Below are positions 1 to 64,000 of a stretch of DNA of 64,000 bases, in pieces. The notes below the pieces were generated by a model. The model worked only from the letters and a program-made list of their open reading frames with translations. It was not told the DNA's origin and searched no databases. The DNA comes from an uncultured Gammaproteobacteria bacterium (GTDB lineage Bacteria > Patescibacteriota > Patescibacteriia > Patescibacteriales > UBA12465): contig CAZXEE010000001.1 of the NCBI GenBank assembly GCA_964639785.1, positions 314,556 through 378,555 on the forward strand, written 5' to 3'. The translations under genes were made by a program, and so were the position numbers. Numbering within the stretch: position 1 is the stretch's first letter; each line of letters starts with the position of its first letter.

Positions 1-463
1 TGTTTTAGATATCGGGCTGATTTCTTCTTTGTGGATATTCGCCGGTTATATTGTATTTAATTTTTGGAAGGAAAATATCCTAAAATATTGGCAATATTTG
101 ATGGCTGTTATTCCTTTGAGCTTAATATTTTTACCAATTCCAGATTTAAATTTGTCTTTGAGATCTTTTTCTTCCCCAGTTTATAATGTTTTTTATAGCT
201 TATTGGTAATCGTGTTTTTATTCGTTTTATTTAATAAGGTCAACAGCAGAAATAAACTTAATGATCTGTTGGGTTATCTGGGACAGAATTCAATGTTTTT
301 GTTCATATTTCATCCCTATACCAACAATATTGTTTATTTGATAATCAGCAGATTTTTTGTCGATGGTTGGTTTTTGAAATTTATCCTTTCCGGTGCTTTG
401 ATTTACTTGGCTTTGGTTATCTTTAGAAAATATTTAAATAAAGGAATCTTAAAATATGTTTGA
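1..463 (+). CDS. Partial (3' end) integral membrane protein. The ORF is open to the window start. Hydrophobic C-terminal region, possibly an acyltransferase or polysaccharide-associated membrane protein.
   Basis: Frame 2 runs with no stop from nt 2 to the stop at 463. Translation is rich in F/L/I/Y transmembrane segments. It overlaps the start of the downstream GT1 gene. Confidence 0.35.
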   Translation, partial: VLDIGLISSLWIFAGYIVFNFWKENILKYWQYLMAVIPLSLIFLPIPDLNLSLRSFSSPVYNVFYSLLVIVFLFVLFNKVNSRNKLNDLLGYLGQNSMFLFIFHPYTNNIVYLIISRFFVDGWFLKFILSGALIYLALVIFRKYLNKGILKYV

Positions 464-1496
464 TTATATTTTTGTTACCCATCTGCCTTCGTTCTATAAG
501 ATTAATTTGTACAATGAATTGTCAAAGAAATTAAATATTTATGTTATCTTTGTGGGCAAAGGTTCGGCTATCAGAACTAACGATTTTACTTCTGGGAAGA
601 TTAATTTTGATTATTGCTTCCTGTCTGATGGAAAATTTGAAGAGAGGAATGTTATTAAATCATCAATCAAATTATTTTTTGTATTGAGGAAGATTAAATT
701 TAAGAAGATTGTAGTTGGTGGTTGGGATTTGTTGGAATATTGGTTGATAGTTTTGTTAAAAAGAAAAAGCAAAAATGCTTTAGCTCTAGAGTCGGGCGTA
801 GGTGACAGTATCCATAAAGGTTTGAAGAGGTTTGTGAAGAAGTTGTTTCTAAATAGGATTAATACGGTTTTTGCTTCTGGCTCGAGCCAAAAAAAATTAT
901 TGGAAAAATTAGCTTATCACCGATTCGTTTATATAACCAAAGGGGTGGGTATAATAAATAAGGTTCAATCATCAAGAAATAATAACCAGAATTTTAGTGG
1001 TAATTTTCTGTATGTTGGTCGATTATCGGAAGAAAAAAATTTAGCAATGCTTATAAGGGTGTTTAATGATCTGCCTCAATTTAAGTTAGAAATAGTTGGT
1101 TCAGGACGTTTGGAACATAAATTAAAGGATTCGGCAGGACCAAACATTAATTTTATTGCCCATGTCGAAAATAAGGATATTAACAAGGTATTTTTAAGGA
1201 ATGATGTATTTGTCCTGCCGTCATTAAGTGAGCCATGGGGCTTGGTAGTTGAAGAGGCTTTTTATTTTGGGTTACCAGTTATATTATCTGACCGGGTAGG
1301 ATGTGCCCCTGAGCTGGTTAAAAATGGAGAAAATGGAATTATCTTTGATATTTCTTATTCTGATAATCTTAAAAAAGCGATTATTGAGATGTCCGAGAAT
1401 TATCAGATCTATCATAATAAGGCTTTAGAATTTGATTTGGATAAAAAGGATAAAGATCAGGTTGATTGCTATATAAGAGCTTTGTCTATAAATTAA
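456..1496 (+). CDS. Glycosyltransferase family 1 (GT4-like)
   Basis: C-terminal GT1 signature EPWGLVVEEAFYFGLPVILSDRVGCAPELVKNGENG (E-x7-E motif). Confidence 0.8.
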   Translation: MFDYIFVTHLPSFYKINLYNELSKKLNIYVIFVGKGSAIRTNDFTSGKINFDYCFLSDGKFEERNVIKSSIKLFFVLRKIKFKKIVVGGWDLLEYWLIVLLKRKSKNALALESGVGDSIHKGLKRFVKKLFLNRINTVFASGSSQKKLLEKLAYHRFVYITKGVGIINKVQSSRNNNQNFSGNFLYVGRLSEEKNLAMLIRVFNDLPQFKLEIVGSGRLEHKLKDSAGPNINFIAHVENKDINKVFLRNDVFVLPSLSEPWGLVVEEAFYFGLPVILSDRVGCAPELVKNGENGIIFDISYSDNLKKAIIEMSENYQIYHNKALEFDLDKKDKDQVDCYIRALSIN

Positions 1497-1497
1497 T

Positions 1498-2646
1498 ATG
1501 AAAATTTTATTAGTGCATAATAATTATCAGTCTAAGTCTATCGGCGGTGAAGATGTCGTTTTTCAACATGAGTTTTCGGCTCTGGAAAAATGTTTAGGCA
1601 CTGGCAATGTTTTTAAATATGTAGTTTATAATGATGACATCAATATTTTTAAGCTTCTTTTTACAATTTGGTTTTCGCGGAAGCATTATAATAATATTTA
1701 TAAGTTGGTTTCTGAAAATAAGATTGATTTGGTCCATGTCCATAATTTTTACCCCCTTTTAACGCCTAGTGTTTTTAGGGCTGCGAAGAAAGCCGGAGCA
1801 AAAACTATCCAGACTTTGCATAATTATAGGTGGTGGTGTATTTCTGGAATATTTTATAGGAATAATTGTGGTATTTGTGAGCTTTGTGCTCATAAAAAAT
1901 TTCCTTATTTTGGTATTATTCATAAATGCTATCGAAATTCATTTTTGCAAAGTATTTTTACTGCCCTGGCTTTATTCTTTTATAAATTAACCAACCAGAT
2001 TAAGCATATTGATAAATTTTTTGTTCTAAGTGATTCTGAGAGAAAAAAAATTATTGAGTTAGGAATAAGTTCAGAGAAGATTATTTTTAAACCGAATTTT
2101 GTTGAGGTTGAAAGTGTCGTTCATGATGGCAAAAAGGATTATATTTATGTTGGAAAACTGGATGAAAGTAAGGGGGTTTTGGAGTTGTTGAAAACCTGGA
2201 AAAAATTAGATAAAAAATACGTTTTGAGATTAATAGGTGAGGGCGAACTAAGCAATAGATCTGATGCTTTAAAGTCTGATAATATAATTTTTTTGGGGAA
2301 ATTAGATAATAAAGATACTTTGAAAGAGATAGCTAAAGCAAGATATTTAATCTCACCATCTTTAATGTTTGAGACCTTTGGCTTAACCGTCCTTGAGGCT
2401 ATGTCCCTTGGTGTTCCAGTAATTGGATTTAATATCGGTACCAGATTAGAGTTTATAAAGGATGGGGTTAATGGTTTTATTTCTAGTGTTGAAAATTTAA
2501 AGAATATGATAGAGAAATCTTATGATTTTGATGATTATTCAAGATTGAGTGAAAATGCTAGAAAATTTGCTGATAACTATTCGAAAGATAAAATAATTAA
2601 AGATCAGATATCAATTTACCAAAAAATAATTAATAATAATTTATGA
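1498..2646 (+). CDS. Glycosyltransferase family 1
   Basis: ETFGLTVLEAMSLGVPVIGFNIGTRLEFIKDGVNGF GT1 motif. The start is 2 nt after the upstream GT stop. Confidence 0.8.
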   Translation: MKILLVHNNYQSKSIGGEDVVFQHEFSALEKCLGTGNVFKYVVYNDDINIFKLLFTIWFSRKHYNNIYKLVSENKIDLVHVHNFYPLLTPSVFRAAKKAGAKTIQTLHNYRWWCISGIFYRNNCGICELCAHKKFPYFGIIHKCYRNSFLQSIFTALALFFYKLTNQIKHIDKFFVLSDSERKKIIELGISSEKIIFKPNFVEVESVVHDGKKDYIYVGKLDESKGVLELLKTWKKLDKKYVLRLIGEGELSNRSDALKSDNIIFLGKLDNKDTLKEIAKARYLISPSLMFETFGLTVLEAMSLGVPVIGFNIGTRLEFIKDGVNGFISSVENLKNMIEKSYDFDDYSRLSENARKFADNYSKDKIIKDQISIYQKIINNNL

Positions 2647-3410
2647 GATTTTCTATAATAACTCCTAGCTATAACAGTGCTAAAACCATCTCTGATACTA
2701 TTGATAGCATCATTAACCAAACCCATCAGGATATTGAATATTTAGTAATAGATGGGGCTTCAAAGGATGAGACAGTAGCCATAGTTAGTGAATACCAGAA
2801 GAAATTTCCTATTAGATTGATTTCCGAAAGAGATGCTGGTATCTATGATGCTATGAATAAAGGGGTTAAGATGGCCACCGGTGATATTGTGGGAATATTA
2901 AATTCGGATGATTTCTATTATGATAATTCTGTTTTGCAAAAGATTAATGATGTCTTTGAAAATAATCCGGATATTGATGCTGTCTATGGTGATTTAGTCT
3001 ATGTCAATCAGGACGATATCACTAAGCAAACTCGGTATTGGAAGAGTGGGGAATATAACGAAAAAAAGATAAATAGCGGCTGGATTATTCCTCATCCAAC
3101 ATTTTTTGTAAGACGTGAAGTGTATGAAAGATCTAGTAAGATATTTGATACTTCTTTCTCCTTAGCTGCTGATTATGAATTTATTCTGCGTTCGTTAAAG
3201 GTAAAAAAGATTAAAGTTAAATATCTGCCAGAGATTATCGTTAAGATGAGAGCTGGTGGGGCGAGCGGTAGTAGCTTGAAACAACGGATTAAGGGTTGGA
3301 AAGAATTGCGTCGAGCTTGGACTGTTAATTCGCTTCCAGTTCCAGCCTTTTTTATTATTAGAAGAGTGGTGGGAAAGTTTAGTCAGTTTTTGTTGAGGCC
3401 TAAGGATTAA
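2643..3410 (+). CDS. Glycosyltransferase family 2
   Basis: N-terminal MRFSIITPSYNSAKTISDTIDSIINQTHQDIEYLVIDGASKD GT2 (DxD-type) signature. The ATGA overlaps the upstream gene. Confidence 0.8.
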   Translation: MRFSIITPSYNSAKTISDTIDSIINQTHQDIEYLVIDGASKDETVAIVSEYQKKFPIRLISERDAGIYDAMNKGVKMATGDIVGILNSDDFYYDNSVLQKINDVFENNPDIDAVYGDLVYVNQDDITKQTRYWKSGEYNEKKINSGWIIPHPTFFVRREVYERSSKIFDTSFSLAADYEFILRSLKVKKIKVKYLPEIIVKMRAGGASGSSLKQRIKGWKELRRAWTVNSLPVPAFFIIRRVVGKFSQFLLRPKD

Positions 3411-3421
3411 TAAAATTTATT

Positions 3422-3937
3422 ATGAAAGAATACCTAACGGAGAATAATAAAAAGGTCAGCCGGCAGCCTTTGAAGGCTTCTTGGATGGATATCAAGGATT
3501 ATATAACTGCCCACCAAGACTTGGTAATCTGCTGCCATGACGTCTTTATAAAGTATCAGGATGGCATATTATTAGTTAACCGGGATAATTATCCGGCCAA
3601 GAACACTTTCTGGCCTATCGGCGGCCGGATTGAGAGGGGATCTGATGCTATGGAATCTCTGAAAAATAAGGTTAAGAATGAATGCGGTTTGAAGATTAAG
3701 AACATCAAGTTTCTGGGAACGGCCAGGACATTATTCAAGGCTGATCCCTTCGGCCATGGCAAGGGAACCGATACTATGAATTTAGCTTATTCAGCCGAAG
3801 GCTATGGCAAGATCAAATTAGACAAGCTCCATAATAATCCGATGATTGTCACTCTAAAAGACTACAAGAAAGGCTTGGCAATTAAGCTCCATCCCTATGT
3901 CGATGATTTCTTGAAGCAGGCTTTCAAGCAGCGTTAA
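3422..3937 (+). CDS. Nudix hydrolase, GDP-mannose mannosyl hydrolase (Gmm/NudD)-like
   Basis: WPIGGRIERGSDAMESLKNKVKNECGL resembles the Gmm-type Nudix box (GGR[VI]...E...R...E.GL). It sits beside gmd/fcl. Confidence 0.5.
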   Translation: MKEYLTENNKKVSRQPLKASWMDIKDYITAHQDLVICCHDVFIKYQDGILLVNRDNYPAKNTFWPIGGRIERGSDAMESLKNKVKNECGLKIKNIKFLGTARTLFKADPFGHGKGTDTMNLAYSAEGYGKIKLDKLHNNPMIVTLKDYKKGLAIKLHPYVDDFLKQAFKQR

Positions 3938-3953
3938 AAAATTCTTTAGGTAA

Positions 3954-3990
3954 TAAAAAAACAGTTCTAATTTAGAACTGTTTTTTTGTT
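3954..3990. terminator. Bidirectional rho-independent terminator between convergent genes
   Basis: Hairpin acagttctaa-ttt-agaactgt flanked by an A-run upstream and a T-run downstream. Confidence 0.7.
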
Positions 3991-4011
3991 TGATTTATTC
4001 TTTAATTTTAT

Positions 4012-4953
4012 CTAATCCTTAAACTCCCATCCGAAATCAGCCTTCAATACTTCTTTGACACCTTCAGCGAACGATCGAGGAGCGAAATCAGGCATAATCT
4101 CTTTGAGGCGGGTGATGTCGGTCCGTTTCTCTAGGGTTCCGTCAGGCTTGGTGGTGTCCCAAGTAATATCGGCTTTGTAGTCCATAACTTCTTCCAGGAT
4201 GGCGATGAATTCTTTGATGGAATAATCGAAGCCGGTACCGATGTTGATGATCTGGGGTTCGTTGTAGTTGTTCATCAGGAAGATGCAGGCATCAGCGGTG
4301 TCATCGACATACAGAGCTTCGCGTCTTGGTGTTCCAGTGCCCCAGAAGCTCAGAAGAGTGCCATCCTTCTTGGCATTAACGAATTTCTGGATCAGGGAAG
4401 GGATCATATGGCCATTCTGGAGGTCATAAGTGTCATTCGGTCCATACATATTAGTCGGCATGACAGCGATGGCATTAATATTATATTGCTTGCGATATAA
4501 TTCTCCAGCGACGACGCCTAAGCCTTTAGCTACGGCATAGCCTTTGTTGGTTTCTTCCAGCTTTCCGGACATAAAGCGGTCTTCATTGATAGGTTGGGGA
4601 TTTTCTTTGGGATAGATACAGGTAGAACCGGTATAGAGGATCTTAGTCTGAGGACTGAAGGTCTTGATGGCTTCCATGACATTGAGGATCATCATGGAAT
4701 TTATATACAAGAAGTCAGCCGGACGGGTTATATTGCCATATATACCCCCGACCAGACCGGCGATCATGAAGACGAATTCCGGCTGTTGGGTCTTGAAATA
4801 CTCATCCACTTGGCCTTTATCCACCAAATTAACCTCTTTGCTGCTCGGGGTGGAGATATTGGTGTATCCTTGGGCTTTCAGGCGCCGGACAATTGAGCTG
4901 CCGACTAGGCCGCTACCGCCGAAAACCGTGATTTTGCTGTCATTTTTCATCAT
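4012..4953 (-). CDS. fcl: GDP-L-fucose synthase (GDP-4-keto-6-deoxy-D-mannose 3,5-epimerase/4-reductase)
   Basis: ITVFGGSGLVGSSIVRRL Rossmann motif with an SDR-type Y..K, length 313 aa, adjacent to gmd. Confidence 0.85.
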   Translation of the reverse strand: MMKNDSKITVFGGSGLVGSSIVRRLKAQGYTNISTPSSKEVNLVDKGQVDEYFKTQQPEFVFMIAGLVGGIYGNITRPADFLYINSMMILNVMEAIKTFSPQTKILYTGSTCIYPKENPQPINEDRFMSGKLEETNKGYAVAKGLGVVAGELYRKQYNINAIAVMPTNMYGPNDTYDLQNGHMIPSLIQKFVNAKKDGTLLSFWGTGTPRREALYVDDTADACIFLMNNYNEPQIINIGTGFDYSIKEFIAILEEVMDYKADITWDTTKPDGTLEKRTDITRLKEIMPDFAPRSFAEGVKEVLKADFGWEFKD

Positions 4954-4976
4954 ACTATTGACTTTTATTAGTTTTT

Positions 4977-5663
4977 ATGATATTATTGTCGTCAGTTCTT
5001 AAACACAATCAAACCATGGAAAATTCAGTTGAAAGATTCAGAAAGATTGCCGCCCAGGAGCAATTCAAAGGGTGGCCGTTAGTTGGTAATTATGAACTGG
5101 GTGCTAAAATCCCTTTTTTCGGACAGGAGCTGAAATACACTCTCCGGACAGGCAATGGCGATGAAGAATACCATTCTTTGATCCGTCATTTTGGATGGGT
5201 GGTGGTCTTCGGGGTCACTGTCGACCGGAAAGTTATCACTCTCGTCCAATGGAAGCCTGGAGTCAATTGCGCTTCGTGGGAATTGCCTCCGGGGGGTATT
5301 GGAAAAATTGCTCCCGGTGCTACCCAATCTGAAATTACCGAAAAGTCTCAGGAGATTTATCTGCGCGAAACCGGCTATAGTGAAGGTACCTGGGAATATC
5401 TGGGAAATTCGATTATCGAAACTGGAAAATTCCGCGGTGCTGGTCCGGATGATCACGGTCTTCCGGCTCACATGTATCTGGCCACCGGTCTCAAGAAGAT
5501 TACCGATGCCCGCCAGCCCAACCGCAATGAAATTATGGAAACTCTGGAAGTTCCGTTGGATGAATTCCGGGCGGTATTGGAGTCTGGAGAGTTCACTGAA
5601 GTCAGCGCTGTCAATTGTGCCATGCTGGCTCTCATCAAGCTCAATCTCCTTACCTGGAAATGA
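4977..5663 (+). CDS. Nudix-fold protein with a degenerate Nudix box. An alternative ATG start lies at 5016.
   Basis: WELPPGGIGKIAPGATQSEITEKSQEIYLRETGY: a W-x-LPGG Nudix-like core with an insertion and an incomplete REUxEE. Confidence 0.4.
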   Translation: MILLSSVLKHNQTMENSVERFRKIAAQEQFKGWPLVGNYELGAKIPFFGQELKYTLRTGNGDEEYHSLIRHFGWVVVFGVTVDRKVITLVQWKPGVNCASWELPPGGIGKIAPGATQSEITEKSQEIYLRETGYSEGTWEYLGNSIIETGKFRGAGPDDHGLPAHMYLATGLKKITDARQPNRNEIMETLEVPLDEFRAVLESGEFTEVSAVNCAMLALIKLNLLTWK

Positions 5664-5695
5664 TCGATCGTTGAATTAAATTTAAACCTCTCAGC

Positions 5696-6736
5696 TTAAT
5701 AGTTGAGAGGTTTTTCTTTGGCCAATTCGGCCTCCATCATTATCTTTACTAATTCCTTGAATCTTACTTTTGGTTCCCAGCCCAATTTTTCTTTAGCCTT
5801 GGTGGCATCGCCTAGGAGTAATTCCACTTCAGCCGGGCGGAAGTATTTTGGATCGATCTCGATGATGGTCTTGCCGGTATTCTTGTCGATACCTTTTTCA
5901 TATAGTCCGGTTCCTTCCCAAACGATATCCATACCTAATATCTTGGAAGCTTCTTCGACAAAATCGCGGACGCTATGGGTTTCTCCGGTGGCTAGGACAT
6001 AATCATCTGGATGTTCCTGCTGGAGCATCAGCCACATGCCGTAGACATAGTCCTTGGCGTAGCCCCAATCGCGCCTAGCTTCCAGATTTCCTAGATGCAA
6101 GGTTTCTTGTTTGCCTTCTTTAATCTTGACTAAGGCTTCAGTGATTTTTTTGGTAACGAAAGTTGAGCCGCGGCGAGGTGATTCATGGTTGAACAGGATT
6201 CCGGAAACAGCGAAGAGGTCATAGCTTTCGCGATAGTTCTTGGTGATCCAGTGAGCATACAACTTGGCAACTCCATAGGGGGATCGAGGATAGAAAGGAG
6301 TATTTTCATTTTGGGGAGTCTCTTGGACTTTGCCGAACATTTCTGAGGATGAAGCTTGGTAGAACTTGGTTTTGAGATTGTCTTCTTTGATGGCATCTAA
6401 GATCCTTAGGGCTCCTAAAGCGGCGGTTTCAGCGGTATATTCTGGGATTTGGAAGCTGACTTTGACGTGGCTCTGAGCGGCTAGATTATATATCTCGTCC
6501 GGTTGGATCTTTTCTAAAAGGCGGGAAATATTAGTGGAATCAGTAATATCGCCAAAGTGAAGGAATAGTCTGGCTTCTTTTTCATGCGGATCCTGGTAGA
6601 TGTGATTTATCCGACCAGTGTTGAATGATGATGAACGTCTAATGATGCCGTGGACCTCATAGCCTTTTTCCAGGAGTAACTCAGCTAAGTATGATCCGTC
6701 TTGTCCGGTGATGCCGGTGATTAATGCTTTTTTCAT
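5696..6736 (-). CDS. gmd: GDP-mannose 4,6-dehydratase
   Basis: [40 protein letters not shown] is the canonical Gmd N-terminus. Length 346 aa. Confidence 0.9.
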
Positions 6737-6746
6737 ATATATTTTT

Positions 6747-8120
6747 TTATCTCCCTTCGTGGGCCACGATGGTCTTGATAGTTTTTAATATAATAGTGAT
6801 GTCTAAGAATAATGATCGGTTCTTGATGTAGAAAAGGTCATGTTGCAATTTTTTGATAGTGTCAGCGACGGAAGCGGAATGATACTCGCCGGAGATTTGG
6901 TCCCAGCCGCTGATGCCTGGCTTGACTAAGGTACGGATGTCGAAGAAGGGAACGTTCTCTTTTAGTTCAGCGATAAACTCTGGCCTTTCCGGACGAGGTC
7001 CGATGAAGCTCATCTGTCCTTTGATGATGTTCAAGAGCTGAGGAATCTCATCAATCCTAGTCTTGCGCAATACTTGTCCAACACTGGTGATGCGCTTGTC
7101 GCCTTCGACAGTCAGGCCATAGTCATTGTTATCAGTCTTCATGGTTCGGAACTTGTACATCTTGAAAGGGATATTGTTCTGGCCCATACGGTACTGGGTG
7201 AAGAATATAGGTCCATGGCTATTGAGCTTGATGGCCAGGATAATCAGGGGCCAGAAGGGAGCTGAGAGGATCAAAAGTAATATGGCTAAAAAAAGATCGA
7301 AGCTCCTCTTGATGAACTCGAAGACCTTTTTGTCGGCTAGGTCCAGATTCTCCAAGAACCAGGATTGTCCGATGATCTCGAGCGGTACCCGGCCGGTGAT
7401 TTTTTCATAGAAATTGGGAAGGGTGGTATAGCTGATGCCGAGAGGCAGGCAGTTGAACAGGCGTTTCTTCAATTCCGGTGAATTGTTGACGTCCTTAGCC
7501 AGGATGATATTGGTAATCTTATATTTAGAGCTCAGCTCTTCTAAGCCGTCGCTTTCGTCGAAGACTTCAACTAGGTCCTTTATTTCCGGATCGATATCTT
7601 CGCCCTCGCTCAAGATGATGAATTTGATGTCATATCCCATATGGGGGCTGGCCTTGAAGTCTTTGATTAGCTCGGCCAAGTGAGGGTTGTAGCCGATGAC
7701 GCCGAGATTGTTCTTAGGCAGGCGATTCTTGAGGATATATGAGAAGAGGAAACGCCAGGAGATGAAAAGGGCTGAAAAGACGCCGGCAAAGATCAATAGG
7801 TTGGTTTTTGGGGAAATATTATTATATGGGAAGAGATAGAAGAAGATGATGGAAATGACCAGGGAAACGGCCAGGGTTTTGAGGTAATTCTCGACAAAAC
7901 GGCCCCGGTGAGCGAATTTCTTGAGGTCATATAGGCTGCCAATATAGAAGATTATGATCCAGATCAAGAAAATCAAGCTAAAAACGGCACTATTCTGTTC
8001 CCAGGAGCGGTTTTCCGGGTTCTTGAAATAGCGCAGATAGAGGGTTAGATAGAGGGCAAGATAGAAGATGGCAATATCCCCTAAAAGCAGGATAATTTGT
8101 TTTAATTTGGACTTTATCAT
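6747..8120 (-). CDS. Polyprenyl-phosphate glycosyl-1-phosphate transferase (WbaP/bacterial sugar transferase family)
   Basis: Multi-TM N-terminus with the C-terminal sugar-transferase domain ...[47 protein letters not shown]. Confidence 0.8.
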
Positions 8121-8162
8121 ATAATACTATTATATCAACTTAAAACTTAAAATCAAGCTATT

Positions 8163-10235
8163 ATGCAGCCAAAAACTTATCTGGCCATTTTGAAATATGG
8201 CCTTTACGCGTCGTTCTTGAGCTTCTTTTTCATCTTCTCGAACCTGTTGTTCCCATACATCACTTCGAAACAGATCTCTTTCAATATCCTGATCGAGGTT
8301 TTGACCGTCTTCTGGGTGCTTCTGATCGCCACCTATCCGCAGTATCGGCCGAAGAAGAATTTCTTGACTTGGGGTATCCTGGTCTATTTCTTAGTTGTGG
8401 CCCTATCCTGTATCTTCGGAGTGGATTTTAACTTAAGCTTCTGGGGCAATGCGGAACGGATGCTGGGATTCTTCCATTTATTACACTTCTTATTATTCTA
8501 TCTGATCCTGATTACGGTTATGCGGAAAAAAGAGAACTGGGATCGCTTCTTTGATATCTCCATCGCTACCGCCGTCTTGATTACCGTCTATGGCTTGATG
8601 AAGGATTACCCGGCTTCCACTATCGGCAATGCCGCTTATGTCGCCGGCTTGATGATCTTCAATTTCTTTTTCGCTCTTTGGCGCCTTTTCTCTTGCCGGG
8701 ACTGGTGGCAGAGAAGCGTCTATATCGTAGCGGCCTTCTTGGTCTTGGTCGGTTTCTTCCAGGCTGACATTTCCGGAGCCCAAGCCGGATTGGTGGCTGG
8801 TTTAGGAGTCGCCGGTATCATTTTCTTCTTCTTACAGAAGGGAAAGAAGATGAAGATCGTCGGAGGCATCGTCTTGGCTTTATTGTTCTCAGCCTTAGTC
8901 CTCTTATTCGCCTATCGTTCCAATCCGGTTTTTGACAATACCAAGATCGGCAATATGTTACGCGCCTTCTCTTCGACTAACACTACCTGGAATACCCGTT
9001 TGCTTTCTTGGAATGCCGCTTATCTCGATTTCCATAACCATCCGATCTTGGGCGTCGGCCATGGCAATTATGCCCATATATTCGACAAGCATTTCACACC
9101 GAAATTCTATGAATACTCTCCGAGCGAAACTTACTTCGATCGGGCTCACAACAATATAGTAGAAATCGTTTCCACTTCTGGAGTCCTGGGTCTTTTGGCC
9201 TATTTGTCGATCTTCGTGGCTGCTTTCTATTACTTATTCAAGTCTTTCAAGCAGAAAAAGATCAATGCTTGGCAATTATCGGTCCTTTCCGGCCTAATCG
9301 TCGCTTATTTCGTCCAGAACTTGGCGGTCTTCGATTCCATGGTGACTTACGTCTCGCTCTTCGGCCTCTTAGGCTTCATCTATTACCGCTATCACCAATC
9401 TGAAATCGAGTCAGCCACTGACAAGAGATCGGCTTCCTTATCAGATGAGAAAGAATTAGGCTTATGGATAGCGCTTATCATCTTAGCCTTGGTTTTCGTT
9501 TTCCGCTTTAATATCCGCGGCTTCGATATGCTGAGCGGAACCATTGAAGGCTATCAATATGTGGCTAACGGCCAATTGGTGGCTGGTACCGAGATTTATC
9601 AGAAGACTTTCGCTAAAGAGGTCGGGTACAATCGTGATAGCCGCGCTTCTTTCATTAATCTCCTGACCGGAAATCCGAAGGCCCTCTTGTCTCTGCCAAC
9701 TGAAGATGCTAACAAAGTTTTGTCATATGCCGTTGAGTTAGCCGAGGCCAATGCCAATTACAATCCTGGCGACAGTTTGCTGGAAACCCAGCTGGCCAAG
9801 ATCGCTAATATCGCGGCTCGTTTCAACTTCAAAGATATCGACAAGTTCAATGAATATTCTGCTATCTCAGTTTCCGCTATCGATGCCGCCATTACAGCTA
9901 GCCCGGGCCGTTTCCCGTTGTATTATATCAAGTCCGACGTCCACATGACTCGAGGTGAGAAGGATGAAGCGGTGGCTGCTTTGAACAAGGCGATTGAGTT
10001 GAAGCCGGACTATGCCGAAGGCTATTGCAATCTGGCCAAGGTCTATTATTTCTTCAAAGACTTCGATCCAGCCTACAAGCAGGCTTGGACTTGTGCCAAG
10101 ATGGACAGTATCAGCTTGCTGGGTACCGGCAGCTTGGTTACGGATGCCGCCAAATATTACCGGGAGAAGGGTGATGCTGAGAGCGCCCAATATTTCGAGG
10201 ACTACTCGGCATCGTTGCAGAAGGTGGTGCAATAA
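8163..10235 (+). CDS. O-antigen ligase/polymerase-like (Wzy_C) membrane protein fused to a C-terminal TPR domain
   Basis: About 12 TM segments. RAHNNIVEIVSTSGVLGLLAY is a Wzy_C-like motif. The C-terminus carries TPR repeats (AALNKAIELKPDYAEGYCNLAKVYYF). Confidence 0.6.
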   Translation: MQPKTYLAILKYGLYASFLSFFFIFSNLLFPYITSKQISFNILIEVLTVFWVLLIATYPQYRPKKNFLTWGILVYFLVVALSCIFGVDFNLSFWGNAERMLGFFHLLHFLLFYLILITVMRKKENWDRFFDISIATAVLITVYGLMKDYPASTIGNAAYVAGLMIFNFFFALWRLFSCRDWWQRSVYIVAAFLVLVGFFQADISGAQAGLVAGLGVAGIIFFFLQKGKKMKIVGGIVLALLFSALVLLFAYRSNPVFDNTKIGNMLRAFSSTNTTWNTRLLSWNAAYLDFHNHPILGVGHGNYAHIFDKHFTPKFYEYSPSETYFDRAHNNIVEIVSTSGVLGLLAYLSIFVAAFYYLFKSFKQKKINAWQLSVLSGLIVAYFVQNLAVFDSMVTYVSLFGLLGFIYYRYHQSEIESATDKRSASLSDEKELGLWIALIILALVFVFRFNIRGFDMLSGTIEGYQYVANGQLVAGTEIYQKTFAKEVGYNRDSRASFINLLTGNPKALLSLPTEDANKVLSYAVELAEANANYNPGDSLLETQLAKIANIAARFNFKDIDKFNEYSAISVSAIDAAITASPGRFPLYYIKSDVHMTRGEKDEAVAALNKAIELKPDYAEGYCNLAKVYYFFKDFDPAYKQAWTCAKMDSISLLGTGSLVTDAAKYYREKGDAESAQYFEDYSASLQKVVQ

Positions 10236-10253
10236 TTAGAGTTATATAGATAG

Positions 10254-10283
10254 AAAGCCCGGATATTTTCCGGGCTTTTTTGG
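10254..10283 (+). terminator. Rho-independent terminator
   Basis: aaagcccggatattttccgggcttttttgg. Confidence 0.8.
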
Positions 10284-10394
10284 TTCGAAAACTAGACTAA
10301 AAACCGCTTTGAAAACTAGACTGATTATTAGACTAATTATTGCCAATATATTATTTAATATAAGCCAATATATTGATAGTCTGGATTTTTTTTG

Positions 10395-10423
10395 TTGCAA
10401 ATTTTTGAAGGGTGTGTTATGAT
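10395..10423 (+). promoter_or_regulatory. Sigma70-like promoter TTGCAA-17-TGtTATGAT (extended -10) for the Fic/Doc gene
   Basis: Hexamers with a 17-nt spacer and TG at -15/-14. The same AGGGTGTTATGAT motif recurs at 24803-24814. Confidence 0.45.
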
Positions 10424-10453
10424 ATTTTTGTGATAAAAAATAAGTCCAAAAAG

Positions 10454-11683
10454 ATGACTGATAATAACAAACAATTAAGCCGATTATTCTCTCAGCCTTT
10501 CCTGAGTGCTTTTTTCGTGGATTTCGAGGCCTTGCCTGTCAAGGAGGATTTTTTGAAAAAAGCTGATGATATCCTGGCAAAATATGAGACTAGAGAAATA
10601 GACTGGCAATTAGAAAAATCATTGCGCCGGCATAACGACTTGTTGGTTTCTTTTGCAGTATCTAAGGCGGAAAATTCAGCTTTGACTCTGGCGGAAGCGG
10701 ATGAGGTTTACAAGTTGATCGAAGAACAGAAAGACTATGCTTTTTTGCATCGCAAGCTGAAGAAAGGGGAGAAGTTAACCCAGAAAGATCATGATCGTTT
10801 AGAGTATTTTAATATCGCCAAGACTTTTTGGGAATTGAATGAGACTGGAATCAAGATTCAGGACCTGACTCCGGAATTATTGACCGATTTGCATCGCCAG
10901 CTGACTGCCGGACTGGATGTCTTCTCTGATCATTTAGATAAATTCGAAACTTATCGTAGCGGCCATTTCAGGAATAACGATGAGACCAGGGTGACTAATT
11001 TCGTTCCGGCACCGCATCGGGAGATAGAGCCTAGTGTTAGGGAATTGATCAGTTGGATCAAACAGAATCCATCAGCTTTAAATGTCTTCATTTTCCATGC
11101 CGCTTTGTATGCCTTGCATCCTTTCAAGAACGGCAACAAGAGAGTATGCCGTATCTTGGAACATTTCCTTCTGCAGGATCTTGGTTACAACCAGAAGAAT
11201 CTCTATAGCCCGTCCTATTATTACCACAAGCACAAGGATAAGTATTACAAGAACTTGATCGAGGCTCTCTATAAGCGTAACCTGAATTATTTTGTCTCCT
11301 TCGCTTCTGAGGCTTTGTTCTTTTCCATTATCGGAGTAATCGTTGGCGTCTTGCAACGGAACAAGGCGGAATTTTTGGAAGCGAGCGGATTAGAAAAAAA
11401 TATCGCCAAAGTTTTGAAGCCTTTGGCAAAGTGCTCTGAAGTCCGGTTTGCCCGTTTTTATGCTTTATCTAAAAGGAAGGTAGCCCGCCAGACATTTGTT
11501 AACTATCTGGGCTTGGCGGTCGAGAGTGGAGTCTTGAAGAAAAGGGAACAGGGCCGGAATGTCTATTATTCTCTGGCCGGGAATTATCCGGAAGAAGCCT
11601 TGTTAGCTGATTTGCTGTCCCAGGCTCGGGAGAGATTCAATTATCTGCCGGAAGAGTTTGTCGGCTACGCGACGAAATTATAA
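10454..11683 (+). CDS. Fic/Doc family protein with a Doc-type active-site motif and a C-terminal winged HTH
   Basis: HPFKNGNKRVCR matches the Doc consensus HxFx(D/N)(A/G)NKR rather than the Fic HPFx(D/E)GNGR. The in-frame ATG at 10454 is downstream of the promoter. The track ORF began at a GTG at 10412 inside the -10 element. Confidence 0.7.
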   Translation: MTDNNKQLSRLFSQPFLSAFFVDFEALPVKEDFLKKADDILAKYETREIDWQLEKSLRRHNDLLVSFAVSKAENSALTLAEADEVYKLIEEQKDYAFLHRKLKKGEKLTQKDHDRLEYFNIAKTFWELNETGIKIQDLTPELLTDLHRQLTAGLDVFSDHLDKFETYRSGHFRNNDETRVTNFVPAPHREIEPSVRELISWIKQNPSALNVFIFHAALYALHPFKNGNKRVCRILEHFLLQDLGYNQKNLYSPSYYYHKHKDKYYKNLIEALYKRNLNYFVSFASEALFFSIIGVIVGVLQRNKAEFLEASGLEKNIAKVLKPLAKCSEVRFARFYALSKRKVARQTFVNYLGLAVESGVLKKREQGRNVYYSLAGNYPEEALLADLLSQARERFNYLPEEFVGYATKL

Positions 11684-11698
11684 TCAATGGTCAATTGA

Positions 11699-11727
11699 GA
11701 CCGCCCTTTGCCGGGCGGTTTTTTTGT
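11699..11727 (+). terminator. Rho-independent terminator
   Basis: gaccgccctttgccgggcggtttttttg. Confidence 0.8.
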
Positions 11728-11840
11728 TTTTTGGCGCTCTAAAAAATTTAGTTTCAGTTTAGGCTCCCTTTAGGCGTCTTCTGCTATGATAGGATCACTC
11801 TCAGATTTCGCGCGGATTTGAGAGTATAATTAATATTCTT

Positions 11841-12791
11841 ATGAAAAAAATAAAACAATTGGTTTTTCGGCTTTCCCGCTATAGGCTCTGGCTGATTATC
11901 GGTTCTAGTGCCTTGCTGGTTATCTTGGGCTTGGCCTACGGAATAATCTATGGCCGTCTCTGGTTGGCGTTGCCAGACGGAATCAAAGCCGATATCGCTA
12001 TCAACCGCTTGGGAGTCAGCAGCTACAATGATCTTGTTTGTCATGAGTCTTGTTTCTATGAACGTCAGGTATATAAGCAAGTGATCGCTGCTAATCTGGA
12101 GAAGGAAAAAATTGCAGCCAGGGTTGAGAGCTTGATTCTGGCCGAGGATAATAATCTGAGGTTTAGGCTGGAGCTGCTTGATGCTTTGTCATTTAAGGAT
12201 GGTTTGCGCCTGCCGGATTATTTGGGAAATTATCTGGCTAGCGGTGAAGAGGAGGCGGTTAAGGAAAAAATCAGAGAAGTCTTTGGATTGGATAGGGCTT
12301 CTAGCGTTGAGTTAATAGATCGCTTAAAAAATTCTTCGTCGACAGCCGAGCGGATTGATCTCTTAGATTCTTTGCGGGAGAAATCAGATTCATCTCTGGC
12401 TGGTTTTTATCTGGATCTTGTTATTAATGAGTCTGATTTGAAAATAAAGAATGGCGCTTTGTTGGCACTGAGTAATTTGGTGCCAAGTTCTGACTATGTT
12501 TCAGATGATTTTTTGTCCAAGATTCGGAGGACGATATTTGATCCGGCCACTAATCAATATTTGCGCAAGGAATTAATTCTTCTCTTAGGAGATTATCTGT
12601 CAATTCAAGAAAAGATAGTTAATCAGCTGCTGGTAGATATCTATTCGGATGAAGCAGTCATCGACAAGTTTAGCCGTTTGTTCGCGGCTGGAATATTGAA
12701 TCGCCTGAGTGCCAATAGTTATGCCGAACCGGAAATCAGCAGCAGTGAATGGCAAGCCTATCGGGATGGCAATAGTTTGTGGGGGAATTGA
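11841..12791 (+). CDS. Hypothetical membrane-anchored protein with an alpha-helical (HEAT/ARM-like) repeat region
   Basis: N-terminal signal anchor (LWLIIGSSALLVILGLAYGIIYG) followed by Leu-rich helical repeats. No recognisable catalytic motif. Confidence 0.4.
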   Translation: MKKIKQLVFRLSRYRLWLIIGSSALLVILGLAYGIIYGRLWLALPDGIKADIAINRLGVSSYNDLVCHESCFYERQVYKQVIAANLEKEKIAARVESLILAEDNNLRFRLELLDALSFKDGLRLPDYLGNYLASGEEEAVKEKIREVFGLDRASSVELIDRLKNSSSTAERIDLLDSLREKSDSSLAGFYLDLVINESDLKIKNGALLALSNLVPSSDYVSDDFLSKIRRTIFDPATNQYLRKELILLLGDYLSIQEKIVNQLLVDIYSDEAVIDKFSRLFAAGILNRLSANSYAEPEISSSEWQAYRDGNSLWGN

Positions 12792-12849
12792 TAGGGCGTT
12801 GGGATTGGCTTGAAGGCCATGATTGATTATAGAAAATAAGCCGTTATTT

Positions 12850-15800
12850 ATGGATAAAAAAATTAAATGGCTAGTCTGTTCTTTAGTATTTGTTTTCAGC
12901 TTGTTTATCGGTTTGAAGCCAGCTTCGGCTATGCCTCTAGGCACTATTCTGTATCGCACGTCTTCGAATAATAATGCTTATGGTTATAGTTCCAAGGATT
13001 TGTTAGTGGTCAATAAAGTCGGCTTAGTCACCAACTTGTATACCGGCCATACTGGAATCTATATCGGTAAGGAAAATGGAATTGATTATGTGGCCGAAGC
13101 TTTGCCGAGCGGATTAGTTAAGACACCGGCTAAGTATTTTTTGAATACGCGGGCAGGGGAGAAATTGATCGGAGCTAAGATCCCCAAAAATTTAACCGAA
13201 GAACAGCGGGAGAAGGTAATATCTCTGGCTCGTAATCTAACCGATGCCAAGATGAAATACGATTTTGATTTTAGGCACCAGAAGGGTTCGGAGAGCGGCC
13301 AATGGACCTGCGTTGGTTTTGTCGAGAAAATCTACGAGAGCGCCAACATCATCAATCCGAAAGATCTAGATGCTTTAGTCTATGATCAAAATGAATATGC
13401 CATCGATATCACTCCGGACGGATTTGATAATACCAGTGTCTATAATTCTAAGACCGGAGATGTCTTTTCGACGACCAAGGAATTTTCTAAGATTTCCCGT
13501 CGGCCTCGGATGCTGGTACCGGCTCCGGAAATTATCGGCTATGATGCCGGATTGGAGAAAGGCGATGACCGTTATTTCTTTATTCCGCACACCCAGTTCT
13601 TGCAACCGACCCTGGAAGATGTTCCGGTTGATATCGATTTGAGTAGCGATTTTAATGATGAGACAATCAGGGGCAAAGCACCGCAATTGGCTCTGATTTT
13701 CAAGTGGAGCTTGATCAACAATCCGAGCTCTACTTTACGTCAGGTATTGGCAGCGGCGAAAGACAAGATTAAATCTTTATTTAAAAGTGAACCAGCTCTA
13801 GCTGTTTCGGTGGTGGATAACAAGAAGGCGACAACTACTAAAAAGGCAACTACTGCCACCAAGGTTAAGACTACTAAAAAAACTACGACTACGAAGGCTA
13901 AAAAGGCTGCTACCGCTAAAAAGACTACGACGGCTAAAGCTAAAGTAACGACAGCTGCTAGCACGAAAAAGGCGGCAACTACCACAGCTAAAGTTGCCAA
14001 GAAAATTGTTGCCAATAAAGCTACTTCCAGTCCTAAAGTTGTGGTTAGTACTAAGAAGCCGGTGGTTGCTGATCAGAAAAAGATTGAACCGGAAGCGGAT
14101 AAGCCGACAGTTAAGCCGGTTGCTCCTAGCGTTGTCCCGGCTAACAATCCAGTGGTTAATAATTATCATACTACGGTGGTCAATAACCCTCCGGCTGAGA
14201 CCAAGAAGCTGATATTGATAGGAGAAGTAGGGACTGATTGGTTAGAGCTTTATAATCCTAACGAAGAAGCAATTGATCTTTCAGATGGCGCTTATCGCTT
14301 GGAAAAATCTAAGACGGCAGTTGATCCTGGAATCATGGTGCGGTTTGGCAATGAGAGCGACGGCCTCTATCCGGGCGGGGTGGAGATTCCGGCATCGGGT
14401 TCATATCTGGTAGTTTCCCAAGATGCCAGTGCGGAATTGAAGGCTAAGGCGGATGCAATCGTCAGTAATGATAATTTTTCTTGGGGTGAATCCGGTTATA
14501 CCATTTATCTGGGTGTTGGAGCTATCAGCAGTAATACTGATCCTGATATTATTGATTTTGTCGGTTTTGGCCCGGAAGCCAAATATTTTGAAGGTAGTGC
14601 TCCGGCCGGAGCTTTGGTTCCTAATTCTATTTTGGTCCGTAAAGCTAAGGCTGATTCGACTGTCGCTAGTTTGATGCCAGGCGGTGTCGATGAACTATTG
14701 GGTCATGCTTATGATACTAATCAGAACCAAAGCGATTTTGTCTTGTTGGATTTGAATCCGGTTGGAGAAAATAATAATAATGATAACACAGGGTCGGAAG
14801 ATGATAATTCAGCGACTTCAACTGATTCAGTGGCTAGCTCGACGCCGAAGATTGTGATCTCCCGAATTTATGCGACCGGTGATGATGATTATATTGATCT
14901 GTATAATGATAGTGATGAAGATTTTGATCTGACTCTAAATAATTATCGTTTGGAAAAGGCTAAGAGCGCGGCTGATCCAATGATTATGATGCGATTTGGC
15001 AATGAGAATGATGGTTCTTATCCGCGGGGAATGGTAATCAAAGCCCGATCGTATTATCGGATAGTCCGTGATGAGGCTAGTGCTGAAATTAAGGCTACGG
15101 CCCATGCCATCGCTTCCGGCAATAATTTTACTTTCGATGGCTCCGGTTACGCTTTATATTTAGGACAGGATAGTATCAGCTCGTCCGATGATGCCGATAT
15201 TATAGATTTGGTTGGTTTTGGTCTGGACGCTATTTATTATGAAGGTTCTGGCCCAGCTCCGGCGATAGTGGATGAAGGTTATCTGACTCGCAAGGCTAAC
15301 GCTAGCTCAACGATTGAGAGTTTGTCTCAGGGTGGATCAGAATATGCTCTAGGCGCTTCCTATGATAGTGACAATAATCGATCGGATTTCTTGTTGATTG
15401 GAGGGGAACCAGGATCATCAGAAATGGTTGGTGGTTATGATTCTCCGGGTTTGGCACATCTCTGGCATTTCAATGAATGTCGGGGTGAGGTAATAGAGGA
15501 TTCAGTTGGCAAGAGTGATTTTGCGGCTAAGTTTGATTGGCGGATAGGAAAATGGGGTTGTGCTTTTGAGCGGAAATTTCCCGAGGACAAACTACAAACT
15601 AGTTTTAGTGCGCTAAGCAGCAAGGGATTATCCATCGTTTTTAATTATCGCGGTTCTACTAATTGGGGCCGGACTTCTTTTGCCTTGTCCGGACCGGATG
15701 GCGGTGTCAGCGTTATCTTCGGTCCGCTTTTTGCTGAGTCTAGTGGCCTGCCGACTATGTTCCGGTCTGATAGTATCAAGTGGCCGAATGATGGAACCTG

Positions 15801-16671
15801 GCATCAAGGCGCCTTTGTTCTTAATAGCTCAGATGATTATTGGGAATTATATTTGGATGGCAAACAAGTTTATCGGGAATATTTTCAAGCGATATATTCG
15901 AAAGAGTTTACCGGACTGGAAATAAATACCGGAAACTATTTGGATGAAGTGGGGCTTTGGGGTCGAGCTTTGAGTGGAGAAGAAATTAATGGCATATTTG
16001 CCTCTCAGCTAGAATTGGCTCCGGTGAAGACCAGGGAGGCACAAATCGATCCAGTTGAAATCCATCATTGGAGTTTTAATGAAAGGGTTGGAATGGAAGC
16101 GGCCGATGATTATTCCAGTAGCAGCTTATTTATAGATCGGACTCAGTGGGTTAGGTTGGGCCATGAAGGCGCCGCTATTTCACATATTTATTCTGTTAAT
16201 AGAAAAATGTCGGTTAATCTGGCTCAAGAGATAAAGAGCGATGATCTGAGTATTGATTTTTGGTGGCGTAATCGCAGTTATTCTAGCGAGTCGCGAGGGA
16301 ATATCAGTTTGCTTGGCGATAATGATAAGCGGCTTTTCGGTTTGATATTCAGTCCTTACCGCCCGGGTTATTACATTAGCGGCAATTATGGCATGATCAG
16401 TGAAGGTCTAGGGTCAACTTTGCCACACGACAACTCTTGGCATCATTTGGTCCTAGTTTATGATTCTTATGAATATTCATTGAATTTCTATGTCGATGGC
16501 GAATTGAAATATAGCATTCCGCACCCTTGGATAGCTGATGAGGCTATCAAGAAGATAGAGATCTATAATGAACTTCGGGAATATGAATTAGATGATTTAA
16601 GTATTTGGCAGGGAGCTCTAAAGGCTTCCCAGGTTAAAGCTATTTACCAAAACGAAACAGGTGGTAATTAG
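12850..16671 (+). CDS. Giant secreted multidomain protein: signal peptide, permuted papain-like amidase (Peptidase_C92/YiiX, NlpC/P60 superfamily), Thr/Lys/Ala-rich linker, 2 lamin-tail domains (LTD), 2 LamG/ConA-like lectin domains
   Basis: Signal peptide MDKKIKWLVCSLVFVFSLFIGLKPASA. A His-then-Cys permuted papain core (YTGHTGIYIG ... QWTCVGFVEKIY). A TTTKKATTATK linker. LTD signatures at ILIGEVGTDWLELYNPNEE and IVISRIYATGDDDYIDLYNDSDE. LamG_3-like blocks at WHQGAFVLNSSDDYWELYLDGKQVY and WHHLVLVYDSYEYSLNFYVDGEL. The upstream TTG at 12823 is probably not the start. Confidence 0.75.
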   Translation: MDKKIKWLVCSLVFVFSLFIGLKPASAMPLGTILYRTSSNNNAYGYSSKDLLVVNKVGLVTNLYTGHTGIYIGKENGIDYVAEALPSGLVKTPAKYFLNTRAGEKLIGAKIPKNLTEEQREKVISLARNLTDAKMKYDFDFRHQKGSESGQWTCVGFVEKIYESANIINPKDLDALVYDQNEYAIDITPDGFDNTSVYNSKTGDVFSTTKEFSKISRRPRMLVPAPEIIGYDAGLEKGDDRYFFIPHTQFLQPTLEDVPVDIDLSSDFNDETIRGKAPQLALIFKWSLINNPSSTLRQVLAAAKDKIKSLFKSEPALAVSVVDNKKATTTKKATTATKVKTTKKTTTTKAKKAATAKKTTTAKAKVTTAASTKKAATTTAKVAKKIVANKATSSPKVVVSTKKPVVADQKKIEPEADKPTVKPVAPSVVPANNPVVNNYHTTVVNNPPAETKKLILIGEVGTDWLELYNPNEEAIDLSDGAYRLEKSKTAVDPGIMVRFGNESDGLYPGGVEIPASGSYLVVSQDASAELKAKADAIVSNDNFSWGESGYTIYLGVGAISSNTDPDIIDFVGFGPEAKYFEGSAPAGALVPNSILVRKAKADSTVASLMPGGVDELLGHAYDTNQNQSDFVLLDLNPVGENNNNDNTGSEDDNSATSTDSVASSTPKIVISRIYATGDDDYIDLYNDSDEDFDLTLNNYRLEKAKSAADPMIMMRFGNENDGSYPRGMVIKARSYYRIVRDEASAEIKATAHAIASGNNFTFDGSGYALYLGQDSISSSDDADIIDLVGFGLDAIYYEGSGPAPAIVDEGYLTRKANASSTIESLSQGGSEYALGASYDSDNNRSDFLLIGGEPGSSEMVGGYDSPGLAHLWHFNECRGEVIEDSVGKSDFAAKFDWRIGKWGCAFERKFPEDKLQTSFSALSSKGLSIVFNYRGSTNWGRTSFALSGPDGGVSVIFGPLFAESSGLPTMFRSDSIKWPNDGTWHQGAFVLNSSDDYWELYLDGKQVYREYFQAIYSKEFTGLEINTGNYLDEVGLWGRALSGEEINGIFASQLELAPVKTREAQIDPVEIHHWSFNERVGMEAADDYSSSSLFIDRTQWVRLGHEGAAISHIYSVNRKMSVNLAQEIKSDDLSIDFWWRNRSYSSESRGNISLLGDNDKRLFGLIFSPYRPGYYISGNYGMISEGLGSTLPHDNSWHHLVLVYDSYEYSLNFYVDGELKYSIPHPWIADEAIKKIEIYNELREYELDDLSIWQGALKASQVKAIYQNETGGN
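13810..14055 (+). repeat. Coding low-complexity tandem repeat (ACT/ACG/AAA/GCT-rich) encoding a (K/A/T)n linker
   Basis: Reiterated act-act-aaa-aag-gc units that translate to KKATTTKKATTATKVKTTKKTTTTKAKKAATAKKTTTAKAK... Confidence 0.7.
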
Positions 16672-16692
16672 TTTTCCGTTTGCTAGATAATA

Positions 16693-16724
16693 AAATAACA
16701 GGCTTTTAAAGGCCTGTTATTTTA
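16693..16724. terminator. Bidirectional terminator between convergent genes
   Basis: aataacaggcttttaaaggcctgttatttt. Confidence 0.8.
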
Positions 16725-16746
16725 TTATTTGATATCTATTCTTATT

Positions 16747-17652
16747 TTATTTCTCCAACATTTTCAAAGCTTTCTGCAATGGATAGTCATGGTAGATAAT
16801 ACCTGAAATAGCTTTGGCTATTTTAATAGCTTCTTTCAGTGGGTATTGGTGTAGGTTGCGGCCGATGGCGCTGCCGGCAGTTTGGGAGATGTGAATCTGT
16901 TCATCAATATGCTTCAATAGTTCAGCTGGGCTCATTTTGGATCCGCCAACACAAATTACTTTGGTCCGTCCGGCTGCTTCCACTACGGTCTTGAATTCTT
17001 TGGCGGTTCCTTCCGGTCCGCCATAGGGATACATGACCTTGACGAAATCAGCTCCTAGGCAAGCGGCGACTCCAGCACCTCCGGCAATGACGTTGATGTC
17101 ATTTTCATTGGGGACGTTTCGGCCTCGTGGGTACATCCAGATGATTGCCAGGAGTCCTTGGCTGTGAGCGTCTTTGATAATTTGGGCAGCTTCTCTGAGT
17201 ATTTCCGATTCCAATTCTCCACCGAGATAGACGGTATAGCCGACACCGACGATATTTAACTTGCTCTGTTTCTTGAAATCTTTGACGTCATCGACATCAT
17301 ACCAGGCATAGCTGACTGGATCATGATCCTTGGTGGTTAGCAGATTAGTTTTGGAATTCAGTTTGATGACATATGGAATGTTGGGGTAGTCTTTGCCGTA
17401 GCGGTCAATTAATCCTAATTGGGCGGCGAAGACTCCGATTTCCGCCTGGCTGGCTATCCTGAATAAGTGTTCTGGATCCTGGTCTTCATCGGAAATATTC
17501 GGCCCCTTAAAATCGCTATTCAGATGTTCGACTTTTTGGTCTCCGGCAAAGAGTAGAAGCCGGCCGGTGTCTTTGGTAACGAGGCGATAGTTTCTGCTAT
17601 ATTCTCTGGCCATAGAAGCCGGGACGGTTAGAGGCGGGTTGATTTTGAGCAT
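16747..17652 (-). CDS. fba: Fructose-bisphosphate aldolase, class I, archaeal/DhnA type
   Basis: The DhnA-family pattern, including DFVKVMYPYGGP...VICVGGSKMS. Length 301 aa. Confidence 0.75.
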   Translation of the reverse strand: MLKINPPLTVPASMAREYSRNYRLVTKDTGRLLLFAGDQKVEHLNSDFKGPNISDEDQDPEHLFRIASQAEIGVFAAQLGLIDRYGKDYPNIPYVIKLNSKTNLLTTKDHDPVSYAWYDVDDVKDFKKQSKLNIVGVGYTVYLGGELESEILREAAQIIKDAHSQGLLAIIWMYPRGRNVPNENDINVIAGGAGVAACLGADFVKVMYPYGGPEGTAKEFKTVVEAAGRTKVICVGGSKMSPAELLKHIDEQIHISQTAGSAIGRNLHQYPLKEAIKIAKAISGIIYHDYPLQKALKMLEK

Positions 17653-17715
17653 ATGGTTATTTTATAATTTATATTTATTATGCTATAATTATACCATAAT
17701 TCGTTAAATAACCAT

Positions 17716-18624
17716 ATGGCGAAAAATGATCTGAATAAAGAGCTGGATCTGAACAGATATCAGGATTTAGGCGGTTTTACTACCAAAAAATTGAATTTAG
17801 GGCTGTGGATCGTATCTCATAGGCGTCAATTCGTATTGGGAGTTACCGGAACCCTGATTGGTATTTCGGCTATCTTCTATGGTTATTCGATTTATAATTA
17901 TGTTGATTATCTGTATTTCGGCGGTAAGGCTGAGAGGGAAGCGATAGAAAACCTGGCTAATACTTCGGCTATCGATGAAGCCCAAAGGATCAAGAACGCA
18001 GCTAAAGAATTAGAGAAATCTAATCCTCGCGTCTTTTCTAATAATGGCAAGTATGATTTCTTGGCCCAAGTCAAGAATCCGAATACTAATTTTTTCGCTG
18101 ATCTCAATTATTGCTTTACCGATGGAGCCACGGAATTAGCTTGCGGTTCGACTTTTATCCTGCCGGATGAGACTAAGTATGTTACGATCTTTTCGCAGGA
18201 ATTGAAATTCAAGCCAGTTAACATCTCTGTAGTGATCAAGAATGTCAGCTGGAGGCGTTTAGACCTGCATAAGTATCCGGATTGGAAGACCTATGCCGCT
18301 ACTCATTTGAATTTTGCCGTTGAGAATGCTTCCTTCAAGACTTCGGAGGCTAGCGGATTATCGGAAAAAATCGGTTTGGATATTTTGGAATTCGATATCA
18401 CCAATAAGACAGCCTATAATTATTGGGAGGTGCCGGTTAATATCATCGTTTCAGCTAGCGGTAATCCGGTGGCTATCAATCATTATTCCTTGACTGAGTT
18501 CGTTTCCGGTGCTAAGAAATCAGTTCGTCTGTCTTGGCCGGATTCTATACCGAAGCCTGACCAGATTTCTGTCATTCCTAACTTGAATATTTCTGATGAT
18601 AATATATTCATGAAATATCAGTAA
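17716..18624 (+). CDS. Hypothetical membrane-anchored (type II) protein
   Basis: A single N-terminal TM (LGLWIVSHRRQFVLGVTGTLIGISAIFYGY) followed by a soluble domain with no known motif. A TGcTATAAT promoter element sits at about 17680-17688. Confidence 0.4.
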   Translation: MAKNDLNKELDLNRYQDLGGFTTKKLNLGLWIVSHRRQFVLGVTGTLIGISAIFYGYSIYNYVDYLYFGGKAEREAIENLANTSAIDEAQRIKNAAKELEKSNPRVFSNNGKYDFLAQVKNPNTNFFADLNYCFTDGATELACGSTFILPDETKYVTIFSQELKFKPVNISVVIKNVSWRRLDLHKYPDWKTYAATHLNFAVENASFKTSEASGLSEKIGLDILEFDITNKTAYNYWEVPVNIIVSASGNPVAINHYSLTEFVSGAKKSVRLSWPDSIPKPDQISVIPNLNISDDNIFMKYQ

Positions 18625-18644
18625 TTTGTTTAGTTGATAATCAT

Positions 18645-18675
18645 GGCCCATTATCAGTTGATGGGCTTTTATTTA
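18645..18675 (+). terminator. Rho-independent terminator
   Basis: ggcccat tatcagttg atgggc followed by ttttattt. Confidence 0.55.
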
Positions 18676-18682
18676 TAATGAC

Positions 18683-19783
18683 ATGTTGAGTCGGATTAAA
18701 TTATACCTGAAGAACCTCGATTGGTTGCTTTTCACCTCAGTCTTGCTGCTGGCTATTTTTGGTTTGGTTGAAATTTATAGTATTGCCCTCGGACAGGGCA
18801 GCGCTGATCTGACCGATTTCAGGAAGCAGTCTTTCTTTATTTGTCTGGGTGTCTTTCTGCTCCTAGTCTTTTCTTTCGTTGATTTCCAATCCTTAAAAAG
18901 CGTCAATCGCTATCTCTATATCTTCGGCGTAATCTTCTTGTTGGCGGTTTTGCTGGTCGGCGACACTATCAAAGGTACCAAGGGCTGGTTCAATATTATG
19001 GGTTTCGGTATCCAGCCGGTGGAAATCATCAAGATAATTCTAATAATTTTCTTGGCTCGTCTGTTTTCGACGGCCGCTTTCAAGATGCGGCCGCTTAAGT
19101 ATTTCTTGATTTCCGGTCTTAGTACTATGGGGCTGGTAGCCTTGGTCTTGGCTCAGCCTGATTTCGGTTCTTCTTTGATCTTATGCTTTATCTGGGTTTT
19201 CATGTTAATCGTGGCCGGTTTTGATAAGCGGTATTTTATCGTTATTTTTTTGGCCTCAGCTATTGTGTTTACCAGCGCTTGGCTTTTTTTCTTCAAGGAT
19301 TACCAAAAAGAGAGAATCCTGACCTTTTTGAATCCGACCTATAATTCATTGAATCAGGGCTATAACATATCCCAAGCGATCATTGCGGTCGGTTCGGGTG
19401 GAATAACCGGGCGGGGTGTCGGTTTTGGCTCCCAATCACAGCTGAAATTCTTGCCGGAATCGCATACTGACTTCATTTTCGCGGTTATTGCCGAGGAATT
19501 AGGATTTATGGGAATCGTCCTTTTATTGATATTTTATGGCTTATTCTTCTTTTCATGCCTGACTGCTATCCGGAAAAGTAAGGATGATTTTGCCATTTTC
19601 TTCATTTTGGGGTCTATGGGCTTGATTTTTATTGAAATGTTTATTAATATTGGTATGAACATTGGCATTATGCCGGTCGTCGGCATTGCCTTACCCTTTA
19701 TCAGTTATGGTGGTAGCTCTATCATAGCCAGCTTTATACTGATAGGTATTATTCAAAATATTATCATTAAGTCTAAGATTTAA
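18683..19783 (+). CDS. ftsW: SEDS family peptidoglycan glycosyltransferase (FtsW/RodA)
   Basis: About 10 TM segments with the SEDS motif FLPESHTDFIFAVIAEELGFMG. Confidence 0.85.
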   Translation: MLSRIKLYLKNLDWLLFTSVLLLAIFGLVEIYSIALGQGSADLTDFRKQSFFICLGVFLLLVFSFVDFQSLKSVNRYLYIFGVIFLLAVLLVGDTIKGTKGWFNIMGFGIQPVEIIKIILIIFLARLFSTAAFKMRPLKYFLISGLSTMGLVALVLAQPDFGSSLILCFIWVFMLIVAGFDKRYFIVIFLASAIVFTSAWLFFFKDYQKERILTFLNPTYNSLNQGYNISQAIIAVGSGGITGRGVGFGSQSQLKFLPESHTDFIFAVIAEELGFMGIVLLLIFYGLFFFSCLTAIRKSKDDFAIFFILGSMGLIFIEMFINIGMNIGIMPVVGIALPFISYGGSSIIASFILIGIIQNIIIKSKI

Positions 19784-19789
19784 AATCGT

Positions 19790-20410
19790 ATGGAAATCAA
19801 ATTATTAGCGCAAGCTAGAGAATTAAAAGAGAAATTAGCTAAAGACTTCGTCCCGGCAGTATTGTACGGTCCAGGCTTGGCTAACCAGAACCTAAAGGTC
19901 AGACGGATCGAATTAGAGAAGGCTGTAAATGCCGGTGGTGAATCTACTTTAGTAGATTTGGAGATTGATGGTGGAAAATCAGTCAAGGTTTTGCTGAAAG
20001 ATTTGCAATACCATCCTTTGAAAGATACCATTCGTCACGTTGACCTATATCAGGTTGATATGAAGAAGAAGATCACTACCGAAATCCCATTGCACTTTAC
20101 CGGAGAATCAAAAGCGGTTAAGGAGTTGGGCGGCATGTTAGTCAAGAATATGGATGCTATCGAAGTGGAATGTTTACCTACCGACTTAGTTAACCATTTC
20201 GATATCGATTTGACTGTCTTGAAGGAAATCCATGACTCCATCAAAGTTGGCGATTTGAAATTGCCGGCTGGTATGCACACCTTGCAGGATCTTGATACCG
20301 ATATCGCTACCGTTGTTGAACAGGAAGTGGAAGAGGTAGCCGCTCCAGTGGCTGCTCCGGCTGCTACTCCAGCAGCAGCTCCAGCTAAAGGCAAGGAAGA
20401 GAAGAAATAA
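19790..20410 (+). CDS. rplY: 50S ribosomal protein L25 (general stress protein Ctc form) with an Ala/Pro/Lys-rich C-terminal tail
   Basis: N-terminal L25 fold (LKAQARELKEKLAKDFVPAVLYGPG...) plus the Ctc C-domain. The tail is AAPVAAPAATPAAAPAKGKEEKK. Confidence 0.8.
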   Translation: MEIKLLAQARELKEKLAKDFVPAVLYGPGLANQNLKVRRIELEKAVNAGGESTLVDLEIDGGKSVKVLLKDLQYHPLKDTIRHVDLYQVDMKKKITTEIPLHFTGESKAVKELGGMLVKNMDAIEVECLPTDLVNHFDIDLTVLKEIHDSIKVGDLKLPAGMHTLQDLDTDIATVVEQEVEEVAAPVAAPAATPAAAPAKGKEEKK

Positions 20411-20430
20411 TTTAGTTTGGTCTATATAAA

Positions 20431-20460
20431 AAACGCCCCATGTTAGGGCGTTTTTTTGTT
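20431..20460 (+). terminator. Rho-independent terminator
   Basis: aaacgccccatgttagggcgtttttttg. Confidence 0.8.
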
Positions 20461-20524
20461 TCTTTTGTTATTGACAAAAATAGTATTTTTATGTTATTGT
20501 CTTTTTAACTTATAGTTCCTTGTT

Positions 20525-20899
20525 ATGGTTAAAACAGAGTTAGCTTCTGGGCGTATGCCTAATACCGATCTCGGTTATGAACAGCTTGAAGGTCTTTTGG
20601 CTTCATATTATCTGACTTATCAGCATCTTAGAGTTGATAATAGTCATGAATTTGAAAGATTATTCAAGGTACTTAGTAGTTTTTCTAGCAGGTATTCATT
20701 GCAGCCGCCAAATGAAGCAATTACAAACGTTAGGGCTAAAAAAATAAAAGATCGACCGCATCAATTCATTTCTTATTCTTCTGCCCGCAATCATCTGCAC
20801 CTTTTAGGTAGAGATTTCAAGATGATGAAAAAGCCTGAAGATATTCAGGATATGAATCGATTGGTAGGCTTAATCTGCTCTCGCTCTTTTGTTTTTTGA
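20525..20899 (+). CDS. Hypothetical protein (124 aa), transcribed from its own promoter to its own terminator
   Basis: ORF bounded by a TTGACA promoter-like element at about 20473 and a terminator at 20913-20940. No recognisable motif. Confidence 0.3.
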   Translation: MVKTELASGRMPNTDLGYEQLEGLLASYYLTYQHLRVDNSHEFERLFKVLSSFSSRYSLQPPNEAITNVRAKKIKDRPHQFISYSSARNHLHLLGRDFKMMKKPEDIQDMNRLVGLICSRSFVF

Positions 20900-20912
20900 T
20901 TTGAAAGCATCA

Positions 20913-20940
20913 AAAAGCCCGTAAATTACGGGCTTTTTAA
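20913..20940 (+). terminator. Rho-independent terminator
   Basis: aaaaagcccgtaaattacgggcttttt. Confidence 0.8.
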
Positions 20941-20988
20941 TTTAATGCTATTCTTGCTATAATTAAGTATCAATAACATATCTATAAT

Positions 20989-22281
20989 ATGAAAAATCTT
21001 GAATCATGCTTTTCTTTTAATCGTCCTGATTCCAATCAAGAAGAGGACTCTCCGATAAAACCGGGAGAGGTTTTTGATGCTTCTAAGGAGTTATTGGAAA
21101 TAAAGAAAAGCCACGGAGCTGAAGGTCTGGAGCAATTAGCGCTTTTCAAGGAAAAATTGAAGTATCAGAAGGAAGGCTTAGCTATGATTGAAGATAAGCT
21201 GATGGACTATTTACATAATAATTCTGATTTTTCTTTGCCGGATATCAGGGACTTAATAGCTTCAGACCTAGATAAATATGGTTTTGGCCAGGATTTCCGT
21301 GAAAGCATGTTGGATTTTTCCAAGAATTTATTTAACCGTTCTAAGAATATCAAAAAAGTCGTGTCAGAATGCTTGGATGAGGGTGGTAATCTAGATAATG
21401 CTAAGCTTTTCGAAAGATTGTTTTTCCGTCCGCCTTTGGGCGATCTTAAGGTGGAAGTTGATAATATCAGCATTTATGTCCGTTTGAACAATGATGATGA
21501 CTTTGCTTATATAGCTCGTGGCGCTTATAAAAAGAAGCGAGCCATTAATGATGTTGATCGGGAAGTTGCCCAGTCAACTGGCGGATTGGCGCTCAGCGAT
21601 TATCCTAGCGCTAAATTAAGAGGGCTGATCTTGGTGGAGTGTCCGGATTATTATGAAAACGAAAATGTCCATCAGGAAACCAAGCTGCATGAACAGCAGC
21701 ATGCTTTTAATTTTCTTTTGAAAAAATTCGAGTTCTCTGATTATGAACTGGGGTTGAAGAAATTAACCGCCTTTAATGAGTCTAATGATGAAGAATTGGA
21801 TGAGGACGAGAAGGGTAATAATTCAATCATGTTCTTGATCAATAATCCAAGAATTGAGGCAGCCATTAAAGATGAGATTACCGCTTATTTAAAGGGCCGA
21901 ACCGACACGAAAGAAATCAGCAATGCCTTGTTGTCGCCGGACACTATCTATGATTTTGGGTCTGGGTATAATTTGCCGGATATTACTGATAGCGACGGTT
22001 CTCTGAGCTATAAATACATGAAGTTGGTAGAGCAGGGTCTTATTGCTTTTGCTAAGCTGCAAGAAGAAGGCTATCCTTATGAAGCAGTCCATGCTGTCTT
22101 GTTTTCTGAACCTTTGGCCTTTTGGTTGAAGGCGGCCCAGAGGATCGATGGAGAAAAGATCAGTCCGGAAAAATTTAAAGAATTGGAGGAAAAATATATT
22201 GCGCCTCACATTCTGGAAAATATGATTAATACTAAAAAGAGTGAGATGGATGAGGTGATCGACACGTCAGAAGAAGCTTAG
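20989..22281 (+). CDS. Hypothetical protein (430 aa) with an HExxH motif (putative zincin-like); acidic
   Basis: LHEQQHAFNF carries H-E-x-x-H. A TGcTATAAT element lies at about 20954-20962. It has its own terminator. Confidence 0.45.
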   Translation: MKNLESCFSFNRPDSNQEEDSPIKPGEVFDASKELLEIKKSHGAEGLEQLALFKEKLKYQKEGLAMIEDKLMDYLHNNSDFSLPDIRDLIASDLDKYGFGQDFRESMLDFSKNLFNRSKNIKKVVSECLDEGGNLDNAKLFERLFFRPPLGDLKVEVDNISIYVRLNNDDDFAYIARGAYKKKRAINDVDREVAQSTGGLALSDYPSAKLRGLILVECPDYYENENVHQETKLHEQQHAFNFLLKKFEFSDYELGLKKLTAFNESNDEELDEDEKGNNSIMFLINNPRIEAAIKDEITAYLKGRTDTKEISNALLSPDTIYDFGSGYNLPDITDSDGSLSYKYMKLVEQGLIAFAKLQEEGYPYEAVHAVLFSEPLAFWLKAAQRIDGEKISPEKFKELEEKYIAPHILENMINTKKSEMDEVIDTSEEA

Positions 22282-22293
22282 GTATAATAATTT

Positions 22294-22328
22294 AAAAAAA
22301 CTATCAGATTGCTGATAGTTTTTTTGTT
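22294..22328. terminator. Bidirectional terminator between convergent genes
   Basis: aaaaaaactatcagattgctgatagtttttttg. Confidence 0.75.
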
Positions 22329-22335
22329 TTTCAAA

Positions 22336-23193
22336 TTATTTTATCTTGGCAACTATTATCCTGTCTTGCTGTCGGAAATCTTTCAATATCTCTATTTCAG
22401 CTCTAGGCCAATCATCTTTGATCAACTGGGTGATGGTTTCTGTTTGTCCCGGGTCTATCTCCAGGACTAGGGAAATGCTGGGAGCTTCAACTGTAGTTAA
22501 TTGGCTGAGCATCCGACGGTATAGGTCCAATCCATCGATTCCAGAAATCAAAGCAGTCTTTGGTTCTTTCTGGATGGAAGGTGAGTTTTTGACTTGGGCT
22601 GGGGTTAGGTAAGGCAGGTTGGCTAGAATGATCAGGGGGCAGGAAAATCCTTGTTTGATGATGGGAGAAAGGAGATCGTCGTGCTGGAAGAGTATCTTTT
22701 GGTTTAGGTTATGACGCTCGGCATTTTTCTTAGCTATTTTGAGAGCTTCCTTGGATCTTTCTATCGCTTGGTATTCTGTTTCGGCGTTCCGGTTGTTCTT
22801 GGCCACCGCGATAATGATACAGCCGGAACCGGTACCAGTCTCAATTACTTTCACCGGCCCTTCTGAAGGGATCAGCTTCAAAGCCGATTCTACTAACAGC
22901 TCGGTTTCCGGGCGGGGAATCAAGGTATGGCGGTTGACGAGGAAGTCTAGGCCGAAGAATTCTTGGTGTCCGGTTAGATAAGCAGTGGGCCAATTACTGG
23001 TCTTGAGGTTGATGAGGCGCCAGTATTTGATTATTTGCAAAGGAGTCAGCCTTTGTTCCGGATGAGCCAGCAGGAAGACCCGATCTTTTCCTAAGACCAC
23101 AGCTAGAAGCAGTTCTGCTTCCAGGGCAGGCCGGTCGACCTGTTTTTGTTCCAGTCTCTTGGTATTATTTTGGAGAGCTTGTTTGATAGTCAT
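22336..23193 (-). CDS. prmC: Release factor glutamine N5-methyltransferase
   Basis: SAM motif IETGTGSGCIIIA and the NLPY (NPPY-class) motif in LIILANLPYL. It lies downstream of prfA. Confidence 0.8.
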   Translation of the reverse strand: MTIKQALQNNTKRLEQKQVDRPALEAELLLAVVLGKDRVFLLAHPEQRLTPLQIIKYWRLINLKTSNWPTAYLTGHQEFFGLDFLVNRHTLIPRPETELLVESALKLIPSEGPVKVIETGTGSGCIIIAVAKNNRNAETEYQAIERSKEALKIAKKNAERHNLNQKILFQHDDLLSPIIKQGFSCPLIILANLPYLTPAQVKNSPSIQKEPKTALISGIDGLDLYRRMLSQLTTVEAPSISLVLEIDPGQTETITQLIKDDWPRAEIEILKDFRQQDRIIVAKIK

Positions 23194-23229
23194 GGTTATA
23201 ATTAAAATCCCGAATAGATCGGGATTTTT

Positions 23230-24267
23230 TTATCTTTCTAAGTTCTGTTTCAAAGCGTTGACGATCTCATCCAGATCGCCTTCCAGGATAGTGGAGATAT
23301 TATGCCAGGATTCTCCGATCCGGTGATCGGTTATCCGGTCCTGCGGGAAATTGTATGTCCTAATCTTGTCGCTGCGGTCACCGCTGCCGACTTGAGTTTT
23401 CCTTTCTTCCGATTCCTTGGCTTGGCGGTCTTCCTCGATCTTGGCTAACAAGCGGGAACGTAAGACCTGCAAAGCTTTTTCTTTGTTCTGATGCTGCGAT
23501 TTCTGGTCTTGGCAGCTGACAATCATGCCGGTTGGGATATGCAGGACCCTGACAGCGGAATAGGTGGTGTTAACGCTCTGGCCGCCCGGTCCGGAGGAAC
23601 AGAAGGTATCGATGCGGACATCGCTCATCTTGATTTCTAGATCGACTTCTTCCGCTTTAGGCAAAACGACGACGGTCGAGGTTGAAGTATGGATCCGGCC
23701 TTGCTTTTCGGTCTCCGGGACTCTTTGGACGCGGTGGGTGCCGGCTTCGTATTTGAAGAGGCCATAGGCGCCGGAGCCTTTGATTTCGAAAATGATTTCT
23801 TTGTAGCCGCCTAGGCCCATCGGGCTGGAGTTCAGAATGTCGATTTTCAGGTTATGTTTTTCAGCGAAACGGGTGTACATCCGGAAAAGGTCAGCAGTGA
23901 AGAGAGCTGATTCGTCGCCGCCGGTACCGCCACGGATTTCGATAATGGCGTCTTTCTTGTCATTAGGGTTGGCTGGGTGCAGTTCCTCCTTGATGGCTAT
24001 TTCCAATTTAGCGGCTTTGTCTTCCAGTTCTCTGATTTCATCTTCGGCCATCTTCTTGAGTTCCGGGTCGGTCTCAGTCTTGAGCATTTCCTGGTTTCCG
24101 GCCAAGTTTTCCTGGGCCTTTTCTAAATCTAAAATCAACTCATAGGCAGTCTTGAGGTTGGAGTGTTCTTTGGAAATCTTAGTCATCTCGTTCCGGTCAT
24201 TCATCAATGCCGGGTCGGACAGCTTAGCTTCCAGTTCTTTGAATTTTTGCTTGATATCTTCGTACAT
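23230..24267 (-). CDS. prfA: Peptide chain release factor 1
   Basis: GGQ motif ([12 protein letters not shown]) and the RF1-type P-x-T tripeptide ([14 protein letters not shown]). Confidence 0.9.
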
Positions 24268-24356
24268 AAAAAGGAGTTTTATAAAAAATTGGCCTCCCGA
24301 TAATTATAGTTTGATGCAAGATAAAACTACAATTATAGAGAGGCCAATTATCGTAT

Positions 24357-24641
24357 TTATTTCTGGTTCTTGGCAGCTTTCTTGGTGGCGAGGGCAGCTC
24401 TTTTGACTTTCTTACCTTTGCGGAGTTCAGCAGCTTCTTTCTGTTTGCTGACCTTAGCATTGAATTTCTCGGCCCGTCCAGCAGCATCGACTAATTTCTG
24501 TTTGCCAGTGTAGAAAGGATGGCATTTGGAACAAAGATCAGTCTTGATCTCAGGATCGGTTGAACCGGTTTCAAAAGTATTACCACAAGCGCATGATGCA
24601 GTGATCTTACTGTTGTATTTTGGGTGTATGTCTTTTTTCAT
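24357..24641 (-). CDS. rpmE: 50S ribosomal protein L31
   Basis: [27 protein letters not shown]...[10 protein letters not shown] is the L31 zinc-ribbon pattern. The start is placed at the MKK two codons inside the track ORF. Confidence 0.85.
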
Positions 24642-24784
24642 AGTCATTATAAAAAGCGAGAAAAACCATTCAGAGGAGTTCTATCGCTTAATTATTCGCT
24701 TATTTTTTGATAGATTTAGAATATCATAGTAATAAAATTTAATCAAGAGGAGGGGCCATAATCGTTTATTTTTGTAAAATAGGG

Positions 24785-24814
24785 TTTGAAAAATAAGATT
24801 TAGGGTGTTATGAT
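24785..24814 (+). promoter_or_regulatory. Promoter TTTGAA-18-TGtTATGAT (extended -10) for the rfbB operon
   Basis: The agggtgttatgat motif is identical to the one at 10409-10423. Confidence 0.4.
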
Positions 24815-24845
24815 GTTAAAAACTATTAATTAATGTCATAAAAAT

Positions 24846-25817
24846 ATGAAAATACTCGTTACCGGCGGCGCCGGCTTTATCGGTTCTAATTTTATCCATT
24901 ATTGGCTGCGCTCCTATCCGGATGATTCAATCGTTAATCTGGATAAGCTGACTTATGCCGGAAATCTGGACAATCTGAGAGGATTAGAGACTAACACCCG
25001 CTATGAATTCGTCCAGGGTGATATCTGCGACTTTGATTTGGTTGATAATCTGATCAAATCCAAGGGAATCGATCTGATCATCCATTTTGCGGCTGAGAGC
25101 CATGTTGACCGGTCGATCAAGAACAGCGCTGAGTTTATCCATACTAATGTTGAGGGAACTAGAGTCTTATTGGAAGCAGCCCGCTTGAATGGCAATATCC
25201 GTTTCCATCATATCTCGACCGATGAAGTGTTCGGCGCTCTCCAGCCGGAAGACCCTAAGTTCGATGAGAAGACACCATATGACCCGCATTCTCCTTACAG
25301 CGCTTCCAAGGCTTCCTCAGACCATCTAGTCCGCGCCTATTACCATACCCACGGTCTGCCGATCACTATTTCCAATTGTTCCAACAATTATGGTCCGCGC
25401 CAATTCCCGGAAAAGTTGATCCCTCTTTTCGTAACTAATCTGATCGAGGGCAAGAAGGTGCCGGTCTATGGCCAGGGCCAGAATATCCGTGATTGGATCT
25501 ATGTCGATGACCATAATCGCGGGGTGGATTTCATCATCCACAAAGGCAAGATCGGTGAGACATATTGCTTGGGCGGAAACAATGAATTGACCAATATGCA
25601 GATTACTAATGACATCCTGAGTATCATGGGTAAGGGGGAAGAGTCAATCGAATATGTGACCGACCGTCCGGGCCACGATTTCCGTTATGCTATAGATTTT
25701 GCTAAGGCTAAAGCGGACTTAGGTTGGGAGCCTCAGGTTGATTTTGCTACCGGCTTGAAGATGACTGTCGAATGGTATCAGAATAATCCGGAGTGGTGGC
25801 AGAAGTTAAAGAAATAA
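24846..25817 (+). CDS. rfbB: dTDP-glucose 4,6-dehydratase
   Basis: MKILVTGGAGFIGSNFIHYW with the YxxxK SDR. Length 323 aa. Confidence 0.9.
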   Translation: MKILVTGGAGFIGSNFIHYWLRSYPDDSIVNLDKLTYAGNLDNLRGLETNTRYEFVQGDICDFDLVDNLIKSKGIDLIIHFAAESHVDRSIKNSAEFIHTNVEGTRVLLEAARLNGNIRFHHISTDEVFGALQPEDPKFDEKTPYDPHSPYSASKASSDHLVRAYYHTHGLPITISNCSNNYGPRQFPEKLIPLFVTNLIEGKKVPVYGQGQNIRDWIYVDDHNRGVDFIIHKGKIGETYCLGGNNELTNMQITNDILSIMGKGEESIEYVTDRPGHDFRYAIDFAKAKADLGWEPQVDFATGLKMTVEWYQNNPEWWQKLKK

Positions 25818-25818
25818 T

Positions 25819-26670
25819 ATGAAAGTATTGATCATCGGGTCTCAGGGAAACCTGGGCAGCCAATTAGTCAAAACTTTCGGTTCCGAGGCAATCGCTTGGG
25901 ACAGGGAAGATTTGGATATTACTGACAGGGAGGCTGTTTTGGAAAAGATCACAGCTTTAAGGCCAGACATAATCATCAATGCCACGGCCTATAACGCGGT
26001 TGATAAATGTGAAGAGACTGAGATGGAGAATGAACTGGCCAAGAAGTTGAATGGCGCTGCGGTGGGCTATTTAGCTGAAGCGGCCTTGGAAACCAATGCT
26101 ATTTTGGTCCATTATTCTACTGATTACGTCTTTGATGGGGAAAACCAGCGCGGTTATTATGAAAACGACGTTCCTGACCCGATTAACAATTATGGCCGGA
26201 GCAAATTATTAGGAGAACAGAACTTGTATACCAAAAGTGCACAAGGTTTGAAATATTATCTGATCAGGACCTCGAAACTCTTCGGTCCCAAGGGGCCGAG
26301 CTCGGTGTCTAAGCCGAGTTTCTTCGATATCATGCTTAATTTATCCAAGGAAAAGCCGGAGTTGAAGGCGGTTGATGCCGAACTGAGCTGCTTTACTTAT
26401 ACCGTCGATTTGGCGGCTCAGACCAAGGAATTATTATCAAATGATTATTCCTTCGGCGTCTATCACGTGGTAAATGGCGGTCCGGTTACCTGGTATGAGG
26501 CGGCTACCAAGCTATTTGAAATTGCTGGCATCCGTGTTAAACTGATGGCAGTTCCGAGCCAGGCTTTCCCACGTCCGGCTCTTCGACCGAACTATTCGGT
26601 TTTGCTTAATACTAAAATGCCGCCCTTGAGAGATTTCTCGGAGGCGTTAGCTGAATATTTAAATTTATGA
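25819..26670 (+). CDS. rfbD: dTDP-4-dehydrorhamnose reductase
   Basis: [16 protein letters not shown] RmlD-type N-terminus. Length 283 aa. Confidence 0.75.
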
Positions 26671-27392
26671 AAGGCATAATTCTTTCTGGTGGCAGCGCTA
26701 CCAGGCTTCGTCCTTGTACCAAGGTGACTTCCAAGCAGTTGTTGCCGGTCTATAATCGTCCGATGATCTATTATCCTCTGAATACCTTGATCAAAGCCGG
26801 TATCAAAGAGATCATGATCATTGTCGCGCCGGAAAGAGCTGGCGATTACCTGAATCTTTTGGGTAGCGGCAAGGAATTCGGAGTCAAGTTTACCTATGAA
26901 GTCCAAGACAAGCCGGAAGGCTTGGCCCAAGCCTTCATCATCGGCGAAACCTTTATCGAAGACGATTCGGTCTGTATGATCTTGGGAGACAATATCTTTG
27001 AGGATGATCTTTCGGAAAGCGTCAAAAGTTTCAAGTCCGGGGCTAAAGTATTCGCTAAGCAGGTTAAGGATCCGGAGAGATTTGGAATCGTTGAATTCGA
27101 TGAGAATATGAAAGCGATCTCGATTGAAGAGAAGCCGGCTCAGCCGAAATCTAACTATTGCGTAACCGGTATGTATGTCTACGACAACAGAGTGGTTAAT
27201 GTCGCCAAGAATTTGAAACCATCGGCTCGAGGAGAGTTAGAGATTACCGATATCAACAAGTGGTATTTAGAGCAGGGAGAGTTAGAGGTGGCTATGATCG
27301 ATGGCGCTTGGATCGATGCCGGGACATTCGATAGCTTATTGGAAGCCCAGAATCTGGCGAAAGAGAAGCTACAAAGCAAATTGATAATCTAG
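26667..27392 (+). CDS. rfbA: Glucose-1-phosphate thymidylyltransferase (short form, 241 aa)
   Basis: [41 protein letters not shown] matches the RmlA signature G-x-G-[ST]-R-L. Confidence 0.75.
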
Positions 27393-27409
27393 GAAATAGA
27401 AAAAGCCTT

Positions 27410-27438
27410 TCTGATGAAAGGCTTTTTTAGTACGTTTT
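27410..27438. terminator. Bidirectional terminator
   Basis: aaaaagcctttctgatgaaaggctttttt. Confidence 0.8.
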
Positions 27439-27452
27439 TGTTTTTCGAAAGA

Positions 27453-27677
27453 TTAGAAGAAGTTAGAGCAAGGCATCGGTTTAGCTCTGACAACTCTTTT
27501 TTTCAGGCCGCTTTTTTTGTGGCACTTGTATGTGCTGACGGCTTTTTTCTTCGAATGTTTGCTGTTGGTTAATGGCTTTTTTGATGCTCCTTTGAAAGGA
27601 CTGTTACCGGCCATTATAGGGGTGGAGAGGGTAAGCGTAAAAATGCTGATCAGGAACAAGGCAATGAACTTTTTCAT
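27453..27677 (-). CDS. Small secreted basic Cys-containing protein (74 aa)
   Basis: Signal peptide MKKFIALFLISIFTLTLSTPIMA. Strong SD (GGAGGA) 7 nt upstream on the minus strand. Lys-rich mature part with 2 Cys. Confidence 0.5.
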   Translation of the reverse strand: MKKFIALFLISIFTLTLSTPIMAGNSPFKGASKKPLTNSKHSKKKAVSTYKCHKKSGLKKRVVRAKPMPCSNFF

Positions 27678-27842
27678 TTTTTTATCCTCCGTGTTTTGTT
27701 ATTATTTGTACTGTTTTCGATGGTGAGACTATATCATAAAGATAGCAATTTGTCAAGATATTGGAATCTTGTCTGGCTTTTTCTCTGGTTTTTGCCTATT
27801 TTTGTTAAATCTGGTATAGTAGTCACATAATATACTACGCAT

Positions 27843-29126
27843 ATGAATAAAAAAACTTTATCTAATCAAGCAGTCAAAGGCATGGCCGATTGGCTACCGG
27901 AAGAATTAGCAGTCAGGCGATATATCTTTGATACCTGGAGACGGGTCTGCCTGTCTTATGGCCTCGAAGAATATCTGACTCCAGTCTTGGAGAGCGCCGA
28001 GATCTATCGAGCCAAGAGTGGCGATGATGTCGGCAACAAAGAGTTGATGGTCTTTGTCGATCAGGGAGGCCGGGAACTGGCTTTGCGCCCAGAGATGACT
28101 CCCTCGGTCACCAGATTAGTCTCCAAGATTTATGATACTTGCCCGAAGCCGATCAAATATTTTTCCATCGCTAATTTCGTCCGGAACGAGAAACCGCAGC
28201 GCGGCCGTAATCGGGAATTCTGGCAATTGAATTGCGATATCTTCGGCAGCTCCAGCTTGTCCTCTGATATTGAGATCCTGACCTTGGCTTTGGATTTGGT
28301 GTTAGCTTTCAATCCGCCAGCCGATTCTTTTGTTCTATCTCTCAATCACCGCCATCTATTGGATGACTTTTTGTCATTGCTCAAGGTTAATCATGAGAAG
28401 AAATTGGCAGTGGCTCGGATATTGGATAAGTACTTGAAGCTGAGCGCAGCTGATTTCTCCAAATGCTTGAGCGATCTAGGATTAGATAGCGAACAGATCA
28501 AGACCATTATCAAATTCATGACAGCCATCAGTTTGGATGACCTGAAACATCGTTTACCTGAACTAGCGGAGAGTGAAGGCTTGAAAGATTTGGAAAAGAT
28601 TATGGCCGCTCTCAAGAAGGCTGGTTACCAGAAGCACATCGAATTCAAGCCGAGCGTTATCCGCGGTTTTGATTATTATGATGGTTTGATCTTCGAGATG
28701 TTCGACAAGCATCCGGATAATAATCGGGCGATGTTCGGTGGCGGCCGTTACAACGGTTTGGCCGAACTTTTCGGAGCTAAGAGCTTCCCGGCTATCGGTT
28801 TCGCTCCGGGCGATGAAACGACTAAATTATTCCTAGAGAGCTGGGGCTTGCTTAAGAAGTTGGATTTGAGCGATGAGCATAAATATTATTTGCCTTTATT
28901 AAGTCCTGATTTAGAAATGGAAACTTTCAAGCTGGCCAAGAAACTTCGGGCTAAGGGTCTGAATATCGCTATGGGCTTGGAAGTAGCCAAGGTTGGCAAG
29001 GCCTTGGAGTATGCTAACAAGAAGGGCATTTCCCAGGTTATTATTTTTGGTGATGATGAAGCAGCCAAGAAGATCTATAAGATCAAGAACATGAAGAGCG
29101 GGTCTGAGAAGAAGGTTAAATTATAA
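27843..29126 (+). CDS. hisS: Histidine--tRNA ligase
   Basis: Class II aaRS motifs. The N-terminus resembles bacterial HisRS. Length 427 aa. Confidence 0.85.
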   Translation: MNKKTLSNQAVKGMADWLPEELAVRRYIFDTWRRVCLSYGLEEYLTPVLESAEIYRAKSGDDVGNKELMVFVDQGGRELALRPEMTPSVTRLVSKIYDTCPKPIKYFSIANFVRNEKPQRGRNREFWQLNCDIFGSSSLSSDIEILTLALDLVLAFNPPADSFVLSLNHRHLLDDFLSLLKVNHEKKLAVARILDKYLKLSAADFSKCLSDLGLDSEQIKTIIKFMTAISLDDLKHRLPELAESEGLKDLEKIMAALKKAGYQKHIEFKPSVIRGFDYYDGLIFEMFDKHPDNNRAMFGGGRYNGLAELFGAKSFPAIGFAPGDETTKLFLESWGLLKKLDLSDEHKYYLPLLSPDLEMETFKLAKKLRAKGLNIAMGLEVAKVGKALEYANKKGISQVIIFGDDEAAKKIYKIKNMKSGSEKKVKL

Positions 29127-29130
29127 TCAT

Positions 29131-29646
29131 ATGAGGAAGAAGATTATTTTGATTTTCTTAGTTATTTCCCTGATAGTTCTATTTTTCTTGTTTTCCCAAG
29201 AGGCCGGCGGATGGAAGAATCGTCAGCCGGAATTCCAATCAGCGGTAACTGCTACGCCTCTGACAGTCTCGGTCTTTTTTGGGAACACCAATAACGATCC
29301 TGATGTCTTGAATTGCGGCACTACTTATCCGGCTAGCCGCCAGATAAAATCAGAGGGTGATAAATACTTGGCTGTCCTGGCTGAGCTTTTAAACGGTCCG
29401 ACTAATACTGAAAAAGACCAAGGCTTCTTTACCGCTATCAATTCCGGAATCAAGTTGCCGGAGGTAGTTTTGACGGATGGCGTCATGACTGTCAATTTCG
29501 CTTCTGATATCGAAACGGCTGTCGGCGGTTCTTGCCGGGTAGCGGCTATCCGTTCCCAGATTGAGAATACTTTGAAGCAGTTTCCGGAGGTTAAAGAGGT
29601 GATTATTGCTGTCGATGGGCGAATAGCGGATGCCTTGCAACCCTGA
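29131..29646 (+). CDS. Secreted GerMN-domain protein
   Basis: N-terminal TM/signal, then a GerMN-like C-terminal pattern ...SQIENTLKQFPEVKEVIIAVDGR. Confidence 0.5.
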   Translation: MRKKIILIFLVISLIVLFFLFSQEAGGWKNRQPEFQSAVTATPLTVSVFFGNTNNDPDVLNCGTTYPASRQIKSEGDKYLAVLAELLNGPTNTEKDQGFFTAINSGIKLPEVVLTDGVMTVNFASDIETAVGGSCRVAAIRSQIENTLKQFPEVKEVIIAVDGRIADALQP

Positions 29647-29675
29647 TTGACAAAAGCTGTATAAAATATTAATAT
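29647..29675 (+). promoter_or_regulatory. Consensus-like promoter TTGACA-17-TAATAT
   Basis: A perfect -35 and a near-consensus -10 immediately after the GerMN stop. Confidence 0.5.
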
Positions 29676-29693
29676 ATCCTGTTAATAGTATAA

Positions 29694-29720
29694 AAGAATT
29701 ATCTGATGATAATTCTTTTT
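29694..29720 (+). terminator. Perfect 10-bp hairpin plus T-tract. Either the terminator of the hisS-GerMN unit or a leader attenuator for the downstream NDK-like gene.
   Basis: aagaattatc tgat gataattctt followed by ttt. Confidence 0.5.
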
Positions 29721-29769
29721 AGTAAGTAAGTTCTTTTTATAAACAACCAACATAAAAAAGGAGGGTACC

Positions 29770-30345
29770 TTGAAAAAAAACAACGAAGAACATAAAAGCA
29801 ACGAAGAATTCTGTTTGGTTCTGGTGTTGTCGGATGTCATTGCCAAATATCGGATGGCTGAAGCCTTGTATGATCTTGAGCATCTCAATGAAGATATCAA
29901 GATTGTCGGGGTTAACCTGATGAACCTGACAGAAGAAACCGTTAAGAATCTCCATCGCAAGGATAAAGCTTGGATGGAAAGGGTCGGTGAGCATACTGTC
30001 AGTTTGCGCCAGACGGCTGGCCAGCCTTTAAAGACTGATGCTCTCGGCTATGGCCAGATGATCTGGCAAAGCCTGATTGAATATTACACTTCCGGAAAGG
30101 TGTTGGCTGTTGTTCTGTATGGTCCTGATGCCTGTTCCGAGGCCTACAAACAGGTCGGCAGCTTCAATCCGCAGCATGCCGCTCCAGGAACCTTGCGGGC
30201 TAAGTATGGATGCGACACCAAATATCGTGCTTCGTTTGAAGGTCGAGCGGTAAAGAATGGTTTTTACTGTTCCAACAATCCTTTTGACGGGCTGATGGAT
30301 GTCAAATTATTCTTTCCGAAATTATTAACCGATTTTACCAAGTAG
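29770..30345 (+). CDS. Nucleoside-diphosphate-kinase-fold protein lacking the catalytic histidine (TTG start)
   Basis: NDK-like blocks YTSGKVLAVVLYGPDAC and NPQHAAPGTLRAKYG. Where NDK has N-x-x-H-G-S-D, this protein has NGFYCSNN (His replaced by Tyr). Strong SD aaaaaggaggg upstream. Confidence 0.55.
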   Translation: MKKNNEEHKSNEEFCLVLVLSDVIAKYRMAEALYDLEHLNEDIKIVGVNLMNLTEETVKNLHRKDKAWMERVGEHTVSLRQTAGQPLKTDALGYGQMIWQSLIEYYTSGKVLAVVLYGPDACSEAYKQVGSFNPQHAAPGTLRAKYGCDTKYRASFEGRAVKNGFYCSNNPFDGLMDVKLFFPKLLTDFTK

Positions 30346-30357
30346 AAAGGAGGGACT

Positions 30358-30564
30358 ATGGTTTTGTCTGCCAAAAAAGCATTGATCAGGGAGGAGTTCG
30401 GCTTCTTGTGCCAGGATTTCGAACCGGTGAAGACCACTTTTTTGTGGACTTTCACCAAGACTCCTTTGTCAATCATCGGAACGATTTTTATCTTCTTGCC
30501 CTGCTTCTTGGTTGCCGCCTTATTCCTGTTGGCCAAGACGATCGGGGTCATGTTGTTCTGCTAA
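30358..30564 (+). CDS. Small membrane protein (68 aa) co-transcribed with the NDK-like gene
   Basis: Strong SD gaaaggaggg 6 nt upstream. C-terminal TM SIIGTIFIFLPCFLVAALFLLAKTIGVMLF. Confidence 0.5.
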   Translation: MVLSAKKALIREEFGFLCQDFEPVKTTFLWTFTKTPLSIIGTIFIFLPCFLVAALFLLAKTIGVMLFC

Positions 30565-30577
30565 GATTAAAAAATCA

Positions 30578-30610
30578 AAAGGCGCTGTACTAAACGGCGC
30601 CTTTTATCTT
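30578..30610 (+). terminator. Rho-independent terminator
   Basis: ggcgctgtactaaacggcgcc followed by ttttatctt. Confidence 0.75.
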
Positions 30611-30637
30611 GACTTATTTTTCAGTTTTTGCTATGAT
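30609..30637 (+). promoter_or_regulatory. Promoter TTGACT-17-TGcTATGAT (extended -10) with no ORF downstream
   Basis: Near-consensus hexamers with a 17-nt spacer. Confidence 0.5.
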
Positions 30638-30644
30638 TTAATTA

Positions 30645-30908
30645 CAGTTTAGTTACAATTTAATATCGTTCTTTGTTTATTTAATGCATTAAAATTTCAA
30701 CTTTATTTGTCGTTCTTTCAAATGAGGACTTCGGAAGCTTCATTAGCAGCGTTATTAGTCGATTGAGCTTAGACTCCTACATGGATAGCTCTAATATCGA
30801 ATTTAAAAAAATTCTAACCTCGCCGATCAAGCCTTCTTAAATCCTGCTCGCTCCTTGCAAAAATTTTCAAACAATCCCTAGTAGCTCATGCTAGGGATTT
30901 TTTATTTT
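30645..30908 (+). ncRNA. Candidate small non-coding RNA of about 260 nt, running from promoter to terminator; function unknown
   Basis: Bounded by the promoter at 30609-30637 and the terminator hairpin aatccctagtagctcatgctagggatttttt (30873-30908). Only 14- and 19-codon ORFs inside. Confidence 0.35.
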
Positions 30909-31528
30909 CCAAACATATCCTTGATGGGAGCGAAGCTGCGGCGATGGATAGGGGAGGGGCCATGTTCCATTATCTTGGCGAGGTGGAGCTTGGTGCCATA
31001 GCCTTTATGTTGGGAGAAATTATATCCCGGATATTTCTTATCCAATTCATCCATCAGGTAATCTCGGCTGACTTTGGCGATGATGGAAGCGGCGGCGATA
31101 CAGAAGATCTTGCTGTCGCCTTGGATGATAGTTTCTTGGGAAATCTTCAGGCGCGGGATGCGCAGGTTGCCATCGACCAGAATGTAGTCTGGGGCAACAG
31201 CGGTTTGGTCAATAGCTTTCTTCATGGCCAAAAAGGTCGCTTGGAGGATATTTATCCGATCGATGGTCTGATGGCTGGCGACTCCGATGGTGACGGCTGT
31301 AGATCTTTCTTTGATGAGGGCAAAAGCTTTTTCGCGTTGTTTGGCGGACAGCTTTTTAGAATCTCGGATCAGCTCTAATTCTTCCGGAGAGATAGAGAAG
31401 TCTTGTCCGATTGTGACGCAGGCGGCTACGACCGGTCCGGCCAAGGGGCCACGACCAGCTTCATCAATGCCGGCAATCAGCTTGTATCCGCTTTGGAAAA
31501 GCTCTTGTTCTTTATCTAGGTTTATCAT
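30902..31528 (-). CDS. rnhB: Ribonuclease HII
   Basis: MINLDKEQELFQSGYKLIAGIDEAGRGPLAGPVVAA carries the RNase HII DEAGRG motif. The start is trimmed to the internal ATG. Confidence 0.85.
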   Translation of the reverse strand: MINLDKEQELFQSGYKLIAGIDEAGRGPLAGPVVAACVTIGQDFSISPEELELIRDSKKLSAKQREKAFALIKERSTAVTIGVASHQTIDRINILQATFLAMKKAIDQTAVAPDYILVDGNLRIPRLKISQETIIQGDSKIFCIAAASIIAKVSRDYLMDELDKKYPGYNFSQHKGYGTKLHLAKIMEHGPSPIHRRSFAPIKDMFGK

Positions 31529-31586
31529 GTTTAGAGTATAGCATAAAATGAAAAGGGCCGTCTTATTGCTAAGGCAGCCCATTTTT

Positions 31587-31916
31587 TTACTGTTTATTTT
31601 TTGTATTTTCCTTTATCCATTCTATAGCCGTTTCGGGGCTATAATTTTTGACGTCTTTGTCTGCCAGGTGAGGTAGCACTTGGGACATCACTTTGTCGGA
31701 TATGGTTAATTCTTCGCCAACTTTTTGCAGGACTATGGCATAGTTCTTCTTGTTGGTTAAAGTTTGAATCAGTTCTTCTTGGTTCATCCCGTCGTATTCC
31801 GGGTACTTAAAACCTTTTGTCAGGGCAACTTTGATCAGTTTGGTCTTTTTTTCTGCATCATTGTCGTCATGCACCGGAGGAACATAGATTCTTTCAAAGG
31901 ACAGCATCTCTCCCAT
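31587..31916 (-). CDS. Hypothetical protein (109 aa) upstream of rnhB
   Basis: ORF only. No motif recognised. Confidence 0.35.
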   Translation of the reverse strand: MGEMLSFERIYVPPVHDDNDAEKKTKLIKVALTKGFKYPEYDGMNQEELIQTLTNKKNYAIVLQKVGEELTISDKVMSQVLPHLADKDVKNYSPETAIEWIKENTKNKQ

Positions 31917-32037
31917 CGTTGTATCGTTTTTTTGATTATTTTTCGTTTTTTATTTTATCTATAATATAATAATAATTTGAGTTTGTCAATCGGAATATTT
32001 TTTTGGTCTTAAGGCTGATTTGTGATATAATTACCTT

Positions 32038-32553
32038 ATGAAATTATATTATTTTTATGCTCTTTTGACGGCTCCGGGAGTCGTGGTCCATGAATTGGCT
32101 CATGCTCTTTTCTGCTTGTTGGGAGGCGTTCGGATCCACAAGATAAATCTTTTTCGTTTTCAGAGGGTGGCGGGCTATGTTGTCCATGAAGAGCCGAAAG
32201 GGTTCATGAGCAGCTGGCTGATATCTTTCGGTCCTTTGATCGTGAATTCCTATCTGGCGATGTTCTTCTTTGCCCAGGTCCGTCCGATCTATGATTGGCG
32301 GGACTTGCTATTTTCTTATCTTGGCGTAGTCATCGCTCTCCAGGCTATTCCGTCAACTGGAGATGCTGAGTCTTTGTTGAAATTAGCTAACCGGAATTTC
32401 TGGAAGAATCCGCTGATCATCCTGTTTTATCCTTTGGTCTTATTCTTGTATCTGTTGAACTTCTTGAAACGTTTCTATTTCGATTGGGTCTATGTCATTT
32501 TTTTAATTTACATCGGACATACTTATTTCATTCATTATATAAAATTACTATGA
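32038..32553 (+). CDS. Small polytopic membrane protein with an HExxH motif (Peptidase_M50B-like putative zinc metalloprotease)
   Basis: VVHELAHALFCLLGG near the first TM, plus about 4 further TM helices. The TGA stop overlaps the ATG of the next gene (ATGA). Confidence 0.5.
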   Translation: MKLYYFYALLTAPGVVVHELAHALFCLLGGVRIHKINLFRFQRVAGYVVHEEPKGFMSSWLISFGPLIVNSYLAMFFFAQVRPIYDWRDLLFSYLGVVIALQAIPSTGDAESLLKLANRNFWKNPLIILFYPLVLFLYLLNFLKRFYFDWVYVIFLIYIGHTYFIHYIKLL

Positions 32554-33917
32554 TCAAGCTATCTTTTCATGGAGCCTGTCGCGAAGTGACCGGTTCTTGC
32601 AATCTGCTCGAACATGAGGGTCGGAAATTCTTGGTGGATTGCGGCATCTTCCAGGGTGAACGCTTTTCAGCGGAACGGAATATGGAAGATTTTCATTTCA
32701 ACCCCAAAGAGGTCGAATATGTCTTCTTGACCCACGCTCATGTCGATCATTGCGGCCGTTTGCCCAAGCTCTACAAAGACGGTTTCCGCGGTAAGATCTT
32801 TTGTACTGAACCGACGCGCGATTTAGTGGAGATCATGCTCTTGGATGCCGCCCGGATTATCGCTCACGAAGCGATGGCTGCCGGCCAGGAGCCGCTTTAT
32901 ACCGAAGAGGATGTGGCTGGCTTGATGAAACATTTTGAAACCTTGTTGTATGACCAGATGAATTTTATCGATGATCGGATCAAATTGAAATTCCGGGATG
33001 CCGGCCATATCTTGGGTTCGGCTTTCGTGGAATTGTATATACTGGATGAGGGCCGAGAAAAGAAGATTGTCTTTTCTGGAGACTTAGGCAACTCGCCTTC
33101 GCCGATCATCAGGGATTTAGAGTTCGCTGATGGAGCCGATTTCGTAGTTACGGAATCGACTTATGCCCGAGGCGTCCATGAGACCAAGGAAGAGGGCGTT
33201 AACAAACTGCGGGAAGCGATCATCGAAACAGTCGGTTTGGGAGGCGTGTTGATGATTCCGATTTTTGTGATTGAAAAGACCCAAGAGATTCTGTTCGAAC
33301 TTAATTATCTGATGGAAAATCACAAGATCCCTCGAGTGCCGATTTTTTTGGATAGCCCTTTGGCGATCAAGGCGGTGGAAATCTATCGCCAATATGAAGA
33401 CCTTTATAATCGCAGCTCTTGGAATTTGATAAAATCTGGCGATGATATCTTTGATTTTCCCGGATTGAAATTTACTATGACCAAGGATGATTCCAAGAAG
33501 ATCAACGGCGTCCAGCCGCCGAAAGTCATCCTGGCTTCTTCCGGCATGTGCGTGGGCGGACGGATACCTTTCCATCTGAAATTGAATCTGGATAACAAGC
33601 TGAACCATGTCCTGTTCGTAGCTTACCAAGCCCAGGGTTCTTTGGGCCGGAAGATATTGGATGGGGATAGGAGGGTCTTTGTCGATGACCAGCCGGTGGA
33701 AGTATTGGCCAAGGTCTCGGTGATAAATTCTTTCTCTTCGCATGCCGATGCGCCGCGGATCATGGATTGGCTCGGCCATATCAAGAGTCCGAAACCGGCG
33801 ACTATCTTTATTAATCATGGAGAAGAAGAATCGACTCAGGTTTTAGCGGAAAAGATCGAAGCAGAGCTGAAGGTCAAGCCGGTCGTGCCGGAGTATGGCA
33901 TGGTGTATGAGTTATAA
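32550..33917 (+). CDS. MBL-fold beta-CASP ribonuclease (RNase J/CPSF-like RNA-metabolising metallo-beta-lactamase)
   Basis: MIKLSFHGACREVTGSC..., the HxHxDH motif (THAHVDHCGRLP), and a C-terminal beta-CASP H/D residue pattern. Start at the ATG at 32550. Confidence 0.8.
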   Translation: MIKLSFHGACREVTGSCNLLEHEGRKFLVDCGIFQGERFSAERNMEDFHFNPKEVEYVFLTHAHVDHCGRLPKLYKDGFRGKIFCTEPTRDLVEIMLLDAARIIAHEAMAAGQEPLYTEEDVAGLMKHFETLLYDQMNFIDDRIKLKFRDAGHILGSAFVELYILDEGREKKIVFSGDLGNSPSPIIRDLEFADGADFVVTESTYARGVHETKEEGVNKLREAIIETVGLGGVLMIPIFVIEKTQEILFELNYLMENHKIPRVPIFLDSPLAIKAVEIYRQYEDLYNRSSWNLIKSGDDIFDFPGLKFTMTKDDSKKINGVQPPKVILASSGMCVGGRIPFHLKLNLDNKLNHVLFVAYQAQGSLGRKILDGDRRVFVDDQPVEVLAKVSVINSFSSHADAPRIMDWLGHIKSPKPATIFINHGEEESTQVLAEKIEAELKVKPVVPEYGMVYEL

Positions 33918-33935
33918 TTTAATTAAATAAAAAAT

Positions 33936-34274
33936 ATGAAATTAATCATCCGTTTGTTATTAAATGCCGTGGCGCTCTTGTCGGCTCCCTATATCATCAG
34001 CGGCGTCAATGTCGCCAGTTTCTATACTGCCGTTATTGCGGCTATCATCTTAGGCTTGGTTAATGCCATCATCCGCCCGGTTCTGGTCCTTCTGACTTTG
34101 CCGATCAATATCTTGACTCTGGGTTTATTTACCTTAGTAATCAATGCCTTATTGGTTTTGTTTGTGGCTAGCTTTGTCAAAGGCTTTACCGTGATCGGAT
34201 TCTGGCCAGCCTTTTTCTTATCTTTATTCCTATGGTTAGTTTCCTGGTTCACTAACTTATTACTTCAAGATTAA
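33936..34274 (+). CDS. DUF360/phage-holin-4_2-like 4-TM membrane protein
   Basis: 112 aa, almost entirely hydrophobic, with the YvlD/DUF360 arrangement. Confidence 0.55.
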   Translation: MKLIIRLLLNAVALLSAPYIISGVNVASFYTAVIAAIILGLVNAIIRPVLVLLTLPINILTLGLFTLVINALLVLFVASFVKGFTVIGFWPAFFLSLFLWLVSWFTNLLLQD

Positions 34275-34278
34275 AACT

Positions 34279-34752
34279 ATGCCGGAAATTTCCAAGACTT
34301 ATAAATTACCGAAAGCCGTTTTGGCTTTCCATCTGTTCCGGATAACTATTGTCTGGCTTCTGGGCGTAGTTCCGGTCTGGCTCTTGAGCCATGATTGGAA
34401 AGCCACCTTATCCCTGGCTGTTATCCTGCTAATCATGGGGGTAGTCGTTTTCTTTGTCGCTTATCTGGAATATTATTATTTCAGCATCGAAGTCGGCGTC
34501 GATAGCTTCACTATCAAATCCGGCATCATCGTCAAGAATATCAAGACGATAGCTTTCAAGTCCATCCAGAGCGTCGATGTCAGCTATGACCCTATCATCC
34601 GAGCCTTCGATTTGGTGCTGGTGAAGGTCTGGAGCTCTTCGCCGCAACAGTTCAATATCAATAACGGGGAGAGCAATAATCGGCCGGAGTTTTCTTTCTA
34701 TATGTCCAAGGAAGAGGCTGAGGCCTTGAAACAGGAAGTAGCTCGGCAATAA
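34279..34752 (+). CDS. Bacterial PH-domain (bPH_2/YdbS-like) membrane protein
   Basis: Two N-terminal TMs, then a ...FSIEVGVDSFTIKSGIIVKNIKTIAFKSIQSVDVSYDPIIRAFDL PH-like pattern. Confidence 0.55.
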   Translation: MPEISKTYKLPKAVLAFHLFRITIVWLLGVVPVWLLSHDWKATLSLAVILLIMGVVVFFVAYLEYYYFSIEVGVDSFTIKSGIIVKNIKTIAFKSIQSVDVSYDPIIRAFDLVLVKVWSSSPQQFNINNGESNNRPEFSFYMSKEEAEALKQEVARQ

Positions 34753-34753
34753 T

Positions 34754-35062
34754 ATGAAAGGGCATAAGATCCGCATACCGAAGAGGAACAAGTATCAGAA
34801 GCTGGTGGAAGCTACCATTGATTTGCATGGGATGTACCAAGTGGAGGCAGAAGAAGCGGTGCTTGATTTTTTGGATGATTCTCGGAAACGAGGTTGTCGC
34901 TTGGTCCGCATCATTCCGGGTAAGGGAATCCATTCGGCTGATGGTTATGGCGTCTTGAACACCTTGGTTAGGAATATCTTGAATGACCGAGGCTATCGCT
35001 TTAGCTCGGCTAAGATCAATGAAGGCGGTGATGGAGCTTTGGATGTCGATTTAACCAGATAA
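34754..35062 (+). CDS. Smr-domain protein
   Basis: IDLHGMYQVEAEEAVLDFLDDSRKRGCRLVRIIPGKG is the Smr signature (LHG...GKG). Confidence 0.65.
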   Translation: MKGHKIRIPKRNKYQKLVEATIDLHGMYQVEAEEAVLDFLDDSRKRGCRLVRIIPGKGIHSADGYGVLNTLVRNILNDRGYRFSSAKINEGGDGALDVDLTR

Positions 35063-35065
35063 TAT

Positions 35066-35767
35066 ATGGCAAAGACTAAGATTGAAGCAGAATTGAAGGC
35101 TTGGGCTAATCCGGAAAAAGCGGTTGTCCTGTCATATTTTTTCAAGACAGGTAAAGGGCAATATGGCGAAGGAGACGTTTTTTGGGGAGTGATGGTGCCA
35201 CAGCAGAGGTTGGTGGCTAAGGATAATCTGACGGCCAGCTTGGATGATTTACAGAAGCTGTTAGATTCCAAGGTCCATGAATTGCGCCTGACGGCTCTTT
35301 TGGTCCTGACCTATCAGAACGAGAAGGCTAGCCCAGCGGAAAGGAAGGCTTTCGTTGACTTTTACCTGAGAAACACTAATAATATAAACAATTGGGACCT
35401 GGTTGACCTGTCAGCTCCGAAGATTCTAGGCGGCTATCTGCTAGATCGGGATCGGAGAGTACTATATCGTCTGGCTAAATCCCAAAACCTGTGGGAGCGG
35501 CGCATAGCGATCATCTCTACTTTAACCTTTATCCGTAATAATGAGTTTACTGACACCTTGAAGATTGCCGAGATGCTCTTGTCTGACAGCCATGACTTGA
35601 TCCAGAAAGCGGTCGGTTGGATGCTCCGGGAAGTAGGGAAGAAGGATGCGGTGACCGAGATTGGATTCTTGGAGAAGCACGCCACCAAGATGCCGCGGAC
35701 GATGCTGCGTTATGCGATTGAAAGGTTTCCGGAGAAGCAGCGGAAGGAATTTTTAAATAAAAAATAA
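35066..35767 (+). CDS. DNA alkylation repair protein (AlkD-like HEAT-repeat glycosylase family)
   Basis: LSYFFKTGKGQYGEGDVFWGV ... AVGWMLREVGKKD are typical DNA_alkylation (PF08713) blocks. Confidence 0.7.
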   Translation: MAKTKIEAELKAWANPEKAVVLSYFFKTGKGQYGEGDVFWGVMVPQQRLVAKDNLTASLDDLQKLLDSKVHELRLTALLVLTYQNEKASPAERKAFVDFYLRNTNNINNWDLVDLSAPKILGGYLLDRDRRVLYRLAKSQNLWERRIAIISTLTFIRNNEFTDTLKIAEMLLSDSHDLIQKAVGWMLREVGKKDAVTEIGFLEKHATKMPRTMLRYAIERFPEKQRKEFLNKK

Positions 35768-35777
35768 TTTAAATAAT

Positions 35778-36764
35778 ATGGGACAAGAATTCAAGATGGT
35801 CGGTAAAATCGACTTGAGCCAATTTGATAAGTACAAGAAACCGGAGAAGTCAGCTAAGCCAGAGAAGGAAGATTATAGCGAAATGCTGAACTCCAAACTG
35901 AAGTCCATGTCCGAAAAGATCAATGATGAATTTGGCTATTTCCTAAACAGCGACGGTTCGGTGGCTATGGATAGTCCGAATTACAAATTTTTGGATAAGG
36001 CTGATGACTTGGAATTCATCAAGGGCAAGGAAGAAGTTTTTGCGGCCAAGGTGAATAAGACCAGGGAAGAATGGACCAGCGACCGGGAAAAAGCTCGCGG
36101 TATCGTAACCGAAAAGGCTATCACCTTGATCTTGAATAAGATCTTGGGCGATGATTTCATCATTGCCCGGACTGCTACCTATGATGACTACCGCCATGGC
36201 GTCGACACCCTGATTATCGATAAGAACACCGGATCTCCGATCTGCGGTGTGGATGAGATGGGAGCTGATGATGCCCATAGCTATCACCACAAAGGCCAGA
36301 AGATCTTCGATATTATCAAACATAATGGCGCTTATGTTAAATATGGCGCTACTTTCAAGCGGGGCGAATTACAATGGAAATCAGTCAAGAATGTCCCGGC
36401 TTTCTATCTGTCATTGGATGAGAATGATTTGGAAAAAGTTTTGCCGGCCATTGCCAACGAGGAGATTTCTGAAACTGAAATTAACATCTTCCAACGGACA
36501 TTGCATTCTTTCGACCAACAAATCACTACTCTCTATAAGGATCACATCAATTTAGATGATGACCTTTTCGCTACTAGGAATAAGCTGCTCGCCGAACAGG
36601 AAGACCTCAAGGATACCTTCGGCGAGAAATCTTGGGGAGCTACCGACGAAGGACGCGATTGGAAGAACCGCATGGGTCAGAATAATATGCGCCTCAACTT
36701 ATTGAACTTCCAGAAATCATTGCAGCGCATGAAAGATAATTATCAAAAGATTAAGAAATCATAA
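35778..36764 (+). CDS. Hypothetical protein (328 aa)
   Basis: ORF only, in an operon-like position. Confidence 0.4.
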   Translation: MGQEFKMVGKIDLSQFDKYKKPEKSAKPEKEDYSEMLNSKLKSMSEKINDEFGYFLNSDGSVAMDSPNYKFLDKADDLEFIKGKEEVFAAKVNKTREEWTSDREKARGIVTEKAITLILNKILGDDFIIARTATYDDYRHGVDTLIIDKNTGSPICGVDEMGADDAHSYHHKGQKIFDIIKHNGAYVKYGATFKRGELQWKSVKNVPAFYLSLDENDLEKVLPAIANEEISETEINIFQRTLHSFDQQITTLYKDHINLDDDLFATRNKLLAEQEDLKDTFGEKSWGATDEGRDWKNRMGQNNMRLNLLNFQKSLQRMKDNYQKIKKS

Positions 36765-36767
36765 TTT

Positions 36768-38138
36768 ATGTCCGAATTATTCCTATACAATACTCTGAGC
36801 CGGCAATTAGAGAAATTCATGCCGATCGATGAAGGATCGGTCGGCCTCTATACTTGCGGCCCGACAGTTTATAATTTTGCCCACATCGGCAATCTGAGAA
36901 CTTATCTTTTTGAGGATGTCTTGAAACGGACCCTGAGATATAACGGATATGGCGTGAAGCATGTCATGAACATCACTGATGTCGGCCACTTGGTGGGCGA
37001 TATGGATGGCGGGGAAGACAAGATGGAAGAAGGTTCGAAACGGGAGGGCCGGAGCGCTTGGGAGATAGCTGAATTCTATACGGCCGCTTTCCGGAAAGAC
37101 TTGGCCGCTTTGAATATCGTTGAGCCGGATATCTGGTGCAAGGCGACTGATAATATCCCGGAACAGATCGCTTTGGTCAAGACTCTGGAAGAGAAGGGCT
37201 ATGCGTATAAAGCTTCTGACGGAGTCTATTTTGATACGTCTAAATTTCCTCAATATAATAAGCTGAGCCACTTGAATCTGGATGAATTGCAGGAAGGGGC
37301 TCGGGTAGAGAAGAACGAATCCAAGAAGAATACGACCGATTTCGCTTTATGGAAATTCTCACCTCAGGGCCAGAAACGCCAGATGGAATGGGAATCCCCG
37401 TGGGGCATCGGTTTTCCGGGTTGGCATATCGAATGTTCGGCAATGAGCTTGAAATACCTGGGAAAGAATCTGGATATCCATTGCGGCGGCATCGACCATA
37501 TTAATGTTCATCACACTAATGAGATCGCCCAGAGCGAAGCGGCTACCGGAGAGAAGTTTTTTAATTATTGGATGCATGGCGCTTTCTTGAATATTGCCGG
37601 AGGCAAAAAGATGGCCAAGAGCGACGGCAATTTTCTGACCATCGACAATGCTTTTATCCAGAAGGGAATCAACCCTCTCGCTTATCGTTATGCTATGCTC
37701 AGTGTCCATTATCGCAAGCCGATGGAATATAGCGAAGAGATCATCAAGAATGCGGAGAATGGCTTGAACCACCTGCGCCATCAGGTAAGTGATTTGGGAG
37801 CCGAGGTGGGAGAGATTAACAAGGAATATAAATATCGTTTCTTGGAAGCTATTAATGATGACTTAAACCTGCCTCAGTCTTTGGCTGTAGTTTCTGAAAT
37901 GCTGAAATCGAAACTGAGCAATGCTGACAAGCTGGCAACCATTATCGATTTCGATTCAGTCCTAGGCTTGGAATTAGTGGAAAAGATTCCGGATGAAATA
38001 TTAGCTTTGGCCAATGAGCGGGAAGAAGCTCGGGCTAGCAAGGATTGGTCGCGGTCGGATGAATTGCGGCAAGTGATCGAGGAACAGGGCTATCTGCTGA
38101 AAGACGGACCGGGCGGATTTACTTTGATGAAAAAATAA
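36768..38138 (+). CDS. cysS: Cysteine--tRNA ligase
   Basis: [17 protein letters not shown] (HIGH) and KMAKSDGN (KMSKS). Confidence 0.9.
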
Positions 38139-38141
38139 TCT

Positions 38142-39071
38142 ATGGCGTCTAATTTTTGGAAAAAACTGAAAACCCCGATCTTGGCTATGGCGCCTCTGGC
38201 TGGATTGACTGACAGTCCGTTCCGGATTTTGGTTAAGAAATATGGAGCCGATGTCCTTTACAGCGAGATGGCTAGCGCGACCGCTTTGTTCTATAATCCG
38301 AAAGAGACATTGGAACTTTTGCAATTTACCAAGACCGAGCGTCCTTACGTCGTCCAATTGTTCGGTTCCGATCCGGAACATTTTGCTGTAGCTACGAAGA
38401 TTATTAGCCAGAAGGTTAAGCCGGATGGAATAGATATTAATTTCGGCTGTCCGGTCAAGAAGGTTACCAAACAGGGAGCCGGCTCAGCCTTGATGGCTGA
38501 TCTGGAAAGATCCAGAGCTGTGATCGAAGCGGTTTTGCAGAATACCAAGCTGCCGGTATCGATCAAGGTCCGGACCCAATCCGGCAAGGTAAAGTTGAAA
38601 GATTTTTTACAGAATATTTCTGATCTTAAGATATCGGCTCTAATGATCCATGGCCGGACATTGAAGCAAGGATTCAACGGCGCTATTGACCTGAAAGCTA
38701 TCAAGGAGGCTCGCCAATATTTTTCCGGGGTAATCCTGGCTAATGGCGGAATCAATGATCGAGCGGAGATGGAAAGGGTTCTGGCGGAAACTGGAGCTGA
38801 CGGTGTCGGTATCGGCCGAGGAGCCTTGGGTCATCCTTGGATATTCAAAGAACTGAAGAATCCGAAATTCAAGCTGAGCCAGGAACAAATCTTCCAATTG
38901 GCTTGGCGCCATTCTAAGTTAATGTTCAAACAGAAGGGGCAAGCCGGGATACTGGAAATGCGTAAGCATCTCTGCTGGTATGTCAGCGGCTTATCCGGAG
39001 CCCGGAAGTTGCGGGAGAAGATGGTCCGGGTGGAGAGCTTGGAGGATATAAGAAAAGTATTATCTTTATAA
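38142..39071 (+). CDS. dus: tRNA-dihydrouridine synthase
   Basis: ILAMAPLAGLTDSPFRILVKKYGADVLYSEM matches the Dus family. The catalytic Cys lies in INFGCPVKKV. Confidence 0.85.
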   Translation: MASNFWKKLKTPILAMAPLAGLTDSPFRILVKKYGADVLYSEMASATALFYNPKETLELLQFTKTERPYVVQLFGSDPEHFAVATKIISQKVKPDGIDINFGCPVKKVTKQGAGSALMADLERSRAVIEAVLQNTKLPVSIKVRTQSGKVKLKDFLQNISDLKISALMIHGRTLKQGFNGAIDLKAIKEARQYFSGVILANGGINDRAEMERVLAETGADGVGIGRGALGHPWIFKELKNPKFKLSQEQIFQLAWRHSKLMFKQKGQAGILEMRKHLCWYVSGLSGARKLREKMVRVESLEDIRKVLSL

Positions 39072-39073
39072 CT

Positions 39074-39430
39074 ATGATTCTATACATCGATACTTCAGAT
39101 CGGAGCCGGATCAATATCGCTTTGAGGCTGAAGGACAAAAACATCGTTTCGAAATCTTTCTTGGCCCAGCAGAAGCAGGCCGAGAGATTATTGGTAGAAA
39201 TCGACAAACTGCTCGCCAAGGCTGGCAAGAAGCTGAAGGACTTGGAGCAGATTGAGGTCATGGAAAAGGGCAGCAGCTTTACAGCTTTGCGGATCGGCGT
39301 TTTGACCGCCAATGCCTTGGCTTTTGCCTTACAGATTCCGGTAGTTCCGGCGATGGGACAAAAAGCTTTAACTAAAAAAGGAGTCAAAGTAGTGGCGCCG
39401 GAATATGACCGGATGCCTAATATTGGTTAA
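39074..39430 (+). CDS. Short TsaB/YeaZ-like protein (N-terminal half only, 118 aa)
   Basis: ILYIDTSD... and GSSFTALRIGVLTANALAFALQIPV resemble the TsaB glycoprotease-family N-domain. Confidence 0.45.
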   Translation: MILYIDTSDRSRINIALRLKDKNIVSKSFLAQQKQAERLLVEIDKLLAKAGKKLKDLEQIEVMEKGSSFTALRIGVLTANALAFALQIPVVPAMGQKALTKKGVKVVAPEYDRMPNIG

Positions 39431-39435
39431 TTTAT

Positions 39436-40908
39436 ATGAAAAAATTTCTCATTTCCATCTTGATAGCTTGCAATCTCTGGGTCTGGTTCCCGGTGGCTTC
39501 GGCTGATGCTGCCGGTTTATCCGGAAGGATCTTCCTCCAGGTCCAAGACAAGGGCCAGGCTTGGTATATCTATCCGGTCGATTCCAAGAGATATTATCTG
39601 GGCCGTCCTAATGACGCTTTCAATGTCATGCGGAAATTGGGCTTGGGAGTTTCAGAAAAAGATTTCTATTCCTTTGCTATCAAGCCGCCAAAGAATATCT
39701 TGGGCCGCATCATCTTGCGGGTCCAGAGCAGCGGCCAAGCCTATTATGTCGATCCGGTGAGCGGACACTTGAATTATCTGGGCCGTCCCGATGACGCTTT
39801 CCGGGTGATGCGGAATTTGGGAGAGGGAATCACTAATGCTGATTTGAATAAGATCGTTTTGGGATATCTGGGAGTCATTTCTGATACTCCGGTGCCGAGC
39901 ACGATCACTTTGACAGCGGATCAGCGCTTGGTCAAATTCGTGTGGAAATATGACGGCCGCAGCTATTATCTCAACGAGATTTTCAGCAAGAGCCTTTACA
40001 ATCAATATAGCTCTATGCCCCGGGTCCTGACTTATCCGGAAGGCCAAGCCCCGGCTAACCTGCGCGACAGTTTCTACGCTTTGTTCCTGGCTCCGAGAAG
40101 CGGGGATAATATGCTGGATAAGGTGGTAGCTGACTTGAACAAGATCGCCCAGATTGACGGGATTACCGGTGACAAGCTGATTGAGTTCATGATGGCTTTT
40201 GTCCAATATATCCCATATGATACCAGCAAGGTTAATAATACTAATGTCCCTAACTATATCTATGAAACTTTATACCGCAATTCTGGCGTCTGCTCTGATA
40301 AGAGTTTCTTGGCGGTAGCTATGTTGCGTAAACTGGGTTATGGAGCGGCCATCTTGGATTTCCCGGAAAACAAGCACTCGGCAGCTGGAGTTTCTTGTTC
40401 AGCGGCTGATGCTACCGGAAATTCCGGCTATTGTTTCATTGAAACGACCAATTTTTTCCCGATCGGTGTTATCCCTAACGCTCTGAAGTCGGGTCAAGCG
40501 GAAAATTCCAGCCAATTTGATGGCATTTTTGATGCCGGCCATTTAGGCAGCATGGAGGTTTATCAAAGGACTTCGGCTAAATCCTATGCCGGCTTAGCCC
40601 AGACCAAGGCCAAGGCAGACCTGATCAAAAAATTAGCACAGACTATAGATGGTGAAAAAACTGAGCTGAATACTATCACTTTAGAACTATCTAACGATCG
40701 GGCGGCTTTGGATTCTTTGCAGGTTCAGATGAATAATTACAAGAATAGCGGCGATTGGGATAATTATAATCGGTTGATTCCGCAGTATAATGAGGCGGTT
40801 AGTAATTATAACGACAAATTGGCTAATTATCAGTTGAAAATCGATATCTATAATGCCAATATCAAGGAATATAATAGTTTGAGCAAGGCCTTCTACCAAC
40901 AGAATTAG
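39436..40908 (+). CDS. Secreted transglutaminase-like cysteine-protease-fold protein with two N-terminal tandem repeats and an Asn/Tyr-rich C-terminal coiled coil
   Basis: Signal peptide. Two repeats of about 45 aa (YYLGRPNDAFNVMRKLGLG / NYLGRPDDAFRVMRNLGEG). Transglutaminase core (NSGVCSDKSFLAVAMLRKLGY...H). C-terminus ...YNDKLANYQLKIDIYNANIKEYN. Confidence 0.6.
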   Translation: MKKFLISILIACNLWVWFPVASADAAGLSGRIFLQVQDKGQAWYIYPVDSKRYYLGRPNDAFNVMRKLGLGVSEKDFYSFAIKPPKNILGRIILRVQSSGQAYYVDPVSGHLNYLGRPDDAFRVMRNLGEGITNADLNKIVLGYLGVISDTPVPSTITLTADQRLVKFVWKYDGRSYYLNEIFSKSLYNQYSSMPRVLTYPEGQAPANLRDSFYALFLAPRSGDNMLDKVVADLNKIAQIDGITGDKLIEFMMAFVQYIPYDTSKVNNTNVPNYIYETLYRNSGVCSDKSFLAVAMLRKLGYGAAILDFPENKHSAAGVSCSAADATGNSGYCFIETTNFFPIGVIPNALKSGQAENSSQFDGIFDAGHLGSMEVYQRTSAKSYAGLAQTKAKADLIKKLAQTIDGEKTELNTITLELSNDRAALDSLQVQMNNYKNSGDWDNYNRLIPQYNEAVSNYNDKLANYQLKIDIYNANIKEYNSLSKAFYQQN

Positions 40909-40915
40909 ATAAAAT

Positions 40916-40948
40916 AAAAAAATGGGCTCGCCGGAGTCCATTTTTTGT
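40916..40948. terminator. Bidirectional terminator
   Basis: aaaaaatgggctcgccggagtccattttttg. Confidence 0.75.
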
Positions 40949-40959
40949 TTTTCGCTATT

Positions 40960-41427
40960 TTATAGCCCCATGTTCTTAGGGCCGAATCCCAGCGGCAATA
41001 ATTCGCTGATAGTAGTGACAATGGCTTCGGTCAGGTCACCGTTTAGCAAGATCAATTCGATATCGATGTTGCTTATCTGTGAGGATTCAAAAATCATTTG
41101 GCGGCAAGCTCCACAAGGAGAGACTATTTCTGAACCAATAATCGCATTGTCTTTGTCCATCGTTCCTCCGATGATAGCCATCTGAGAGAAGTGTTGGTGT
41201 CCTTCCGAATTAGCTTTCACTATTGCTGAACGTTCTGCACAAATGCAGGAGCCATAAGCGGCGTTTTCTACATTTGATCCGGTTATGATCTGGTTGGAAG
41301 CGGATTTTAATGAGGCGCCTACATAAAAATGAGAGTAGGGGTTATAGGCCGTCTTCATGGCCGTAAAAGCGGCTTGGGCCAATTCTTTTTGTTCGTCTGT
41401 CAGTTGGTTAAAAGGAATTTTTTTCAT
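40960..41427 (-). CDS. cdd: Cytidine deaminase
   Basis: Zinc-binding motifs CAERSAI and PCGACRQ. Confidence 0.85.
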   Translation of the reverse strand: MKKIPFNQLTDEQKELAQAAFTAMKTAYNPYSHFYVGASLKSASNQIITGSNVENAAYGSCICAERSAIVKANSEGHQHFSQMAIIGGTMDKDNAIIGSEIVSPCGACRQMIFESSQISNIDIELILLNGDLTEAIVTTISELLPLGFGPKNMGL

Positions 41428-41520
41428 TGTTTAGATTTTAAGGATTATGCGGTAATAATAGCTAAAAATGAGATATTCGTCAATTTTTGTCCCTTGATTT
41501 GCTCGGTTCATTTGATATTG

Positions 41521-41549
41521 TTGACATCTAAAGGGAAATAAGCTAATCT
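41521..41549 (+). promoter_or_regulatory. Promoter TTGACA-17-TAATCT for rpsB-tsf
   Basis: Consensus -35. A leader of about 120 nt containing the 8-bp inverted repeat attctgca...tgcagaat. Confidence 0.5.
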
Positions 41550-41670
41550 GGGAAAAGAGGTTTAGGCCTCTATTTTATAATTTATAATAAAAAACATCAT
41601 ATTCTGCACATTTTCTTGTCTGGCCGCTTTTATGGCTAGATCCGCAGAATAGACGTTTAAAGAAAAAACT

Positions 41671-42363
41671 ATGAACATCCCTAAAATTGAGGAATTGTTT
41701 AAAGCTGGTGCCCATTTCGGTCATCGTACCAATCGTTGGCATCCAAAGATGAAGCCTTACATCTTCTGTTCTAAGAAAGGCGTTTATGTTATCGACTTGA
41801 ACAAGACCCAGGAGTGCTTGGAGAGCGCTTTGGGTTATATCCAGAAATTAGTCCAAGAAGAGAAGTCAATCTTGTTCGTCGGTACCAAGAATCAGGTCAA
41901 GAAACCGATGCAGGAAGCGGCTATCGCTGCCGGCATGCCATATATCGTCGGTAAATGGTCCGGCGGTTATCTGACCAATTTCCCAGTTATCAAGAAATCT
42001 ATCAAGAAATATCAGGATCTCTTGTCTCAGAAAGAGACCGGCAGATTGGATAAATATAATAAGAAGGAACGTTTGAATATCGACCGTGAATTGAAGAAGA
42101 TGGAAGTCAAATTAGGCGGCTTGGTCAGCTTGAACAAGTTGCCTGACGTTTTATTCGTCTGGGATATCAAGGAAGAAGCTACCGCTATTGAAGAAGCTTT
42201 GAGCATGAAGGTCCCGGTTATCGCTGTTGTCGATACTAACGTCAATCCGGAATTGGTAAAATTCCCGATCCCAGCCAATGATGATTCCACTAAGACCGTA
42301 AAGGTTATTTTGGCATCAGTTGTTGACGCTGTAGCTGAAGCCCGCAAAGGCAAGAAGGCTTAA
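41671..42363 (+). CDS. rpsB: 30S ribosomal protein S2
   Basis: MNIPKIEELFKAGAHFGHRTNRWHPKM... is the canonical S2 sequence. Confidence 0.9.
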   Translation: MNIPKIEELFKAGAHFGHRTNRWHPKMKPYIFCSKKGVYVIDLNKTQECLESALGYIQKLVQEEKSILFVGTKNQVKKPMQEAAIAAGMPYIVGKWSGGYLTNFPVIKKSIKKYQDLLSQKETGRLDKYNKKERLNIDRELKKMEVKLGGLVSLNKLPDVLFVWDIKEEATAIEEALSMKVPVIAVVDTNVNPELVKFPIPANDDSTKTVKVILASVVDAVAEARKGKKA

Positions 42364-42395
42364 GAAAAAATAAATCATTTAATCTCATAAATAAT

Positions 42396-43190
42396 ATGGA
42401 ACAGATCAAAGCTTTACGTGAAAAAACCGGCGCTGGCATGGTTGATTGTAAGAAGGCTCTAGAAGAAGCCGGCGGCGATTTAGATAAAGCGGTAGAAATC
42501 TTACGTAAGAAAGGTATCGCTAAGGCAGCTAAGAGAACCGATCGGGAAACCAGCGAAGGTTTGGTTTTGGTGGGCGTCAATGACGACCACACCGAAGGTT
42601 ATATCTTGGAAGTCGATTCTGAAACTGATTTCGTATCTCGCAATGAAAAATTCCAGGACTTTGCCAAGGCTACCTTGGAATTGGTTAAGACTCAGAAACC
42701 GGCTGATTTAGAAGCTTTATTCGCTTTATCAATCGATGGCTTGTCAGTCAAGGATACTTTGGATAATTTAAGCGGTACTATCGGTGAAAAATTGGGTATC
42801 AAGGGTTTTGCTATCTTAAATGGCGCTACCGTTTCCAGCTATTCTCATTTAGGTGGCAAGATCGGAGTCTTGGTAGCTTTGTCTGAAGCTGGCAAGAGCG
42901 AATTAGCTACCGATATCGCTATGCAGGTAGCTGCTTCCAATCCTAAATATTTGTCTCCGGAAGAAGTACCGGCTGAAGAAATCAATAAGGAAAAGGAAAT
43001 CTATCGCGAACAGTTGGTCAAAGAGGGCAAGCCGGAACAGATGATCGAAAAGATTTCTGAAGGCAAGGTTAACAAGTATTATTCCGAAGTCTGCCTCTTG
43101 AAGCAAGAATTCATCAAGGATGACAAACAGACCGTCGAAGGTATCCTGAAGGGGACCAAGATCGAAAAGTTCATCCGTTTCAGCCTATAA
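42396..43190 (+). CDS. tsf: Elongation factor Ts (short form)
   Basis: IKALREKTGAGMVDCKKALEEAGGDLDKAVEIL is the UBA-like N-terminus of EF-Ts. Confidence 0.9.
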   Translation: MEQIKALREKTGAGMVDCKKALEEAGGDLDKAVEILRKKGIAKAAKRTDRETSEGLVLVGVNDDHTEGYILEVDSETDFVSRNEKFQDFAKATLELVKTQKPADLEALFALSIDGLSVKDTLDNLSGTIGEKLGIKGFAILNGATVSSYSHLGGKIGVLVALSEAGKSELATDIAMQVAASNPKYLSPEEVPAEEINKEKEIYREQLVKEGKPEQMIEKISEGKVNKYYSEVCLLKQEFIKDDKQTVEGILKGTKIEKFIRFSL

Positions 43191-43203
43191 TATTATTTCT
43201 TTA

Positions 43204-43232
43204 CAATTCCGCCTTCTAGGCGGAATTGTCTT
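43204..43232 (+). terminator. Weak terminator-like hairpin
   Basis: caattccgccttctaggcggaattg followed by tcttatt (short U-tract). Confidence 0.4.
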
Positions 43233-43241
43233 ATTACGCTT

Positions 43242-44051
43242 ATGAAAATAGTCCAAGTCCAGTTTTCTCCCTGGGACAAAAAATATAGCTTTATCAATAG
43301 TGATAATCTCGCTCTTAATATCGGCGACCAGGTTATCGTCGACACTGATTTAGGTTTGGAGATCGGAGAAGTGGCCGGCTTCCTGAAAGAAGCAGAAGAC
43401 CAGACAGCCGAAATCAAACCGGTTGTCCGTTTGGCCAATGAGGATGATTTGGCTCGGGTAGTGTCTGAAGACAAGAAGAAGGAATCTTTGGTATATTGCC
43501 AGGAATTGGTAGAGAAATATAATCTGCCGATGAAATTGGTCGATATCCATTTCGCTTTGGGCGGCTCCCGCATGAACTTCGCTTTTGCCGCTGAAGGCCG
43601 GGTCGATTTTCGCCAATTAGTGAAGGATTTGACCGCTCACTTCAATACCAGTATCCGTCTGACTCAGATCGGAGCTCGTGATGAAGCTCGGGTCAATGGT
43701 GATTGCGGTCATTGCGGCCGGAATCTGTGTTGCCAGAAATTCATCAAGGATTTTTCTTCCATCACTTCTGAGATGGCTGAAGTCCAGCAGGTAGTCCATC
43801 GAGGTAGTGATCGTATCTCTGGCATGTGCGGCCGTTTGATGTGCTGCTTGTCATATGAATATGACGGTTACCAGGAATTGGCTAAAAAATTGCCACCGAT
43901 CGGAGCTAAAGTCAATGTTGATGGCCAGAGAGGTGAAGTCTTGGGACATCATGTCTTGAAGCAATCGGTCGATGTCAAGTTTCCGGGAGAAAAAGGAGAG
44001 GGATATGTCGTAGTCGAGGTTGACCTCAATCGGCATAACAAGAAGAAATAG
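43242..44051 (+). CDS. PSP1 C-terminal domain protein (YaaT/RicT-like)
   Basis: The PSP1 family pattern and a Cys-rich segment CGHCGRNLCCQKF...CGRLMCC. Confidence 0.65.
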   Translation: MKIVQVQFSPWDKKYSFINSDNLALNIGDQVIVDTDLGLEIGEVAGFLKEAEDQTAEIKPVVRLANEDDLARVVSEDKKKESLVYCQELVEKYNLPMKLVDIHFALGGSRMNFAFAAEGRVDFRQLVKDLTAHFNTSIRLTQIGARDEARVNGDCGHCGRNLCCQKFIKDFSSITSEMAEVQQVVHRGSDRISGMCGRLMCCLSYEYDGYQELAKKLPPIGAKVNVDGQRGEVLGHHVLKQSVDVKFPGEKGEGYVVVEVDLNRHNKKK

Positions 44052-44075
44052 TAATTAGATATTTTTTAGATATAG

Positions 44076-44109
44076 AAAAGCGTTCTCGCAGGAGAGCGCT
44101 TTTTGTTTT
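44076..44109 (+). terminator. Rho-independent terminator
   Basis: aaaagcgttctcgcaggagagcgctttttgtttt. Confidence 0.8.
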
Positions 44110-44172
44110 GCCCTTTTTGCCGTTTTTGTGCTATAATTGAAAGGTAAATTATTAATACTTAGAATTAAAATT

Positions 44173-45183
44173 ATGACCAAATTAGCGATTAACGGTTTCG
44201 GCCGCATTGGCCGGGCCGTCTTGAAGATTCTCTTGGAGCGTTATCCGGAGGTTAAGATAGTGGCTATCAATGACTTGACTGATACCAAGACCTTAGCTCA
44301 TCTGCTTAAGTATGATTCTTGCTATGGAATCTATGGGGAAAATGTTTCATCCGATGCCAAGCACATAATCGTCAAAGGCCAAAAGATACCGGTTCTAGCT
44401 GAAAAGGATCCGACTTTGTTGCCTTGGAAGAAATTGGATGTCGATGTTGTGTTGGAATGCACCGGCCGCTTCACCAACAAGGAGGGTTTGTCTTTCCATC
44501 TGCAAGCTGGCGCCAAGAAGGTTCTTCTGTCCGCTCCGGCCAAGGGCAAGGAAGATAAAGTGAAGACTGTGGTGATCGGTGTCAATGAAGACAAGATGAC
44601 TAAGGCTGACAAGATGCTGTCTTGCGCTTCTTGCACGACTAATTGCTTGGCTCCGGTTTCAGATATCATCCGCCAATATTTCGGCATCAAGAAAGCTATC
44701 ATGACCACTATCCATTCTTATACCGCTGACCAGAACTTGGTTGACGGACCGCACAAGGATCTGCGCCGAGCTCGAGCTGCAGCATTGAATATGGTTCCGA
44801 CTACGACCGGTGCGGCGATTTCCGTTACCGAAACTATCCCTTCACTGAAGAACAAGTTCGATGGCTTGGCAGTCCGCGTTCCGACTCCAGTCGGTTCATT
44901 ATGCGATATCGTTTTCGTTACCAAGAAGAAAGTGACAGTGGAAAAGGTTAATGAAGCCTTCAAGAAAGTAGCCAAGATGAAGCGCTATCAGGGAATCATC
45001 CAAGCTAGCGAGGAACCGTTGGTATCCTCGGATATCGTCGGCAATGCTCATAGTGCTATTGTCGATCTGCCGATGACCAAGGTGGTTGATGGCGACTTGT
45101 TGAAGGTTACCGCTTGGTATGACAACGAGTGGGGTTATTCCAACCGCTTAGCTGACTTGGCTGTTTCTTTTGCCAAGAAATAA
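44173..45183 (+). CDS. gap: Glyceraldehyde-3-phosphate dehydrogenase
   Basis: MTKLAINGFGRIGR and the catalytic SCTTNCLAP. Start at the ATG at 44173. The track's TTG at 44137 lies inside the TGcTATAAT promoter at 44129-44137. Confidence 0.9.
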   Translation: MTKLAINGFGRIGRAVLKILLERYPEVKIVAINDLTDTKTLAHLLKYDSCYGIYGENVSSDAKHIIVKGQKIPVLAEKDPTLLPWKKLDVDVVLECTGRFTNKEGLSFHLQAGAKKVLLSAPAKGKEDKVKTVVIGVNEDKMTKADKMLSCASCTTNCLAPVSDIIRQYFGIKKAIMTTIHSYTADQNLVDGPHKDLRRARAAALNMVPTTTGAAISVTETIPSLKNKFDGLAVRVPTPVGSLCDIVFVTKKKVTVEKVNEAFKKVAKMKRYQGIIQASEEPLVSSDIVGNAHSAIVDLPMTKVVDGDLLKVTAWYDNEWGYSNRLADLAVSFAKK

Positions 45184-45195
45184 TATTTAAAGATT

Positions 45196-45594
45196 ATGGA
45201 TAAGGTTATTATCGCCTCCGGACCGGTGATTATCGAAGATGGCAAGGTCTTGTTGGCTCAGCATGGCACTGATGATTTCTGGAAGTTTTGCGGCGGACGA
45301 GTAGAAAGCAATGAGGTCAGCCTGATTGAAACTGCCAAGAGAGAAGTTCGAGAAGAGATGGGTGTGGAAATTGAGATCATTGAATCAGAACCGTTCCTGC
45401 TGCATACCGTCAAGGAAACTGGTGATGCCAGAATCGATGTTATCCTAGTCCATTATTTAGCCAAGAGGCTGGGTGATATCCGGCCGGGAAGCGATATTCG
45501 GAAATGGGATTGGATCAGCTTGGCTGATTTGCCGCAAGAACATCTAGCTCCGAATATCTTGCCAACTTTACGTCATTTCGGGTTTATTAAATAA
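45196..45594 (+). CDS. Nudix hydrolase (MutT-like)
   Basis: GGRVESNEVSLIETAKREVREEMGV Nudix box. Confidence 0.7.
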   Translation: MDKVIIASGPVIIEDGKVLLAQHGTDDFWKFCGGRVESNEVSLIETAKREVREEMGVEIEIIESEPFLLHTVKETGDARIDVILVHYLAKRLGDIRPGSDIRKWDWISLADLPQEHLAPNILPTLRHFGFIK

Positions 45595-45602
45595 ATTTTT
45601 TT

Positions 45603-46616
45603 ATGAGTATTATCGCTAAAATCAAAAAAGCTAATCTAGTCGGTCGCGGCGGCGCTTGTTTTCCGACGGCTGTCAAATGGGAATCGGTTCGCAAAGCTCC
45701 GGGAGCAGAGAAGTATGTAGTTATCAATGCCGCTGAAGGCGAACCGGGAGTCCAGAAAGACGGCTATATTTTAGAGAATCATCCGGATGAGATGTTCAAC
45801 GGCGTCCGTCTGGCCATGGAATATCTGGGCGCCAAAAAATGTTATCTGTATATCAATCCGGCTTATTATGAAAAGGACCGATTATTGATCATGAAAGCGG
45901 CTAAGTCCCAGGGATTGGCTAAGAGCTTAGAAGTTTTTGTTAAGCCGCACGATGCTGGTTATATCGGTGGAGAAGAGACTTCAGTCTTGAATGCTATTTC
46001 CGGTTTCAAGATAGAACCGCGCTTGAAACCGCCTTATCCGACGACTGCCGGATTGTGGGAGGCGCCGACATTGATTGATAATGTGGAAACTTTTTATAAC
46101 GTTTCCTTGGTTGATAAAGGACAGTATCTAAAAGAGCGATTTTACACCATCAATGGTCCGGTCAAGAATCCAGGAGTCTATTCTTTCCCGGAAGATTGGA
46201 CGATCGAGAAAGTTTTGTATGAGAGCGGTAATTATCCGAAGTTTGATTTCTTCGTCCAGGTCGGAGGCGATGCTTCCGGAGCGGTTTTCAATCAGGAGCA
46301 ATTGGGAGTGGCGGCTACTGGCGCAGCCTCAATCACTATTTATGACCTAAAGAAGCATAATCCGAAAAAGCTGTTGCAGTATTGGATTAATTTTTTCCAA
46401 GCTAATTCTTGCGGCCAATGTACGCCTTGCCGCGAAGGAACTTATCGCTTGGCTGAGATGTTGAAACAGAGACAAGTCGATTGGAATTCATTTGCTGAGT
46501 TGTTAGATGGTCTGTCAGAAACATCTTTCTGCGCTTTAGGGGGCAGCGTGCCGATTCCGGTTAGATCATATTTTAATAATGTTTTAAATAATAATTTAAA
46601 AAGAATCGTATCATAA
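45603..46616 (+). CDS. NuoF-like flavoprotein (NAD(P)H-binding FMN/4Fe-4S subunit, truncated; hydrogenase HydB/HoxF-type core)
   Basis: GRGGACFPTAVKW (FMN), VINAAEGEPGVQKDGY (NADH), and NSCGQCTPCREG (4Fe-4S). It lacks the N-terminal thioredoxin-like/2Fe-2S extension. Confidence 0.8.
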   Translation: MSIIAKIKKANLVGRGGACFPTAVKWESVRKAPGAEKYVVINAAEGEPGVQKDGYILENHPDEMFNGVRLAMEYLGAKKCYLYINPAYYEKDRLLIMKAAKSQGLAKSLEVFVKPHDAGYIGGEETSVLNAISGFKIEPRLKPPYPTTAGLWEAPTLIDNVETFYNVSLVDKGQYLKERFYTINGPVKNPGVYSFPEDWTIEKVLYESGNYPKFDFFVQVGGDASGAVFNQEQLGVAATGAASITIYDLKKHNPKKLLQYWINFFQANSCGQCTPCREGTYRLAEMLKQRQVDWNSFAELLDGLSETSFCALGGSVPIPVRSYFNNVLNNNLKRIVS

Positions 46617-46662
46617 TCTTGTTGGTCCAGGGATATCTCTCGGTTAATAAGATAAAAAAATT

Positions 46663-47412
46663 ATGGAAAAGACTAAAAAAACAGAGAAGCCGGTTATGGC
46701 CGCTGGGTCTCTGAAGAAAGCAATGATCGGAGTCGATGATTTGGCTTCCGGTTCAATCAAGTTTTATCAGCAGAATTTCAAAAAATTCGTGTTGATGTTA
46801 TTGGTCAGTTTGGGCGCTTATCTGCCTTTCTATCTGATTTCTGAATGGTTAAAGGTTAATACTAATGTAGTTTTGGGAGTGGTCTTGGTTATCTTGTTTA
46901 TCGCTTCAATGTTAGCCCTGATCTATTTCGGCGTTCGCGCCCAGATCGGCATGTATCTGATCTTGAAGAATCCAACCATGAAGTTCAAGGAATTATTCCA
47001 GGGTACCAGAGGACTCTTTTGGAAATTCTTCGGTTTGAGCATCTTGACTGGAATTCTAGTCTTGTTATGGACTTTGCTTTTGATAATTCCTGGTATCATC
47101 TTCGGAGTTTTCTATTCTTTCGCTTTGTACCTGTTAGTCTTTGAAGATGTCAGAGGCATGAATGCTATCAAGAGAAGCAAGGCTTTAGTGACCGGATATT
47201 GGTGGGCAGTCTTTGGCCGGACCATGTTCGTGATCTTGGTGGCTATGCTGATCTCTTTCGTCTTGAGCATTCCTTTCGTCTTTATGTCTCAGGGAACTAT
47301 CGTTTACTCTATCTATAATTCATTGCAGAATATAATCTGGGCTATAATTACTCCGGTCTTCATGATCTTCTCTTACTTGATGTACAAGGATCTGCGCCAT
47401 ATCAAAGGTTAA
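46663..47412 (+). CDS. Hypothetical polytopic membrane protein inside the hydrogenase locus
   Basis: About 5-6 TM helices. No motif. Confidence 0.4.
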   Translation: MEKTKKTEKPVMAAGSLKKAMIGVDDLASGSIKFYQQNFKKFVLMLLVSLGAYLPFYLISEWLKVNTNVVLGVVLVILFIASMLALIYFGVRAQIGMYLILKNPTMKFKELFQGTRGLFWKFFGLSILTGILVLLWTLLLIIPGIIFGVFYSFALYLLVFEDVRGMNAIKRSKALVTGYWWAVFGRTMFVILVAMLISFVLSIPFVFMSQGTIVYSIYNSLQNIIWAIITPVFMIFSYLMYKDLRHIKG

Positions 47413-47422
47413 TAGGATTATT

Positions 47423-49144
47423 ATGCCAAAAAAAGATGAGATAAAAATAAAGATAGACGGCAAGTCTGTCAAAGCTTTGAGCGGCCAGTCTATCATGGCG
47501 GCAGCGGCTGATAATGGAATCATGTTGCCGTCGCTCTGCCATCATCCGGACCTTTCCGTGAAGGCTAATTGCCGGGTTTGCGTGGTGGAAATCAAGGGGT
47601 CGCCTCGTTTGGCGACAGCTTGTTCGACGACCGTCAAGGAAGGGATGGAGATCTTTACCGATTCGCCTCGAGTGCAGAAATCCCGCAATATGAACCTAAA
47701 ATTATTGTTCGCTTCCCATGTAGAGAAGTGCGGCAATTGCACTTTGCGGTATAATTGCGCTCTATTGGATTTGGCTCGGAAATACAAGATTAAAATCACT
47801 AGTTTTCCGGACCGGAAAAGCCAGAGGAAGACTTGCAAGTTCGCTAATGCGGTAGAGATTGACGGTACCCAGTGTATCGATTGCCGCAATTGTATCGATG
47901 CTTGTTCCAATATCCAGAAGATCGATTACTTGGAGCTGAAAGGAAAGGGAATAAAGCAAGAGGTAGTGCCGACCGCTGATCCTGAGAGGGATTGCATCTA
48001 TTGCGGCCAATGTACTTTGCATTGTCCGGTAGCTGCGGCCCAGGAGCAGGATAGCTGGAAGGAAGTCGAAAAATTATTAGCTGACAAGAATAAGGTAGTG
48101 GTGGCTCAATTTGCTCCTTCAGTCCGAGTGACTATCGGAGAAGAATTTGGCTTGCCATATGGCGAGGAAACTACCGGCAAGACCGTGGCCGCTTTGAAGG
48201 CTTTGGGATTTAGTCATGTCTTTGATGTCAATTTCAGCGCTGATGTGACAACCATGGTGGAAGCGGGAGAATTGTTGGAGCGCTTGGGCAACAAGAAAGC
48301 CAAGATGCCGATGATTACCTCTTGCTGTCCGGCTTGGGTAAAATATGTCGAGTTCTATCATCCGGAATTGATCCCTAACCTGACCACTTCTCGTTCGCCT
48401 CAGATCCATTTAGGCGGAATCATCAAGACCTATTGGGCTGAGAAGTTGAAAGTTGATCCGAAGAAGATCGTCGTGGTTTCAGTGATGCCGTGTACGGCCA
48501 AGAAATTCGAATCACGGCGAGCGGAGATGAAGGTCAAAGGCCTTTATCCAGTCGATTATGTATTGACCACCAGGGAGTTCGGTTTCATGCTGAAGAAGAA
48601 CAATATTGATTTCAAGAAGTTAAAGCCGATGGATAGCGACAAGATCTTCAATGAAGGTAGCGGCGCAGCCGTTATCTATGGTTCTTCCGGCGGTGTGATG
48701 GAATCGGCTCTGAGAACGGCTTATGCCTTGGTTTGCAGTGATGATTCGGCCAAGTTCTGTAATTCTCGGATCGATTTCAAGGAAGTCCGCGGCTTGGAGG
48801 AAGTCAAAGAGGCGACTATCGATATCGCCGGCACTAAGTTACGCGTCGCCGTGGTTAACGGTATCGGATCAATCGATCGCATCCTGAGCCATTTATCGGA
48901 TTATGATTACATTGAAGTCATGGCTTGTCCGGGCGGCTGCATTGGCGGCGGCGGACAACCGATCCCGACTACTGACAAGATCCGCAAGGAAAGGGTAGCC
49001 GGACTTTATCGGATCGATAAGTTCAAGTCTATCAGGAAGGCCCATGAGAACCAGGAAGTGTTGGATGTGCTGGATTGGCTCAAGGCTAAGAAGATCGATC
49101 ATCAGGTATTGCATACCAAATATCAGAAACGAACTAAGAAATAA
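47423..49144 (+). CDS. hydA: [FeFe]-hydrogenase catalytic subunit (M3-type: 2Fe-2S, His-ligated 4Fe-4S, two 4Fe-4S, H-cluster domain)
   Basis: H-cluster motifs L1 TSCCPAWV, L2 MPCTAKKFE and L3 MACPGGCIGGGGQP. Ferredoxin motifs CIDCRNCIDAC and CIYCGQCTLHCP. N-terminal CHHPDLSVKANCRVC. Confidence 0.85.
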   Translation: MPKKDEIKIKIDGKSVKALSGQSIMAAAADNGIMLPSLCHHPDLSVKANCRVCVVEIKGSPRLATACSTTVKEGMEIFTDSPRVQKSRNMNLKLLFASHVEKCGNCTLRYNCALLDLARKYKIKITSFPDRKSQRKTCKFANAVEIDGTQCIDCRNCIDACSNIQKIDYLELKGKGIKQEVVPTADPERDCIYCGQCTLHCPVAAAQEQDSWKEVEKLLADKNKVVVAQFAPSVRVTIGEEFGLPYGEETTGKTVAALKALGFSHVFDVNFSADVTTMVEAGELLERLGNKKAKMPMITSCCPAWVKYVEFYHPELIPNLTTSRSPQIHLGGIIKTYWAEKLKVDPKKIVVVSVMPCTAKKFESRRAEMKVKGLYPVDYVLTTREFGFMLKKNNIDFKKLKPMDSDKIFNEGSGAAVIYGSSGGVMESALRTAYALVCSDDSAKFCNSRIDFKEVRGLEEVKEATIDIAGTKLRVAVVNGIGSIDRILSHLSDYDYIEVMACPGGCIGGGGQPIPTTDKIRKERVAGLYRIDKFKSIRKAHENQEVLDVLDWLKAKKIDHQVLHTKYQKRTKK

Positions 49145-49148
49145 TCAC

Positions 49149-49679
49149 ATGGACTATTTGAAGGAGGCAACTTTGGAAAGGGTTAATTCTCGGGAATTGG
49201 TGATAGCTATTATCCTGGGAGCTTTGGCTTCGTTCTTGCCTTTCTTTATCCATATCCAGTGGCTGGTCGGACCGATAGTCAATGCTATATTGATCATCGT
49301 CCTGTTCTTGAGCGGTCTGCGTTTGGCTATCGTCGTCTCGGCTGTTCCTAGCCTGATGGCTCTGGCTGGCGGATTATTGCCGATATTTTTGTCTCCGGCT
49401 GTTCCGTTCATTATCGTTTCCAATATTATTTTTGTTTCTATAGTCTATTATCAGTATTATAATTCCAACAAGCGGGATGCCTATTGGCGAGCTTCGTTTT
49501 TAGGAGCTTTTGCTAAATTCGTCCTCTTGTTCATAAGCGCCCGATTCTTGGCGGTCTTCATTTCTCATCCCCAAGCCGCAATCGTTTTGGGTACGATGTT
49601 CGGTTGGTCTCAATTGTTTTCTGCTTTAGCCGGCGCCATTATCGCTTTTGCGGTTTTGAAGTGGCTGAAGAGGATATAA
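49149..49679 (+). CDS. Hypothetical 5-6 TM membrane protein (ECF S-component-like)
   Basis: Start at the ATG at 49149, 5 nt after the hydA stop. Hydrophobic throughout. Confidence 0.4.
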   Translation: MDYLKEATLERVNSRELVIAIILGALASFLPFFIHIQWLVGPIVNAILIIVLFLSGLRLAIVVSAVPSLMALAGGLLPIFLSPAVPFIIVSNIIFVSIVYYQYYNSNKRDAYWRASFLGAFAKFVLLFISARFLAVFISHPQAAIVLGTMFGWSQLFSALAGAIIAFAVLKWLKRI

Positions 49680-49696
49680 TAAACTAAGAAAAATAT

Positions 49697-49963
49697 ATGG
49701 GAAAAAGAGTCTTGGGAACTATCAGCATCTTGACTAGCAATCGCCAGAAAAGCTCGGCTGAGATGAATCAGCTCCTGACCGCCTATGGCCATTACATCAT
49801 CGCTCGCTTGGGCGCTAATGTTAATCGCCAATGCTTTAATGCTTGTCCGGGCCTGATTGTCTTGGCAGTCGACGCTGATCGGGAAGTATTGGAAGAGCTG
49901 ACAGCCAAATTGAATGTCGTTTCAGAAATCAAGGCCGAACTCTGCGTTTTACAAGAAGAATAA
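49697..49963 (+). CDS. TM1266-like small protein (putative iron-only hydrogenase system regulator family)
   Basis: 88 aa. Pattern ...SAEMNQLLTAYGHYIIARLGANV...LIVLAVDADREVLEELTAKL resembles the TM1266/TIGR03959 family. Confidence 0.55.
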   Translation: MGKRVLGTISILTSNRQKSSAEMNQLLTAYGHYIIARLGANVNRQCFNACPGLIVLAVDADREVLEELTAKLNVVSEIKAELCVLQEE

Positions 49964-49983
49964 TCTGTTTGATTTCAAATATA

Positions 49984-50023
49984 AAGCCCCATGGGATATT
50001 TTAGTTTCATGGGGTTTTGATTT
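49984..50023 (+). terminator. Rho-independent terminator
   Basis: aaagccccatgggatattttagtttcatggggttttgattt. Confidence 0.75.
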
Positions 50024-50079
50024 GCCTGGGAGCTTTAAATATATTATACTGAAATCAGTTAAAAAATAAGGAAATATAA

Positions 50080-51564
50080 ATGAAAATACCGGAATTTGTC
50101 ATCGAAATCATAGAAAAATTACAAGCTGGCGGCAAGAGCGCTTATTTAGTAGGCGGTTCCGTCAGGGATTTGTTATTGGAAAAAGAACCGAAAGATTGGG
50201 ATATCACTACCGATGCCCGGCCGGAAGAAATGCTGCAGCTTTTGCCTGGATCTAAATATGAAAATACCTTCGGTACAGTTTTGGTACCGATCAGGAATGA
50301 GGCCAATGATGTGGTAGAAGTGACTACTTATCGCTCCGAACAGGGCTATTCCGACCGGCGGCATCCGGATCAGATATTGTTTGAGGACAAGCTGGACAAA
50401 GATTTAGAACGGCGCGACTTTACCGTCAATGCCATGGCTTTGACTGAGGTCGGCATGGCGACTGGGATCGATCAGAAATATATCATCCGGATCAATGTCG
50501 GCGGGAAGGAGTATGAAATCGTTGATTTGTTTGGCGGGATTTCCGATCTGAAGAAAAAGATTATCCGGGCGGTAGGGGAACCATCGGAAAGATTCAAGGA
50601 AGATGCTTTGAGGATGTTGCGGACTATCCGTTTCTCTTGTCAGTTAGGATTTGAGATCGAGCCTAAGACCGAACGGGCCATTGCCAAATTAGCCGGAAGC
50701 ATCAAATTCGTTTCTGGGGAGAGGATCAGGGATGAATTGGTTAAGATTTTGTCTTCCGATCTGCCGTCAGAGGGGATCAGGCGCTTGTATGAGAATAAGC
50801 TATTGCAATATATTTTGCCGGAATTGGAAGCCGGGGTCAATCTCAAACAGCATTATCATCATATCTACAATGTCTTCGAACATAATATCTTGTCTTTGAA
50901 ATATTGTCCGAATAAATCCTGGCAGGTCAGACTGGCCGCCCTATTACATGATGTCGGCAAGCCGAAATCAGCCCGGACAGTCGATGGCCATGTCGCTTTC
51001 TATAATCATGAATATATCGGTGCCAAGATGACTGAGAGGATATTGAAGCGCTTGAAGTTTTCTAATGAGGATTCTTTCCGGATAGTCAATCTGGTCCGTA
51101 ACCATATGTTCTATTACAACGTCGGGGAAGTTTCGGCCGCTTCAGTCCGGAGATTGATAGCCAAGACCGGCAAGGAGAACCTGAGCGATTTGATCGATCT
51201 GCGTATCGCCGATCGAATCGGATCCGGCCTCAAGAGCGAGATGCCATACAAGCTGCGCCATTTGCAGTATATGATGGAAAAAGTCCAGAATGATCCCTTG
51301 TCAGTCAAGATGTTGAAGATTAATGGCAGTGACCTGATGGGAATATTGAAAATAGCCCCCGGCCCCAAGATTGGAGCTATACTAGATGTCTTGTTGTCCG
51401 AGGTATTGGAAGATCCGACTTTGAATAATCAGGAGTATCTGAGCGACCGCAGTTTGGAATTAGACAAGCTTAACTTGGAAGAATTGCGCGCCAAAGCCAA
51501 GGAAGTGATAAATGAGAAGAGACGGGAAGAAGACTTGGAAATGAAACGTGATTTTAAGGTTTAA
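50080..51564 (+). CDS. cca: CCA-adding tRNA nucleotidyltransferase with a C-terminal HD domain
   Basis: LVGGSVRDLLLEKEPKDWDITTDARPEEM (polymerase-beta NTase head) and the HD motif LLHDVGK. Confidence 0.85.
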   Translation: MKIPEFVIEIIEKLQAGGKSAYLVGGSVRDLLLEKEPKDWDITTDARPEEMLQLLPGSKYENTFGTVLVPIRNEANDVVEVTTYRSEQGYSDRRHPDQILFEDKLDKDLERRDFTVNAMALTEVGMATGIDQKYIIRINVGGKEYEIVDLFGGISDLKKKIIRAVGEPSERFKEDALRMLRTIRFSCQLGFEIEPKTERAIAKLAGSIKFVSGERIRDELVKILSSDLPSEGIRRLYENKLLQYILPELEAGVNLKQHYHHIYNVFEHNILSLKYCPNKSWQVRLAALLHDVGKPKSARTVDGHVAFYNHEYIGAKMTERILKRLKFSNEDSFRIVNLVRNHMFYYNVGEVSAASVRRLIAKTGKENLSDLIDLRIADRIGSGLKSEMPYKLRHLQYMMEKVQNDPLSVKMLKINGSDLMGILKIAPGPKIGAILDVLLSEVLEDPTLNNQEYLSDRSLELDKLNLEELRAKAKEVINEKRREEDLEMKRDFKV

Positions 51565-51567
51565 TAT

Positions 51568-52092
51568 ATGAAAATTATCAAAGATTTTCCTGAATTTCGC
51601 CAGACATATGAATATGATTGCGGCGCTAGCGCCTTGCAGTCAGTCTTAGCTTATTACGATTTCGATATCCGCGAAAGCCAAGTCATGAAATTAGCTAAAA
51701 CTACCAAGAAGGAAGGGACTGCCCCTGACAATATCCTGAGGGCGGCCATGAAGCTGGGATTGGAAGCTAAATCGATCACTCCTTTGAGTTTGGATGAATT
51801 GTTTGCTTTCTTGGATAAAGGCCAGCCGGTAATCATCGCTCTCCAGGCCTGGTCGAAGAAGCCTAAAGATTATTCGGCTTCTTGGAATGACGGCCATTAT
51901 GTGGTAGCTATCGGCTATGACAGCCGGCGCGTCTATTTTGAAGATCCGGCAGCGATTAACCGGACCTATCTGAGCCATCGGGAATTGATTAATCGTTGGC
52001 ATGACTGTGATTCCAAGCGGCGGTACTGTAATCTGGGAATCGTGATATCGGGAAAGAGAAGAGCCAAGCCCAAGACAGAGCACATGGATTAG
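51568..52092 (+). CDS. Stand-alone papain-like C39-type peptidase domain protein (Peptidase_C39_2-like)
   Basis: Catalytic Cys in YEYDCGASALQSV and His in DGHYVVAIGYD. Length 174 aa. No fused ABC-transporter domain. Confidence 0.6.
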   Translation: MKIIKDFPEFRQTYEYDCGASALQSVLAYYDFDIRESQVMKLAKTTKKEGTAPDNILRAAMKLGLEAKSITPLSLDELFAFLDKGQPVIIALQAWSKKPKDYSASWNDGHYVVAIGYDSRRVYFEDPAAINRTYLSHRELINRWHDCDSKRRYCNLGIVISGKRRAKPKTEHMD

Positions 52093-52102
52093 TGTAAAAA
52101 AA

Positions 52103-52143
52103 TAATAAGCCGAACTTGATGTTCGGCTTATTTTGTTTTTTTG
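52103..52143. terminator. Bidirectional terminator
   Basis: aataagccgaacttgatgttcggcttattttgttttttt. Confidence 0.8.
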
Positions 52144-52150
52144 CAATCAC

Positions 52151-52870
52151 TTATTGCTTGATGTAAGTTAAAGGATACTGCATCGGCTTGAATTCCAAAG
52201 ATTCTTCAGAGATGAAATAATTCATTTTTAGCTCTCCTTCAGAATCGAACTCAAAGCTTCTAATGATCGTAGTCCGGCCGTTTTGCCGAAGCTGGTGCTT
52301 GTATTTTTCGAATTCGATCTTTTGAGGTAGTTGAGTGATAAGACCGAAGCGGAACATTTTCTTTCCCCAGAGATCAATGATAACTAATTTGATTTCCGCT
52401 TCTTGATCTTTAACCCGGCCTTCTCCGAAGTAATCGGTGAACAACTCTAGGGTCTTAGCCCTTACCAGCCTAAAAGCTATCATATGCAACCTTATTCTTA
52501 TTGATCTGACAGCCATTATCGCGGTGACTATCAACGCGATAGTAGATATCCAGGCTCTTGTCGAAAAGGCATCCCAAAAGATAGCTACGGAGATGATGAT
52601 TGACAAGGTTAACAATGTCCAGGCGGCTGTTAGAATTTTGAAGACCACTCGGTTGTTTAATAGGATAGCGATAAACAAGACTAAGAACAGGGAAACTAAT
52701 CCGATGCTGGTTTTGATGGTAAAGGCATTCTGTTCGTTGATGTCGCTGATAATCATGATAAATAATAGCCATGATATTCCTAAGAAGAATTTTAACTCAT
52801 TGGAGAAAGAGTGGTCTTTGACCGCTTCTTGCTCTAAGATTTTTTTAAAAGAACTTTTTTTCATATCCAA
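52151..52870 (-). CDS. Hypothetical membrane protein (3-4 N-terminal TM segments plus a soluble C-domain)
   Basis: ORF with hydrophobic segments. No motif. Confidence 0.4.
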   Translation of the reverse strand: MDMKKSSFKKILEQEAVKDHSFSNELKFFLGISWLLFIMIISDINEQNAFTIKTSIGLVSLFLVLFIAILLNNRVVFKILTAAWTLLTLSIIISVAIFWDAFSTRAWISTIALIVTAIMAVRSIRIRLHMIAFRLVRAKTLELFTDYFGEGRVKDQEAEIKLVIIDLWGKKMFRFGLITQLPQKIEFEKYKHQLRQNGRTTIIRSFEFDSEGELKMNYFISEESLEFKPMQYPLTYIKQ

Positions 52871-53086
52871 TCGTTTTTGGGTTGATACTAGTACAAGATT
52901 GCTTTATTTATACAATGTTTCGATGATTAAGTCAATGATTGGGTCGGCTTGATGATTTGACTTAAAAGTATTATAATTTAAGGGTTAATATAATATAAAA
53001 ATATGAAAAAGATAATTATTATCGTGTCATTTGCTTTGTCGGCCTTGTTTTTAGGTTTGGCCCTCTTGAGTTAGTGACTTAAAGAT

Positions 53087-53767
53087 ATGAATAAAATTAC
53101 TACTATTTTATCTATTTTATTATTAAGCTTGGCGCTTTCCGGCTGCGGCCGTCAGGAAGCTCCAGCCGTAAACAATATGGAAGGAAACAACCAATCAACT
53201 AGCAGTTCTACTGCACATTTGAATACCGATGATATTTCGGCTACCAGTTCTGACAAGGCTTTGCCGGGTCAGAAGGACTTATATTCTAAGTATAAGGAAG
53301 CAACCATTAAGACTAATTATGGCGATATCACTGTCGAGTTCTATGGCGAGGATTCTCCGATAACGGTTAACAATTTCATGAACTTGGCGGCTGAAGGCTA
53401 CTACAATAATATTAAGTTCCATAGAGTCATCAAGGACTTCATGATCCAGGCCGGCGATCCTAATACCAAGGGTAGCGACAAGCTGACTTATGGTACTGGC
53501 GGTCCGGGCTATGCTTTTGCTGATGAGTTCAACAACCATAAGTTAGTCCGAGGCAGCTTGGCTATGGCTAATGCCGGAGCGGATACTAACGGTTCCCAGT
53601 TCTTTATAGTCACAGCCGAATCAACTCCTTGGCTGGATGGCAAGCATACTAATTTTGGCCGGGTGATTTCTGGTATGAAGGTCGTAGATAAGATTGAAGA
53701 TTTGTCGACTGACGAAAGAAGCCTGCCTTTGAAGGATGCGATTATCAAGAGCATCGAATTAAAATAG
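53087..53767 (+). CDS. ppiB: Peptidyl-prolyl cis-trans isomerase, cyclophilin type, lipoprotein
   Basis: Lipobox LSLALSGCG and cyclophilin motifs FHRVIKDFMIQAGDP...GSLAMANAG. Confidence 0.85.
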   Translation: MNKITTILSILLLSLALSGCGRQEAPAVNNMEGNNQSTSSSTAHLNTDDISATSSDKALPGQKDLYSKYKEATIKTNYGDITVEFYGEDSPITVNNFMNLAAEGYYNNIKFHRVIKDFMIQAGDPNTKGSDKLTYGTGGPGYAFADEFNNHKLVRGSLAMANAGADTNGSQFFIVTAESTPWLDGKHTNFGRVISGMKVVDKIEDLSTDERSLPLKDAIIKSIELK

Positions 53768-53768
53768 T

Positions 53769-54920
53769 ATGAAGGTCTATTTGGATAATGCCGCTACCAC
53801 CAAGATCGATCCGCGCGTCCTTGCTAAGATGAAGCCGTATTATGCCAAGCACTATGGCAATGCTTCATCGATCCATGCCCTGGGGCAGGAGAATGATCTC
53901 TTGATCAAATCATGCAAGGAAAAGATTGCCAAAGTCTTCCATGGTGCAGCTGACAATATTATCTTTACTTCTTCAGCTACCGAGGCCAACAACTTTATCA
54001 TCAAAGGAGTGATGCGGGCTAACAATGCCAAGGGCAAGCACTTGATCGTTTCAGCTATAGAGCATCCTTGCGTCTTGAATTCAGCTCGGGAGTTGGCTGA
54101 AGAAGGCTATTCAGTCGATTACCTGCCAGTAGATTCTGATGGCTTGGTTAAGATGGATGAGCTGGAGAAAATGATCAGGCCGGAAACTGTCTTGGTGTCA
54201 GTCATGGCGGTCAACAATGAAATCGGAGTCATCCAGGATCTGGCTAAGATCTCTGAGCTGGTCCACCTTAAGGGGGCCCGTCTCCATGTCGATGCTGTCC
54301 AATCAGTGCCATACCTCAACCTAGATATCAAGAAATTGAAAATAGATTTCATGAGCCTGTCAGCCCATAAGTTCTATGGACCATTGGGAGTCGGTTTGGC
54401 TTTTATTAATCCGGAAGTGAAGATCAATCCTCTGATTGTCGGCGGCGGACAGGAAAACGGCTTGAGAGCTGGAACCTACAATGTGCCGGGAATTGTCGGC
54501 ATGACTGAGGCTTTACTGCTGAGTTATAAAGAGCGAACGGCTTATATCAAGAGAGTCAAAGCTTTGCGGGATTATTTCTGGAATCGGATCAAGAAGGAAA
54601 TTCCAGACGCCTATATCAACGGTTCGATCAAGCACCGAACTCCTAATAACCTGAATGTCCGTTTTCGGCGGATCGAGGGAGAGGCTATCCTGATGGATCT
54701 GTCCTTCAAGGGAATTTATGTCTCGACCGGTTCAGCTTGTTCGGCTCAGAATCTGAAAGTTTCTTCCACCCTGAAAGCTATCGGCTTGGATCCGAATGAT
54801 ATGAATAGCAATATCCGTTTTTCTCTGGGACGCTATAATGCCAAGCCGGAGATCGATTATACTATGAAGTGCTTGAAGGAAACGGTAAAACGTCTCCGGA
54901 TGTTTACCCCTATCGTTTAA
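53769..54920 (+). CDS. iscS: Cysteine desulfurase (NifS/IscS family)
   Basis: MKVYLDNAATTKIDPRV and the PLP-lysine region SLSAHKFYGP. Confidence 0.85.
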   Translation: MKVYLDNAATTKIDPRVLAKMKPYYAKHYGNASSIHALGQENDLLIKSCKEKIAKVFHGAADNIIFTSSATEANNFIIKGVMRANNAKGKHLIVSAIEHPCVLNSARELAEEGYSVDYLPVDSDGLVKMDELEKMIRPETVLVSVMAVNNEIGVIQDLAKISELVHLKGARLHVDAVQSVPYLNLDIKKLKIDFMSLSAHKFYGPLGVGLAFINPEVKINPLIVGGGQENGLRAGTYNVPGIVGMTEALLLSYKERTAYIKRVKALRDYFWNRIKKEIPDAYINGSIKHRTPNNLNVRFRRIEGEAILMDLSFKGIYVSTGSACSAQNLKVSSTLKAIGLDPNDMNSNIRFSLGRYNAKPEIDYTMKCLKETVKRLRMFTPIV

Positions 54921-54938
54921 TAAATTAATCAATAATAT

Positions 54939-55418
54939 ATGTCATTGAATTATACTAAGAAAACTATCAGCCATTTTTTGCATCCGCAGAATCTTGGAGA
55001 TATCAAGGATGCTGATGCTCGGGCTAGCGTCGGTAATATGGTTTGCGGCGACCAGTTAGCTTTTTCCATCAAGGTTAAGGATGGGATCATCAAGGATATC
55101 AAATTCTTATCTTTCGGTTGCGCTTCCAATATCGCCACCGCTTCAGTTTTGACCGAGAAGGTCAAAGGAACTCCGATTGCCAAGGCGAAGAGTTTGGATT
55201 GGGAGAAGATCGTCAAAGAGCTGGGCGGATTGCCTAATCAGAAGATCCATTGTTCTATCCTGGCGGTTGAAGGCTTAAGGAAGGTTATCGCTGAATATGA
55301 GTCAGCTCATCCTGAAACTTCGATCAAGGTCCGGAAAGTGGTTAAGAAAGCTGCTCCGAAGACAGTTAAGAAAGTTGCTACCAAGACAGTTAAGAAGATA
55401 GTTAAAAAAACTAAATAA
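54939..55418 (+). CDS. iscU: Fe-S cluster assembly scaffold (NifU/IscU N-domain) with a Lys-rich C-terminal tail
   Basis: Cys motifs VGNMVCGD, FLSFGCASNIA and IHCS. The tail is KVRKVVKKAAPKTVKKVATKTVKKIVKKTK. Confidence 0.8.
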   Translation: MSLNYTKKTISHFLHPQNLGDIKDADARASVGNMVCGDQLAFSIKVKDGIIKDIKFLSFGCASNIATASVLTEKVKGTPIAKAKSLDWEKIVKELGGLPNQKIHCSILAVEGLRKVIAEYESAHPETSIKVRKVVKKAAPKTVKKVATKTVKKIVKKTK

Positions 55419-55424
55419 TCATTT

Positions 55425-56012
55425 ATGTTTAATTTACCATCTTTGCCTTTCGCTCCTAATGCTCTGGAGCCCCATATCTCGGCTCGGACTTTAGAGTTCC
55501 ATCATGGCAAGCATCACCAGGCTTATATCGATAACTTGAACAAGTTGATAGCTGGAACCGATCTGGAGGCTAAGAGTCTGGAGGAGATTATCGTTTTGAC
55601 TTCTGGTCAAGCGGAAAAAGCGGCTATTTTTAATAATGCGGCTCAGGCTTATAACCATGATTTCTATTGGCAGAGCCTTCATCCGGATAATGTTAAGCCA
55701 TCGGCTGAAATGAGCGATTTGCTCGTTTCTAGCTTCGGTAGTTTTGAGTCTTTTGCTGAACAATTCTTGGCGGCTGCCTTGGGACAATTCGGTAGCGGCT
55801 GGGCTTGGTTGGTTCTGGAAGAAGGGAAGCTGAAGATAGCCAAGACGGCTAATGCTGACACTCCAGTTGCTCATGGCCAGAAACCGCTATTAGTGATCGA
55901 TGTCTGGGAGCATGCTTATTATCTCGATTACCAGAATCGTCGCGGCGATTATGTCAAAGCTATCATCGATAATCTTTTGAACTGGAATTTCGCTGAAGCT
56001 AACCGGAAATAA
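55425..56012 (+). CDS. sodA: Superoxide dismutase (Fe/Mn)
   Basis: LPFAPNALEPHISARTLEFHHGKHHQAY and the C-terminal DVWEHAYY. Confidence 0.9.
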   Translation: MFNLPSLPFAPNALEPHISARTLEFHHGKHHQAYIDNLNKLIAGTDLEAKSLEEIIVLTSGQAEKAAIFNNAAQAYNHDFYWQSLHPDNVKPSAEMSDLLVSSFGSFESFAEQFLAAALGQFGSGWAWLVLEEGKLKIAKTANADTPVAHGQKPLLVIDVWEHAYYLDYQNRRGDYVKAIIDNLLNWNFAEANRK

Positions 56013-56021
56013 TAAATACGT

Positions 56022-56705
56022 ATGACTAAAAGTAAATATCAAAGTCCATATTCGAAAATCAAGCCGAAGATCCGCCGGCCTTATACCATCATCTACCTAG
56101 TCCGCCATTGTAATCCTGATTATGGCAGCGAGCATCTGGTGGGCGATTTCAATATGCCTCTTTCTGAAATCGGTTTGAAGCAACGGGAATATCTGACCAC
56201 CCGCCTTTTGGAGATGCAGATCGACAAGGTGTATAGCAGTGAACTGTTGCGAGCCCAGGAAACGGTCCGACCTTTTGCGCGCCAGACTGGCAAGAAGGTA
56301 ATTATTGATAACCGTTTGAATGAAATCGACTGGCGGGATTGGTATCGGGTCAAATATTTCAACATGAGCGAAACGACCCGAGCAAAGCGCTTCAAGCAAT
56401 ATGAGAAGTTGGATAAAGAGTTGGATAAGATGCAGACTATCGGACGCCGCTTGATCGCCGATATCTACAAACACAACAAAGGGAAGTCGGTCGCTCTGTT
56501 CTGCCATGGCAACATTATCAAATCCATGATCACTAGCATTCTGGATGCCGATGTCATCGGTTTCTTGTCTATGGAAATCTTCCAGTCGTCGATCAGCAAG
56601 TTAGTGATCGATCGCGATGGTTATATCAAGATCAATTACATCAATAATATCGGCCATCTGCCGCACGAACCGAACGAAGATCTATTCATTACTTTGGTAG
56701 AGTAA
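56022..56705 (+). CDS. Histidine phosphatase superfamily protein (phosphoglycerate-mutase-like)
   Basis: IIYLVRHCNPDY (an RHG-type motif, with Cys in place of Gly) and a later H in ALFCHGN. Confidence 0.65.
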   Translation: MTKSKYQSPYSKIKPKIRRPYTIIYLVRHCNPDYGSEHLVGDFNMPLSEIGLKQREYLTTRLLEMQIDKVYSSELLRAQETVRPFARQTGKKVIIDNRLNEIDWRDWYRVKYFNMSETTRAKRFKQYEKLDKELDKMQTIGRRLIADIYKHNKGKSVALFCHGNIIKSMITSILDADVIGFLSMEIFQSSISKLVIDRDGYIKINYINNIGHLPHEPNEDLFITLVE

Positions 56706-56823
56706 TCCAGCTTGTTGATAAGTTGTGGGTAGCTTAATTGAGAAAATTAAATAAACTGTGAATAAATAGGGAAAAATGCAAATTTATCCCTATTTTTTGT
56801 TATTTTTAGCCGAAAACTAGATG

Positions 56824-56852
56824 TTGACGCTAGGCCTCTGGTGGTGTATAAT
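56824..56852 (+). promoter_or_regulatory. Promoter TTGACG-17-TATAAT for the mraZ (dcw) operon
   Basis: Near-consensus hexamers 60 nt upstream of mraZ. Confidence 0.55.
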
Positions 56853-56911
56853 TATAGTATTAAGGTGAATTGTGGGGACGAGTGGTGAATCACCAATAAT
56901 GCTATCCAAAT

Positions 56912-57343
56912 ATGTTTATCGGCGAATACAACCATACTCTTGATGACAAAGGCAGATTAGCTATACCAGCTAAGTTTCGCGCTATCCTGAAAAAGGGAGC
57001 GGTCGTAACTCGCGGTTTAGATAACTGCTTATTTTTGTATACCAAAGAACAATGGGGAAAGATGGCGGCTCGTTTTGCCGCTTTGCCGATCAGCCAATCC
57101 AAGAGCCGAGCTTTCGCCCGTCATTTCTTGGCTGGAGCTATGGATTTGGAATTTGATAACCAGGGAAGAATCACTTTGCCGGAATATTTACGTCAGTTTT
57201 CTAGCTTGAAGAAGAAAGTGATCATTACCGGCTTATATAACCATTTGGAAATCTGGGATGAGGCTGCTTGGGATAAGTACAAGGCTGAGACTGAGAAGAA
57301 CAGCAATTCTATCGCCGAGGAACTGGGTGATTTGGGAATCTAA
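56912..57343 (+). CDS. mraZ: Transcriptional regulator MraZ
   Basis: MFIGEYNHTLDDKGRLAIPAKFR and a second DxxxR repeat. Confidence 0.9.
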   Translation: MFIGEYNHTLDDKGRLAIPAKFRAILKKGAVVTRGLDNCLFLYTKEQWGKMAARFAALPISQSKSRAFARHFLAGAMDLEFDNQGRITLPEYLRQFSSLKKKVIITGLYNHLEIWDEAAWDKYKAETEKNSNSIAEELGDLGI

Positions 57344-57354
57344 TATTTAACAAC

Positions 57355-58299
57355 ATGACTTACCACCACATTCCGGTCATGCTCCAAGAGGTCTTAGAGA
57401 ATCTTGATCCGAAACCGGGAGAATATTTCTTTGATGGGACTTTGGGCGGAGCGGGTTATACGATGGCCCTGGCCCGGAAAGTGGGAAACGCCGGCCGAGT
57501 CATAGCTACTGATCTGGATGAGAAAGCTATCGCTAATGCTCAGGAATTGATAGCCAAAGAAAAGATAGAAAATATTATTTTAGTCCAAGATAATTTTAGG
57601 AATTTAGAAAATATCGTTCATCAAAATTTAGGCGCCGATATCAAGCTAGACGGAATAGTCATGGATCTCGGTCTGTCATCGGCTCAGGTCGATGAAGCGG
57701 AACGCGGCTTTTCCTTCTTGAAGACAGCCCCTCTGTCATTAGCCTTTAACCAGAAGGAGGATAAGAATGCCGCCTATCTGGTTAACAATCTATCAGAGAA
57801 GGAGCTTGTCCGGATCATCAGCCTATATGGAGAAGAGAAGTTCGCTTTCAAGATCGTTAAGAATATAATCGCAGCTCGGAAGCAGAAAGAGATCGAAACT
57901 ACCACTGAATTAGCGGATATCGTTTCTGCTTCAGTTCCAGCTTCCGTCCGTTTCCGTAAGATCCATCCGGCTACCAAGACTTTCCAAGCTTTGCGCTTGG
58001 CAGTCAATCAGGAATTAGAAAGTTTGGAAGAAGCTTTGCCTCAGGCCATCAGATTATTGAAACCGGGCGGAAGATTAGCGATCGTTTCTTTCCATAGCTT
58101 GGAAGATCGGATCGTCAAGAATTTCTTCCGAGAACAAGCTCGAACTTGTATCTGTCCGCCGGAAACGATGATCTGCAATTGCCATCATCAGCCGGAGGTC
58201 AAGATCATTACCAAGAAAGTCCTGATTCCGAGCGAATCGGAAATCAATGCCAATCCTCGAGCCCGCAGTGCCAAGCTCCGGGTCGCTGAAAAAAATTAA
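57355..58299 (+). CDS. rsmH: 16S rRNA (cytosine1402-N4)-methyltransferase
   Basis: HIPVMLQEVLENL...DGTLGGAGY and the SFHSLEDRIVK motif. Confidence 0.9.
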   Translation: MTYHHIPVMLQEVLENLDPKPGEYFFDGTLGGAGYTMALARKVGNAGRVIATDLDEKAIANAQELIAKEKIENIILVQDNFRNLENIVHQNLGADIKLDGIVMDLGLSSAQVDEAERGFSFLKTAPLSLAFNQKEDKNAAYLVNNLSEKELVRIISLYGEEKFAFKIVKNIIAARKQKEIETTTELADIVSASVPASVRFRKIHPATKTFQALRLAVNQELESLEEALPQAIRLLKPGGRLAIVSFHSLEDRIVKNFFREQARTCICPPETMICNCHHQPEVKIITKKVLIPSESEINANPRARSAKLRVAEKN

Positions 58300-58321
58300 A
58301 TATAAATTTAAATATAAATAT

Positions 58322-58636
58322 ATGGGACAGATCAGCCCGAAAAAATCAAATAATTTCAAAGTCAAATTGACTAACTTATTCTTAGCCACTTTGATACTGA
58401 CAGTTGGCGGCTTTTATCTGGCTAGCATGAATAATTTGGTAGTGAAGGGTTTTGAATTGAATAAGTTGAAACGCCAGTCCGAGTCTTTGGCTAACGAGAA
58501 CAAGGAAATCAGCGCTCGGAAAGTGGCTTTGGAATCATATCGTAACATTGATAGCAAATTGCGCGACCTGAACATGGTAGCTATCGACAAGATCGAGTAT
58601 CTGAACGCTTCGACTGAAGTTATCGCGAAGAAATAG
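58322..58636 (+). CDS. ftsL: FtsL-like cell-division protein (single TM plus coiled coil)
   Basis: Position between rsmH and ftsI. The TM is LFLATLILTVGGFYLA, followed by a coiled coil. Start at the ATG at 58322. Confidence 0.55.
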   Translation: MGQISPKKSNNFKVKLTNLFLATLILTVGGFYLASMNNLVVKGFELNKLKRQSESLANENKEISARKVALESYRNIDSKLRDLNMVAIDKIEYLNASTEVIAKK

Positions 58637-58732
58637 ATATCTAGGCCATAGCTCATAGGGTTCGACCTCTTTGCTCTATGAATTATGGTCTAGAGATTCC
58701 GGTTCAATATAAATCTAATCGGATTTAAATAT

Positions 58733-58903
58733 ATGGAGCAGGCAAATCCTAAAAAAAGACGGAGCCTGGAAACCAGTCTGATCAATCTGATCCTGGTCAT
58801 CCTGTTCTTCGTTTCCGGCGGACTTTACTTCATTGGCCTCAACCAGATAGTGGATAGATGTTTAGAGCAGAACCTGGTGACGATAGTGAGCGCTAATAAT
58901 TAA
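58733..58903 (+). CDS. Unannotated 56-aa single-TM ORF between ftsL and ftsI (FtsB/DivIC-like?)
   Basis: MEQANPKKRRSLETSLINLILVILFFVSGGLYFIGLNQIVDRCLEQNLVTIVSANN. Too short for the ORF track. Confidence 0.3.
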   Translation: MEQANPKKRRSLETSLINLILVILFFVSGGLYFIGLNQIVDRCLEQNLVTIVSANN

Positions 58904-58935
58904 TTTCCGGCTATCAAAGAGGGTATCATTCGCTT

Positions 58936-61020
58936 ATGATTTTAGCTGTTAAAAAAACTGATTTTTCTTCCAATCGTCTGAATCTGGTTTTGACGGTTGT
59001 TTTTTTATTGGCTGTCTCCTTGGTTGGCCGGCTTTATTATCTGCAGATCAATCAGGGTAATGATTATACCGCCAAGGCTAACAAGCAGCAGCAGACCTAT
59101 AGCGAGCTCAAGCCTTCTCGCGGCCATATCTATATCAATAACTATAGTAAGAGCTTGAATACCAACGAGCTGTCGCTTTTAGCTACTAACAAGAACTTTG
59201 CTACTATCTATGTCGTTCCGAAGGATATCCCGACTGACAAGCAGGAAGCTCTGGCGCAGAAGATCTATGAGGTTTTTGATATGGCTGCCGTTGAGAAACA
59301 GGTGGATGATTTCTTGAAGCAGGAGGACCAGAAGGGTATGGATGATGAGCTGGCTTATATCGACAGCTTGTCCTTGTCGGACGATGAAAAGAAAGCCAAG
59401 AAGGAAGAGGTGGCTAACAGGAAGGCGTCGTTATCAGGCGAAGCGGAGTGGAGCGAGTTTCGGAAGATGAAACGGGAACTGGAAATCAATGAGCGCCGAG
59501 CCGTGATTATCAATGCTTATTTGGAGAAGATCAAGAAGCCGAATGATCCTTATGAAGTGATCCAGAAGAAGGTGCCCGAGGACATGCTTTTGAAAACTTA
59601 TGCTAGCGTCATAGCTTTAGATAACATTAATCTGGCAGCTGAGGACTTGGAAATCAAGAATAGCTTGATATTCAAGAAAGGTGAGAGCAGCACCGGCGAC
59701 CCTATCAGTTTCAAGGGCTTGGGCTATGACATGGAGTCATATCGTTTCTATCCGGAAAATAATATGGCTTCCCATATCTTGGGATTCGTTAATTATGAGA
59801 ATGTCGGTAACTACGGCTTGGAAGGTTATTACAATACTGAATTGACCGGCAAGTCCGGTTCTCTCAAGGGTGAACGCGGCAGCGGCAGCAACGTCATCAT
59901 TGTCAATGATCGCGAGTATGTCGCACCGGAAGCCGGCCAAGATTTAGTCCTGACCATCGACCGAGCAGTCGAATTCTATGCCTGCAAGAAATTGGAGGAA
60001 TATGAAGCTAAATTCAAATACACCAGCGGTTCGATCATTATCGTCAAGCCGAATACGGGAGATATCATCGCTATGTGTTCTTGGCCGAGCTTTGATCCGA
60101 ATAATTATGCTGACGTCAAAAAGGCTGATATCTTTTCTAATCAAGCTATCAGCAGCCAATATGAACCGGGTTCGGTCTTCAAGACGATTACTACTGCAGC
60201 CGCTTTAGATCAGAAGAAGATTAGTCCGAGTACTACTTACAACGATACGGGTCAGAGGATGATTGAGGGTTGGAAGAAGCCAATCGCTAATTCCGATTAT
60301 GAAACGGCTGGAGCTCATGGCAAAGTCGACATGAAGACGATGTTAGAAAAATCTTTGAATCTAGGCGCTATCTTTGCCATGGAACAGATCGGTCCTAAAG
60401 TATTCGCCGACTATGTAAAGAAATTTGGTTTCGGCGAAACGGCCGGAATTGAGCTTAACGCTGAGGCCAGTGGCAATATCAGTCCGCTTTTGCGCGACAA
60501 GGTCCGTCCGATCGATGCGGCTACCGCTTCTTTCGGCCAAGGCTTGGCCGTGACCCCGCTGCAGATGGTGATGTCCTATGCCGCTATCGCTAACGGCGGC
60601 GTCTTGATGAAACCGCATATCGTGAAAGAGATTATCAAGCCGGATGGCAGCCGAGTGAGCACTCCGCCGCAAGAATTGCGCCGGGTCATTTCAGCTGAAG
60701 CGGCTAATACGGTGTCAGCCATGTTGGCTGAGGTGGTAGAGAAGGGGCATTCTAAATTAGCTGGGGTTTCTGGTTATTATGTCGGCGGAAAAACCGGTAC
60801 GGCTCAGATTCCATCACCCAAGGGTGGTTATCTGGAATCCCAGTATATCCATACTTTTGTCGGATTCGCTCCGGTTGACAAGCCGCGCTTCGTTATGTTA
60901 GTTAAGCTAGACAAGCCTAAGGGCTTTAAATTCGCTGAAAGCACGGCAGCTCCGATTTTTGGAGATATTGCTGATTTCTTGCTAAAATATTATCAAGTCC
61001 CGAAAGAGAGGGAAAAGTAA
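58936..61020 (+). CDS. ftsI: Penicillin-binding protein 2/FtsI-type transpeptidase
   Basis: N-terminal TM, PBP dimer domain, and SxxK (SVFK), SxN (SLN) and KTG (KTGT) motifs. A charged coiled insert in the N-domain. Confidence 0.85.
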   Translation: MILAVKKTDFSSNRLNLVLTVVFLLAVSLVGRLYYLQINQGNDYTAKANKQQQTYSELKPSRGHIYINNYSKSLNTNELSLLATNKNFATIYVVPKDIPTDKQEALAQKIYEVFDMAAVEKQVDDFLKQEDQKGMDDELAYIDSLSLSDDEKKAKKEEVANRKASLSGEAEWSEFRKMKRELEINERRAVIINAYLEKIKKPNDPYEVIQKKVPEDMLLKTYASVIALDNINLAAEDLEIKNSLIFKKGESSTGDPISFKGLGYDMESYRFYPENNMASHILGFVNYENVGNYGLEGYYNTELTGKSGSLKGERGSGSNVIIVNDREYVAPEAGQDLVLTIDRAVEFYACKKLEEYEAKFKYTSGSIIIVKPNTGDIIAMCSWPSFDPNNYADVKKADIFSNQAISSQYEPGSVFKTITTAAALDQKKISPSTTYNDTGQRMIEGWKKPIANSDYETAGAHGKVDMKTMLEKSLNLGAIFAMEQIGPKVFADYVKKFGFGETAGIELNAEASGNISPLLRDKVRPIDAATASFGQGLAVTPLQMVMSYAAIANGGVLMKPHIVKEIIKPDGSRVSTPPQELRRVISAEAANTVSAMLAEVVEKGHSKLAGVSGYYVGGKTGTAQIPSPKGGYLESQYIHTFVGFAPVDKPRFVMLVKLDKPKGFKFAESTAAPIFGDIADFLLKYYQVPKEREK

Positions 61021-61024
61021 TCAT

Positions 61025-62296
61025 ATGAAAAAAATACTACAATTTATCCTGAAGACGATGGCGCGGATGGTGCTTAACAAATACAAGCCGGAAGTGGTCG
61101 GAATCACCGGCAGTATCGGCAAGACCAGTACGAAGGAAGCGGTTTATGCCGTTTTGAAGGACAAGTTCAATATCCGCCGGAGCTTGAAGAATTATAATAA
61201 TGAATTAGGCCTTCCTTTGACTATCCTGGGTGTCGATTCTCCGGGCAAGTCGCTCATCGGTTGGCTGAGAGTATTAGGGTATTTCATCAAGCTGCTCATT
61301 GTCAAAGACAAGGATTATCCGACCGTCTTGATATTGGAAATGGGTATTGATCGTCCGGGTGACATGAAGTATCTGACCAGCATCGTCAAGCCGAACATCG
61401 GGTTAGTGACCGGAGTCGGTTCATCTCACTTGGAATTTTTTGACAAGCCGGAGAATATCCAGAAAGAGAAGAGGGTTTTGGTCGAAAGCTTGGACAAAGA
61501 ATCTTTAGCTGTTTTGAATTATGATAATGAATTGACCAGGGAGATGAAGGACTCAGTCATCTGCCAGGTATTGAACTATGGCCTAAAAGATGGGGCTGAT
61601 ATCATGGCTCAGGAAATCAATTTTAATTTCCGGAGCGGAGAAGAGAATCTCTTTGGTGTCAGTTTCAAACTTAATTATCGCGGAGCTATAGTCCCGGTCT
61701 TCTTGCCGCATGTCATTGGCTATCCGCCGATCTATGCCGCTTTAGCAGCGAGTGCCGTAGCTCTCCATTATAGTATCAATTTGGTAGATATCGCCCAATC
61801 TCTAAGCGACTTCCATTTGCCGGCTGGCAGATTGAACTTGATTCCAGGACGGAAAGAAACCAAGGTTATCGATGATACCTATAACTCCTCTCCGGATTCT
61901 TGTTTGGCTGCTCTGTCAGTCTTGTCCGAGGTCAATATCGCTCACGGCCGGAAAATCGCCGTGTTAGGCGATATGCTTGAGCTAGGAAATGCCAGCGAGA
62001 CCGGACATCAGGAGGTGGGAAAGAAAGCGGCGGAGAGCGTTGACCTGTTGGTGGCAGTTGGAGAGAAGGGAAAGATTATCGGCGCTGAAGCTGAGAGACA
62101 AGGATTGAAGAAAGTAATCTATTACCCTGACAGCTTGAAGGCGGCTGAAGCTATATTGGATGTCATTGCTGCCGGCGACCTGATCTTGGTCAAAGGTTCC
62201 CAGGGAGCTAGGATGGAAAAGGTGGTGAAAGTCTTGATGGCTGAACCGGAAAAAGCTTTCGAGTTATTGGTCCGGCAGGGCAAGGGATGGGAATAA
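61025..62296 (+). CDS. murF: UDP-N-acetylmuramoyl-tripeptide--D-alanyl-D-alanine ligase
   Basis: VVGITGSIGKTSTKE P-loop and Mur ligase domains. Confidence 0.85.
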   Translation: MKKILQFILKTMARMVLNKYKPEVVGITGSIGKTSTKEAVYAVLKDKFNIRRSLKNYNNELGLPLTILGVDSPGKSLIGWLRVLGYFIKLLIVKDKDYPTVLILEMGIDRPGDMKYLTSIVKPNIGLVTGVGSSHLEFFDKPENIQKEKRVLVESLDKESLAVLNYDNELTREMKDSVICQVLNYGLKDGADIMAQEINFNFRSGEENLFGVSFKLNYRGAIVPVFLPHVIGYPPIYAALAASAVALHYSINLVDIAQSLSDFHLPAGRLNLIPGRKETKVIDDTYNSSPDSCLAALSVLSEVNIAHGRKIAVLGDMLELGNASETGHQEVGKKAAESVDLLVAVGEKGKIIGAEAERQGLKKVIYYPDSLKAAEAILDVIAAGDLILVKGSQGARMEKVVKVLMAEPEKAFELLVRQGKGWE

Positions 62297-62322
62297 GTTT
62301 CAATTTATATGATAAAAAAATA

Positions 62323-62352
62323 GAGGACCTCTTTTGAGATCCTCTTTTTTGT
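62323..62352 (+). terminator. Terminator-like hairpin
   Basis: agaggacctcttttgagatcctct followed by tttttgtt. Confidence 0.5.
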
Positions 62353-62592
62353 TGCCCCTTTTTATTCCCCCTTTATTCCCGATTTTTTAATTTTTTGATC
62401 TTTTTACGACTTTTATTGTCATTTGTTCTTTGGCGGTTGCCGCCTTTGATGCTTTTGGAATATTCTTCTGGAATTCTTCCTTCGTTTGATGATGATTGAG
62501 ACATGTCTACGATATATTTGATTGTTGATTCTTTGATTATGAGTTTAACACAATTTGCAGTTTTGTCAAATATGTTGTAGAATGTGGAAGAT

Positions 62593-63633
62593 ATGAAAAT
62601 AGTTATCGGGTTTATTACCTACAACAATCTGACTTCCAAGTATCTGCCTTTCTTTGTTCCTAGTTTGAAGGAAGCTTTGGCGGAAACTTTTGGCGATTAT
62701 GAGACCGAGAAGAATTATCGCATCTTAGCGGTGGATAATAGTGATGATGAGGTTAATGAAAACTCAGTTTATCTGAAAGATAATTTTCCGGAGATTGAAT
62801 TGGATTATGCCGGTTCAAATTTAGGTTTTGCCAAGGCCTACAACCGGATGATCAGTCGGGCGGGTGAGTTAGGGGCGGATTATTTCTTGATGATCAATCC
62901 TGACACCTTGGTAGATTTCAGTACTATCACGGAGCTTATTGAAGCCTTGGATGAAAATCCTAAGTTGGGGGCGATCGCTCCACGAATCTTGAGATGGGAT
63001 TTTGCTTCCAACACCAGGACTACTATTATAGATAGTGACGGCTTGTTCATTACTGCTAGCCATCGTTTTTCTGATCGGCATCAGGGACTAGAAGCTCTTG
63101 ATTGCGAGCCGGAAATGGTTTTCGGTTTTACCGGTGCGGCCGCTTTGATCCGGATGCAGGCTTTACGCGAGATAGCTTATGACAATCATGGACATATAGA
63201 ATATCTGGATGAATTGATGTTCATGTACAAAGAGGATGTCGATTTGTCATATCGCTTGCAATTAGCCGGTTGGCCGACAGAGTCTTTGCCTTCGGCTTAT
63301 ATCTATCATGACCGGACTGCCAGTCCTTTGGGGGAGAGCTTGAGACAGATAATTAGGAACCGGAAAAACAAGAGCCGAGCGGTCAAGCGCTGGTCATTTT
63401 TGAACCATTGGATATTGGTTCTGAAGTACTCACATCTGGATTATTCCTTCCGGGTCAAGTGGAAGACTTGGCGTTATCAGCTGTTCGGATTGTTCTTCGC
63501 TTTGTTCTTCGAAACCTATTTGCTCAAGGAACTTAGGACCTTGTGGCAGAAACGGGCTGAAATAAAGCTGAAACGTCAATCTCTACGGATTGCGATTAAC
63601 CCTCGTAAAATCGAGGAAATGATGGAAAAATAA
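62593..63633 (+). CDS. Glycosyltransferase family 2 (rhamnosyltransferase-like)
   Basis: MKIVIGFITYNNLTSKY...AVDNSDDE...FAKAYN. The ATG at 62593 is preferred over the GTG at 62584. Confidence 0.75.
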   Translation: MKIVIGFITYNNLTSKYLPFFVPSLKEALAETFGDYETEKNYRILAVDNSDDEVNENSVYLKDNFPEIELDYAGSNLGFAKAYNRMISRAGELGADYFLMINPDTLVDFSTITELIEALDENPKLGAIAPRILRWDFASNTRTTIIDSDGLFITASHRFSDRHQGLEALDCEPEMVFGFTGAAALIRMQALREIAYDNHGHIEYLDELMFMYKEDVDLSYRLQLAGWPTESLPSAYIYHDRTASPLGESLRQIIRNRKNKSRAVKRWSFLNHWILVLKYSHLDYSFRVKWKTWRYQLFGLFFALFFETYLLKELRTLWQKRAEIKLKRQSLRIAINPRKIEEMMEK

Positions 63634-63721
63634 GGGAAATAGGCACCACTTGACTAGAGGCTTGACTAAGTAAAAAAAATGTGCCAATATGTAGTTAATA
63701 AAAATATTTAATCTTCTTTAT

Positions 63722-64000
63722 ATGGAGAATATCTTGGAAAAAATCGTAAAAAACAAAAAGGCGGAAGAGCTGAACAAGCTGGATTCTGTTAAGATCGTTA
63801 ACTCTCTTTTCAGTGATTTGATGGAGCGTGAACGCGATGTTTTAGTACGTCGTTTCGGTTTGAATAGCAACGAATCTGAGACATTGGAAAAGATCGGCGG
63901 CTTGCATAATCTGACTCGTGAGAGAGTCCGCCAGATCGAAGTCGGCAGTATCCGCAAATTGAAGAAATTGGATAATCTTGAGTCTTATCTATCTGATATC
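63722..64000 (+). CDS. Partial (5' end) gene encoding a sigma-70 region 4-type HTH
   Basis: Open frame to the window end. DVLVRRFGLNSNESETLEKIGGLHNLTRERVRQIEVGSIRKLKKL matches sigma70_r4. Duplicated CTTGACTA boxes lie upstream, at 63649-63668. Confidence 0.45.
   Translation, partial: MENILEKIVKNKKAEELNKLDSVKIVNSLFSDLMERERDVLVRRFGLNSNESETLEKIGGLHNLTRERVRQIEVGSIRKLKKLDNLESYLSDI

Follow-up and report, generated by a model that had tools for sequence, protein, structure and literature searches.

The Fic fold is a model for evolving chemistries, namely, AMPylation, UMPylation, phosphocholination, and phosphorylation. To our knowledge, Fic kinase chemistry has so far been linked to small truncated toxins of the Doc type. 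Doc of phage P1 consists of one domain (~125 aa), whose truncated core comprises six helices and has no flap; its nine-residue signature HxFx(D/N)(A/G)NKR has Lys at position 8. Doc contains neither a second Arg nor an intramolecular Glu helix, and a separate antitoxin, Phd, both neutralises and co-regulates it. FICD/HYPE, a metazoan class II Fic protein of the inhibitory-Glu type, combines a TPR/transmembrane N-terminus with the canonical GNGR loop and lacks a winged helix-turn-helix (wHTH); its Glu acts as a switch between AMPylating and deAMPylating activity and is required for the latter. The Lys at position 8 causes Doc to bind ATP in an inverted orientation and makes it an EF-Tu kinase (PMC4177925).

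Two bacterial systems are closer to the protein described below. SoFic of Shewanella oneidensis (SO_4266) represents a single-gene anti-phage defence family; it contains N-terminal helices with an inhibitory Glu, a Fic core, and a C-terminal wHTH; its motif is the canonical HPFxDGNGRxxR, and its AMPylation target is EF-Tu. The protein binds DNA of the promoter from which it is expressed and becomes toxic once its regulation is lost, and its deAMPylation activity has been reported (bioRxiv 10.64898/2026.07.09.737422). Downstream of E. coli Sofic is encoded an antitoxin of 47 aa, AS1 (PMC12249575). CccR of Yersinia pseudotuberculosis is a class II Fic protein that ends in an HTH and represses transcription from its own promoter; it is an AMPylating enzyme whose motif has Asn at position 5 (HPFGNGNGR, HPFGNGNGRTVR), and its N-terminal inhibitory helix reads SARIEG (PMC9755527). 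CccR has Gly at position 8, AMPylates FtsZ, and has an operator composed of two inverted 10-bp repeats located 26 bp apart near the -35/-10 elements (AGATAATCAT-N26-ATGATAATCT).

Organization of the fic Locus

A fic gene was analyzed in a DNA stretch of 64,000 nt, hereafter the window (Table 1). The first-pass annotation described a free-standing gene for a protein larger than Doc (about 409 aa), for which no partner antitoxin gene was found, and the present analysis agrees on each point. The coding sequence specifies 409 aa, and the chosen ATG start codon at 10454 is consistent with the N-termini of homologues, while an upstream GTG (10412) lies 5' of the predicted -10 hexamer. The gene is alone between two predicted terminators and is, judging from the sequence, monocistronic. 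The hairpin of the upstream terminator (10254-10278) has perfectly complementary 10-nt arms and is followed by a T-run.

Table 1. Sequence features of the fic locus, with positions given in the window.
Feature	Position	Strand	Basis or details
Terminator of the upstream Wzy/TPR gene, 5' limit of the fic unit	10254..10284	+	Inverted repeat and T-run
Operator-like array, three direct TAGACT copies	10284..10340	+	Repeats; same array upstream of homologues
AT-rich box, two GCCAATATATT copies (10342-10352, 10364-10374)	10340..10376		Repeats and alignment of relatives
Inverted AGACTA (TAGTCT on the + strand)	10377..10382	-	Without counterpart in relatives
Sigma-70-type promoter TTGCAA-17-TATGAT, extended -10 TG	10395..10423	+	Predicted; conserved in close relatives
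fic gene, class II Fic enzyme with C-terminal wHTH	10454..11683	+	Pfam, profile, and fold evidence
Putative inhibitory-helix motif VSKAEN, aa 69-74	10658..10675	+	Alignment to canonical (S/T)(S/T)xIEG
Fic core domain, Pfam PF02661, aa 138-240	10865..11173	+	Pfam search
Catalytic loop HPFKNGNKRVCR, aa 222-233	11117..11152	+	His222, Asn226, Lys229 (11138-11140), Arg230, second Arg233
Winged helix-turn-helix, aa 315-374	11396..11575	+	AF2, profile, hhalign
Intrinsic terminator of the fic transcript	11697..11732	+	Predicted at 11697-11722

In the ORF list of the window, no credible small partner ORF was found on either side of fic. The search for an AS1-like ORF downstream of the gene gave only TTG-initiated ORFs of 21 and 34 aa spanning the terminator, so that the AS1-type arrangement of E. 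coli Sofic is absent here. In addition, no Phd-like neighbour was detected in the window or in the 11 inspected homologue loci with called genes. Synteny is not conserved among the homologue loci inspected: the downstream neighbours differ in every one, and the genes around fic include Wzy/glycosyltransferase genes, SecA, IF-2/RbfA, and toxin-antitoxin or nucleotidyltransferase pairs. The search of the fic leader against Rfam revealed no known RNA element above the gathering score; weak matches fall on the terminator region of the upstream gene and on the repeat region.

Protein Family Assignment

The protein has the build of SoFic and CccR, that is, according to sequence and modelled structure, a class II Fic enzyme with a C-terminal wHTH. 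The Fic core scores 52.1 bits against a cut-off of 24 (1.2e-13), and all 58 aligned homologues match PF02661. A profile of these 58 sequences retrieved the SoFic structures 3eqx and 3zcn (1.6e-10), the alignment spanning both the Fic core and the wHTH, and FICD (4e-10), with which the Fic core aligns. According to hhalign, similarity with canonical class II relatives extends over 330 columns (probability 100, E 1.8e-41). The AF2 model (mean pLDDT 93.7) gave 4rgl, 7xux (CccR), 8cil, and SoFic as top fold matches in the PDB, CccR sharing both the class II Fic-HTH build and Asn at position 5. The PADLOC SoFic model was matched at 3.4e-29. The two proteins are not orthologs, since the NF046030 score was 32.5 bits and the cut-off is 550; the window protein also differs from SoFic in an extra insertion at about aa 86-103. 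The sequences most similar to it form a distinct clade, mostly from Patescibacteria (CPR), and no description of a class II clade with this Lys-type loop was found in the open-access literature.

The first-pass annotation had described a Fic/Doc-family protein whose motif matches the Doc consensus, and a true Doc-type toxin from a Phd-Doc pair, with the antitoxin lost or hidden, would indeed show this HxFx(D/N)(A/G)NKR motif. This explanation is already contradicted and hardly deserves credence, as the Doc model TIGR01550 gives 15.4 bits where its cut-off demands 38.65, with a match confined to aa 217-246, and Doc was absent from the fold and profile matches even with the catalytic loop alone as the query. 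The loop segment retrieved Fic AMPylases instead. The length of 409 aa, the complete class II fold, a predicted two-strand hairpin (aa 180-183) in the flap region, and the absence of Phd in the loci inspected also disagree with Doc membership, which was rejected. The window protein also differs from FICD in its wHTH and loop.

Upstream Repeat Array and Winged Helix-Turn-Helix Domain

The upstream repeats are the strongest result of this work, and DNA binding is the part of the protein's function best supported by the sequence comparisons. At the window locus, TAGACT starts at 10293, 10317, and 10329; the spacings of 24 and 12 nt correspond to a single 12-nt register. Two direct 15-nt units noted earlier were found, TTCGAAAACTAGACT (10284-10298) and TTTGAAAACTAGACT (10308-10322), and the exact 11-mer AAAACTAGACT that they contain occurs within the 64 kb at these two unit positions only. 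The hexamer itself is not enriched (18 copies in the window versus 20 expected) and was rejected as a general motif; three of the 18 copies sit within 42 nt at the array. Four copies of an AGACTA/TAGTCT core had been proposed. The second array copy actually reads AGACTG, and the inverted copy is probably due to chance; since the aligned upstream regions of relatives have no counterpart of TAGTCT, three conserved copies in register are counted rather than four.

A direct TAGAC(T/C) array was present in 29 of 30 homologue loci selected by protein similarity (2-6 copies, at least three in 26 loci), and the gene neighbourhoods of the loci carrying it are unrelated. Among 47 non-redundant loci, 43 contained at least three copies, and 115 of 119 repeat spacings were 11, 12, 23, or 24 nt. 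The consensus unit is TAGACT(A/G)AT(A/T)A(T/C) with a spacing of 12/12/11 bp. Thus the array, built of 3-5 direct repeats with a 12-bp period, does not have the inverted-repeat layout of the CccR operator. The search was also made in reverse, with the exact 18-mer TAGACTAATAATTAGACT in metagenomes: 22 of 48 matches had a fic homologue 29-163 nt downstream in the same orientation, and most of the matches lacking fic showed just the query's own two copies in unrelated sequence. For a CRISPR spacer containing the 18-mer, no protospacer match was found in any retrieved locus.

The C-terminal domain noted in the first-pass annotation as wHTH-like is confirmed by three lines of analysis. The AF2 model contains three helices and a two-strand wing (helix-helix-helix-hairpin), the SoFic profile alignment reaches aa 371, and the hhalign alignment reaches aa 379. 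As for PF21248 (SoFic-like_C), 8 of the 58 members match at E<=0.01; the query by itself reaches E=0.02, short of the cut-off. The predicted recognition helix ARQTFVNYL... occupies aa 344-357 (11483-11524), and its residues Gln346 and Thr347 are invariant in close homologues.

Across divergent subfamilies, the recognition helix and the repeat core co-vary, with 12/12/11 spacing throughout; each specificity class is represented by 1-2 loci. The helix ARQTFVNYL accompanies the core TAGAC(T/C), AEQSFNNQL accompanies five copies of TAGAGT, and NDK... accompanies GTAAGT in two independent loci. Helices of the PDRT/TERT/TDRT/SERH type are found with the cores TTGCAGT, T(T/G)CAGT, TTTCA(N), and GTGCAGT.

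The association of the array with the gene in unrelated neighbourhoods, together with the covariation of core and helix, points to autoregulation: the wHTH would bind the direct TAGACT repeats and control transcription of its own gene. We consider this highly probable from the comparative data, and the Fic-HTH proteins CccR (PMC9755527) and SoFic (bioRxiv 10.64898/2026.07.09.737422) provide precedents. Alternatively, the array could serve a different regulator or be another DNA-level element, Fic taking no part in its own regulation. The large distance between the array and the core promoter in the window's subgroup would suit this alternative, as would the few array-like sites lacking a fic gene (loci L050 and L064). 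It is nevertheless improbable, because the array moves with fic between unrelated neighbourhoods and the repeat core shifts with the protein's own recognition helix, which an unlinked regulator would not predict. In addition, two further loci (L074 and L078) look like remnants in which the regulatory region is entire and fic has been lost.

As for the sign of autoregulation, the position of the array is informative. In most relatives, it begins at or just past the -10 hexamer and extends to the start codon, which is repressor geometry; in loci whose array runs right up to the start codon, the -10 hexamer either is itself the first repeat or is followed by it at a distance of 4-6 nt. In the window's subgroup, the array is located ~65-90 bp upstream of the -35 hexamer, too far for simple promoter occlusion, and for this reason the sign and mechanism of control are less certain at the window locus. 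Of the earlier proposal of repressor control, perhaps through the wHTH, the autoregulatory part is thus upheld by the comparative arrays, and the repressor sign is less certain for the window's own layout. A promoter directly 5' of the distal array would restore the repressor geometry; inspection by eye gave no convincing -35/-10 pair there, and in distal-array layouts the best-scoring promoter was always the conserved proximal one. This proximal promoter, TTGCAA-17-TGtTATGAT, was correctly read in the first-pass annotation (-35 at 10395-10400, 17-nt spacer, -10 at 10418-10423 preceded by TG), and close relatives keep both its position and its sequence.

Array, promoter, and the gene of the class II Fic-wHTH enzyme probably constitute one self-contained single-gene module. 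The AT-rich box is left unexplained by this reading; it is conserved only in the subgroup with the far-upstream array, often as a quasi-palindrome GCTTATAT-N15-ATATAAGC.

Catalytic Loop and Putative Inhibitory Helix

The motif HPFKNGNKR (aa 222-230, nt 11117-11143; extended, HPFKNGNKRvcR) fits the Doc consensus, as had been stated, and departs from canonical HxFx(D/E)GNGRxxR by Asn at position 5 and Lys at position 8 (Asn226 and Lys229, against the canonical motif of SoFic), keeping His, Phe, Gly6, Asn7, Arg9, and Arg12. All 120 best homologues, mostly labelled Patescibacteria (CPR), contain HPFxNGNKR or HAFxNGNKR, and hence the Lys. In the 58 aligned homologues, down to 46% identity, His222, Phe224, Asn226, Gly227, Asn228, Lys229, Arg230, Arg233, and Glu73 are invariant. 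The motif was also surveyed in the best 150 cluster representatives, 107 of which had a readable motif. Lys at position 8 occurred in 51 of the 107, always (51/51) with Asn at position 5 and the final Arg, and its combination with D/E at position 5 was found in none. The Lys is likewise always accompanied by a remodelled inhibitory helix. Related subgroups diverge further, to HxFxNWNKR, the first Gly being replaced by Trp.

The motif had been interpreted as Doc-type rather than AMPylating, which is too strong with respect to Asn at position 5: since CccR AMPylates with Asn there, Lys229 is the only truly Doc-like catalytic feature of the protein. In the PDB searches, no solved class II Fic structure with Lys at this position was found.

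An inhibitory (S/T)xxxE(G/N) helix was not obvious in the first reading of the sequence, in which an antitoxin helix was held to speak against the Doc-type interpretation. Our alignments revealed an alpha-inh homologue, VSKAEN, that matches canonical (S/T)(S/T)xIEG column by column and is one residue away from the textbook motif. In the hhalign alignment with canonical class II relatives, SKAEN falls on t-x-I-E-G, and Glu73 (10670-10672) is invariant in close homologues. Of 42 full-length Lys-type sequences, 40 have Glu in this column. Four positions earlier, Ile is found in 32 of the 42, versus Ser/Thr in 46 of 50 Gly-type sequences, and the residue after the Glu is variable, versus Gly in 43 of the 50. 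Thus, the clade has the homologous helix and its Glu; Val/Ile replaces Ser/Thr (as also in the comparison with SoFic), and the post-Glu residue varies.

Glu73 would restrain the enzyme from within by acting on the second Arg, Arg233, a putative contact deduced from the alignment. Such autoinhibition seems reasonably likely, and an intramolecular brake would make a partner antitoxin unnecessary. Doc has neither the second Arg nor the Glu helix, both of which are invariant here.

Possible Chemistry and Biological Role

Invariant Lys229 takes the place of the Gly that belongs to the anion hole in AMPylating Fic enzymes. If Doc is taken as a guide, the nucleotide would be bound in an inverted, non-canonical manner, and phosphate, not AMP, would be transferred to the target. 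Kinase-type chemistry conferred by Lys229 is, by this analogy, close to an even chance. On the other hand, the second Arg and the inhibitory Glu are the elements that deal with the gamma-phosphate when ATP is bound in the orientation canonical for AMPylation, and their invariance suits AMPylase-type binding at least as well as inverted binding. The protein may alternatively be an ordinary AMP/NMP transferase of the SoFic type, in which Lys229 is accommodated or affects just the preference for a nucleotide, acting as an autoinhibited toxin or anti-phage effector on EF-Tu (as SoFic does), topoisomerase, or FtsZ. The architecture, the fold, and the nearest sequence relatives are those of AMPylases, the loop segment by itself matches Fic AMPylases, the retained Arg and Glu are the gamma-phosphate managers of AMPylation, and CccR AMPylates despite its Asn (PMC9755527). 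We regard this alternative as somewhat unlikely, given that Gly8 belongs to the anion hole and that a Lys in its place is the reported cause of the inverted ATP in Doc (PMC4177925). The invariance of the Lys across the clade and its coupling to other active-site changes argue for a changed binding mode over neutral drift, and class II structures with this Lys were missing from the PDB matches.

Another explanation is that the protein is a catalytically inert transcription factor with a Fic fold, whose Fic domain would do no more than sense a ligand or dimerise on behalf of the wHTH. Two positions of the loop depart from the canonical motif, related subgroups reach the Trp-containing loop, and DNA binding is, from sequence, the best-supported function. 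Pseudoenzymes usually lose the catalytic His and their loop drifts; the catalytic residues and Glu73 of the present clade are invariant in the 58 homologues, which makes an inert Fic domain very improbable.

It is a tentative possibility that toxin, antitoxin, and repressor are combined here in one polypeptide, namely, a class II Fic enzyme that acquired Doc-type phosphotransferase chemistry and retained the Glu brake and the second Arg. In this clade, Asn in place of Asp at position 5, Lys in place of Gly at position 8, and remodelling of the inhibitory helix appear as coupled changes. The clade sets the diagnostic Lys of Doc in a complete class II scaffold with inhibitory Glu and second Arg and thereby offers a natural test of whether Lys alone decides between kinase and AMPylase. 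If the all-in-one reading with Doc chemistry is true, the clade would be an extant intermediate linking the AMPylases of the Fic family to the Doc kinases, and direct-repeat operators tracking the recognition helix would supply a code, provided by nature, for DNA recognition by wHTH domains of this type. With the spacing fixed at 12/12/11, about ten naturally occurring combinations of helix and repeat form a data set for DNA reading by this wHTH and possibly a source of orthogonal repressors.

A hydrolytic or reversible role is also possible, because the equivalent Glu of FICD is needed for deAMPylation and SoFic deAMPylation has been reported. As the genomic contexts are accessory and variable, a toxin-like growth-arrest or anti-phage switch may be speculated. 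Patescibacteria have small genomes and keep few regulators; the clade is widespread in them, and its persistence in such genomes suggests an important role in growth control or defence.

Gene organization

The gene, the HPFKNGNKR motif and the promoter described in the first-pass annotation are all present in the sequence at 10395-11683. The ORF as listed opens at a GTG codon (10412); ATG 10454 is the likely start, because homologues start there (P0001, 409 aa, 99% identity) and because the predicted -10 hexamer (10418-10423) is located 3' of the GTG. The upstream Wzy/TPR gene stops at 10235 and is followed by a hairpin with a T-run; fic, with a predicted terminator after its stop codon, is predicted to form its own transcription unit. 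Two genes 3' of fic, a very large ORF (1282 aa by listing; its gene call in the matching Logan contig has 1273 aa) encodes LTD and laminin-G-like domains and contains low-complexity linkers rich in Thr, Lys and Ala, as is typical for surface proteins of CPR bacteria.

Positions of the features in the window and in related loci (L-numbers)
Feature	Locus	Position	Strand	Remark
Two abutting TAGACT hexamers	window	1529-1540	-	far from fic
Hairpin, perfect 10-bp stem, then T-run	window	10254-10278		3' of Wzy/TPR gene; inverted-repeat search and reading
AT-rich box	window	10340-10376		relatives L002, L008, L009, L035, L073, L084, L089
Predicted promoter	window	10395-10423		TTGCAA-17-TATGAT, extended -10 TG
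fic ORF	window	10454-11683	+	409 aa, ORF listing
Catalytic motif HPFKNGNKR	window	11117-11143		aa 222-230
Predicted terminator	window	11697-11722		after fic stop codon
LTD/laminin-G-like ORF	window	12823-16671		
fic-neighbour genes		L002 6461-7408; L005 6927-7862; L095 2921-3349; L097 1-582; L003 7207-7929; L006 7021-7709, 9292-9861		NTP_transf_2, AbiEii, PIN/MazE, BrnT/CopG, HipA types
18-mer within CRISPR spacer	L049	604-621		Ga0129299_1000108
Three-copy TAGACT array	L064	~2120-2180 (oriented)		371-kb contig
Two Fic genes	L100	1-862, 1501-2745		one short contig

Protein family

The product had been described as a Fic/Doc-family protein with a Doc-type motif; membership in the family of Doc, the kinase toxin of phage P1, was not upheld. 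The NCBIfam Doc model TIGR01550 gave 15.4 bits at a cut-off of 38.65; the SoFic and 'mobile mystery protein B' models outscored it, yet stayed under their own cut-offs. Pfam detected a Fic domain (1.2e-13) and, weakly, a SoFic-like C-terminal domain, and the PADLOC SoFic model matched at 3.4e-29. With a profile of 58 homologues, SoFic structures were matched at 1.6e-10 over a stretch that includes both the Fic core and the wHTH, and FICD at about 4e-10. The AlphaFold model built on the same alignment (mean pLDDT 93.7, pTM 0.91) contains a short two-strand hairpin in the flap region (aa 180-183) and a predicted wHTH of three helices and two strands at aa 315-374, in agreement with the C-terminal wHTH proposed earlier. 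Its top PDB fold neighbours are class II Fic-wHTH proteins (4rgl, 7xux, 8cil, SoFic, 7cb8), then FICD; Doc is absent from them. With the 45-residue catalytic segment as the sole query, Fic AMPylases were matched (HPFGNGNGR in 7xux, which is CccR; HPFEDGNGR in 3cuc) and Doc was not. Because of these model scores, profile matches, fold neighbours and segment matches, the protein is a class II Fic protein with a C-terminal wHTH; the TIGR01550 score, fold and profile matches rule out Doc family membership.

An equivalent of the (S/T)xxxE(G/N) inhibitory helix, which the first pass did not find, is also present. Class II Fic proteins have S-(S/T)-x-I-E-G as their textbook inhibitory motif. Across the family alignment SFA(I/V)SKAE hardly varies (S66, S70, K71 and E73 not at all), and I/V69-S70-K71-A72-E73-N74 aligns column for column with the motif, both by MAFFT with canonical relatives and by profile-profile alignment (probability 100, E 1.8e-41, 330 columns). 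VSKAEN of the window protein is one residue off the motif. Judging from this alignment, Glu73 is probably an intramolecular brake acting on Arg233.

Lys-type clade and its active site

The motif H(P/A)FxNGNKR, with Lys at position 8 (Lys229), occurs in 120/120 best homologues. Going by record labels, their sources are mostly Falkow-, Davies-, Collier- and Levybacteria, i.e., Patescibacteria (CPR); some records are labelled Gammaproteobacteria, Clostridia or Fusobacteriaceae MAGs. When 1.84 billion cluster representatives were searched exhaustively with the profile, 54 clusters matched at E<=1e-30, a number that rose to 241 at E<=1e-10. Among the best 150 representatives, 107 had a readable motif, positions 5-12 being NGNKRxxR in 44, NWNKRxxR in 7, NGNGRxxR in 5 and (D/E)GNGRxxR in 51; Lys at position 8 never accompanied Asp/Glu at position 5 and always accompanied the final Arg. 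All but two of 42 full-length Lys-type sequences (40) retain the inhibitory Glu. The residue four positions before it is Ile in 32/42 Lys-type versus Ser/Thr in 46/50 Gly-type sequences, and the residue after it is Gly in 43/50 Gly-type sequences and variable in the Lys-type. Lys at position 8 marks a clade in which the active site has been remodelled at several positions in concert. The nearest Gly-type relative, P0189 (HPFVNGNGR, inhibitory helix STKIEY), may be an intermediate.

Khater and Mohanty distinguished five motif groups, including the Doc-type H...[DE]GNKRxx[not R] and H...N[AG]NKRxx[not R], and no NGNKRxxR group is among them (PMC4454073). The Doc groups lack the final Arg, whereas the present clade keeps it. 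Since NGNKRxxR falls outside the five groups, the active site is, as far as its residues indicate, a hybrid: Lys (and Asn) are as in Doc, while the second Arg and the Glu brake are those of Fic AMPylases. By itself, Asn at position 5 is not diagnostic, because CccR carries HPFGNGNGRTVR and AMPylates FtsZ (PMC9755527). A separate HxFxNWNKR subgroup of the clade (P0153, P0160, P0169, P0175, P0205, P0232) has Trp for the first anion-hole Gly; its members may be inactive or use another substrate.

As for the chemistry, the catalytic residues are invariant in the alignment, and in Doc the position-8 Lys is held responsible for the inverted binding of ATP and for kinase activity (PMC4177925). By analogy, phosphotransfer from an inverted nucleotide is tentatively proposed; the kinase reading is a hypothesis on chemistry only, without family membership. 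AMP/NMP transfer is judged less likely, and other chemistry or no catalysis slightly less likely still.

Repeat array upstream of fic

TAGACT copies start at 10293, 10317 and 10329 (spacings 24 and 12); the first two lie within 15-nt direct repeats, whose exact 11-mer does not occur again in the 64 kb. The repeats noticed at first pass were much strengthened by comparison: of 30 loci retrieved by protein similarity, 29 have 2-6 copies of TAGAC(T/C) in direct orientation ahead of fic, and 26 have at least three. In 47 non-redundant loci (22 found via the motif itself and so not independent), at least three copies are present in 43, 115/119 spacings are 11, 12, 23 or 24 nt, and the unit consensus is TAGACT(A/G)AT(A/T)A(T/C). 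At a background of ~3e-4 TAGACY per nt per strand in these loci, ~0.07 copies are expected per 260-nt upstream region versus ~3.4 observed. The array is kept despite unrelated neighbours (polysaccharide genes, SecA, IF-2/RbfA, WD40 proteins, toxin-antitoxin or nucleotidyltransferase pairs).

In the reverse test, the exact 18-mer TAGACTAATAATTAGACT was found in 48 metagenome contigs. A fic homologue starts 29-163 nt 3' of it in the same orientation in 22; three run out at the contig end, and most of the remainder have just the two repeat copies that the query 18-mer itself contains, in unrelated DNA. Two contigs, L074 and L078, contain the complete regulatory region (array and AT-rich box) followed by unrelated sequence instead of fic, L078 diverging within the promoter. 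They look like remnants of fic loss or replacement, which fits fic as an accessory cassette. Across the homologue loci, a conserved, phased array is linked to fic.

L049 has a CRISPR array in which the repeat GTTGCAGAGGACTAATACCCGACTGAGGGTACTGAAAC occurs 158 times, and one spacer of this array contains the 18-mer. That spacer gave no protospacer match beyond the 18-mer in any fetched locus; the match may be due to chance, or the spacer may target an operator-bearing element. The L064 array (spacing 24, 12) is located upstream of an 86-aa HTH (excisionase-like) gene and directly 3' of a different Fic-like ORF; it may represent a further target, or the module may have been rearranged there. The TAGACT pair at 1529-1540, outside the 12-nt register, is probably due to chance.

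Recognition helix and putative operator

The typical recognition helix occupies aa 344-352; its Q346 and T347 do not vary in close homologues. In divergent loci (one or two per specificity class) the repeat core changes with this helix while the spacing stays.

Recognition helices, repeat cores and spacings
Locus	Helix	Core and copies	Spacing
Typical loci	ARQTFVNYL	TAGAC(T/C), 2-6 copies	12/12/11 nt
L031	AEQSFNNQL	TAGAGT x4 + TAGAGC	11, 12, 12, 11 nt
L100	NDKQIAEAL	GTAAGT x4	12, 12, 11 nt
L034	NDKILSSLL	(A/G)GTAA(G/A/T) x5	11, 13, 11, 11 nt
L095	PDRTVAEYL	TTGCAGT x3	12, 11 nt
L097	TERTLVNYL	T(T/G)CA(G/C)(T/C) x4	12, 12, 11 nt
L098	TDRTIANYL	TTTCA(C/G/T) x5, sixth copy 29 nt upstream of array	12, 11, 12, 11 nt
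L099	SERHIYDTL	GTGCAGTAGTC x2	11 nt
L037	YTLGVSQMIL	T(A/G)TGAT x3	11, 11 nt
L036	YKQSKSAELL	20-nt unit x2	22 nt

Such tracking at kept spacing is predicted for a protein reading its own operator, and a separate, unlinked regulator reading the array is hard to reconcile with it. The wHTH is likely to bind the array and to autoregulate. In L100, the GTAAGT array is additionally followed by a 7-nt tandem repeat, (A)GGTAAT x3, at -45 to -20 relative to the start codon.

Self-regulating Fic-wHTH proteins are already known, namely CccR and SoFic (PMC9755527; bioRxiv 10.64898/2026.07.09.737422). CccR represses its own promoter via a pair of inverted 10-bp repeats with 26 bp between them (PMC9755527), whereas the putative operator of the present clade consists of phased direct repeats. 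SoFic, as a dimer, binds DNA less than 100 bp from its own start codon and AMPylates EF-Tu (bioRxiv 10.64898/2026.07.09.737422). No description of a Lys-type class II Fic-wHTH clade was found in the open-access literature searched; what is new is the combination of a mostly Patescibacteria clade of such proteins with a phased direct-repeat operator and, within the clade, a Doc-like Lys that is invariant and goes together with further changes in the active site.

Promoter layouts

Two layouts were observed. In lineages at ~43-50% identity to the query, the array extends to 4-19 nt before the ATG, and the best sigma-70-like -10 is the first TAGACT, which fits the TAnAnT pattern of this hexamer, or ends 4-6 nt before it; as read from sequence, such an arrangement is classic for a repressor. 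Members of the window's subgroup (>=50% identity, Falkowbacteria-like) have the array 120-161 nt ahead of the ATG and a conserved promoter whose -10 is at about -36 (in some members at about -12). Autoregulation at the window locus is well supported by the comparisons; repression by binding, and its mechanism, are not well supported there. An AT-rich box between array and promoter is conserved only in this far-upstream-array subgroup. In the relatives it is a quasi-palindrome, GCTTATAT-N15-ATATAAGC; the window box aligns better reversed for 9/10 relatives and contains GCCAATATATT twice, at a distance of 22 nt. The box may serve as another binding site or may bend the DNA.

Possible role

'SoFic' is also a single-gene anti-phage system, and E. 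coli Sofic has a 47-aa antitoxin, AS1, encoded downstream (PMC12249575); unlike it, the window fic has no AS1-like ORF downstream, as found by a search of the window. That fic acts as a toxin-like switch in growth or defence is speculative; this role is suggested because the contexts are accessory and variable, often adjoining toxin-antitoxin or nucleotidyltransferase genes, and because of the fic-loss remnants. Frequent neighbours of the fic homologues are nucleotidyltransferase genes of the NTP_transf_2 type, in some cases with a small or HepT-like ORF as partner, as well as AbiEii, PIN/MazE, BrnT/CopG and HipA genes, all typical of variable toxin-antitoxin/defence islands.

Follow-up and report, generated by a model that had tools for sequence, protein, structure and literature searches.

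Genes and features at the locus

The window (the whole stretch of 64 kb of DNA that was analysed) contains a gene for a secreted multidomain protein of 1273 amino acids, which lies directly behind a gene for a membrane-anchored protein of 316 amino acids (up316) and among genes for glycan assembly. The main features are listed below by position in the window, with residue numbers (aa) referring to the 1273-residue protein unless another protein is named.

6747..8120, minus strand: Bac_transf, a polyprenyl-phosphate glycosyl-1-phosphate transferase, which starts the assembly of a lipid-linked glycan
8163..10235, plus strand: Wzy_C-TPR neighbour, a polytopic protein of the O-antigen ligase/polymerase/O-OTase family with C-terminal TPR
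11697..11722, plus strand: strong intrinsic terminator 3′ of the Fic gene
11841..12791, plus strand: up316, 316 aa, with an N-terminal transmembrane anchor (about aa 14-44 of up316) and an extracytoplasmic HEAT/ARM-like alpha-solenoid
12850..16671, plus strand: coding sequence of the 1273-residue protein, with ATG start and stop codon TAG at 16669-16671
12850..12930, plus strand: predicted Sec-type signal peptide, aa 1-27, with n-region MDKKIK, a hydrophobic core and an A-S-A/M site
12931..13746, plus strand: catalytic head, aa 28-299, a YiiX-type permuted NlpC/P60 core with a beta-rich extension and a long exit helix
13039-13392, plus strand: Pfam C92 match (PF05708), aa 64-181
13048-13050, 13096-13098, 13258-13260 and 13309-13311, plus strand: predicted catalytic tetrad His67, Glu83, Tyr137 and Cys154, in that order
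13747..14214, plus strand: linker 1, aa 300-455, a low-complexity stalk (K 22%, T 18%, A 17%, V 13%)
14215..14754, plus strand: lamin-tail domain 1 (LTD1), aa 456-635, Pfam LTD, 52.6% identical to LTD2
14755..14865, plus strand: linker 2, aa 636-672, rich in Ser, Thr, Asn and Asp and carrying the motif ATS[ST]
14866..15399, plus strand: lamin-tail domain 2 (LTD2), aa 673-850, Pfam LTD, 38.7 bits when scanned singly
15454..16044, plus strand: LamG/concanavalin-A-like domain 1 (LamG1), aa 869-1065, Laminin_G_3, with invariant Cys877 and Cys904
16045..16668, plus strand: LamG/concanavalin-A-like domain 2 (LamG2), aa 1066-1273, Laminin_G_3, 43.0 bits when scanned singly
16684-16731, no strand assigned: probable bidirectional terminator, a long AT-rich hairpin with a GC core and a 20-bp stem

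The plus-strand frame is open from a TTG codon (12823..16671, 1282 aa), but ATG 12850 is the likely start because a homologue 98% identical to the 1273-residue protein (P0001) and most other relatives match that length and N-terminus. The range given in a sequence-only reading of this DNA begins at 11841, which is the start of the upstream gene, and that reading had called the product giant, a generous word for 1273 residues. Its uninterrupted reading frame is real: the gene is intact, and a gene-prediction artefact is ruled out by an intact, 98%-identical copy in an independent sample that differs at 78 synonymous and 21 non-synonymous codons. The membrane-anchored helical-repeat protein that it placed ahead of the gene is up316, which has a transmembrane anchor and is all-helical, and the terminator that it placed behind the gene corresponds to the hairpin at 16684-16731, between the gene and the convergent DeoC gene. 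In this genome the strong terminator after the Fic gene sets the genes of up316 and the 1273-residue protein apart as a transcription unit of their own. No paralogue of the 1273-residue protein is present in the window, and Rfam and tRNA scans of the entire 64 kb gave no matches.

The sole hydrophobic segment of the protein is aa 4-30; no further transmembrane segment or C-terminal anchor was found when the whole protein was scanned. This segment and the A-S-A/M site support the earlier proposal of secretion, with the Sec pathway as the predicted route. Conservation in homologues reaches at least 90% at A27 and M28, and the conserved head starts at M28. With the signal peptide cleaved, the mature protein, a predicted enzyme, would open directly with the head and an intact His/Glu/Tyr/Cys centre. 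Neither an LPXTG-like sorting signal with hydrophobic tail nor a lipobox is present: the C-terminus reads ...YQNETGGN, and no Cys follows the signal peptide.

The catalytic head and the binding modules

When the N-terminal 330 residues were scanned alone, Peptidase_C92 (PF05708) scored 38.9 bits against a cut-off of 27 (E 1.2e-9); the family was not reported in a Pfam scan of the full-length protein, and it is precomputed for ∼60% of homologues. His67 (in GHTGIY) lies ahead of Cys154 (in WTCVGF), which is the permuted order, and both are invariant in 47 homologues. Glu83 and Tyr137, also invariant among homologues, align with the YiiX segments ‘fEa’ and ‘YDFSF’, in which their counterparts are Glu64 and Tyr115 (numbering of PMC3142127). 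Profile score and residue order therefore bear out the permuted-papain C92 head of the sequence-only reading, and the motifs it quoted are present along the protein (GHTGIYIG, then WTCVGF, then the ELYN/DLYN and WHxxxxV...YxDG blocks).

A test of the head for the YiiX/BcPPNE fold was positive, at a marginal sequence identity of 16-22%, and the head belongs with Escherichia coli YiiX (PDB 2if6) and Bacillus cereus BcPPNE (PDB 3kw0), the YaeF/YiiX-like permuted NlpC/P60 proteins of PF05708. These two are single-domain proteins of ∼180-200 aa, whereas the 1273-residue protein adds an extension of ∼110 aa, a stalk, two LTDs and two LamG domains. The extension (aa ∼185-295) is beta-rich, conserved and specific to the family, and no structural match to it was found. 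Against PDB sequences, a single-sequence search with the head gave a chance match alone (IolS, E 0.2) and the full-length family profile found only a LamG-like arabinanase module (5hon, matched in the LamG2 region), but YiiX was reached with a head-only profile. A single-sequence search of 1.84 billion representatives returned 130 relatives, nearly all of them large Patescibacteria proteins.

Several better-known enzyme classes were considered for the head. It scored 21-24.6 bits on the YebB equivalog model (NCBIfam NF008547; cut-off 227) and by sequence is a remote relative of YebB, not an orthologue. The marks of a canonical NlpC/P60 peptidoglycan hydrolase of the P60-like or AcmB/LytN-like kind (Cys before His, a PF00877-type profile, a close fold) were not found in it, nor were those of an LRAT/PLAAT (H-RAS-like suppressor) acyltransferase (an LRAT-family profile, an NCEHF-type motif at the Cys).

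Published work on the permuted branch points to lipids. The S1 tunnel of YiiX holds a fatty acid, and the S1 pockets are hydrophobic in all three structures (PMC3142127); Tox-Act1 and TseH act as phospholipases, and lipid specificity is said to arise from the permutation (PMC12994826). In Staphylococcus aureus, lipoproteins are N-acylated by the LnsA/LnsB system, in which LnsA, a secreted permuted enzyme, takes the sn-1 acyl chain from phosphatidylglycerol and requires a membrane partner (PMC13559823). Because the characterised permuted NlpC/P60 enzymes carry out acyl chemistry, we infer that the head would do so too. To our knowledge, YiiX and BcPPNE have no proven activity of their own. An earlier report described TseH as hydrolysing the cell wall, so that action of a permuted enzyme on wall peptides is conceivable.

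Linker 1 has a net charge of +26 in this protein and is acidic in some relatives; across homologues it is 123-199 aa long, 18% identical and rich overall in Ser, Ala, Lys and Thr, and it forms a disordered stalk, with AF2 pLDDT below 50 from aa 314. Described earlier as a K/A/T repeat, it is a low-complexity segment with no true repeat (TRF: 2.9 copies of an 18-bp unit, 73% match). In the whole protein, LTD (PF00932) scored 58.5 bits against a cut-off of 34.3 and Laminin_G_3 (PF13385) 56-60 bits against 27.6, each over two stretches; scanned singly, LTD1 (26.9 bits) and LamG1 (23.5 bits) fall under the cut-off. LTD1 matches LTD2 with E 6e-55, and LamG1 matches LamG2 at 25% identity (E 1e-9), which by sequence makes each two a clear paralogue pair. 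These scores and the paralogy uphold the two LTDs and two LamG domains named earlier, and the general idea of an extracellular enzyme with binding modules holds.

LTDs have been reported mainly with membrane-associated hydrolases or oligosaccharide-binding domains, and it has been suggested that they direct proteins to membranes (PMC6085458). LTD proteins of the ExeM nuclease type likewise fuse an LTD to an extracellular hydrolase with a signal peptide in front (PMC6085458), but their catalytic domain is different and LTDs have no established role, so that the comparison gives little mechanistic information. Nothing specific was found in the literature on lamin-tail/LamG proteins in Patescibacteria.

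The head is the most conserved part of the protein (mean identity 59%), and between two strains it differs by 28 synonymous and 1 non-synonymous changes, counts that indicate very strong purifying selection. LamG1 is the most variable folded domain (mean identity 33%; 7 synonymous and 8 non-synonymous changes between two strains). The distal LamG modules evolve fastest and are replaced in remote relatives by other lectin or Ig modules. The earlier idea of an adhesin keeps some support for this reason, and a lectin-like end that evolves rapidly and exchanges its modules would also be in keeping with a role in recognising foreign surfaces.

This pattern bears on the possibility of host-directed lipid harvesting, in which the LamG domains and LTDs would bind the host surface or membrane and the head would strip or transfer acyl chains of host phospholipids, a reading that we think unlikely though worth weighing. 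A phospholipase A or transacylase supplying a bacterium unable to make its own fatty acids is a proposal of the same low probability. In its favour, the gene is conserved throughout the lineage and its head is under strong purifying selection, as suits an enzyme essential for nutrition; the distal lectin-like modules are variable and exchangeable, the LTDs may target membranes as proposed for others (PMC6085458), and the permuted branch is documented as lipid-directed (PMC3142127, PMC12994826, PMC13559823). CPR bacteria are described as being without membrane-lipid synthesis, with an elusive lipid source and enriched lysolipids (PMC7242380). However, the sequence carries no sign of contact with another cell, and lipid harvesting does not predict the fixed linkage of the gene to the organism's own glycan-assembly genes and to a partner in the producer's membrane, with which it would be compatible if the protein were merely glycosylated. 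There is a rather low chance that the protein and up316 form a lipid-acquisition device of a lipid-auxotrophic CPR lineage, brought onto a host membrane or glycocalyx by the LTD/LamG tail and moving host acyl chains into the symbiont envelope; if true, this would account for the lysolipid enrichment in CPR bacteria as well as for the elusive origin of their membrane lipids.

Gene order in Candidatus Falkowbacteria

The gene is lineage-wide and syntenic in Candidatus Falkowbacteria, where at least 80 species-level genomes have it in the same place, and a phage or mobile origin was rejected because of this fixed chromosomal synteny. The usual order across 82 related loci is Wzy_C-TPR, up316, the 1273-residue protein, Bac_transf and two GT4 genes, and it holds between loci with only 35-45% protein identity (counts 69/77, 48/64 and 59/67, the second for Wzy_C-TPR upstream on the same strand and the third for Bac_transf directly downstream, as in most relatives). 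In the window, the Wzy_C-TPR protein matches Pfam Wzy_C (58 bits) and TPR_11 (39 bits), and Bac_transf scores 204.6 bits in Pfam and 363 bits on NCBIfam TIGR03025 (cut-off 295.55). Also nearby are two GT4 genes, a GT2 gene, a GDP-mannose dehydratase and a fucose-synthase-like gene; further neighbours are the Fic, DeoC and FtsW/RodA genes. As judged from gene order, the synteny shows coupling to a glycan pathway, within which it does not tell acceptor, binder and modifier roles apart.

PMC2943079 describes the predicted O-OTases WsaB, WsfB, PglL and PilO of S-layer and pilin glycosylation as carrying Wzy_C, WsfB and PglL as having a C-terminal TPR, and the initiating enzyme WsaP as a polyprenyl-phosphate Gal-1-phosphate transferase. 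The Bac_transf of the locus is the same type of enzyme as WsaP, and the Wzy_C-TPR neighbour resembles WsfB and PglL in combining Wzy_C with a C-terminal TPR. As in those glycosylation loci, it adjoins Bac_transf and GT4 genes and the gene of a large secreted protein with Ser/Thr-rich low-complexity segments. The target gene adjoins the glycan cluster in S-layer and pilin O-glycosylation systems; unlike S-layer proteins and pilins, the putative target here bears an enzyme head. No O-OTase-specific model (e.g. PglL_A) matched the Wzy_C-TPR protein, which could instead be a wall-polymer polymerase or ligase; the Wzy_C domain is common to ligases and polymerases. A literature search on O-antigen ligase and glycosylation in Patescibacteria turned up nothing specific.

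The sequence-only reading had seen the architecture expected of a surface effector or adhesin that remodels another cell's envelope; on that model the head would be a peptidoglycan amidase or endopeptidase opening the other cell's wall, which we regard as distinctly improbable. Tox-Act1 and TseH are T6SS polymorphic conflict effectors with immunity genes and a secretion-system context, whereas the gene studied here has one copy in the window, a fixed position, high conservation and a product with a predicted Sec route of export. We found neither an adjacent immunity gene nor a secretion-system marker among the neighbours in the window, and of the marks of a conflict effector or polymorphic toxin (immunity gene, trafficking domain, variable presence, multiple copies) none was found. 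The gene instead keeps company with Wzy_C-TPR, a membrane partner and lipid-linked glycan genes in the at least 80 species-level genomes, and its head evolves under the constraint described above. An effector that remodels another cell's envelope is therefore on balance disfavoured.

It is also conceivable, although very improbable, that the protein serves chiefly as a building element of the glycocalyx, in a fibril or in association with an S-layer. In that case its Cys/His head would act once, in a self-processing or transpeptidase-like manner, to fix the protein to wall or glycan, an arrangement for which we see an equally small chance. Like the S-layer glycoproteins described in PMC2943079, the protein is large, acidic and secreted, has a Ser/Thr-rich stalk and adjoins an O-OTase-like gene; a covalent-anchor motif of known type is absent, and in at least 19 loci the far side of Wzy_C-TPR encodes another secreted protein, which is ∼1200 aa long, rich in Ser and Thr and poor in Cys. 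But a most conserved head with a complete tetrad and a conserved extension is more typical of a working enzyme, and papain-like attachment is without precedent in the YiiX branch. Since conservation is highest in the catalytic head, an S-layer protein proper was not adopted as the main reading.

A proposed surface enzyme of the organism's own envelope

The best reading, with substrate and topology inferred, is an acyl hydrolase or transferase that is retained at the surface and linked to the organism's own glycoconjugate system. We see an about even chance that the protein is a Sec-exported, non-covalently held surface enzyme that forms part of the organism's own envelope machinery. Because it lies in a surface-sugar assembly locus, it looks like a component of its own envelope and not a weapon. 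The head would form a thioester acyl-enzyme and hydrolyse or transfer a fatty-acyl group of a membrane lipid, lipoprotein or lipid-linked intermediate, and would not cut peptidoglycan. One point against this own-envelope reading is that homologues differ in the charge of linker 1.

From adjacency and topology alone we infer that the up316 solenoid, in which the motif C67-H-E-x-C71 is near-invariant, may dock the protein on the outer face of the membrane, by analogy with the need of LnsA for LnsB. LnsA resembles the head in being a secreted permuted NlpC/P60 protein with a cleaved signal peptide that acts at the outer face of the membrane, and its His/Cys dyad, essential Tyr and required membrane partner (PMC13559823) offer a working analogy for the head together with up316, Wzy_C-TPR or both. 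In this comparison, made by description and not by sequence, LnsA differs in its size (189 aa), in being described as LRAT-like and in having neither a lectin-like tail nor a glycan locus, and its partner is a polytopic CPBP protein whereas up316 is a single-pass solenoid.

That a lineage with tiny genomes keeps a fixed gene of 3.8 kb signals an important envelope function. The permuted NlpC/P60 class is only now being recognised as lipid-directed, and a call of C92/NlpC-P60 should not be equated with a cell-wall amidase in annotation. If the head acts on surface lipids, the gene would be a concrete, clonable candidate for how CPR bacteria obtain or remodel membrane lipids that they cannot make. 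Protein O-glycosylation and glycan-anchored surface enzymes are barely characterised in CPR bacteria, and the locus also points to one or the other there.

The link to the glycan could take two forms. The linkers are rich in Ser, Thr and Ala family-wide, and the ATS[ST] motif, which occurs in many repeats in homologues, is ∼10 times commoner in the family than in the remaining proteins encoded at these loci; the linkers are possibly O-glycosylated by a PglL/WsfB-like Wzy_C-TPR enzyme. Alternatively, the LTD/LamG cassette may keep the enzyme in the organism's own glycocalyx by binding the glycan that the adjacent genes produce. The cassette is tied to the locus in another Patescibacteria genome as well, since the slot downstream of Wzy_C-TPR there holds a small transmembrane protein and a secreted protein with a different N-terminus, whose LTD-LamG-LamG cassette is homologous to that of the 1273-residue protein.

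Gene boundaries and domain architecture

ORF calling placed two genes on one strand in the interval 11841-16671, the span given for the giant secreted protein in the sequence-only reading. The secreted-protein gene, its preceding gene and its dedicated terminator are all present, although position 11841 opens the separate upstream gene and the terminator is common to a convergent DeoC gene. The features concerned are:

10412-11683, + strand: Fic/DOC-domain gene between the Wzy_C-TPR gene (8163-10235) and up316, with its own strong terminator
11697-11722: strong intrinsic terminator, closing the Fic gene and preceding up316
11841-12791, + strand: up316, first of the two genes, encoding a membrane-anchored HEAT/ARM-like solenoid of 316 aa
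12850 (ATG) to 16671, + strand: gene for the secreted multidomain protein, 1273 aa
16684-16731: hairpin with a 20-bp stem, 3′ of the secreted-protein gene and shared with DeoC

The larger gene has an open frame running from a TTG at 12823. Its start is most probably the ATG at 12850, because the family N-terminus aligns from there and a homologue with 98% identity, sampled independently, is exactly 1273 aa long. This second strain differs from the window by synonymous change in 78 codons and by non-synonymous change in 21; therefore the gene is real and of the expressed type, and a chance ORF is ruled out.

The domain calls, originally made from motifs, were upheld by Pfam, which found two lamin-tail domains (LTDs; 58.5 bits versus a cut-off of 34.3) and two Laminin_G_3 domains (LamG; 56-60 bits versus 27.6), with the weaker copy of each falling below cut-off when scanned singly. 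Both pairs are clear paralogues (LTD1 and LTD2, 52.6% identity, E 6e-55; LamG1 and LamG2, 25% identity, E 1e-9). For Peptidase_C92 (PF05708), the full-length scan gave no hit, and a scan confined to the first 330 residues gave a match at aa 64-181 with 38.9 bits (cut-off 27, E 1.2e-9). The supposed K/A/T repeat linker (linker 1, aa 300-455) is a low-complexity segment rich in K/T/A/V with no genuine repeat. The protein begins with a typical Sec signal, in which MDKKIK precedes a hydrophobic core and an A-S-A/M junction; the rest of the protein contains no other hydrophobic segment, and a C-terminal anchor was not found. The Cys877/Cys904 pair in LamG1 is invariant, which fits an extracytoplasmic protein.

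The catalytic head and its likely substrate class

His67, Glu83, Tyr137 and Cys154 are invariant both in an alignment of 47 full-length homologues and in 41 heads (aa 28-299 in the window protein) drawn from genomic loci. When a profile of these 41 heads was compared with PDB sequences, the top match was YiiX (2if6), and the four residues fell onto its H/E/Y/C tetrad (His49/Glu64/Tyr115/Cys128; PMC3142127). Conservation extends past the Pfam core to about aa 295, through a family-specific, beta-rich extension of ∼110 aa in which many residues are invariant, D-I-T-P-D-G-F-D among them; no structural match was found for this extension. The D-I-T-P-D-G-F-D motif (aa 186-193; window 13405-13428) opens the extension and resembles a calcium-binding loop; the deposited YiiX structure was labelled a metalloprotein, and its re-refinement included two calcium ions. 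The head subfamily is narrow: only 130 of 1.84 billion representative proteins matched at E ≤0.001, and nearly all of them are 1000-1700 aa long and carry the head immediately after the signal peptide.

Permuted NlpC/P60 enzymes form a branch that differs from wall hydrolases. All three solved structures have hydrophobic S1 pockets, and the YiiX S1 tunnel holds a fatty acid (PMC3142127). Tox-Act1 is a phospholipase, TseH, long taken for an endopeptidase, has phospholipase activity, and the authors attribute lipid specificity to the permutation (PMC12994826). LnsA, a secreted permuted enzyme that requires a membrane partner, transfers the sn-1 acyl chain of phosphatidylglycerol to lipoproteins (PMC13559823). 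The description of the head as cell-wall amidase-like had come from the superfamily name and not from this branch; a fatty-acyl hydrolase or transferase is the better inference, and the peptidoglycan-cutting effector proposed earlier seems improbable.

Conserved gene order and a possible link to glycan assembly

Full-length homologues are numerous (35-68% identity, 1070-1390 aa); those with a named source all come from Patescibacteria metagenome-assembled genomes, and their NCBI names are domain-based only. A scan of one genome per species yielded 149 loci encoding relatives, 80 of which were retained and are labelled largely Candidatus Falkowbacteria or Patescibacteria group. Many loci in which the genes are arranged in the same Patescibacteria-type order (L009, L011, L014, L046, L072 and others) come from MAGs labelled ‘uncultured Gammaproteobacteria’, ‘Planctomycetota’ or ‘Bacillota’, which are probably placeholders or wrong taxonomy.

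To assess synteny, we compared the window proteins with every ORF of 82 non-redundant loci. An up316 homologue lies directly upstream in 69 of 77 loci with sufficient flank (median gap 14 bp), and in 48 of 64 a Wzy_C-TPR gene lies upstream in the same orientation. A polyprenyl-phosphate sugar transferase gene (Bac_transf) directly follows in 59 of 67, succeeded by two GT4 genes where annotated; in the window's subclade it is instead divergent and upstream of Wzy_C-TPR (in the window, 6747-8120, − strand). Genes for two GT4 proteins, a GT2, a NUDIX protein, a GDP-fucose-synthase-like protein, GDP-mannose 4,6-dehydratase and Bac_transf lie within 8 kb in the window. Because gene order is kept across such divergence, the comparison argues for functional coupling of the secreted protein to a polyprenyl-phosphate-linked glycan pathway.

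The Fic insertion is limited to the window's lineage (also L001 and L085), ∼80 other loci having no gene there; in L007, a homologue of Fic is encoded downstream on the opposite strand. Positions 1-4000, encoding the GT4, GT4, GT2 and NUDIX proteins, have 31-34% G+C compared with 42-47% in the remaining window, and look like an exchangeable part of the glycan cluster, possibly of lateral origin. Most loci have a ∼480-bp non-coding gap between the secreted-protein gene and the downstream Bac_transf (e.g. L002:11874-12354, L004:11835-12322). Two window proteins, at 17716-18624 (302 aa) and 20989-22281 (430 aa), belong to no Pfam or NCBIfam family; the former has an apparent N-terminal hydrophobic segment, and within the window's subclade its gene keeps its synteny with DeoC and an FtsW/RodA gene. 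No tRNA, rRNA or Rfam family reached gathering score within positions 1-64000.

In S-layer and pilin O-glycosylation systems, acceptor genes adjoin the clusters. The linkers of the secreted-protein family are Ser/Thr/Ala-rich throughout, and ATS[ST] is ∼10 times commoner in this family than in the other proteins that these loci encode, often forming tandem ATST(D/E)E units within linker 2 (aa 636-672). According to PMC2943079, predicted O-oligosaccharyltransferases (O-OTases) of both systems carry Wzy_C, WsfB and PglL have a C-terminal TPR as well, and the pathways begin with a Bac_transf-type enzyme. The neighbour in our locus likewise combines Wzy_C with TPR and is accompanied by a Bac_transf-type initiating enzyme; it is possible that it is a polymerase or ligase, since no O-OTase-specific model matched it. 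The secreted protein may be either an O-glycosylation acceptor or a binder of the neighbouring genes' glycan, its lectin-like cassette retaining the enzyme at the surface. That it is mainly a structural glycoprotein, with the head as a single-use attachment domain, strikes us as very improbable.

In at least 19 of the secreted-protein loci, the gene immediately preceding Wzy_C-TPR encodes a member of a second large secreted family (∼1170-1235 aa, 23-24% Ser/Thr, 0-2 Cys). The family also occurs in Patescibacteria without the C92-headed protein, there often following genes for an ECF sigma factor and a DUF5667 protein; it is absent from the 64-kb window and has no Pfam match. It is an S-layer-like candidate. 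Members share ...ASAGDLIKM... after the signal peptide. Examples are:

L002:20-3709, L004:569-4084, L086:2067-5762, L087:1272-4844 and L088:1943-5572

Module exchange and proposed mode of action

Mean identity to the window protein falls from 59% in the head to 51-52% in the LTDs, 33-37% in the LamGs and 18-26% in the linkers. Between two strains, the head has 28 synonymous changes and 1 non-synonymous change, and LamG1 has 7 and 8, respectively (small numbers). Remoter head-bearing proteins retain the signal peptide, head and 2-4 LTDs, with the distal part replaced by DUF2341, Ig-like, fn3 or other concanavalin-like modules. A Patescibacteria genome without a C92 protein (L088:11346-15932) encodes, downstream of Wzy_C-TPR, a 161-aa TM protein and a 1361-aa secreted protein whose N-terminal half is unrelated (Big_13 only, no C92) and whose LTD-LamG-LamG cassette is 33% identical to aa 668-1267 of the window protein. 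The arrangement suggests that heads have been exchanged while the tail was conserved. Because remote relatives keep the head with LTDs and L088 keeps the cassette at the Wzy_C-TPR slot, two pairings are conserved, one of the head and LTDs and the other of the LTD-LamG cassette and the Wzy_C locus. Tandem pairs of Wzy_C-TPR genes occur in other Patescibacteria loci (L086:5879-11241, L087:6693-11229, L088:6528-11229).

The account we prefer, with roughly even confidence, is that of a decorated, surface-held YiiX-type enzyme acting on the cell's own envelope. The protein would be exported by Sec, cleaved after Ala27 and retained at the membrane's outer face or glycocalyx by the co-transcribed up316 solenoid and/or the LTD-LamG cassette; its stalks are probably decorated, and catalysis by the head would proceed via a thioester at Cys154, with a fatty-acyl group as substrate. 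The analysis establishes the architecture, catalytic residues, fold, conservation and gene order; the substrate class, the way the protein docks, its glycosylation and the owner of the membrane it acts on are inferred. Host-directed lipid scavenging is attractive given that CPR bacteria (Patescibacteria) are reported in PMC7242380 to be lysolipid-enriched and unable to make lipids, and we consider it an unlikely alternative to action on the cell's own envelope. The domains are all known and relatives are already labelled by domain in databases; our literature search found no paper on the architecture or locus. What is new would best be described as an enzyme of the YiiX type that is extended, specific to one clade and joined to LTD/LamG modules inside a conserved envelope-glycan locus. 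In a radiation that is uncultured and lipid-auxotrophic, the gene is a candidate for roles in lipid handling and surface glycosylation that can be cloned.

The up316 family evolves fast (median 27% identity) and keeps a C-H-E-x-C motif a short way beyond its membrane helix (aa 67-71; window 12039-12053); of 74 homologues, at least 95% have both Cys. The motif may bind a metal or form a disulfide. A C-terminal Trp (aa 304) is also kept.

Follow-up and report, generated by a model that had tools for sequence, protein, structure and literature searches.

Introduction

The closest described counterparts of the locus reported here are the HydABC hydrogenases of group A3 from Thermotoga maritima, Thermoanaerobacter kivui, and Acetobacterium woodii, which are trimeric and electron-bifurcating. 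Hyd1ABC of Syntrophomonas wolfei is non-bifurcating and NADH-dependent. In the hydrogenosomal [FeFe]-hydrogenase of ciliates, modules resembling NuoE and NuoF are placed C-terminally, and in established structures of complex I, the first ~50 residues of NuoF touch NuoE. Much of bacterial diversity lies in the candidate phyla radiation (CPR, Patescibacteria), and how these bacteria balance their redox state is poorly understood.

Hnd of Solidesulfovibrio is an NADP-reducing hydrogenase (PMC10084766), and the NuoE- and NuoF-like modules of the ciliate enzyme are mentioned in PMC13198582. In DPANN archaea, the loci of group A [FeFe]-hydrogenases include a gene termed "hyd6TM" and mostly lack HydEFG (Greening et al. 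2024, PMC11216029). Literature searches on [FeFe]-hydrogenases of CPR/Patescibacteria, their maturases, and NuoE-less HydAB enzymes returned only the last of these papers as relevant, and no description of the architecture presented below.

Results and Discussion

Gene cluster and conservation

The hydrogenase gene cluster spans positions 45603–49963 (+ strand) of the window, the 64-kb stretch of DNA analyzed here, with the gene order NuoF-like, Mem1, HydA, Mem2, TM1266-like (Table 1). The DNA belongs to a Falkowbacteria-like member of the Patescibacteria. An earlier sequence-only reading had named these genes, closing the unit with the 88-aa TM1266-family protein before a terminator; all were confirmed on the + strand. 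The start it gave, 45196, is that of a NUDIX gene which went undescribed, and the conserved linkage to GAPDH was also missed.

Table 1. Features of the hydrogenase locus, in window coordinates
Feature	Position	Strand	Basis
Promoter-like site, upstream of GAPDH	44108..44137	+	TTGCCC-18-TATAAT with TG; 10/12 matches, consensus match only
Type I glyceraldehyde-3-phosphate dehydrogenase (GAPDH)	44173..45183	+	Pfam Gp_dh_N + Gp_dh_C; TIGR01534
NUDIX hydrolase, MutT-like, 132 aa	45196..45594	+	Pfam NUDIX 1.3e-17
Short NuoF-like (HydB-core) flavoprotein, 337 aa	45603..46616	+	Pfam Complex1_51K 1.7e-34, SLBB, NADH_4Fe-4S 5.9e-17
Mem1, polytopic membrane protein, 249 aa	46663..47412	+	Weak UPF0259/YciC match
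HydA, predicted M3-type group A [FeFe]-hydrogenase catalytic subunit, 573 aa	47423..49144	+	Pfam/NCBIfam and motifs
Mem2, membrane protein, 176 aa, ~6 helices, ECF-transporter S-component-like	49149..49679	+	Pfam PF12822
TM1266-like small protein, 88 aa, ACT-like	49697..49963	+	PF21699
Terminator-like hairpin with U-rich tail, before CCA-adding enzyme gene	49982..50019	+	Folding

The intergenic gaps from GAPDH to the TM1266-like gene are 4–46 bp, and the gap between PSP1 and GAPDH is 121 bp. The close spacing and the promoter-like site suggest that the transcription unit begins at GAPDH. The GAPDH reading frame (TIGR01534, 414.7 bits against a cutoff of 367.2) opens at TTG 44137, and its true start is likely ATG 44173. 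The hairpin 3′ of the TM1266-like gene has a folding energy of −26.8 kcal/mol (z = −3.64; 0 of 200 shuffles as stable) and was seen by folding, though a simple terminator scan did not pick it up. Scans of the window for tRNA and Rfam families gave no match.

Comparison of 116 related loci, 36 from genomes and 80 from metagenomes, establishes the cluster as genuine and conserved across the ultra-small Patescibacteria. GAPDH lies directly 5′ of the NuoF-like gene in most of them; the most distant loci (L030–L032) do not show this adjacency, and it could be inherited synteny instead of a functional link. In a Falkowbacteria relative (L039), the slot after GAPDH is occupied by an NAD(P)H-linked [NiFe] group 3b hydrogenase. 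Outside the window's own clade (L045, L047–L049), the NUDIX gene does not take the position seen in the window; relatives (~35% identical) are found after Mem2 in 11 other loci. Its product has no specific NCBIfam assignment; as a generic MutT-like protein of varying position and presence, it was rejected as an unproven functional partner of the hydrogenase. By their distribution, NUDIX and Mem1 are lineage-specific additions.

Catalytic subunit and flavoprotein

HydA is, by domain content and motifs, a group A [FeFe]-hydrogenase of M3 architecture, predicted to bind an H-cluster and turn over H2. It matches Fe_hyd_lg_C (PF02906; 8.4e-90, 301 bits) and Fe_hyd_SSU (PF02256; 42.7 bits) in Pfam, and exceeds the cutoff of TIGR02512, "group A" (465.6 bits; cutoff 405.95). 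Its N-terminal part contains Fer2_4 (residues 5–81), NADH-G_4Fe-4S_3 (88–124), and Fer4 dicluster (144–205) domains, giving the [2Fe-2S], His-ligated [4Fe-4S], and 2x[4Fe-4S] F-cluster modules of the M3 architecture. Every ligand cysteine of the H-cluster motifs L1 (TSCCPxW), L2 (MPCxxKxxE), and L3 (ExMACxxGCxxGGGQP) is present. The motifs of the window protein (TSCCPAW, MPCTAKK, and MACPGGCIGGGGQP) are kept in 35 aligned homologues, as are all Cys/His motifs of the H-cluster and F-cluster, so that the complete H-cluster motifs claimed by the sequence-only reading hold up on alignment.

The NuoF-like protein has an FMN/NADH site and one N3-type [4Fe-4S] site, with no extra Fe-S domains; a Pfam search gave no Fer4 or 2Fe-2S_thioredx match, and its best PDB matches are NuoF/Nqo1. 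The motifs GRGG, EGEPG, GGEE, NVET, and CxxCxxC...C are kept in 32 homologues, and all 32 full-length homologues fall within 314–377 aa. The short-NuoF family is coherent, with ~25 representative clusters of 320–365 aa. The protein aligns to residues 54–398 of Aquifex NuoF and 188–548 of the 630 residues of T. kivui HydB. Because its first residue equates to approximately residue 54 of Aquifex NuoF, the usual N-terminal extension is truly missing, in agreement with the earlier reading.

The two subunits also occur in nature as a single NuoF-like::HydA fusion protein, in one or two cases. P0386 (918 aa) joins an N-terminal NuoF-like part in frame to M3 HydA, and P0385 (885 aa) is a probable in-frame fusion of the same kind; motifs are intact in both. 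The junction of P0385 is Gly-Met, and a stop-codon read-through artefact is possible there.

A probable two-subunit NAD(P)H-linked hydrogenase

The product of the locus is probably an NAD(P)H-dependent [FeFe]-hydrogenase of two subunits, NuoE-less and non-bifurcating, that is characteristic of Patescibacteria and tied to glycolysis. A minimal NAD(P)H-linked hydrogenase had been proposed from the window alone, and the wider comparison supports this: HydA is preceded by the short NuoF-like gene in 33/33 genome and 35/35 metagenome loci with enough upstream sequence, no NuoE-like gene accompanies the pair in the window or in 126 loci, and fusions of the two subunits occur.

In the proposed mechanism, the NuoF-like protein would bind NAD(P)H and FMN, and its single N3-type cluster would hand electrons straight to the NuoG-like [2Fe-2S]/[4Fe-4S] relay at the N-terminus of HydA and on to the H-cluster, where H2 would be made (or consumed). 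Since the hydrogenase genes appear to be co-transcribed with GAPDH, the enzyme most likely re-oxidizes glycolytic NADH, yielding H2; in this way the cell would probably rid itself of excess reducing power in the form of hydrogen gas. Against this reading, H2 evolution from NADH is endergonic under standard conditions. In a fermentative, partner-dependent cell, the H2 route would work only where neighbors hold H2 low. The TM1266-like protein and Mem2 would be conserved accessories, probably in regulation and in cofactor or precursor supply. A ferredoxin may also take part in the reaction, since some related loci include a small 2x[4Fe-4S] ferredoxin gene. A 7-Cys ORF in the window (30431–30649) was considered as a ferredoxin and rejected as implausible as a protein.

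A two-gene NAD(P)H:H2 module beside GAPDH would offer CPR bacteria a very cheap means of NAD+ regeneration, and would bind their growth to H2-consuming neighbors or hosts. It would also be the smallest natural pairing of a NuoF-type diaphorase with a hydrogenase. With neither NuoE nor any of the clusters that bifurcation is held to involve, the pair could serve as a natural minimal control for mechanistic studies of HydABC, as well as a compact NADH-linked H2 catalyst.

Maturases

The sequence-only reading noted no HydEFG in view. Consistent with this, no ORF with a radical-SAM CxxxCxxC motif occurs anywhere in the 64 kb, and tblastn with HydG, HydE, and HydF against the window gave no hit (best E = 0.013). 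Database-wide searches for HydF and HydG found neither on the 546,729-bp contig that carries the locus, on a 1.27-Mb contig with the same locus, or on other large HydA-bearing contigs. Co-location with HydA was judged indirectly in these searches, by matching contigs across search outputs, a proxy that picks up five contigs on which both HydG and HydF are known or expected (36455, 46210, 58922, 41901, and 32258). The window thus has no maturase genes, and the 546.7-kb contig apparently has none either. Since no maturase was located, the activity of the enzyme is putative, a point against the two-subunit reading above.

Other Patescibacteria do have hydGEF genes, which are part of the hydrogenase cluster in L014 and L016 and form separate operons in L042, L043, L125, and L126. 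HydG matches at ~65% identity were considered as Falkowbacteria [FeFe] maturases and rejected; they are located in [NiFe] hydrogenase clusters, and are therefore uninformative on HydA maturation. TM1266-like proteins carry the annotation of putative iron-only hydrogenase system regulators. The window protein scores 39.7 bits against PF21699 (cutoff 27), lies under the cutoffs of TIGR03959 (42.8 vs. 60.8) and NF052672 (44.9 vs. 85), and matches PDB entry 2nzc with E = 0.007. A homologue follows HydF in L014 and L016, an association with HydE/F/G that is not seen in the window.

It is unlikely, though conceivable, that most Patescibacteria with the NuoF-like/HydA locus, this genome included, truly lack HydE/F/G, with the H-cluster pocket fully conserved all the same, and obtain or build the [2Fe] subcluster by an undescribed route. 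Mem2, with the TM1266-like protein, might be part of such a route, for instance through uptake of a precursor or a ready-made cofactor that the host supplies. Were this so, the puzzle posed by maturase-less [FeFe]-hydrogenases in archaea and some protists would spread to a large bacterial radiation, with a candidate gene on offer. A real lack of HydEFG would provide many bacterial test cases, and a linked membrane protein, for alternative H-cluster maturation.

Membrane proteins

The two membrane proteins interleaved with the hydrogenase genes raise the question of whether Mem1, Mem2, or both hold the NuoF-like/HydA pair at the membrane and perhaps couple it to a process there. In one subclade, Mem1 sits between both subunit genes, and HydA lies upstream of Mem2 in 40/44 metagenome loci having at least 2.5 kb of upstream sequence; both points favor an anchor. 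Most loci, however, lack Mem1, which occurs in ~7/36 genome and 11/80 metagenome loci and is for this reason regarded as a lineage-specific insert between the NuoF-like and HydA genes. Its score against UPF0259/YciC, 27.5 bits, is under the cutoff of 31.4. Mem2 is missing from about half of the genome loci with the core pair, and is found without HydA in L070, L072, L113, and L116. HydA itself has neither a signal peptide nor a membrane segment. Mem2 lacks conserved Cys and heme-type ligands, and it marginally passes the cutoff of Pfam PF12822, ECF_trnsprt (32.8 bits vs. 30.7), a transporter S-component family matched by 15/17 Mem2 homologues (best E = 3.8e-10). On the family match and the lack of conserved cysteines, Mem2 looks like a transporter and not an electron-transfer anchor. 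A membrane-associated hydrogenase is accordingly judged quite unlikely: of the earlier proposal, the two membrane-protein genes stand, and the association of the enzyme with the membrane is not supported in that form.

A PDB profile search relating Mem2 to solved S components (RibU, FolT, PanT, and others) returned nothing at E ≤ 10, and a sequence search of the PDB gave no meaningful match. A single-sequence AlphaFold model was of low confidence (pLDDT 64.7, pTM 0.32), and Foldseek found no match for it in the PDB. No EcfA/EcfT energizing module was seen near the locus, in the part of the window scanned against family libraries. It is speculation that Mem2 imports riboflavin to supply FMN for the NuoF-like protein.

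NuoE-like subunit

The two-subunit reading also has to be set against an ordinary trimeric, electron-bifurcating HydABC of group A3 whose NuoE-like HydC is encoded elsewhere in the genome. HydA is nearest to the HydA1 subunits of the T. kivui and A. woodii complexes, which are bifurcating, and its closest solved relative is T. kivui HydA1 (8a6t_A, 3.8e-143, full length). Classification by neighboring genes would give A3, and the best NCBIfam model is NF040763, "group A6 NADH-dependent", at 663.6, under the cutoff of 765. Against a trimer, the NuoF-like protein lacks the NuoE-contacting first ~50 residues of NuoF and HydB's extra [2Fe-2S] and 2x[4Fe-4S] domains, and direct NuoF-like::HydA fusions exist. 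Neither a NuoE-type ORF (Cx4Cx25-45Cx3C) nor, by tblastn, a 2Fe-2S_thioredx domain was found in the 64-kb window or in 126 loci, extending the earlier reading's missing NuoE/HydC-like subunit from the window to its relatives. A trimeric enzyme is thus very unlikely.

Hardly credible, lastly, is an Fe-S NAD(P)H:acceptor oxidoreductase in which HydA lacks the [2Fe] subcluster for want of maturases: hydE/F/G are absent from the window and no HydF/HydG cluster lies on the 546,729-bp or other large HydA-bearing contigs, but the TSCCPxW, MPCxxK, and CPGGCxxGGGQP residues are all kept in 35 homologues and the fusions, a conservation otherwise hard to explain that favors a bound subcluster, and archaeal HydA from maturase-less genomes is active when heterologously produced (PMC11216029).

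Comparison with known systems

The proposed two-subunit hydrogenase shares with HydABC an M3 HydA, alike in length and in the order of its domains, encoded beside a flavoprotein homologous to the HydB core (FMN, NADH, and N3-cluster motifs). Unlike HydABC, it has no HydC, and its flavoprotein is 337 aa against ~600–630 aa for HydB, without the N-terminal [2Fe-2S] and C-terminal 2x[4Fe-4S] domains. With HydC and these extra domains absent, the parts implicated in bifurcation are missing. S. wolfei Hyd1ABC and Hnd have the chemistry proposed here, in which a NuoF-like flavoprotein and an M3 HydA link the evolution or uptake of H2 to pyridine nucleotides; however, both keep a NuoE-like subunit, with three or four subunits in place of the two subunit genes found here.

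The complex I NADH dehydrogenase module (NuoE/NuoF/NuoG) offers a parallel for the presumed on-pathway route, from FMN through N3 to NuoG-type [2Fe-2S]/[4Fe-4S] clusters. Here, in contrast, there is no NuoE, off-pathway N1a cluster, or membrane arm, and an H-cluster domain continues the NuoG-like module in one protein.

DPANN loci likewise belong to ultra-small symbionts and combine group A HydA, a diaphorase partner, and a small uncharacterized transmembrane protein, with maturases usually not found. By its description, Mem2 may be the "hyd6TM" of these loci. The description of the DPANN A3 enzymes is that of trimers, completed by HydB and HydC (PMC11216029), whereas HydC is missing here. As in P0386 and P0385, the ciliate enzyme has a NuoF-like module covalently joined to HydA; it differs in including a NuoE-like module, while the CPR fusions have a short N-terminal NuoF-like part and no NuoE part.

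Locus organization

The hydrogenase region is embedded in a run of genes on the + strand of the window (see Table), and its base composition is that of the flanking DNA. Intergenic gaps from GAPDH to the TM1266-like gene measure 4-46 bp, a promoter-like site lies at 44108-44137, and folding shows a strong hairpin, followed by a U-rich tail, near 49982-50019 (-26.8 kcal/mol, z = -3.6). On these three grounds, the transcription unit probably extends from GAPDH through the TM1266-like gene. The sequence-only reading, which placed a compact [FeFe]-hydrogenase locus at 45196-50023, was right about the hydrogenase genes and about an 88-aa TM1266-family protein ending the unit before a terminator, but its start coordinate belongs to a NUDIX gene that it did not mention.

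Table. Coordinates of features in the window and in related loci (L handles) fetched for comparison
Feature	Sequence	Coordinates	Strand	Basis
rpsB, tsf, PSP1-domain protein	window	5' of GAPDH	+	Pfam/NCBIfam
GAPDH	window	ORF opens 44137, start probably 44173	+	TIGR01534, 414.7 bits, above cutoff
NUDIX hydrolase, 132 aa	window	45196-45594	+	Pfam/NCBIfam
NuoF-like protein, 337 aa	window	45603-46616	+	Pfam/NCBIfam
Mem1 membrane protein, 249 aa	window	46663-47412	+	Pfam/NCBIfam
HydA, 573 aa	window	47423-49144	+	Pfam/NCBIfam
Mem2 membrane protein, 176 aa	window	49149-49679	+	Pfam/NCBIfam
TM1266-like protein, 88 aa	window	49697-49963	+	Pfam/NCBIfam
CCA-adding enzyme	window	116 bp past TM1266-like gene	+	Pfam/NCBIfam
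NifS, NifU/IscU, Fe-superoxide dismutase	window	53769-56012		
Two group-1 glycosyltransferases	window	456-2646		
ORF, 1282 aa	window	12823-16671		
Secreted-looking protein, 490 aa	window	39436-40908		
Slot with NuoF-like/HydA	window	41671-51564		
Slot with [NiFe] group 3b, then PGK	L039	2303-21374		
Ferredoxin	L019	12209-12421		
Ferredoxin	L021	12007-12234		
Ferredoxin	L067, L080, L085, L087, L099, L102, L121			
Conserved hypothetical	L002	11964-12893		
Conserved hypothetical	L005	12050-12874		
Conserved hypothetical	L008	6172-7065		
Conserved hypothetical	L012	11968-12846		
Conserved hypothetical	L018	7293-8228		
Conserved hypothetical	L030	11625-12461		
[NiFe] 3b cluster with HydG and HypC::HydE	L037	6865-14430		
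[NiFe] 3b cluster with HydG and HypC::HydE	L039	6398-20098		
[NiFe] 3b cluster with HydG and HypC::HydE	L040	6605-15402		

Comparison of 36 genome loci (fetched via HydA) and 80 metagenome loci (via Mem2 alignment) gave the recurrent order PSP1 - GAPDH - NuoF-like - (Mem1) - HydA - (TM1266) - (ferredoxin) - (Mem2) - CCA. The NuoF-like gene lies 5' of HydA in every genome locus having upstream sequence, and in 35/35 metagenome loci extending 1.3 kb or more in that direction. The most distant loci have the two genes overlapping (L030, L031) or almost touching (L032) with GAPDH not nearby, which on gene order marks the NuoF-like/HydA pair as the core of the locus.

Several neighboring features vary. 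The MutT-like NUDIX gene occupies two positions, 5' of the NuoF-like gene in the window's clade versus 3' of Mem2 in another (approximately 35% identity; L065, L071, L073, L075, L079, L086, L088, L089, L100, L104, L111). Several loci without Mem2 encode, 3' of HydA/TM1266 and 5' of the CCA gene, a conserved hypothetical protein of 274-311 aa whose motifs include 'ARASxYDDYENGVD' and 'NIPAFFLxISK'. At 4-6 kb past the hydrogenase are genes for a cysteine desulfurase of the NifS type, a NifU/IscU scaffold and an Fe-superoxide dismutase, a block also found 3' of the locus in L128; Fe-S assembly and oxygen defence genes are thus near an oxygen-sensitive enzyme. Elsewhere in the window, the 490-aa protein carries two copies of the repeat …QAWYIxPxxxxRYYLGRPxDAFxVMRxLGLG… and has no NCBIfam match. 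The G+C content of positions 1-4000, which include the glycosyltransferase genes, is 0.31-0.34, markedly below the approximately 0.43-0.47 elsewhere, and this stretch may be an acquired surface-glycan island.

An identical HydA sequence was also assembled from SRR8925725, and the nearest named relatives by HydA are Candidatus Falkowbacteria and 'Patescibacteria group' MAGs. The locus is also found on the near-complete contigs ERZ25039495 contig_61671 (1,274,625 bp) and GCA_037137655.1 JBAXJX010000001.1. Records titled 'uncultured Gammaproteobacteria' or 'Woesearchaeota archaeon' (L002-L004, L009, L018, L019, L021, L023, L024, L026, L035, L036) share the Patescibacteria gene order (L024, L035 and L036 only in part) with HydA identities of 54-67%; these labels are probably placeholders or misclassifications.

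Hydrogenase subunits

The M3 domain series is complete in HydA: [2Fe-2S], His-ligated [4Fe-4S], 2x[4Fe-4S], H-domain, and a small-subunit-like tail. The protein scores above the cutoff of the group A model TIGR02512, and its closest solved relative is HydA1 of T. kivui HydABC (8a6t_A; 3.8e-143, full length), followed by A. woodii HydA1, CpI, and T. maritima HydA. NuoG and HoxU are also among its model matches, the N-terminus being NuoG-like. All three H-cluster motifs, already judged complete on first reading, and every F-cluster ligand are conserved across 35 aligned homologues.

The NuoF-like protein retains the FMN/NADH loops GRGG, EGEPG, GGEE, and NVET and the CxxCxxC...C ligands of an N3-type cluster, conserved in 32 homologues. 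It aligns to residues 54-398 of Aquifex NuoF, from residue 53 of T. thermophilus Nqo1, and to 188-548 of the 630 residues of T. kivui HydB. The sequence-only description of a protein without the usual N-terminal extension therefore stands, the first approximately 50 residues of NuoF being absent. In complex I structures, these residues touch NuoE. An assembly artefact is excluded as the origin of the short form by the uniform length of full-length homologues (314-377 aa) and by approximately 25 representative clusters of 320-365 aa, starting at residue ~1-10, in an exhaustive search. The same description had reported no NuoE/HydC-like subunit, and neither the NuoE Cys motif nor tblastn with 2Fe-2S_thioredx domains revealed a NuoE-like gene in the window or 126 loci.

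The exhaustive search for short NuoF-like proteins also yielded P0386 (918 aa) and P0385 (885 aa), in each of which the short NuoF-like domain continues in frame into an entire M3 HydA whose motifs are intact. The P0385 junction is Gly-Met, a possible stop-codon read-through; P0386 has no such sign. A third, P0391 (702 aa), has the short NuoF-like module and the small-subunit (Oxidored_q6) domain of a [NiFe]-hydrogenase joined by a long linker rich in Pro and Thr, and the NuoE-less flavoprotein module is thus paired with [NiFe] enzymes also. These fusions strongly, if indirectly, indicate that the short flavoprotein would feed a hydrogenase directly, NuoE not being needed.

Membrane proteins and TM1266-like protein

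Mem1 has a weak, sub-threshold match to UPF0259/YciC and nothing else. In the approximately 7/36 genome and 11/80 metagenome loci that have it, its gene invariably separates the NuoF-like gene from HydA, and by this distribution it is a subclade-specific insert. Mem2 is marginally above the Pfam ECF S-component threshold, and 15/17 homologues match the model. Polar and Pro/Gly residues are invariant at many of its positions; no conserved cysteine was found among its aligned homologues. HydA lies 5' of Mem2 in 40/44 loci with enough sequence, and four loci have Mem2 without HydA. We read Mem2 as a transporter-like accessory rather than an anchor. Possible membrane association had been suggested along with two interleaved membrane proteins; the proteins are present, but an anchor role is unlikely, with Mem1 an insert in few loci and Mem2 transporter-like. 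By description only, Mem2 may be the membrane protein (hyd6TM) noted by Greening et al. 2024. The TM1266-like protein passes the Pfam model, falls below NCBIfam cutoffs, and is distantly similar to TM1266 (PDB entry 2nzc).

Proposed electron path

In complex I, electrons pass from FMN through N3 to the [2Fe-2S]/[4Fe-4S] chain of NuoG, and the NuoE cluster is off this path. As the HydA N-terminus is NuoG-like, a NuoF-like/HydA heterodimer would hold the whole path linking NAD(P)H with the H-cluster, with no part assigned to electron bifurcation. We infer a simple NAD(P)H:H+ oxidoreductase. A ferredoxin may take part, since some loci, unlike the window, encode a 70-77-aa 2x[4Fe-4S] ferredoxin between TM1266 and Mem2.

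In the slot rpsB-tsf-PSP1-GAPDH-..., where the window has NuoF-like/HydA, the Falkowbacteria relative L039 has a [NiFe] group 3b hydrogenase linked to NAD(P)H; two unlike hydrogenases are interchangeable in position beside glycolysis genes. This shared slot and the conserved position after GAPDH suggest that the module would balance glycolytic NAD(P)H. H2 evolution from NADH requires low H2 pressure, which would fit a partner-dependent lifestyle, the reaction direction being a proposal.

Maturases

The window contains no ORF with a radical-SAM motif, and nothing in it resembles HydG, HydE, or HydF. In L014 and L016, hydG-hydE-hydF lie between HydA and TM1266; the L014 HydG and HydE pass NCBIfam cutoffs, and HydF, at 311.2 bits, is just under its cutoff of 325.55. 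Stand-alone hydGEF clusters, distant from any HydA, occur in L042, L043, L125, and L126. The metagenome loci have no hydGEF genes of either arrangement (0/80). Maturases had been placed 'elsewhere or absent': their absence from the window holds, and database-wide queries with L014 HydG and HydF gave none on the window's 546,729-bp contig among the matches listed. Nor do the matches listed include any on approximately 16 HydA-bearing contigs of at least 300 kb, among them a 1,274,625-bp contig with the same locus. Listed HydF matches reach 44% identity, into other phyla, and in a check of this cross-list proxy, contigs with both maturases (36455, 46210, 58922, 41901, 32258) were recovered in both lists, which bears the proxy out. 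This indirect evidence suggests that the window's contig and many relatives lack recognisable HydF/HydG.

Several Patescibacteria, including a Falkowbacteria MAG, encode a genuine HydG (TIGR03955, 599.8 bits), a HypC::HydE fusion (HypC, residues 1-67; HydE, TIGR03956, 281 bits, above cutoff), and HypA within a sulfhydrogenase-like [NiFe] group 3b cluster. This arrangement, of which a limited literature search found no description, suggests that the CO/CN ligands of a [NiFe] site may come from radical-SAM maturases of the [FeFe] type.

Comparison with known hydrogenases

The genes of the locus are already in public databases, with relatives annotated '[FeFe] hydrogenase, group A'. The searchable literature yielded no account of a two-subunit architecture without NuoE, of the short NuoF family, of the fusions, or of the link between Mem2 and HydA. 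In contrast to bifurcating HydB, the NuoF-like protein has none of the extra Fe-S domains. The maturase question potentially adds to the significance of the locus. The same maturase-less pattern is reported in 122/130 archaeal HydA-bearing genomes, with an alternative maturation route proposed (PMC11216029).
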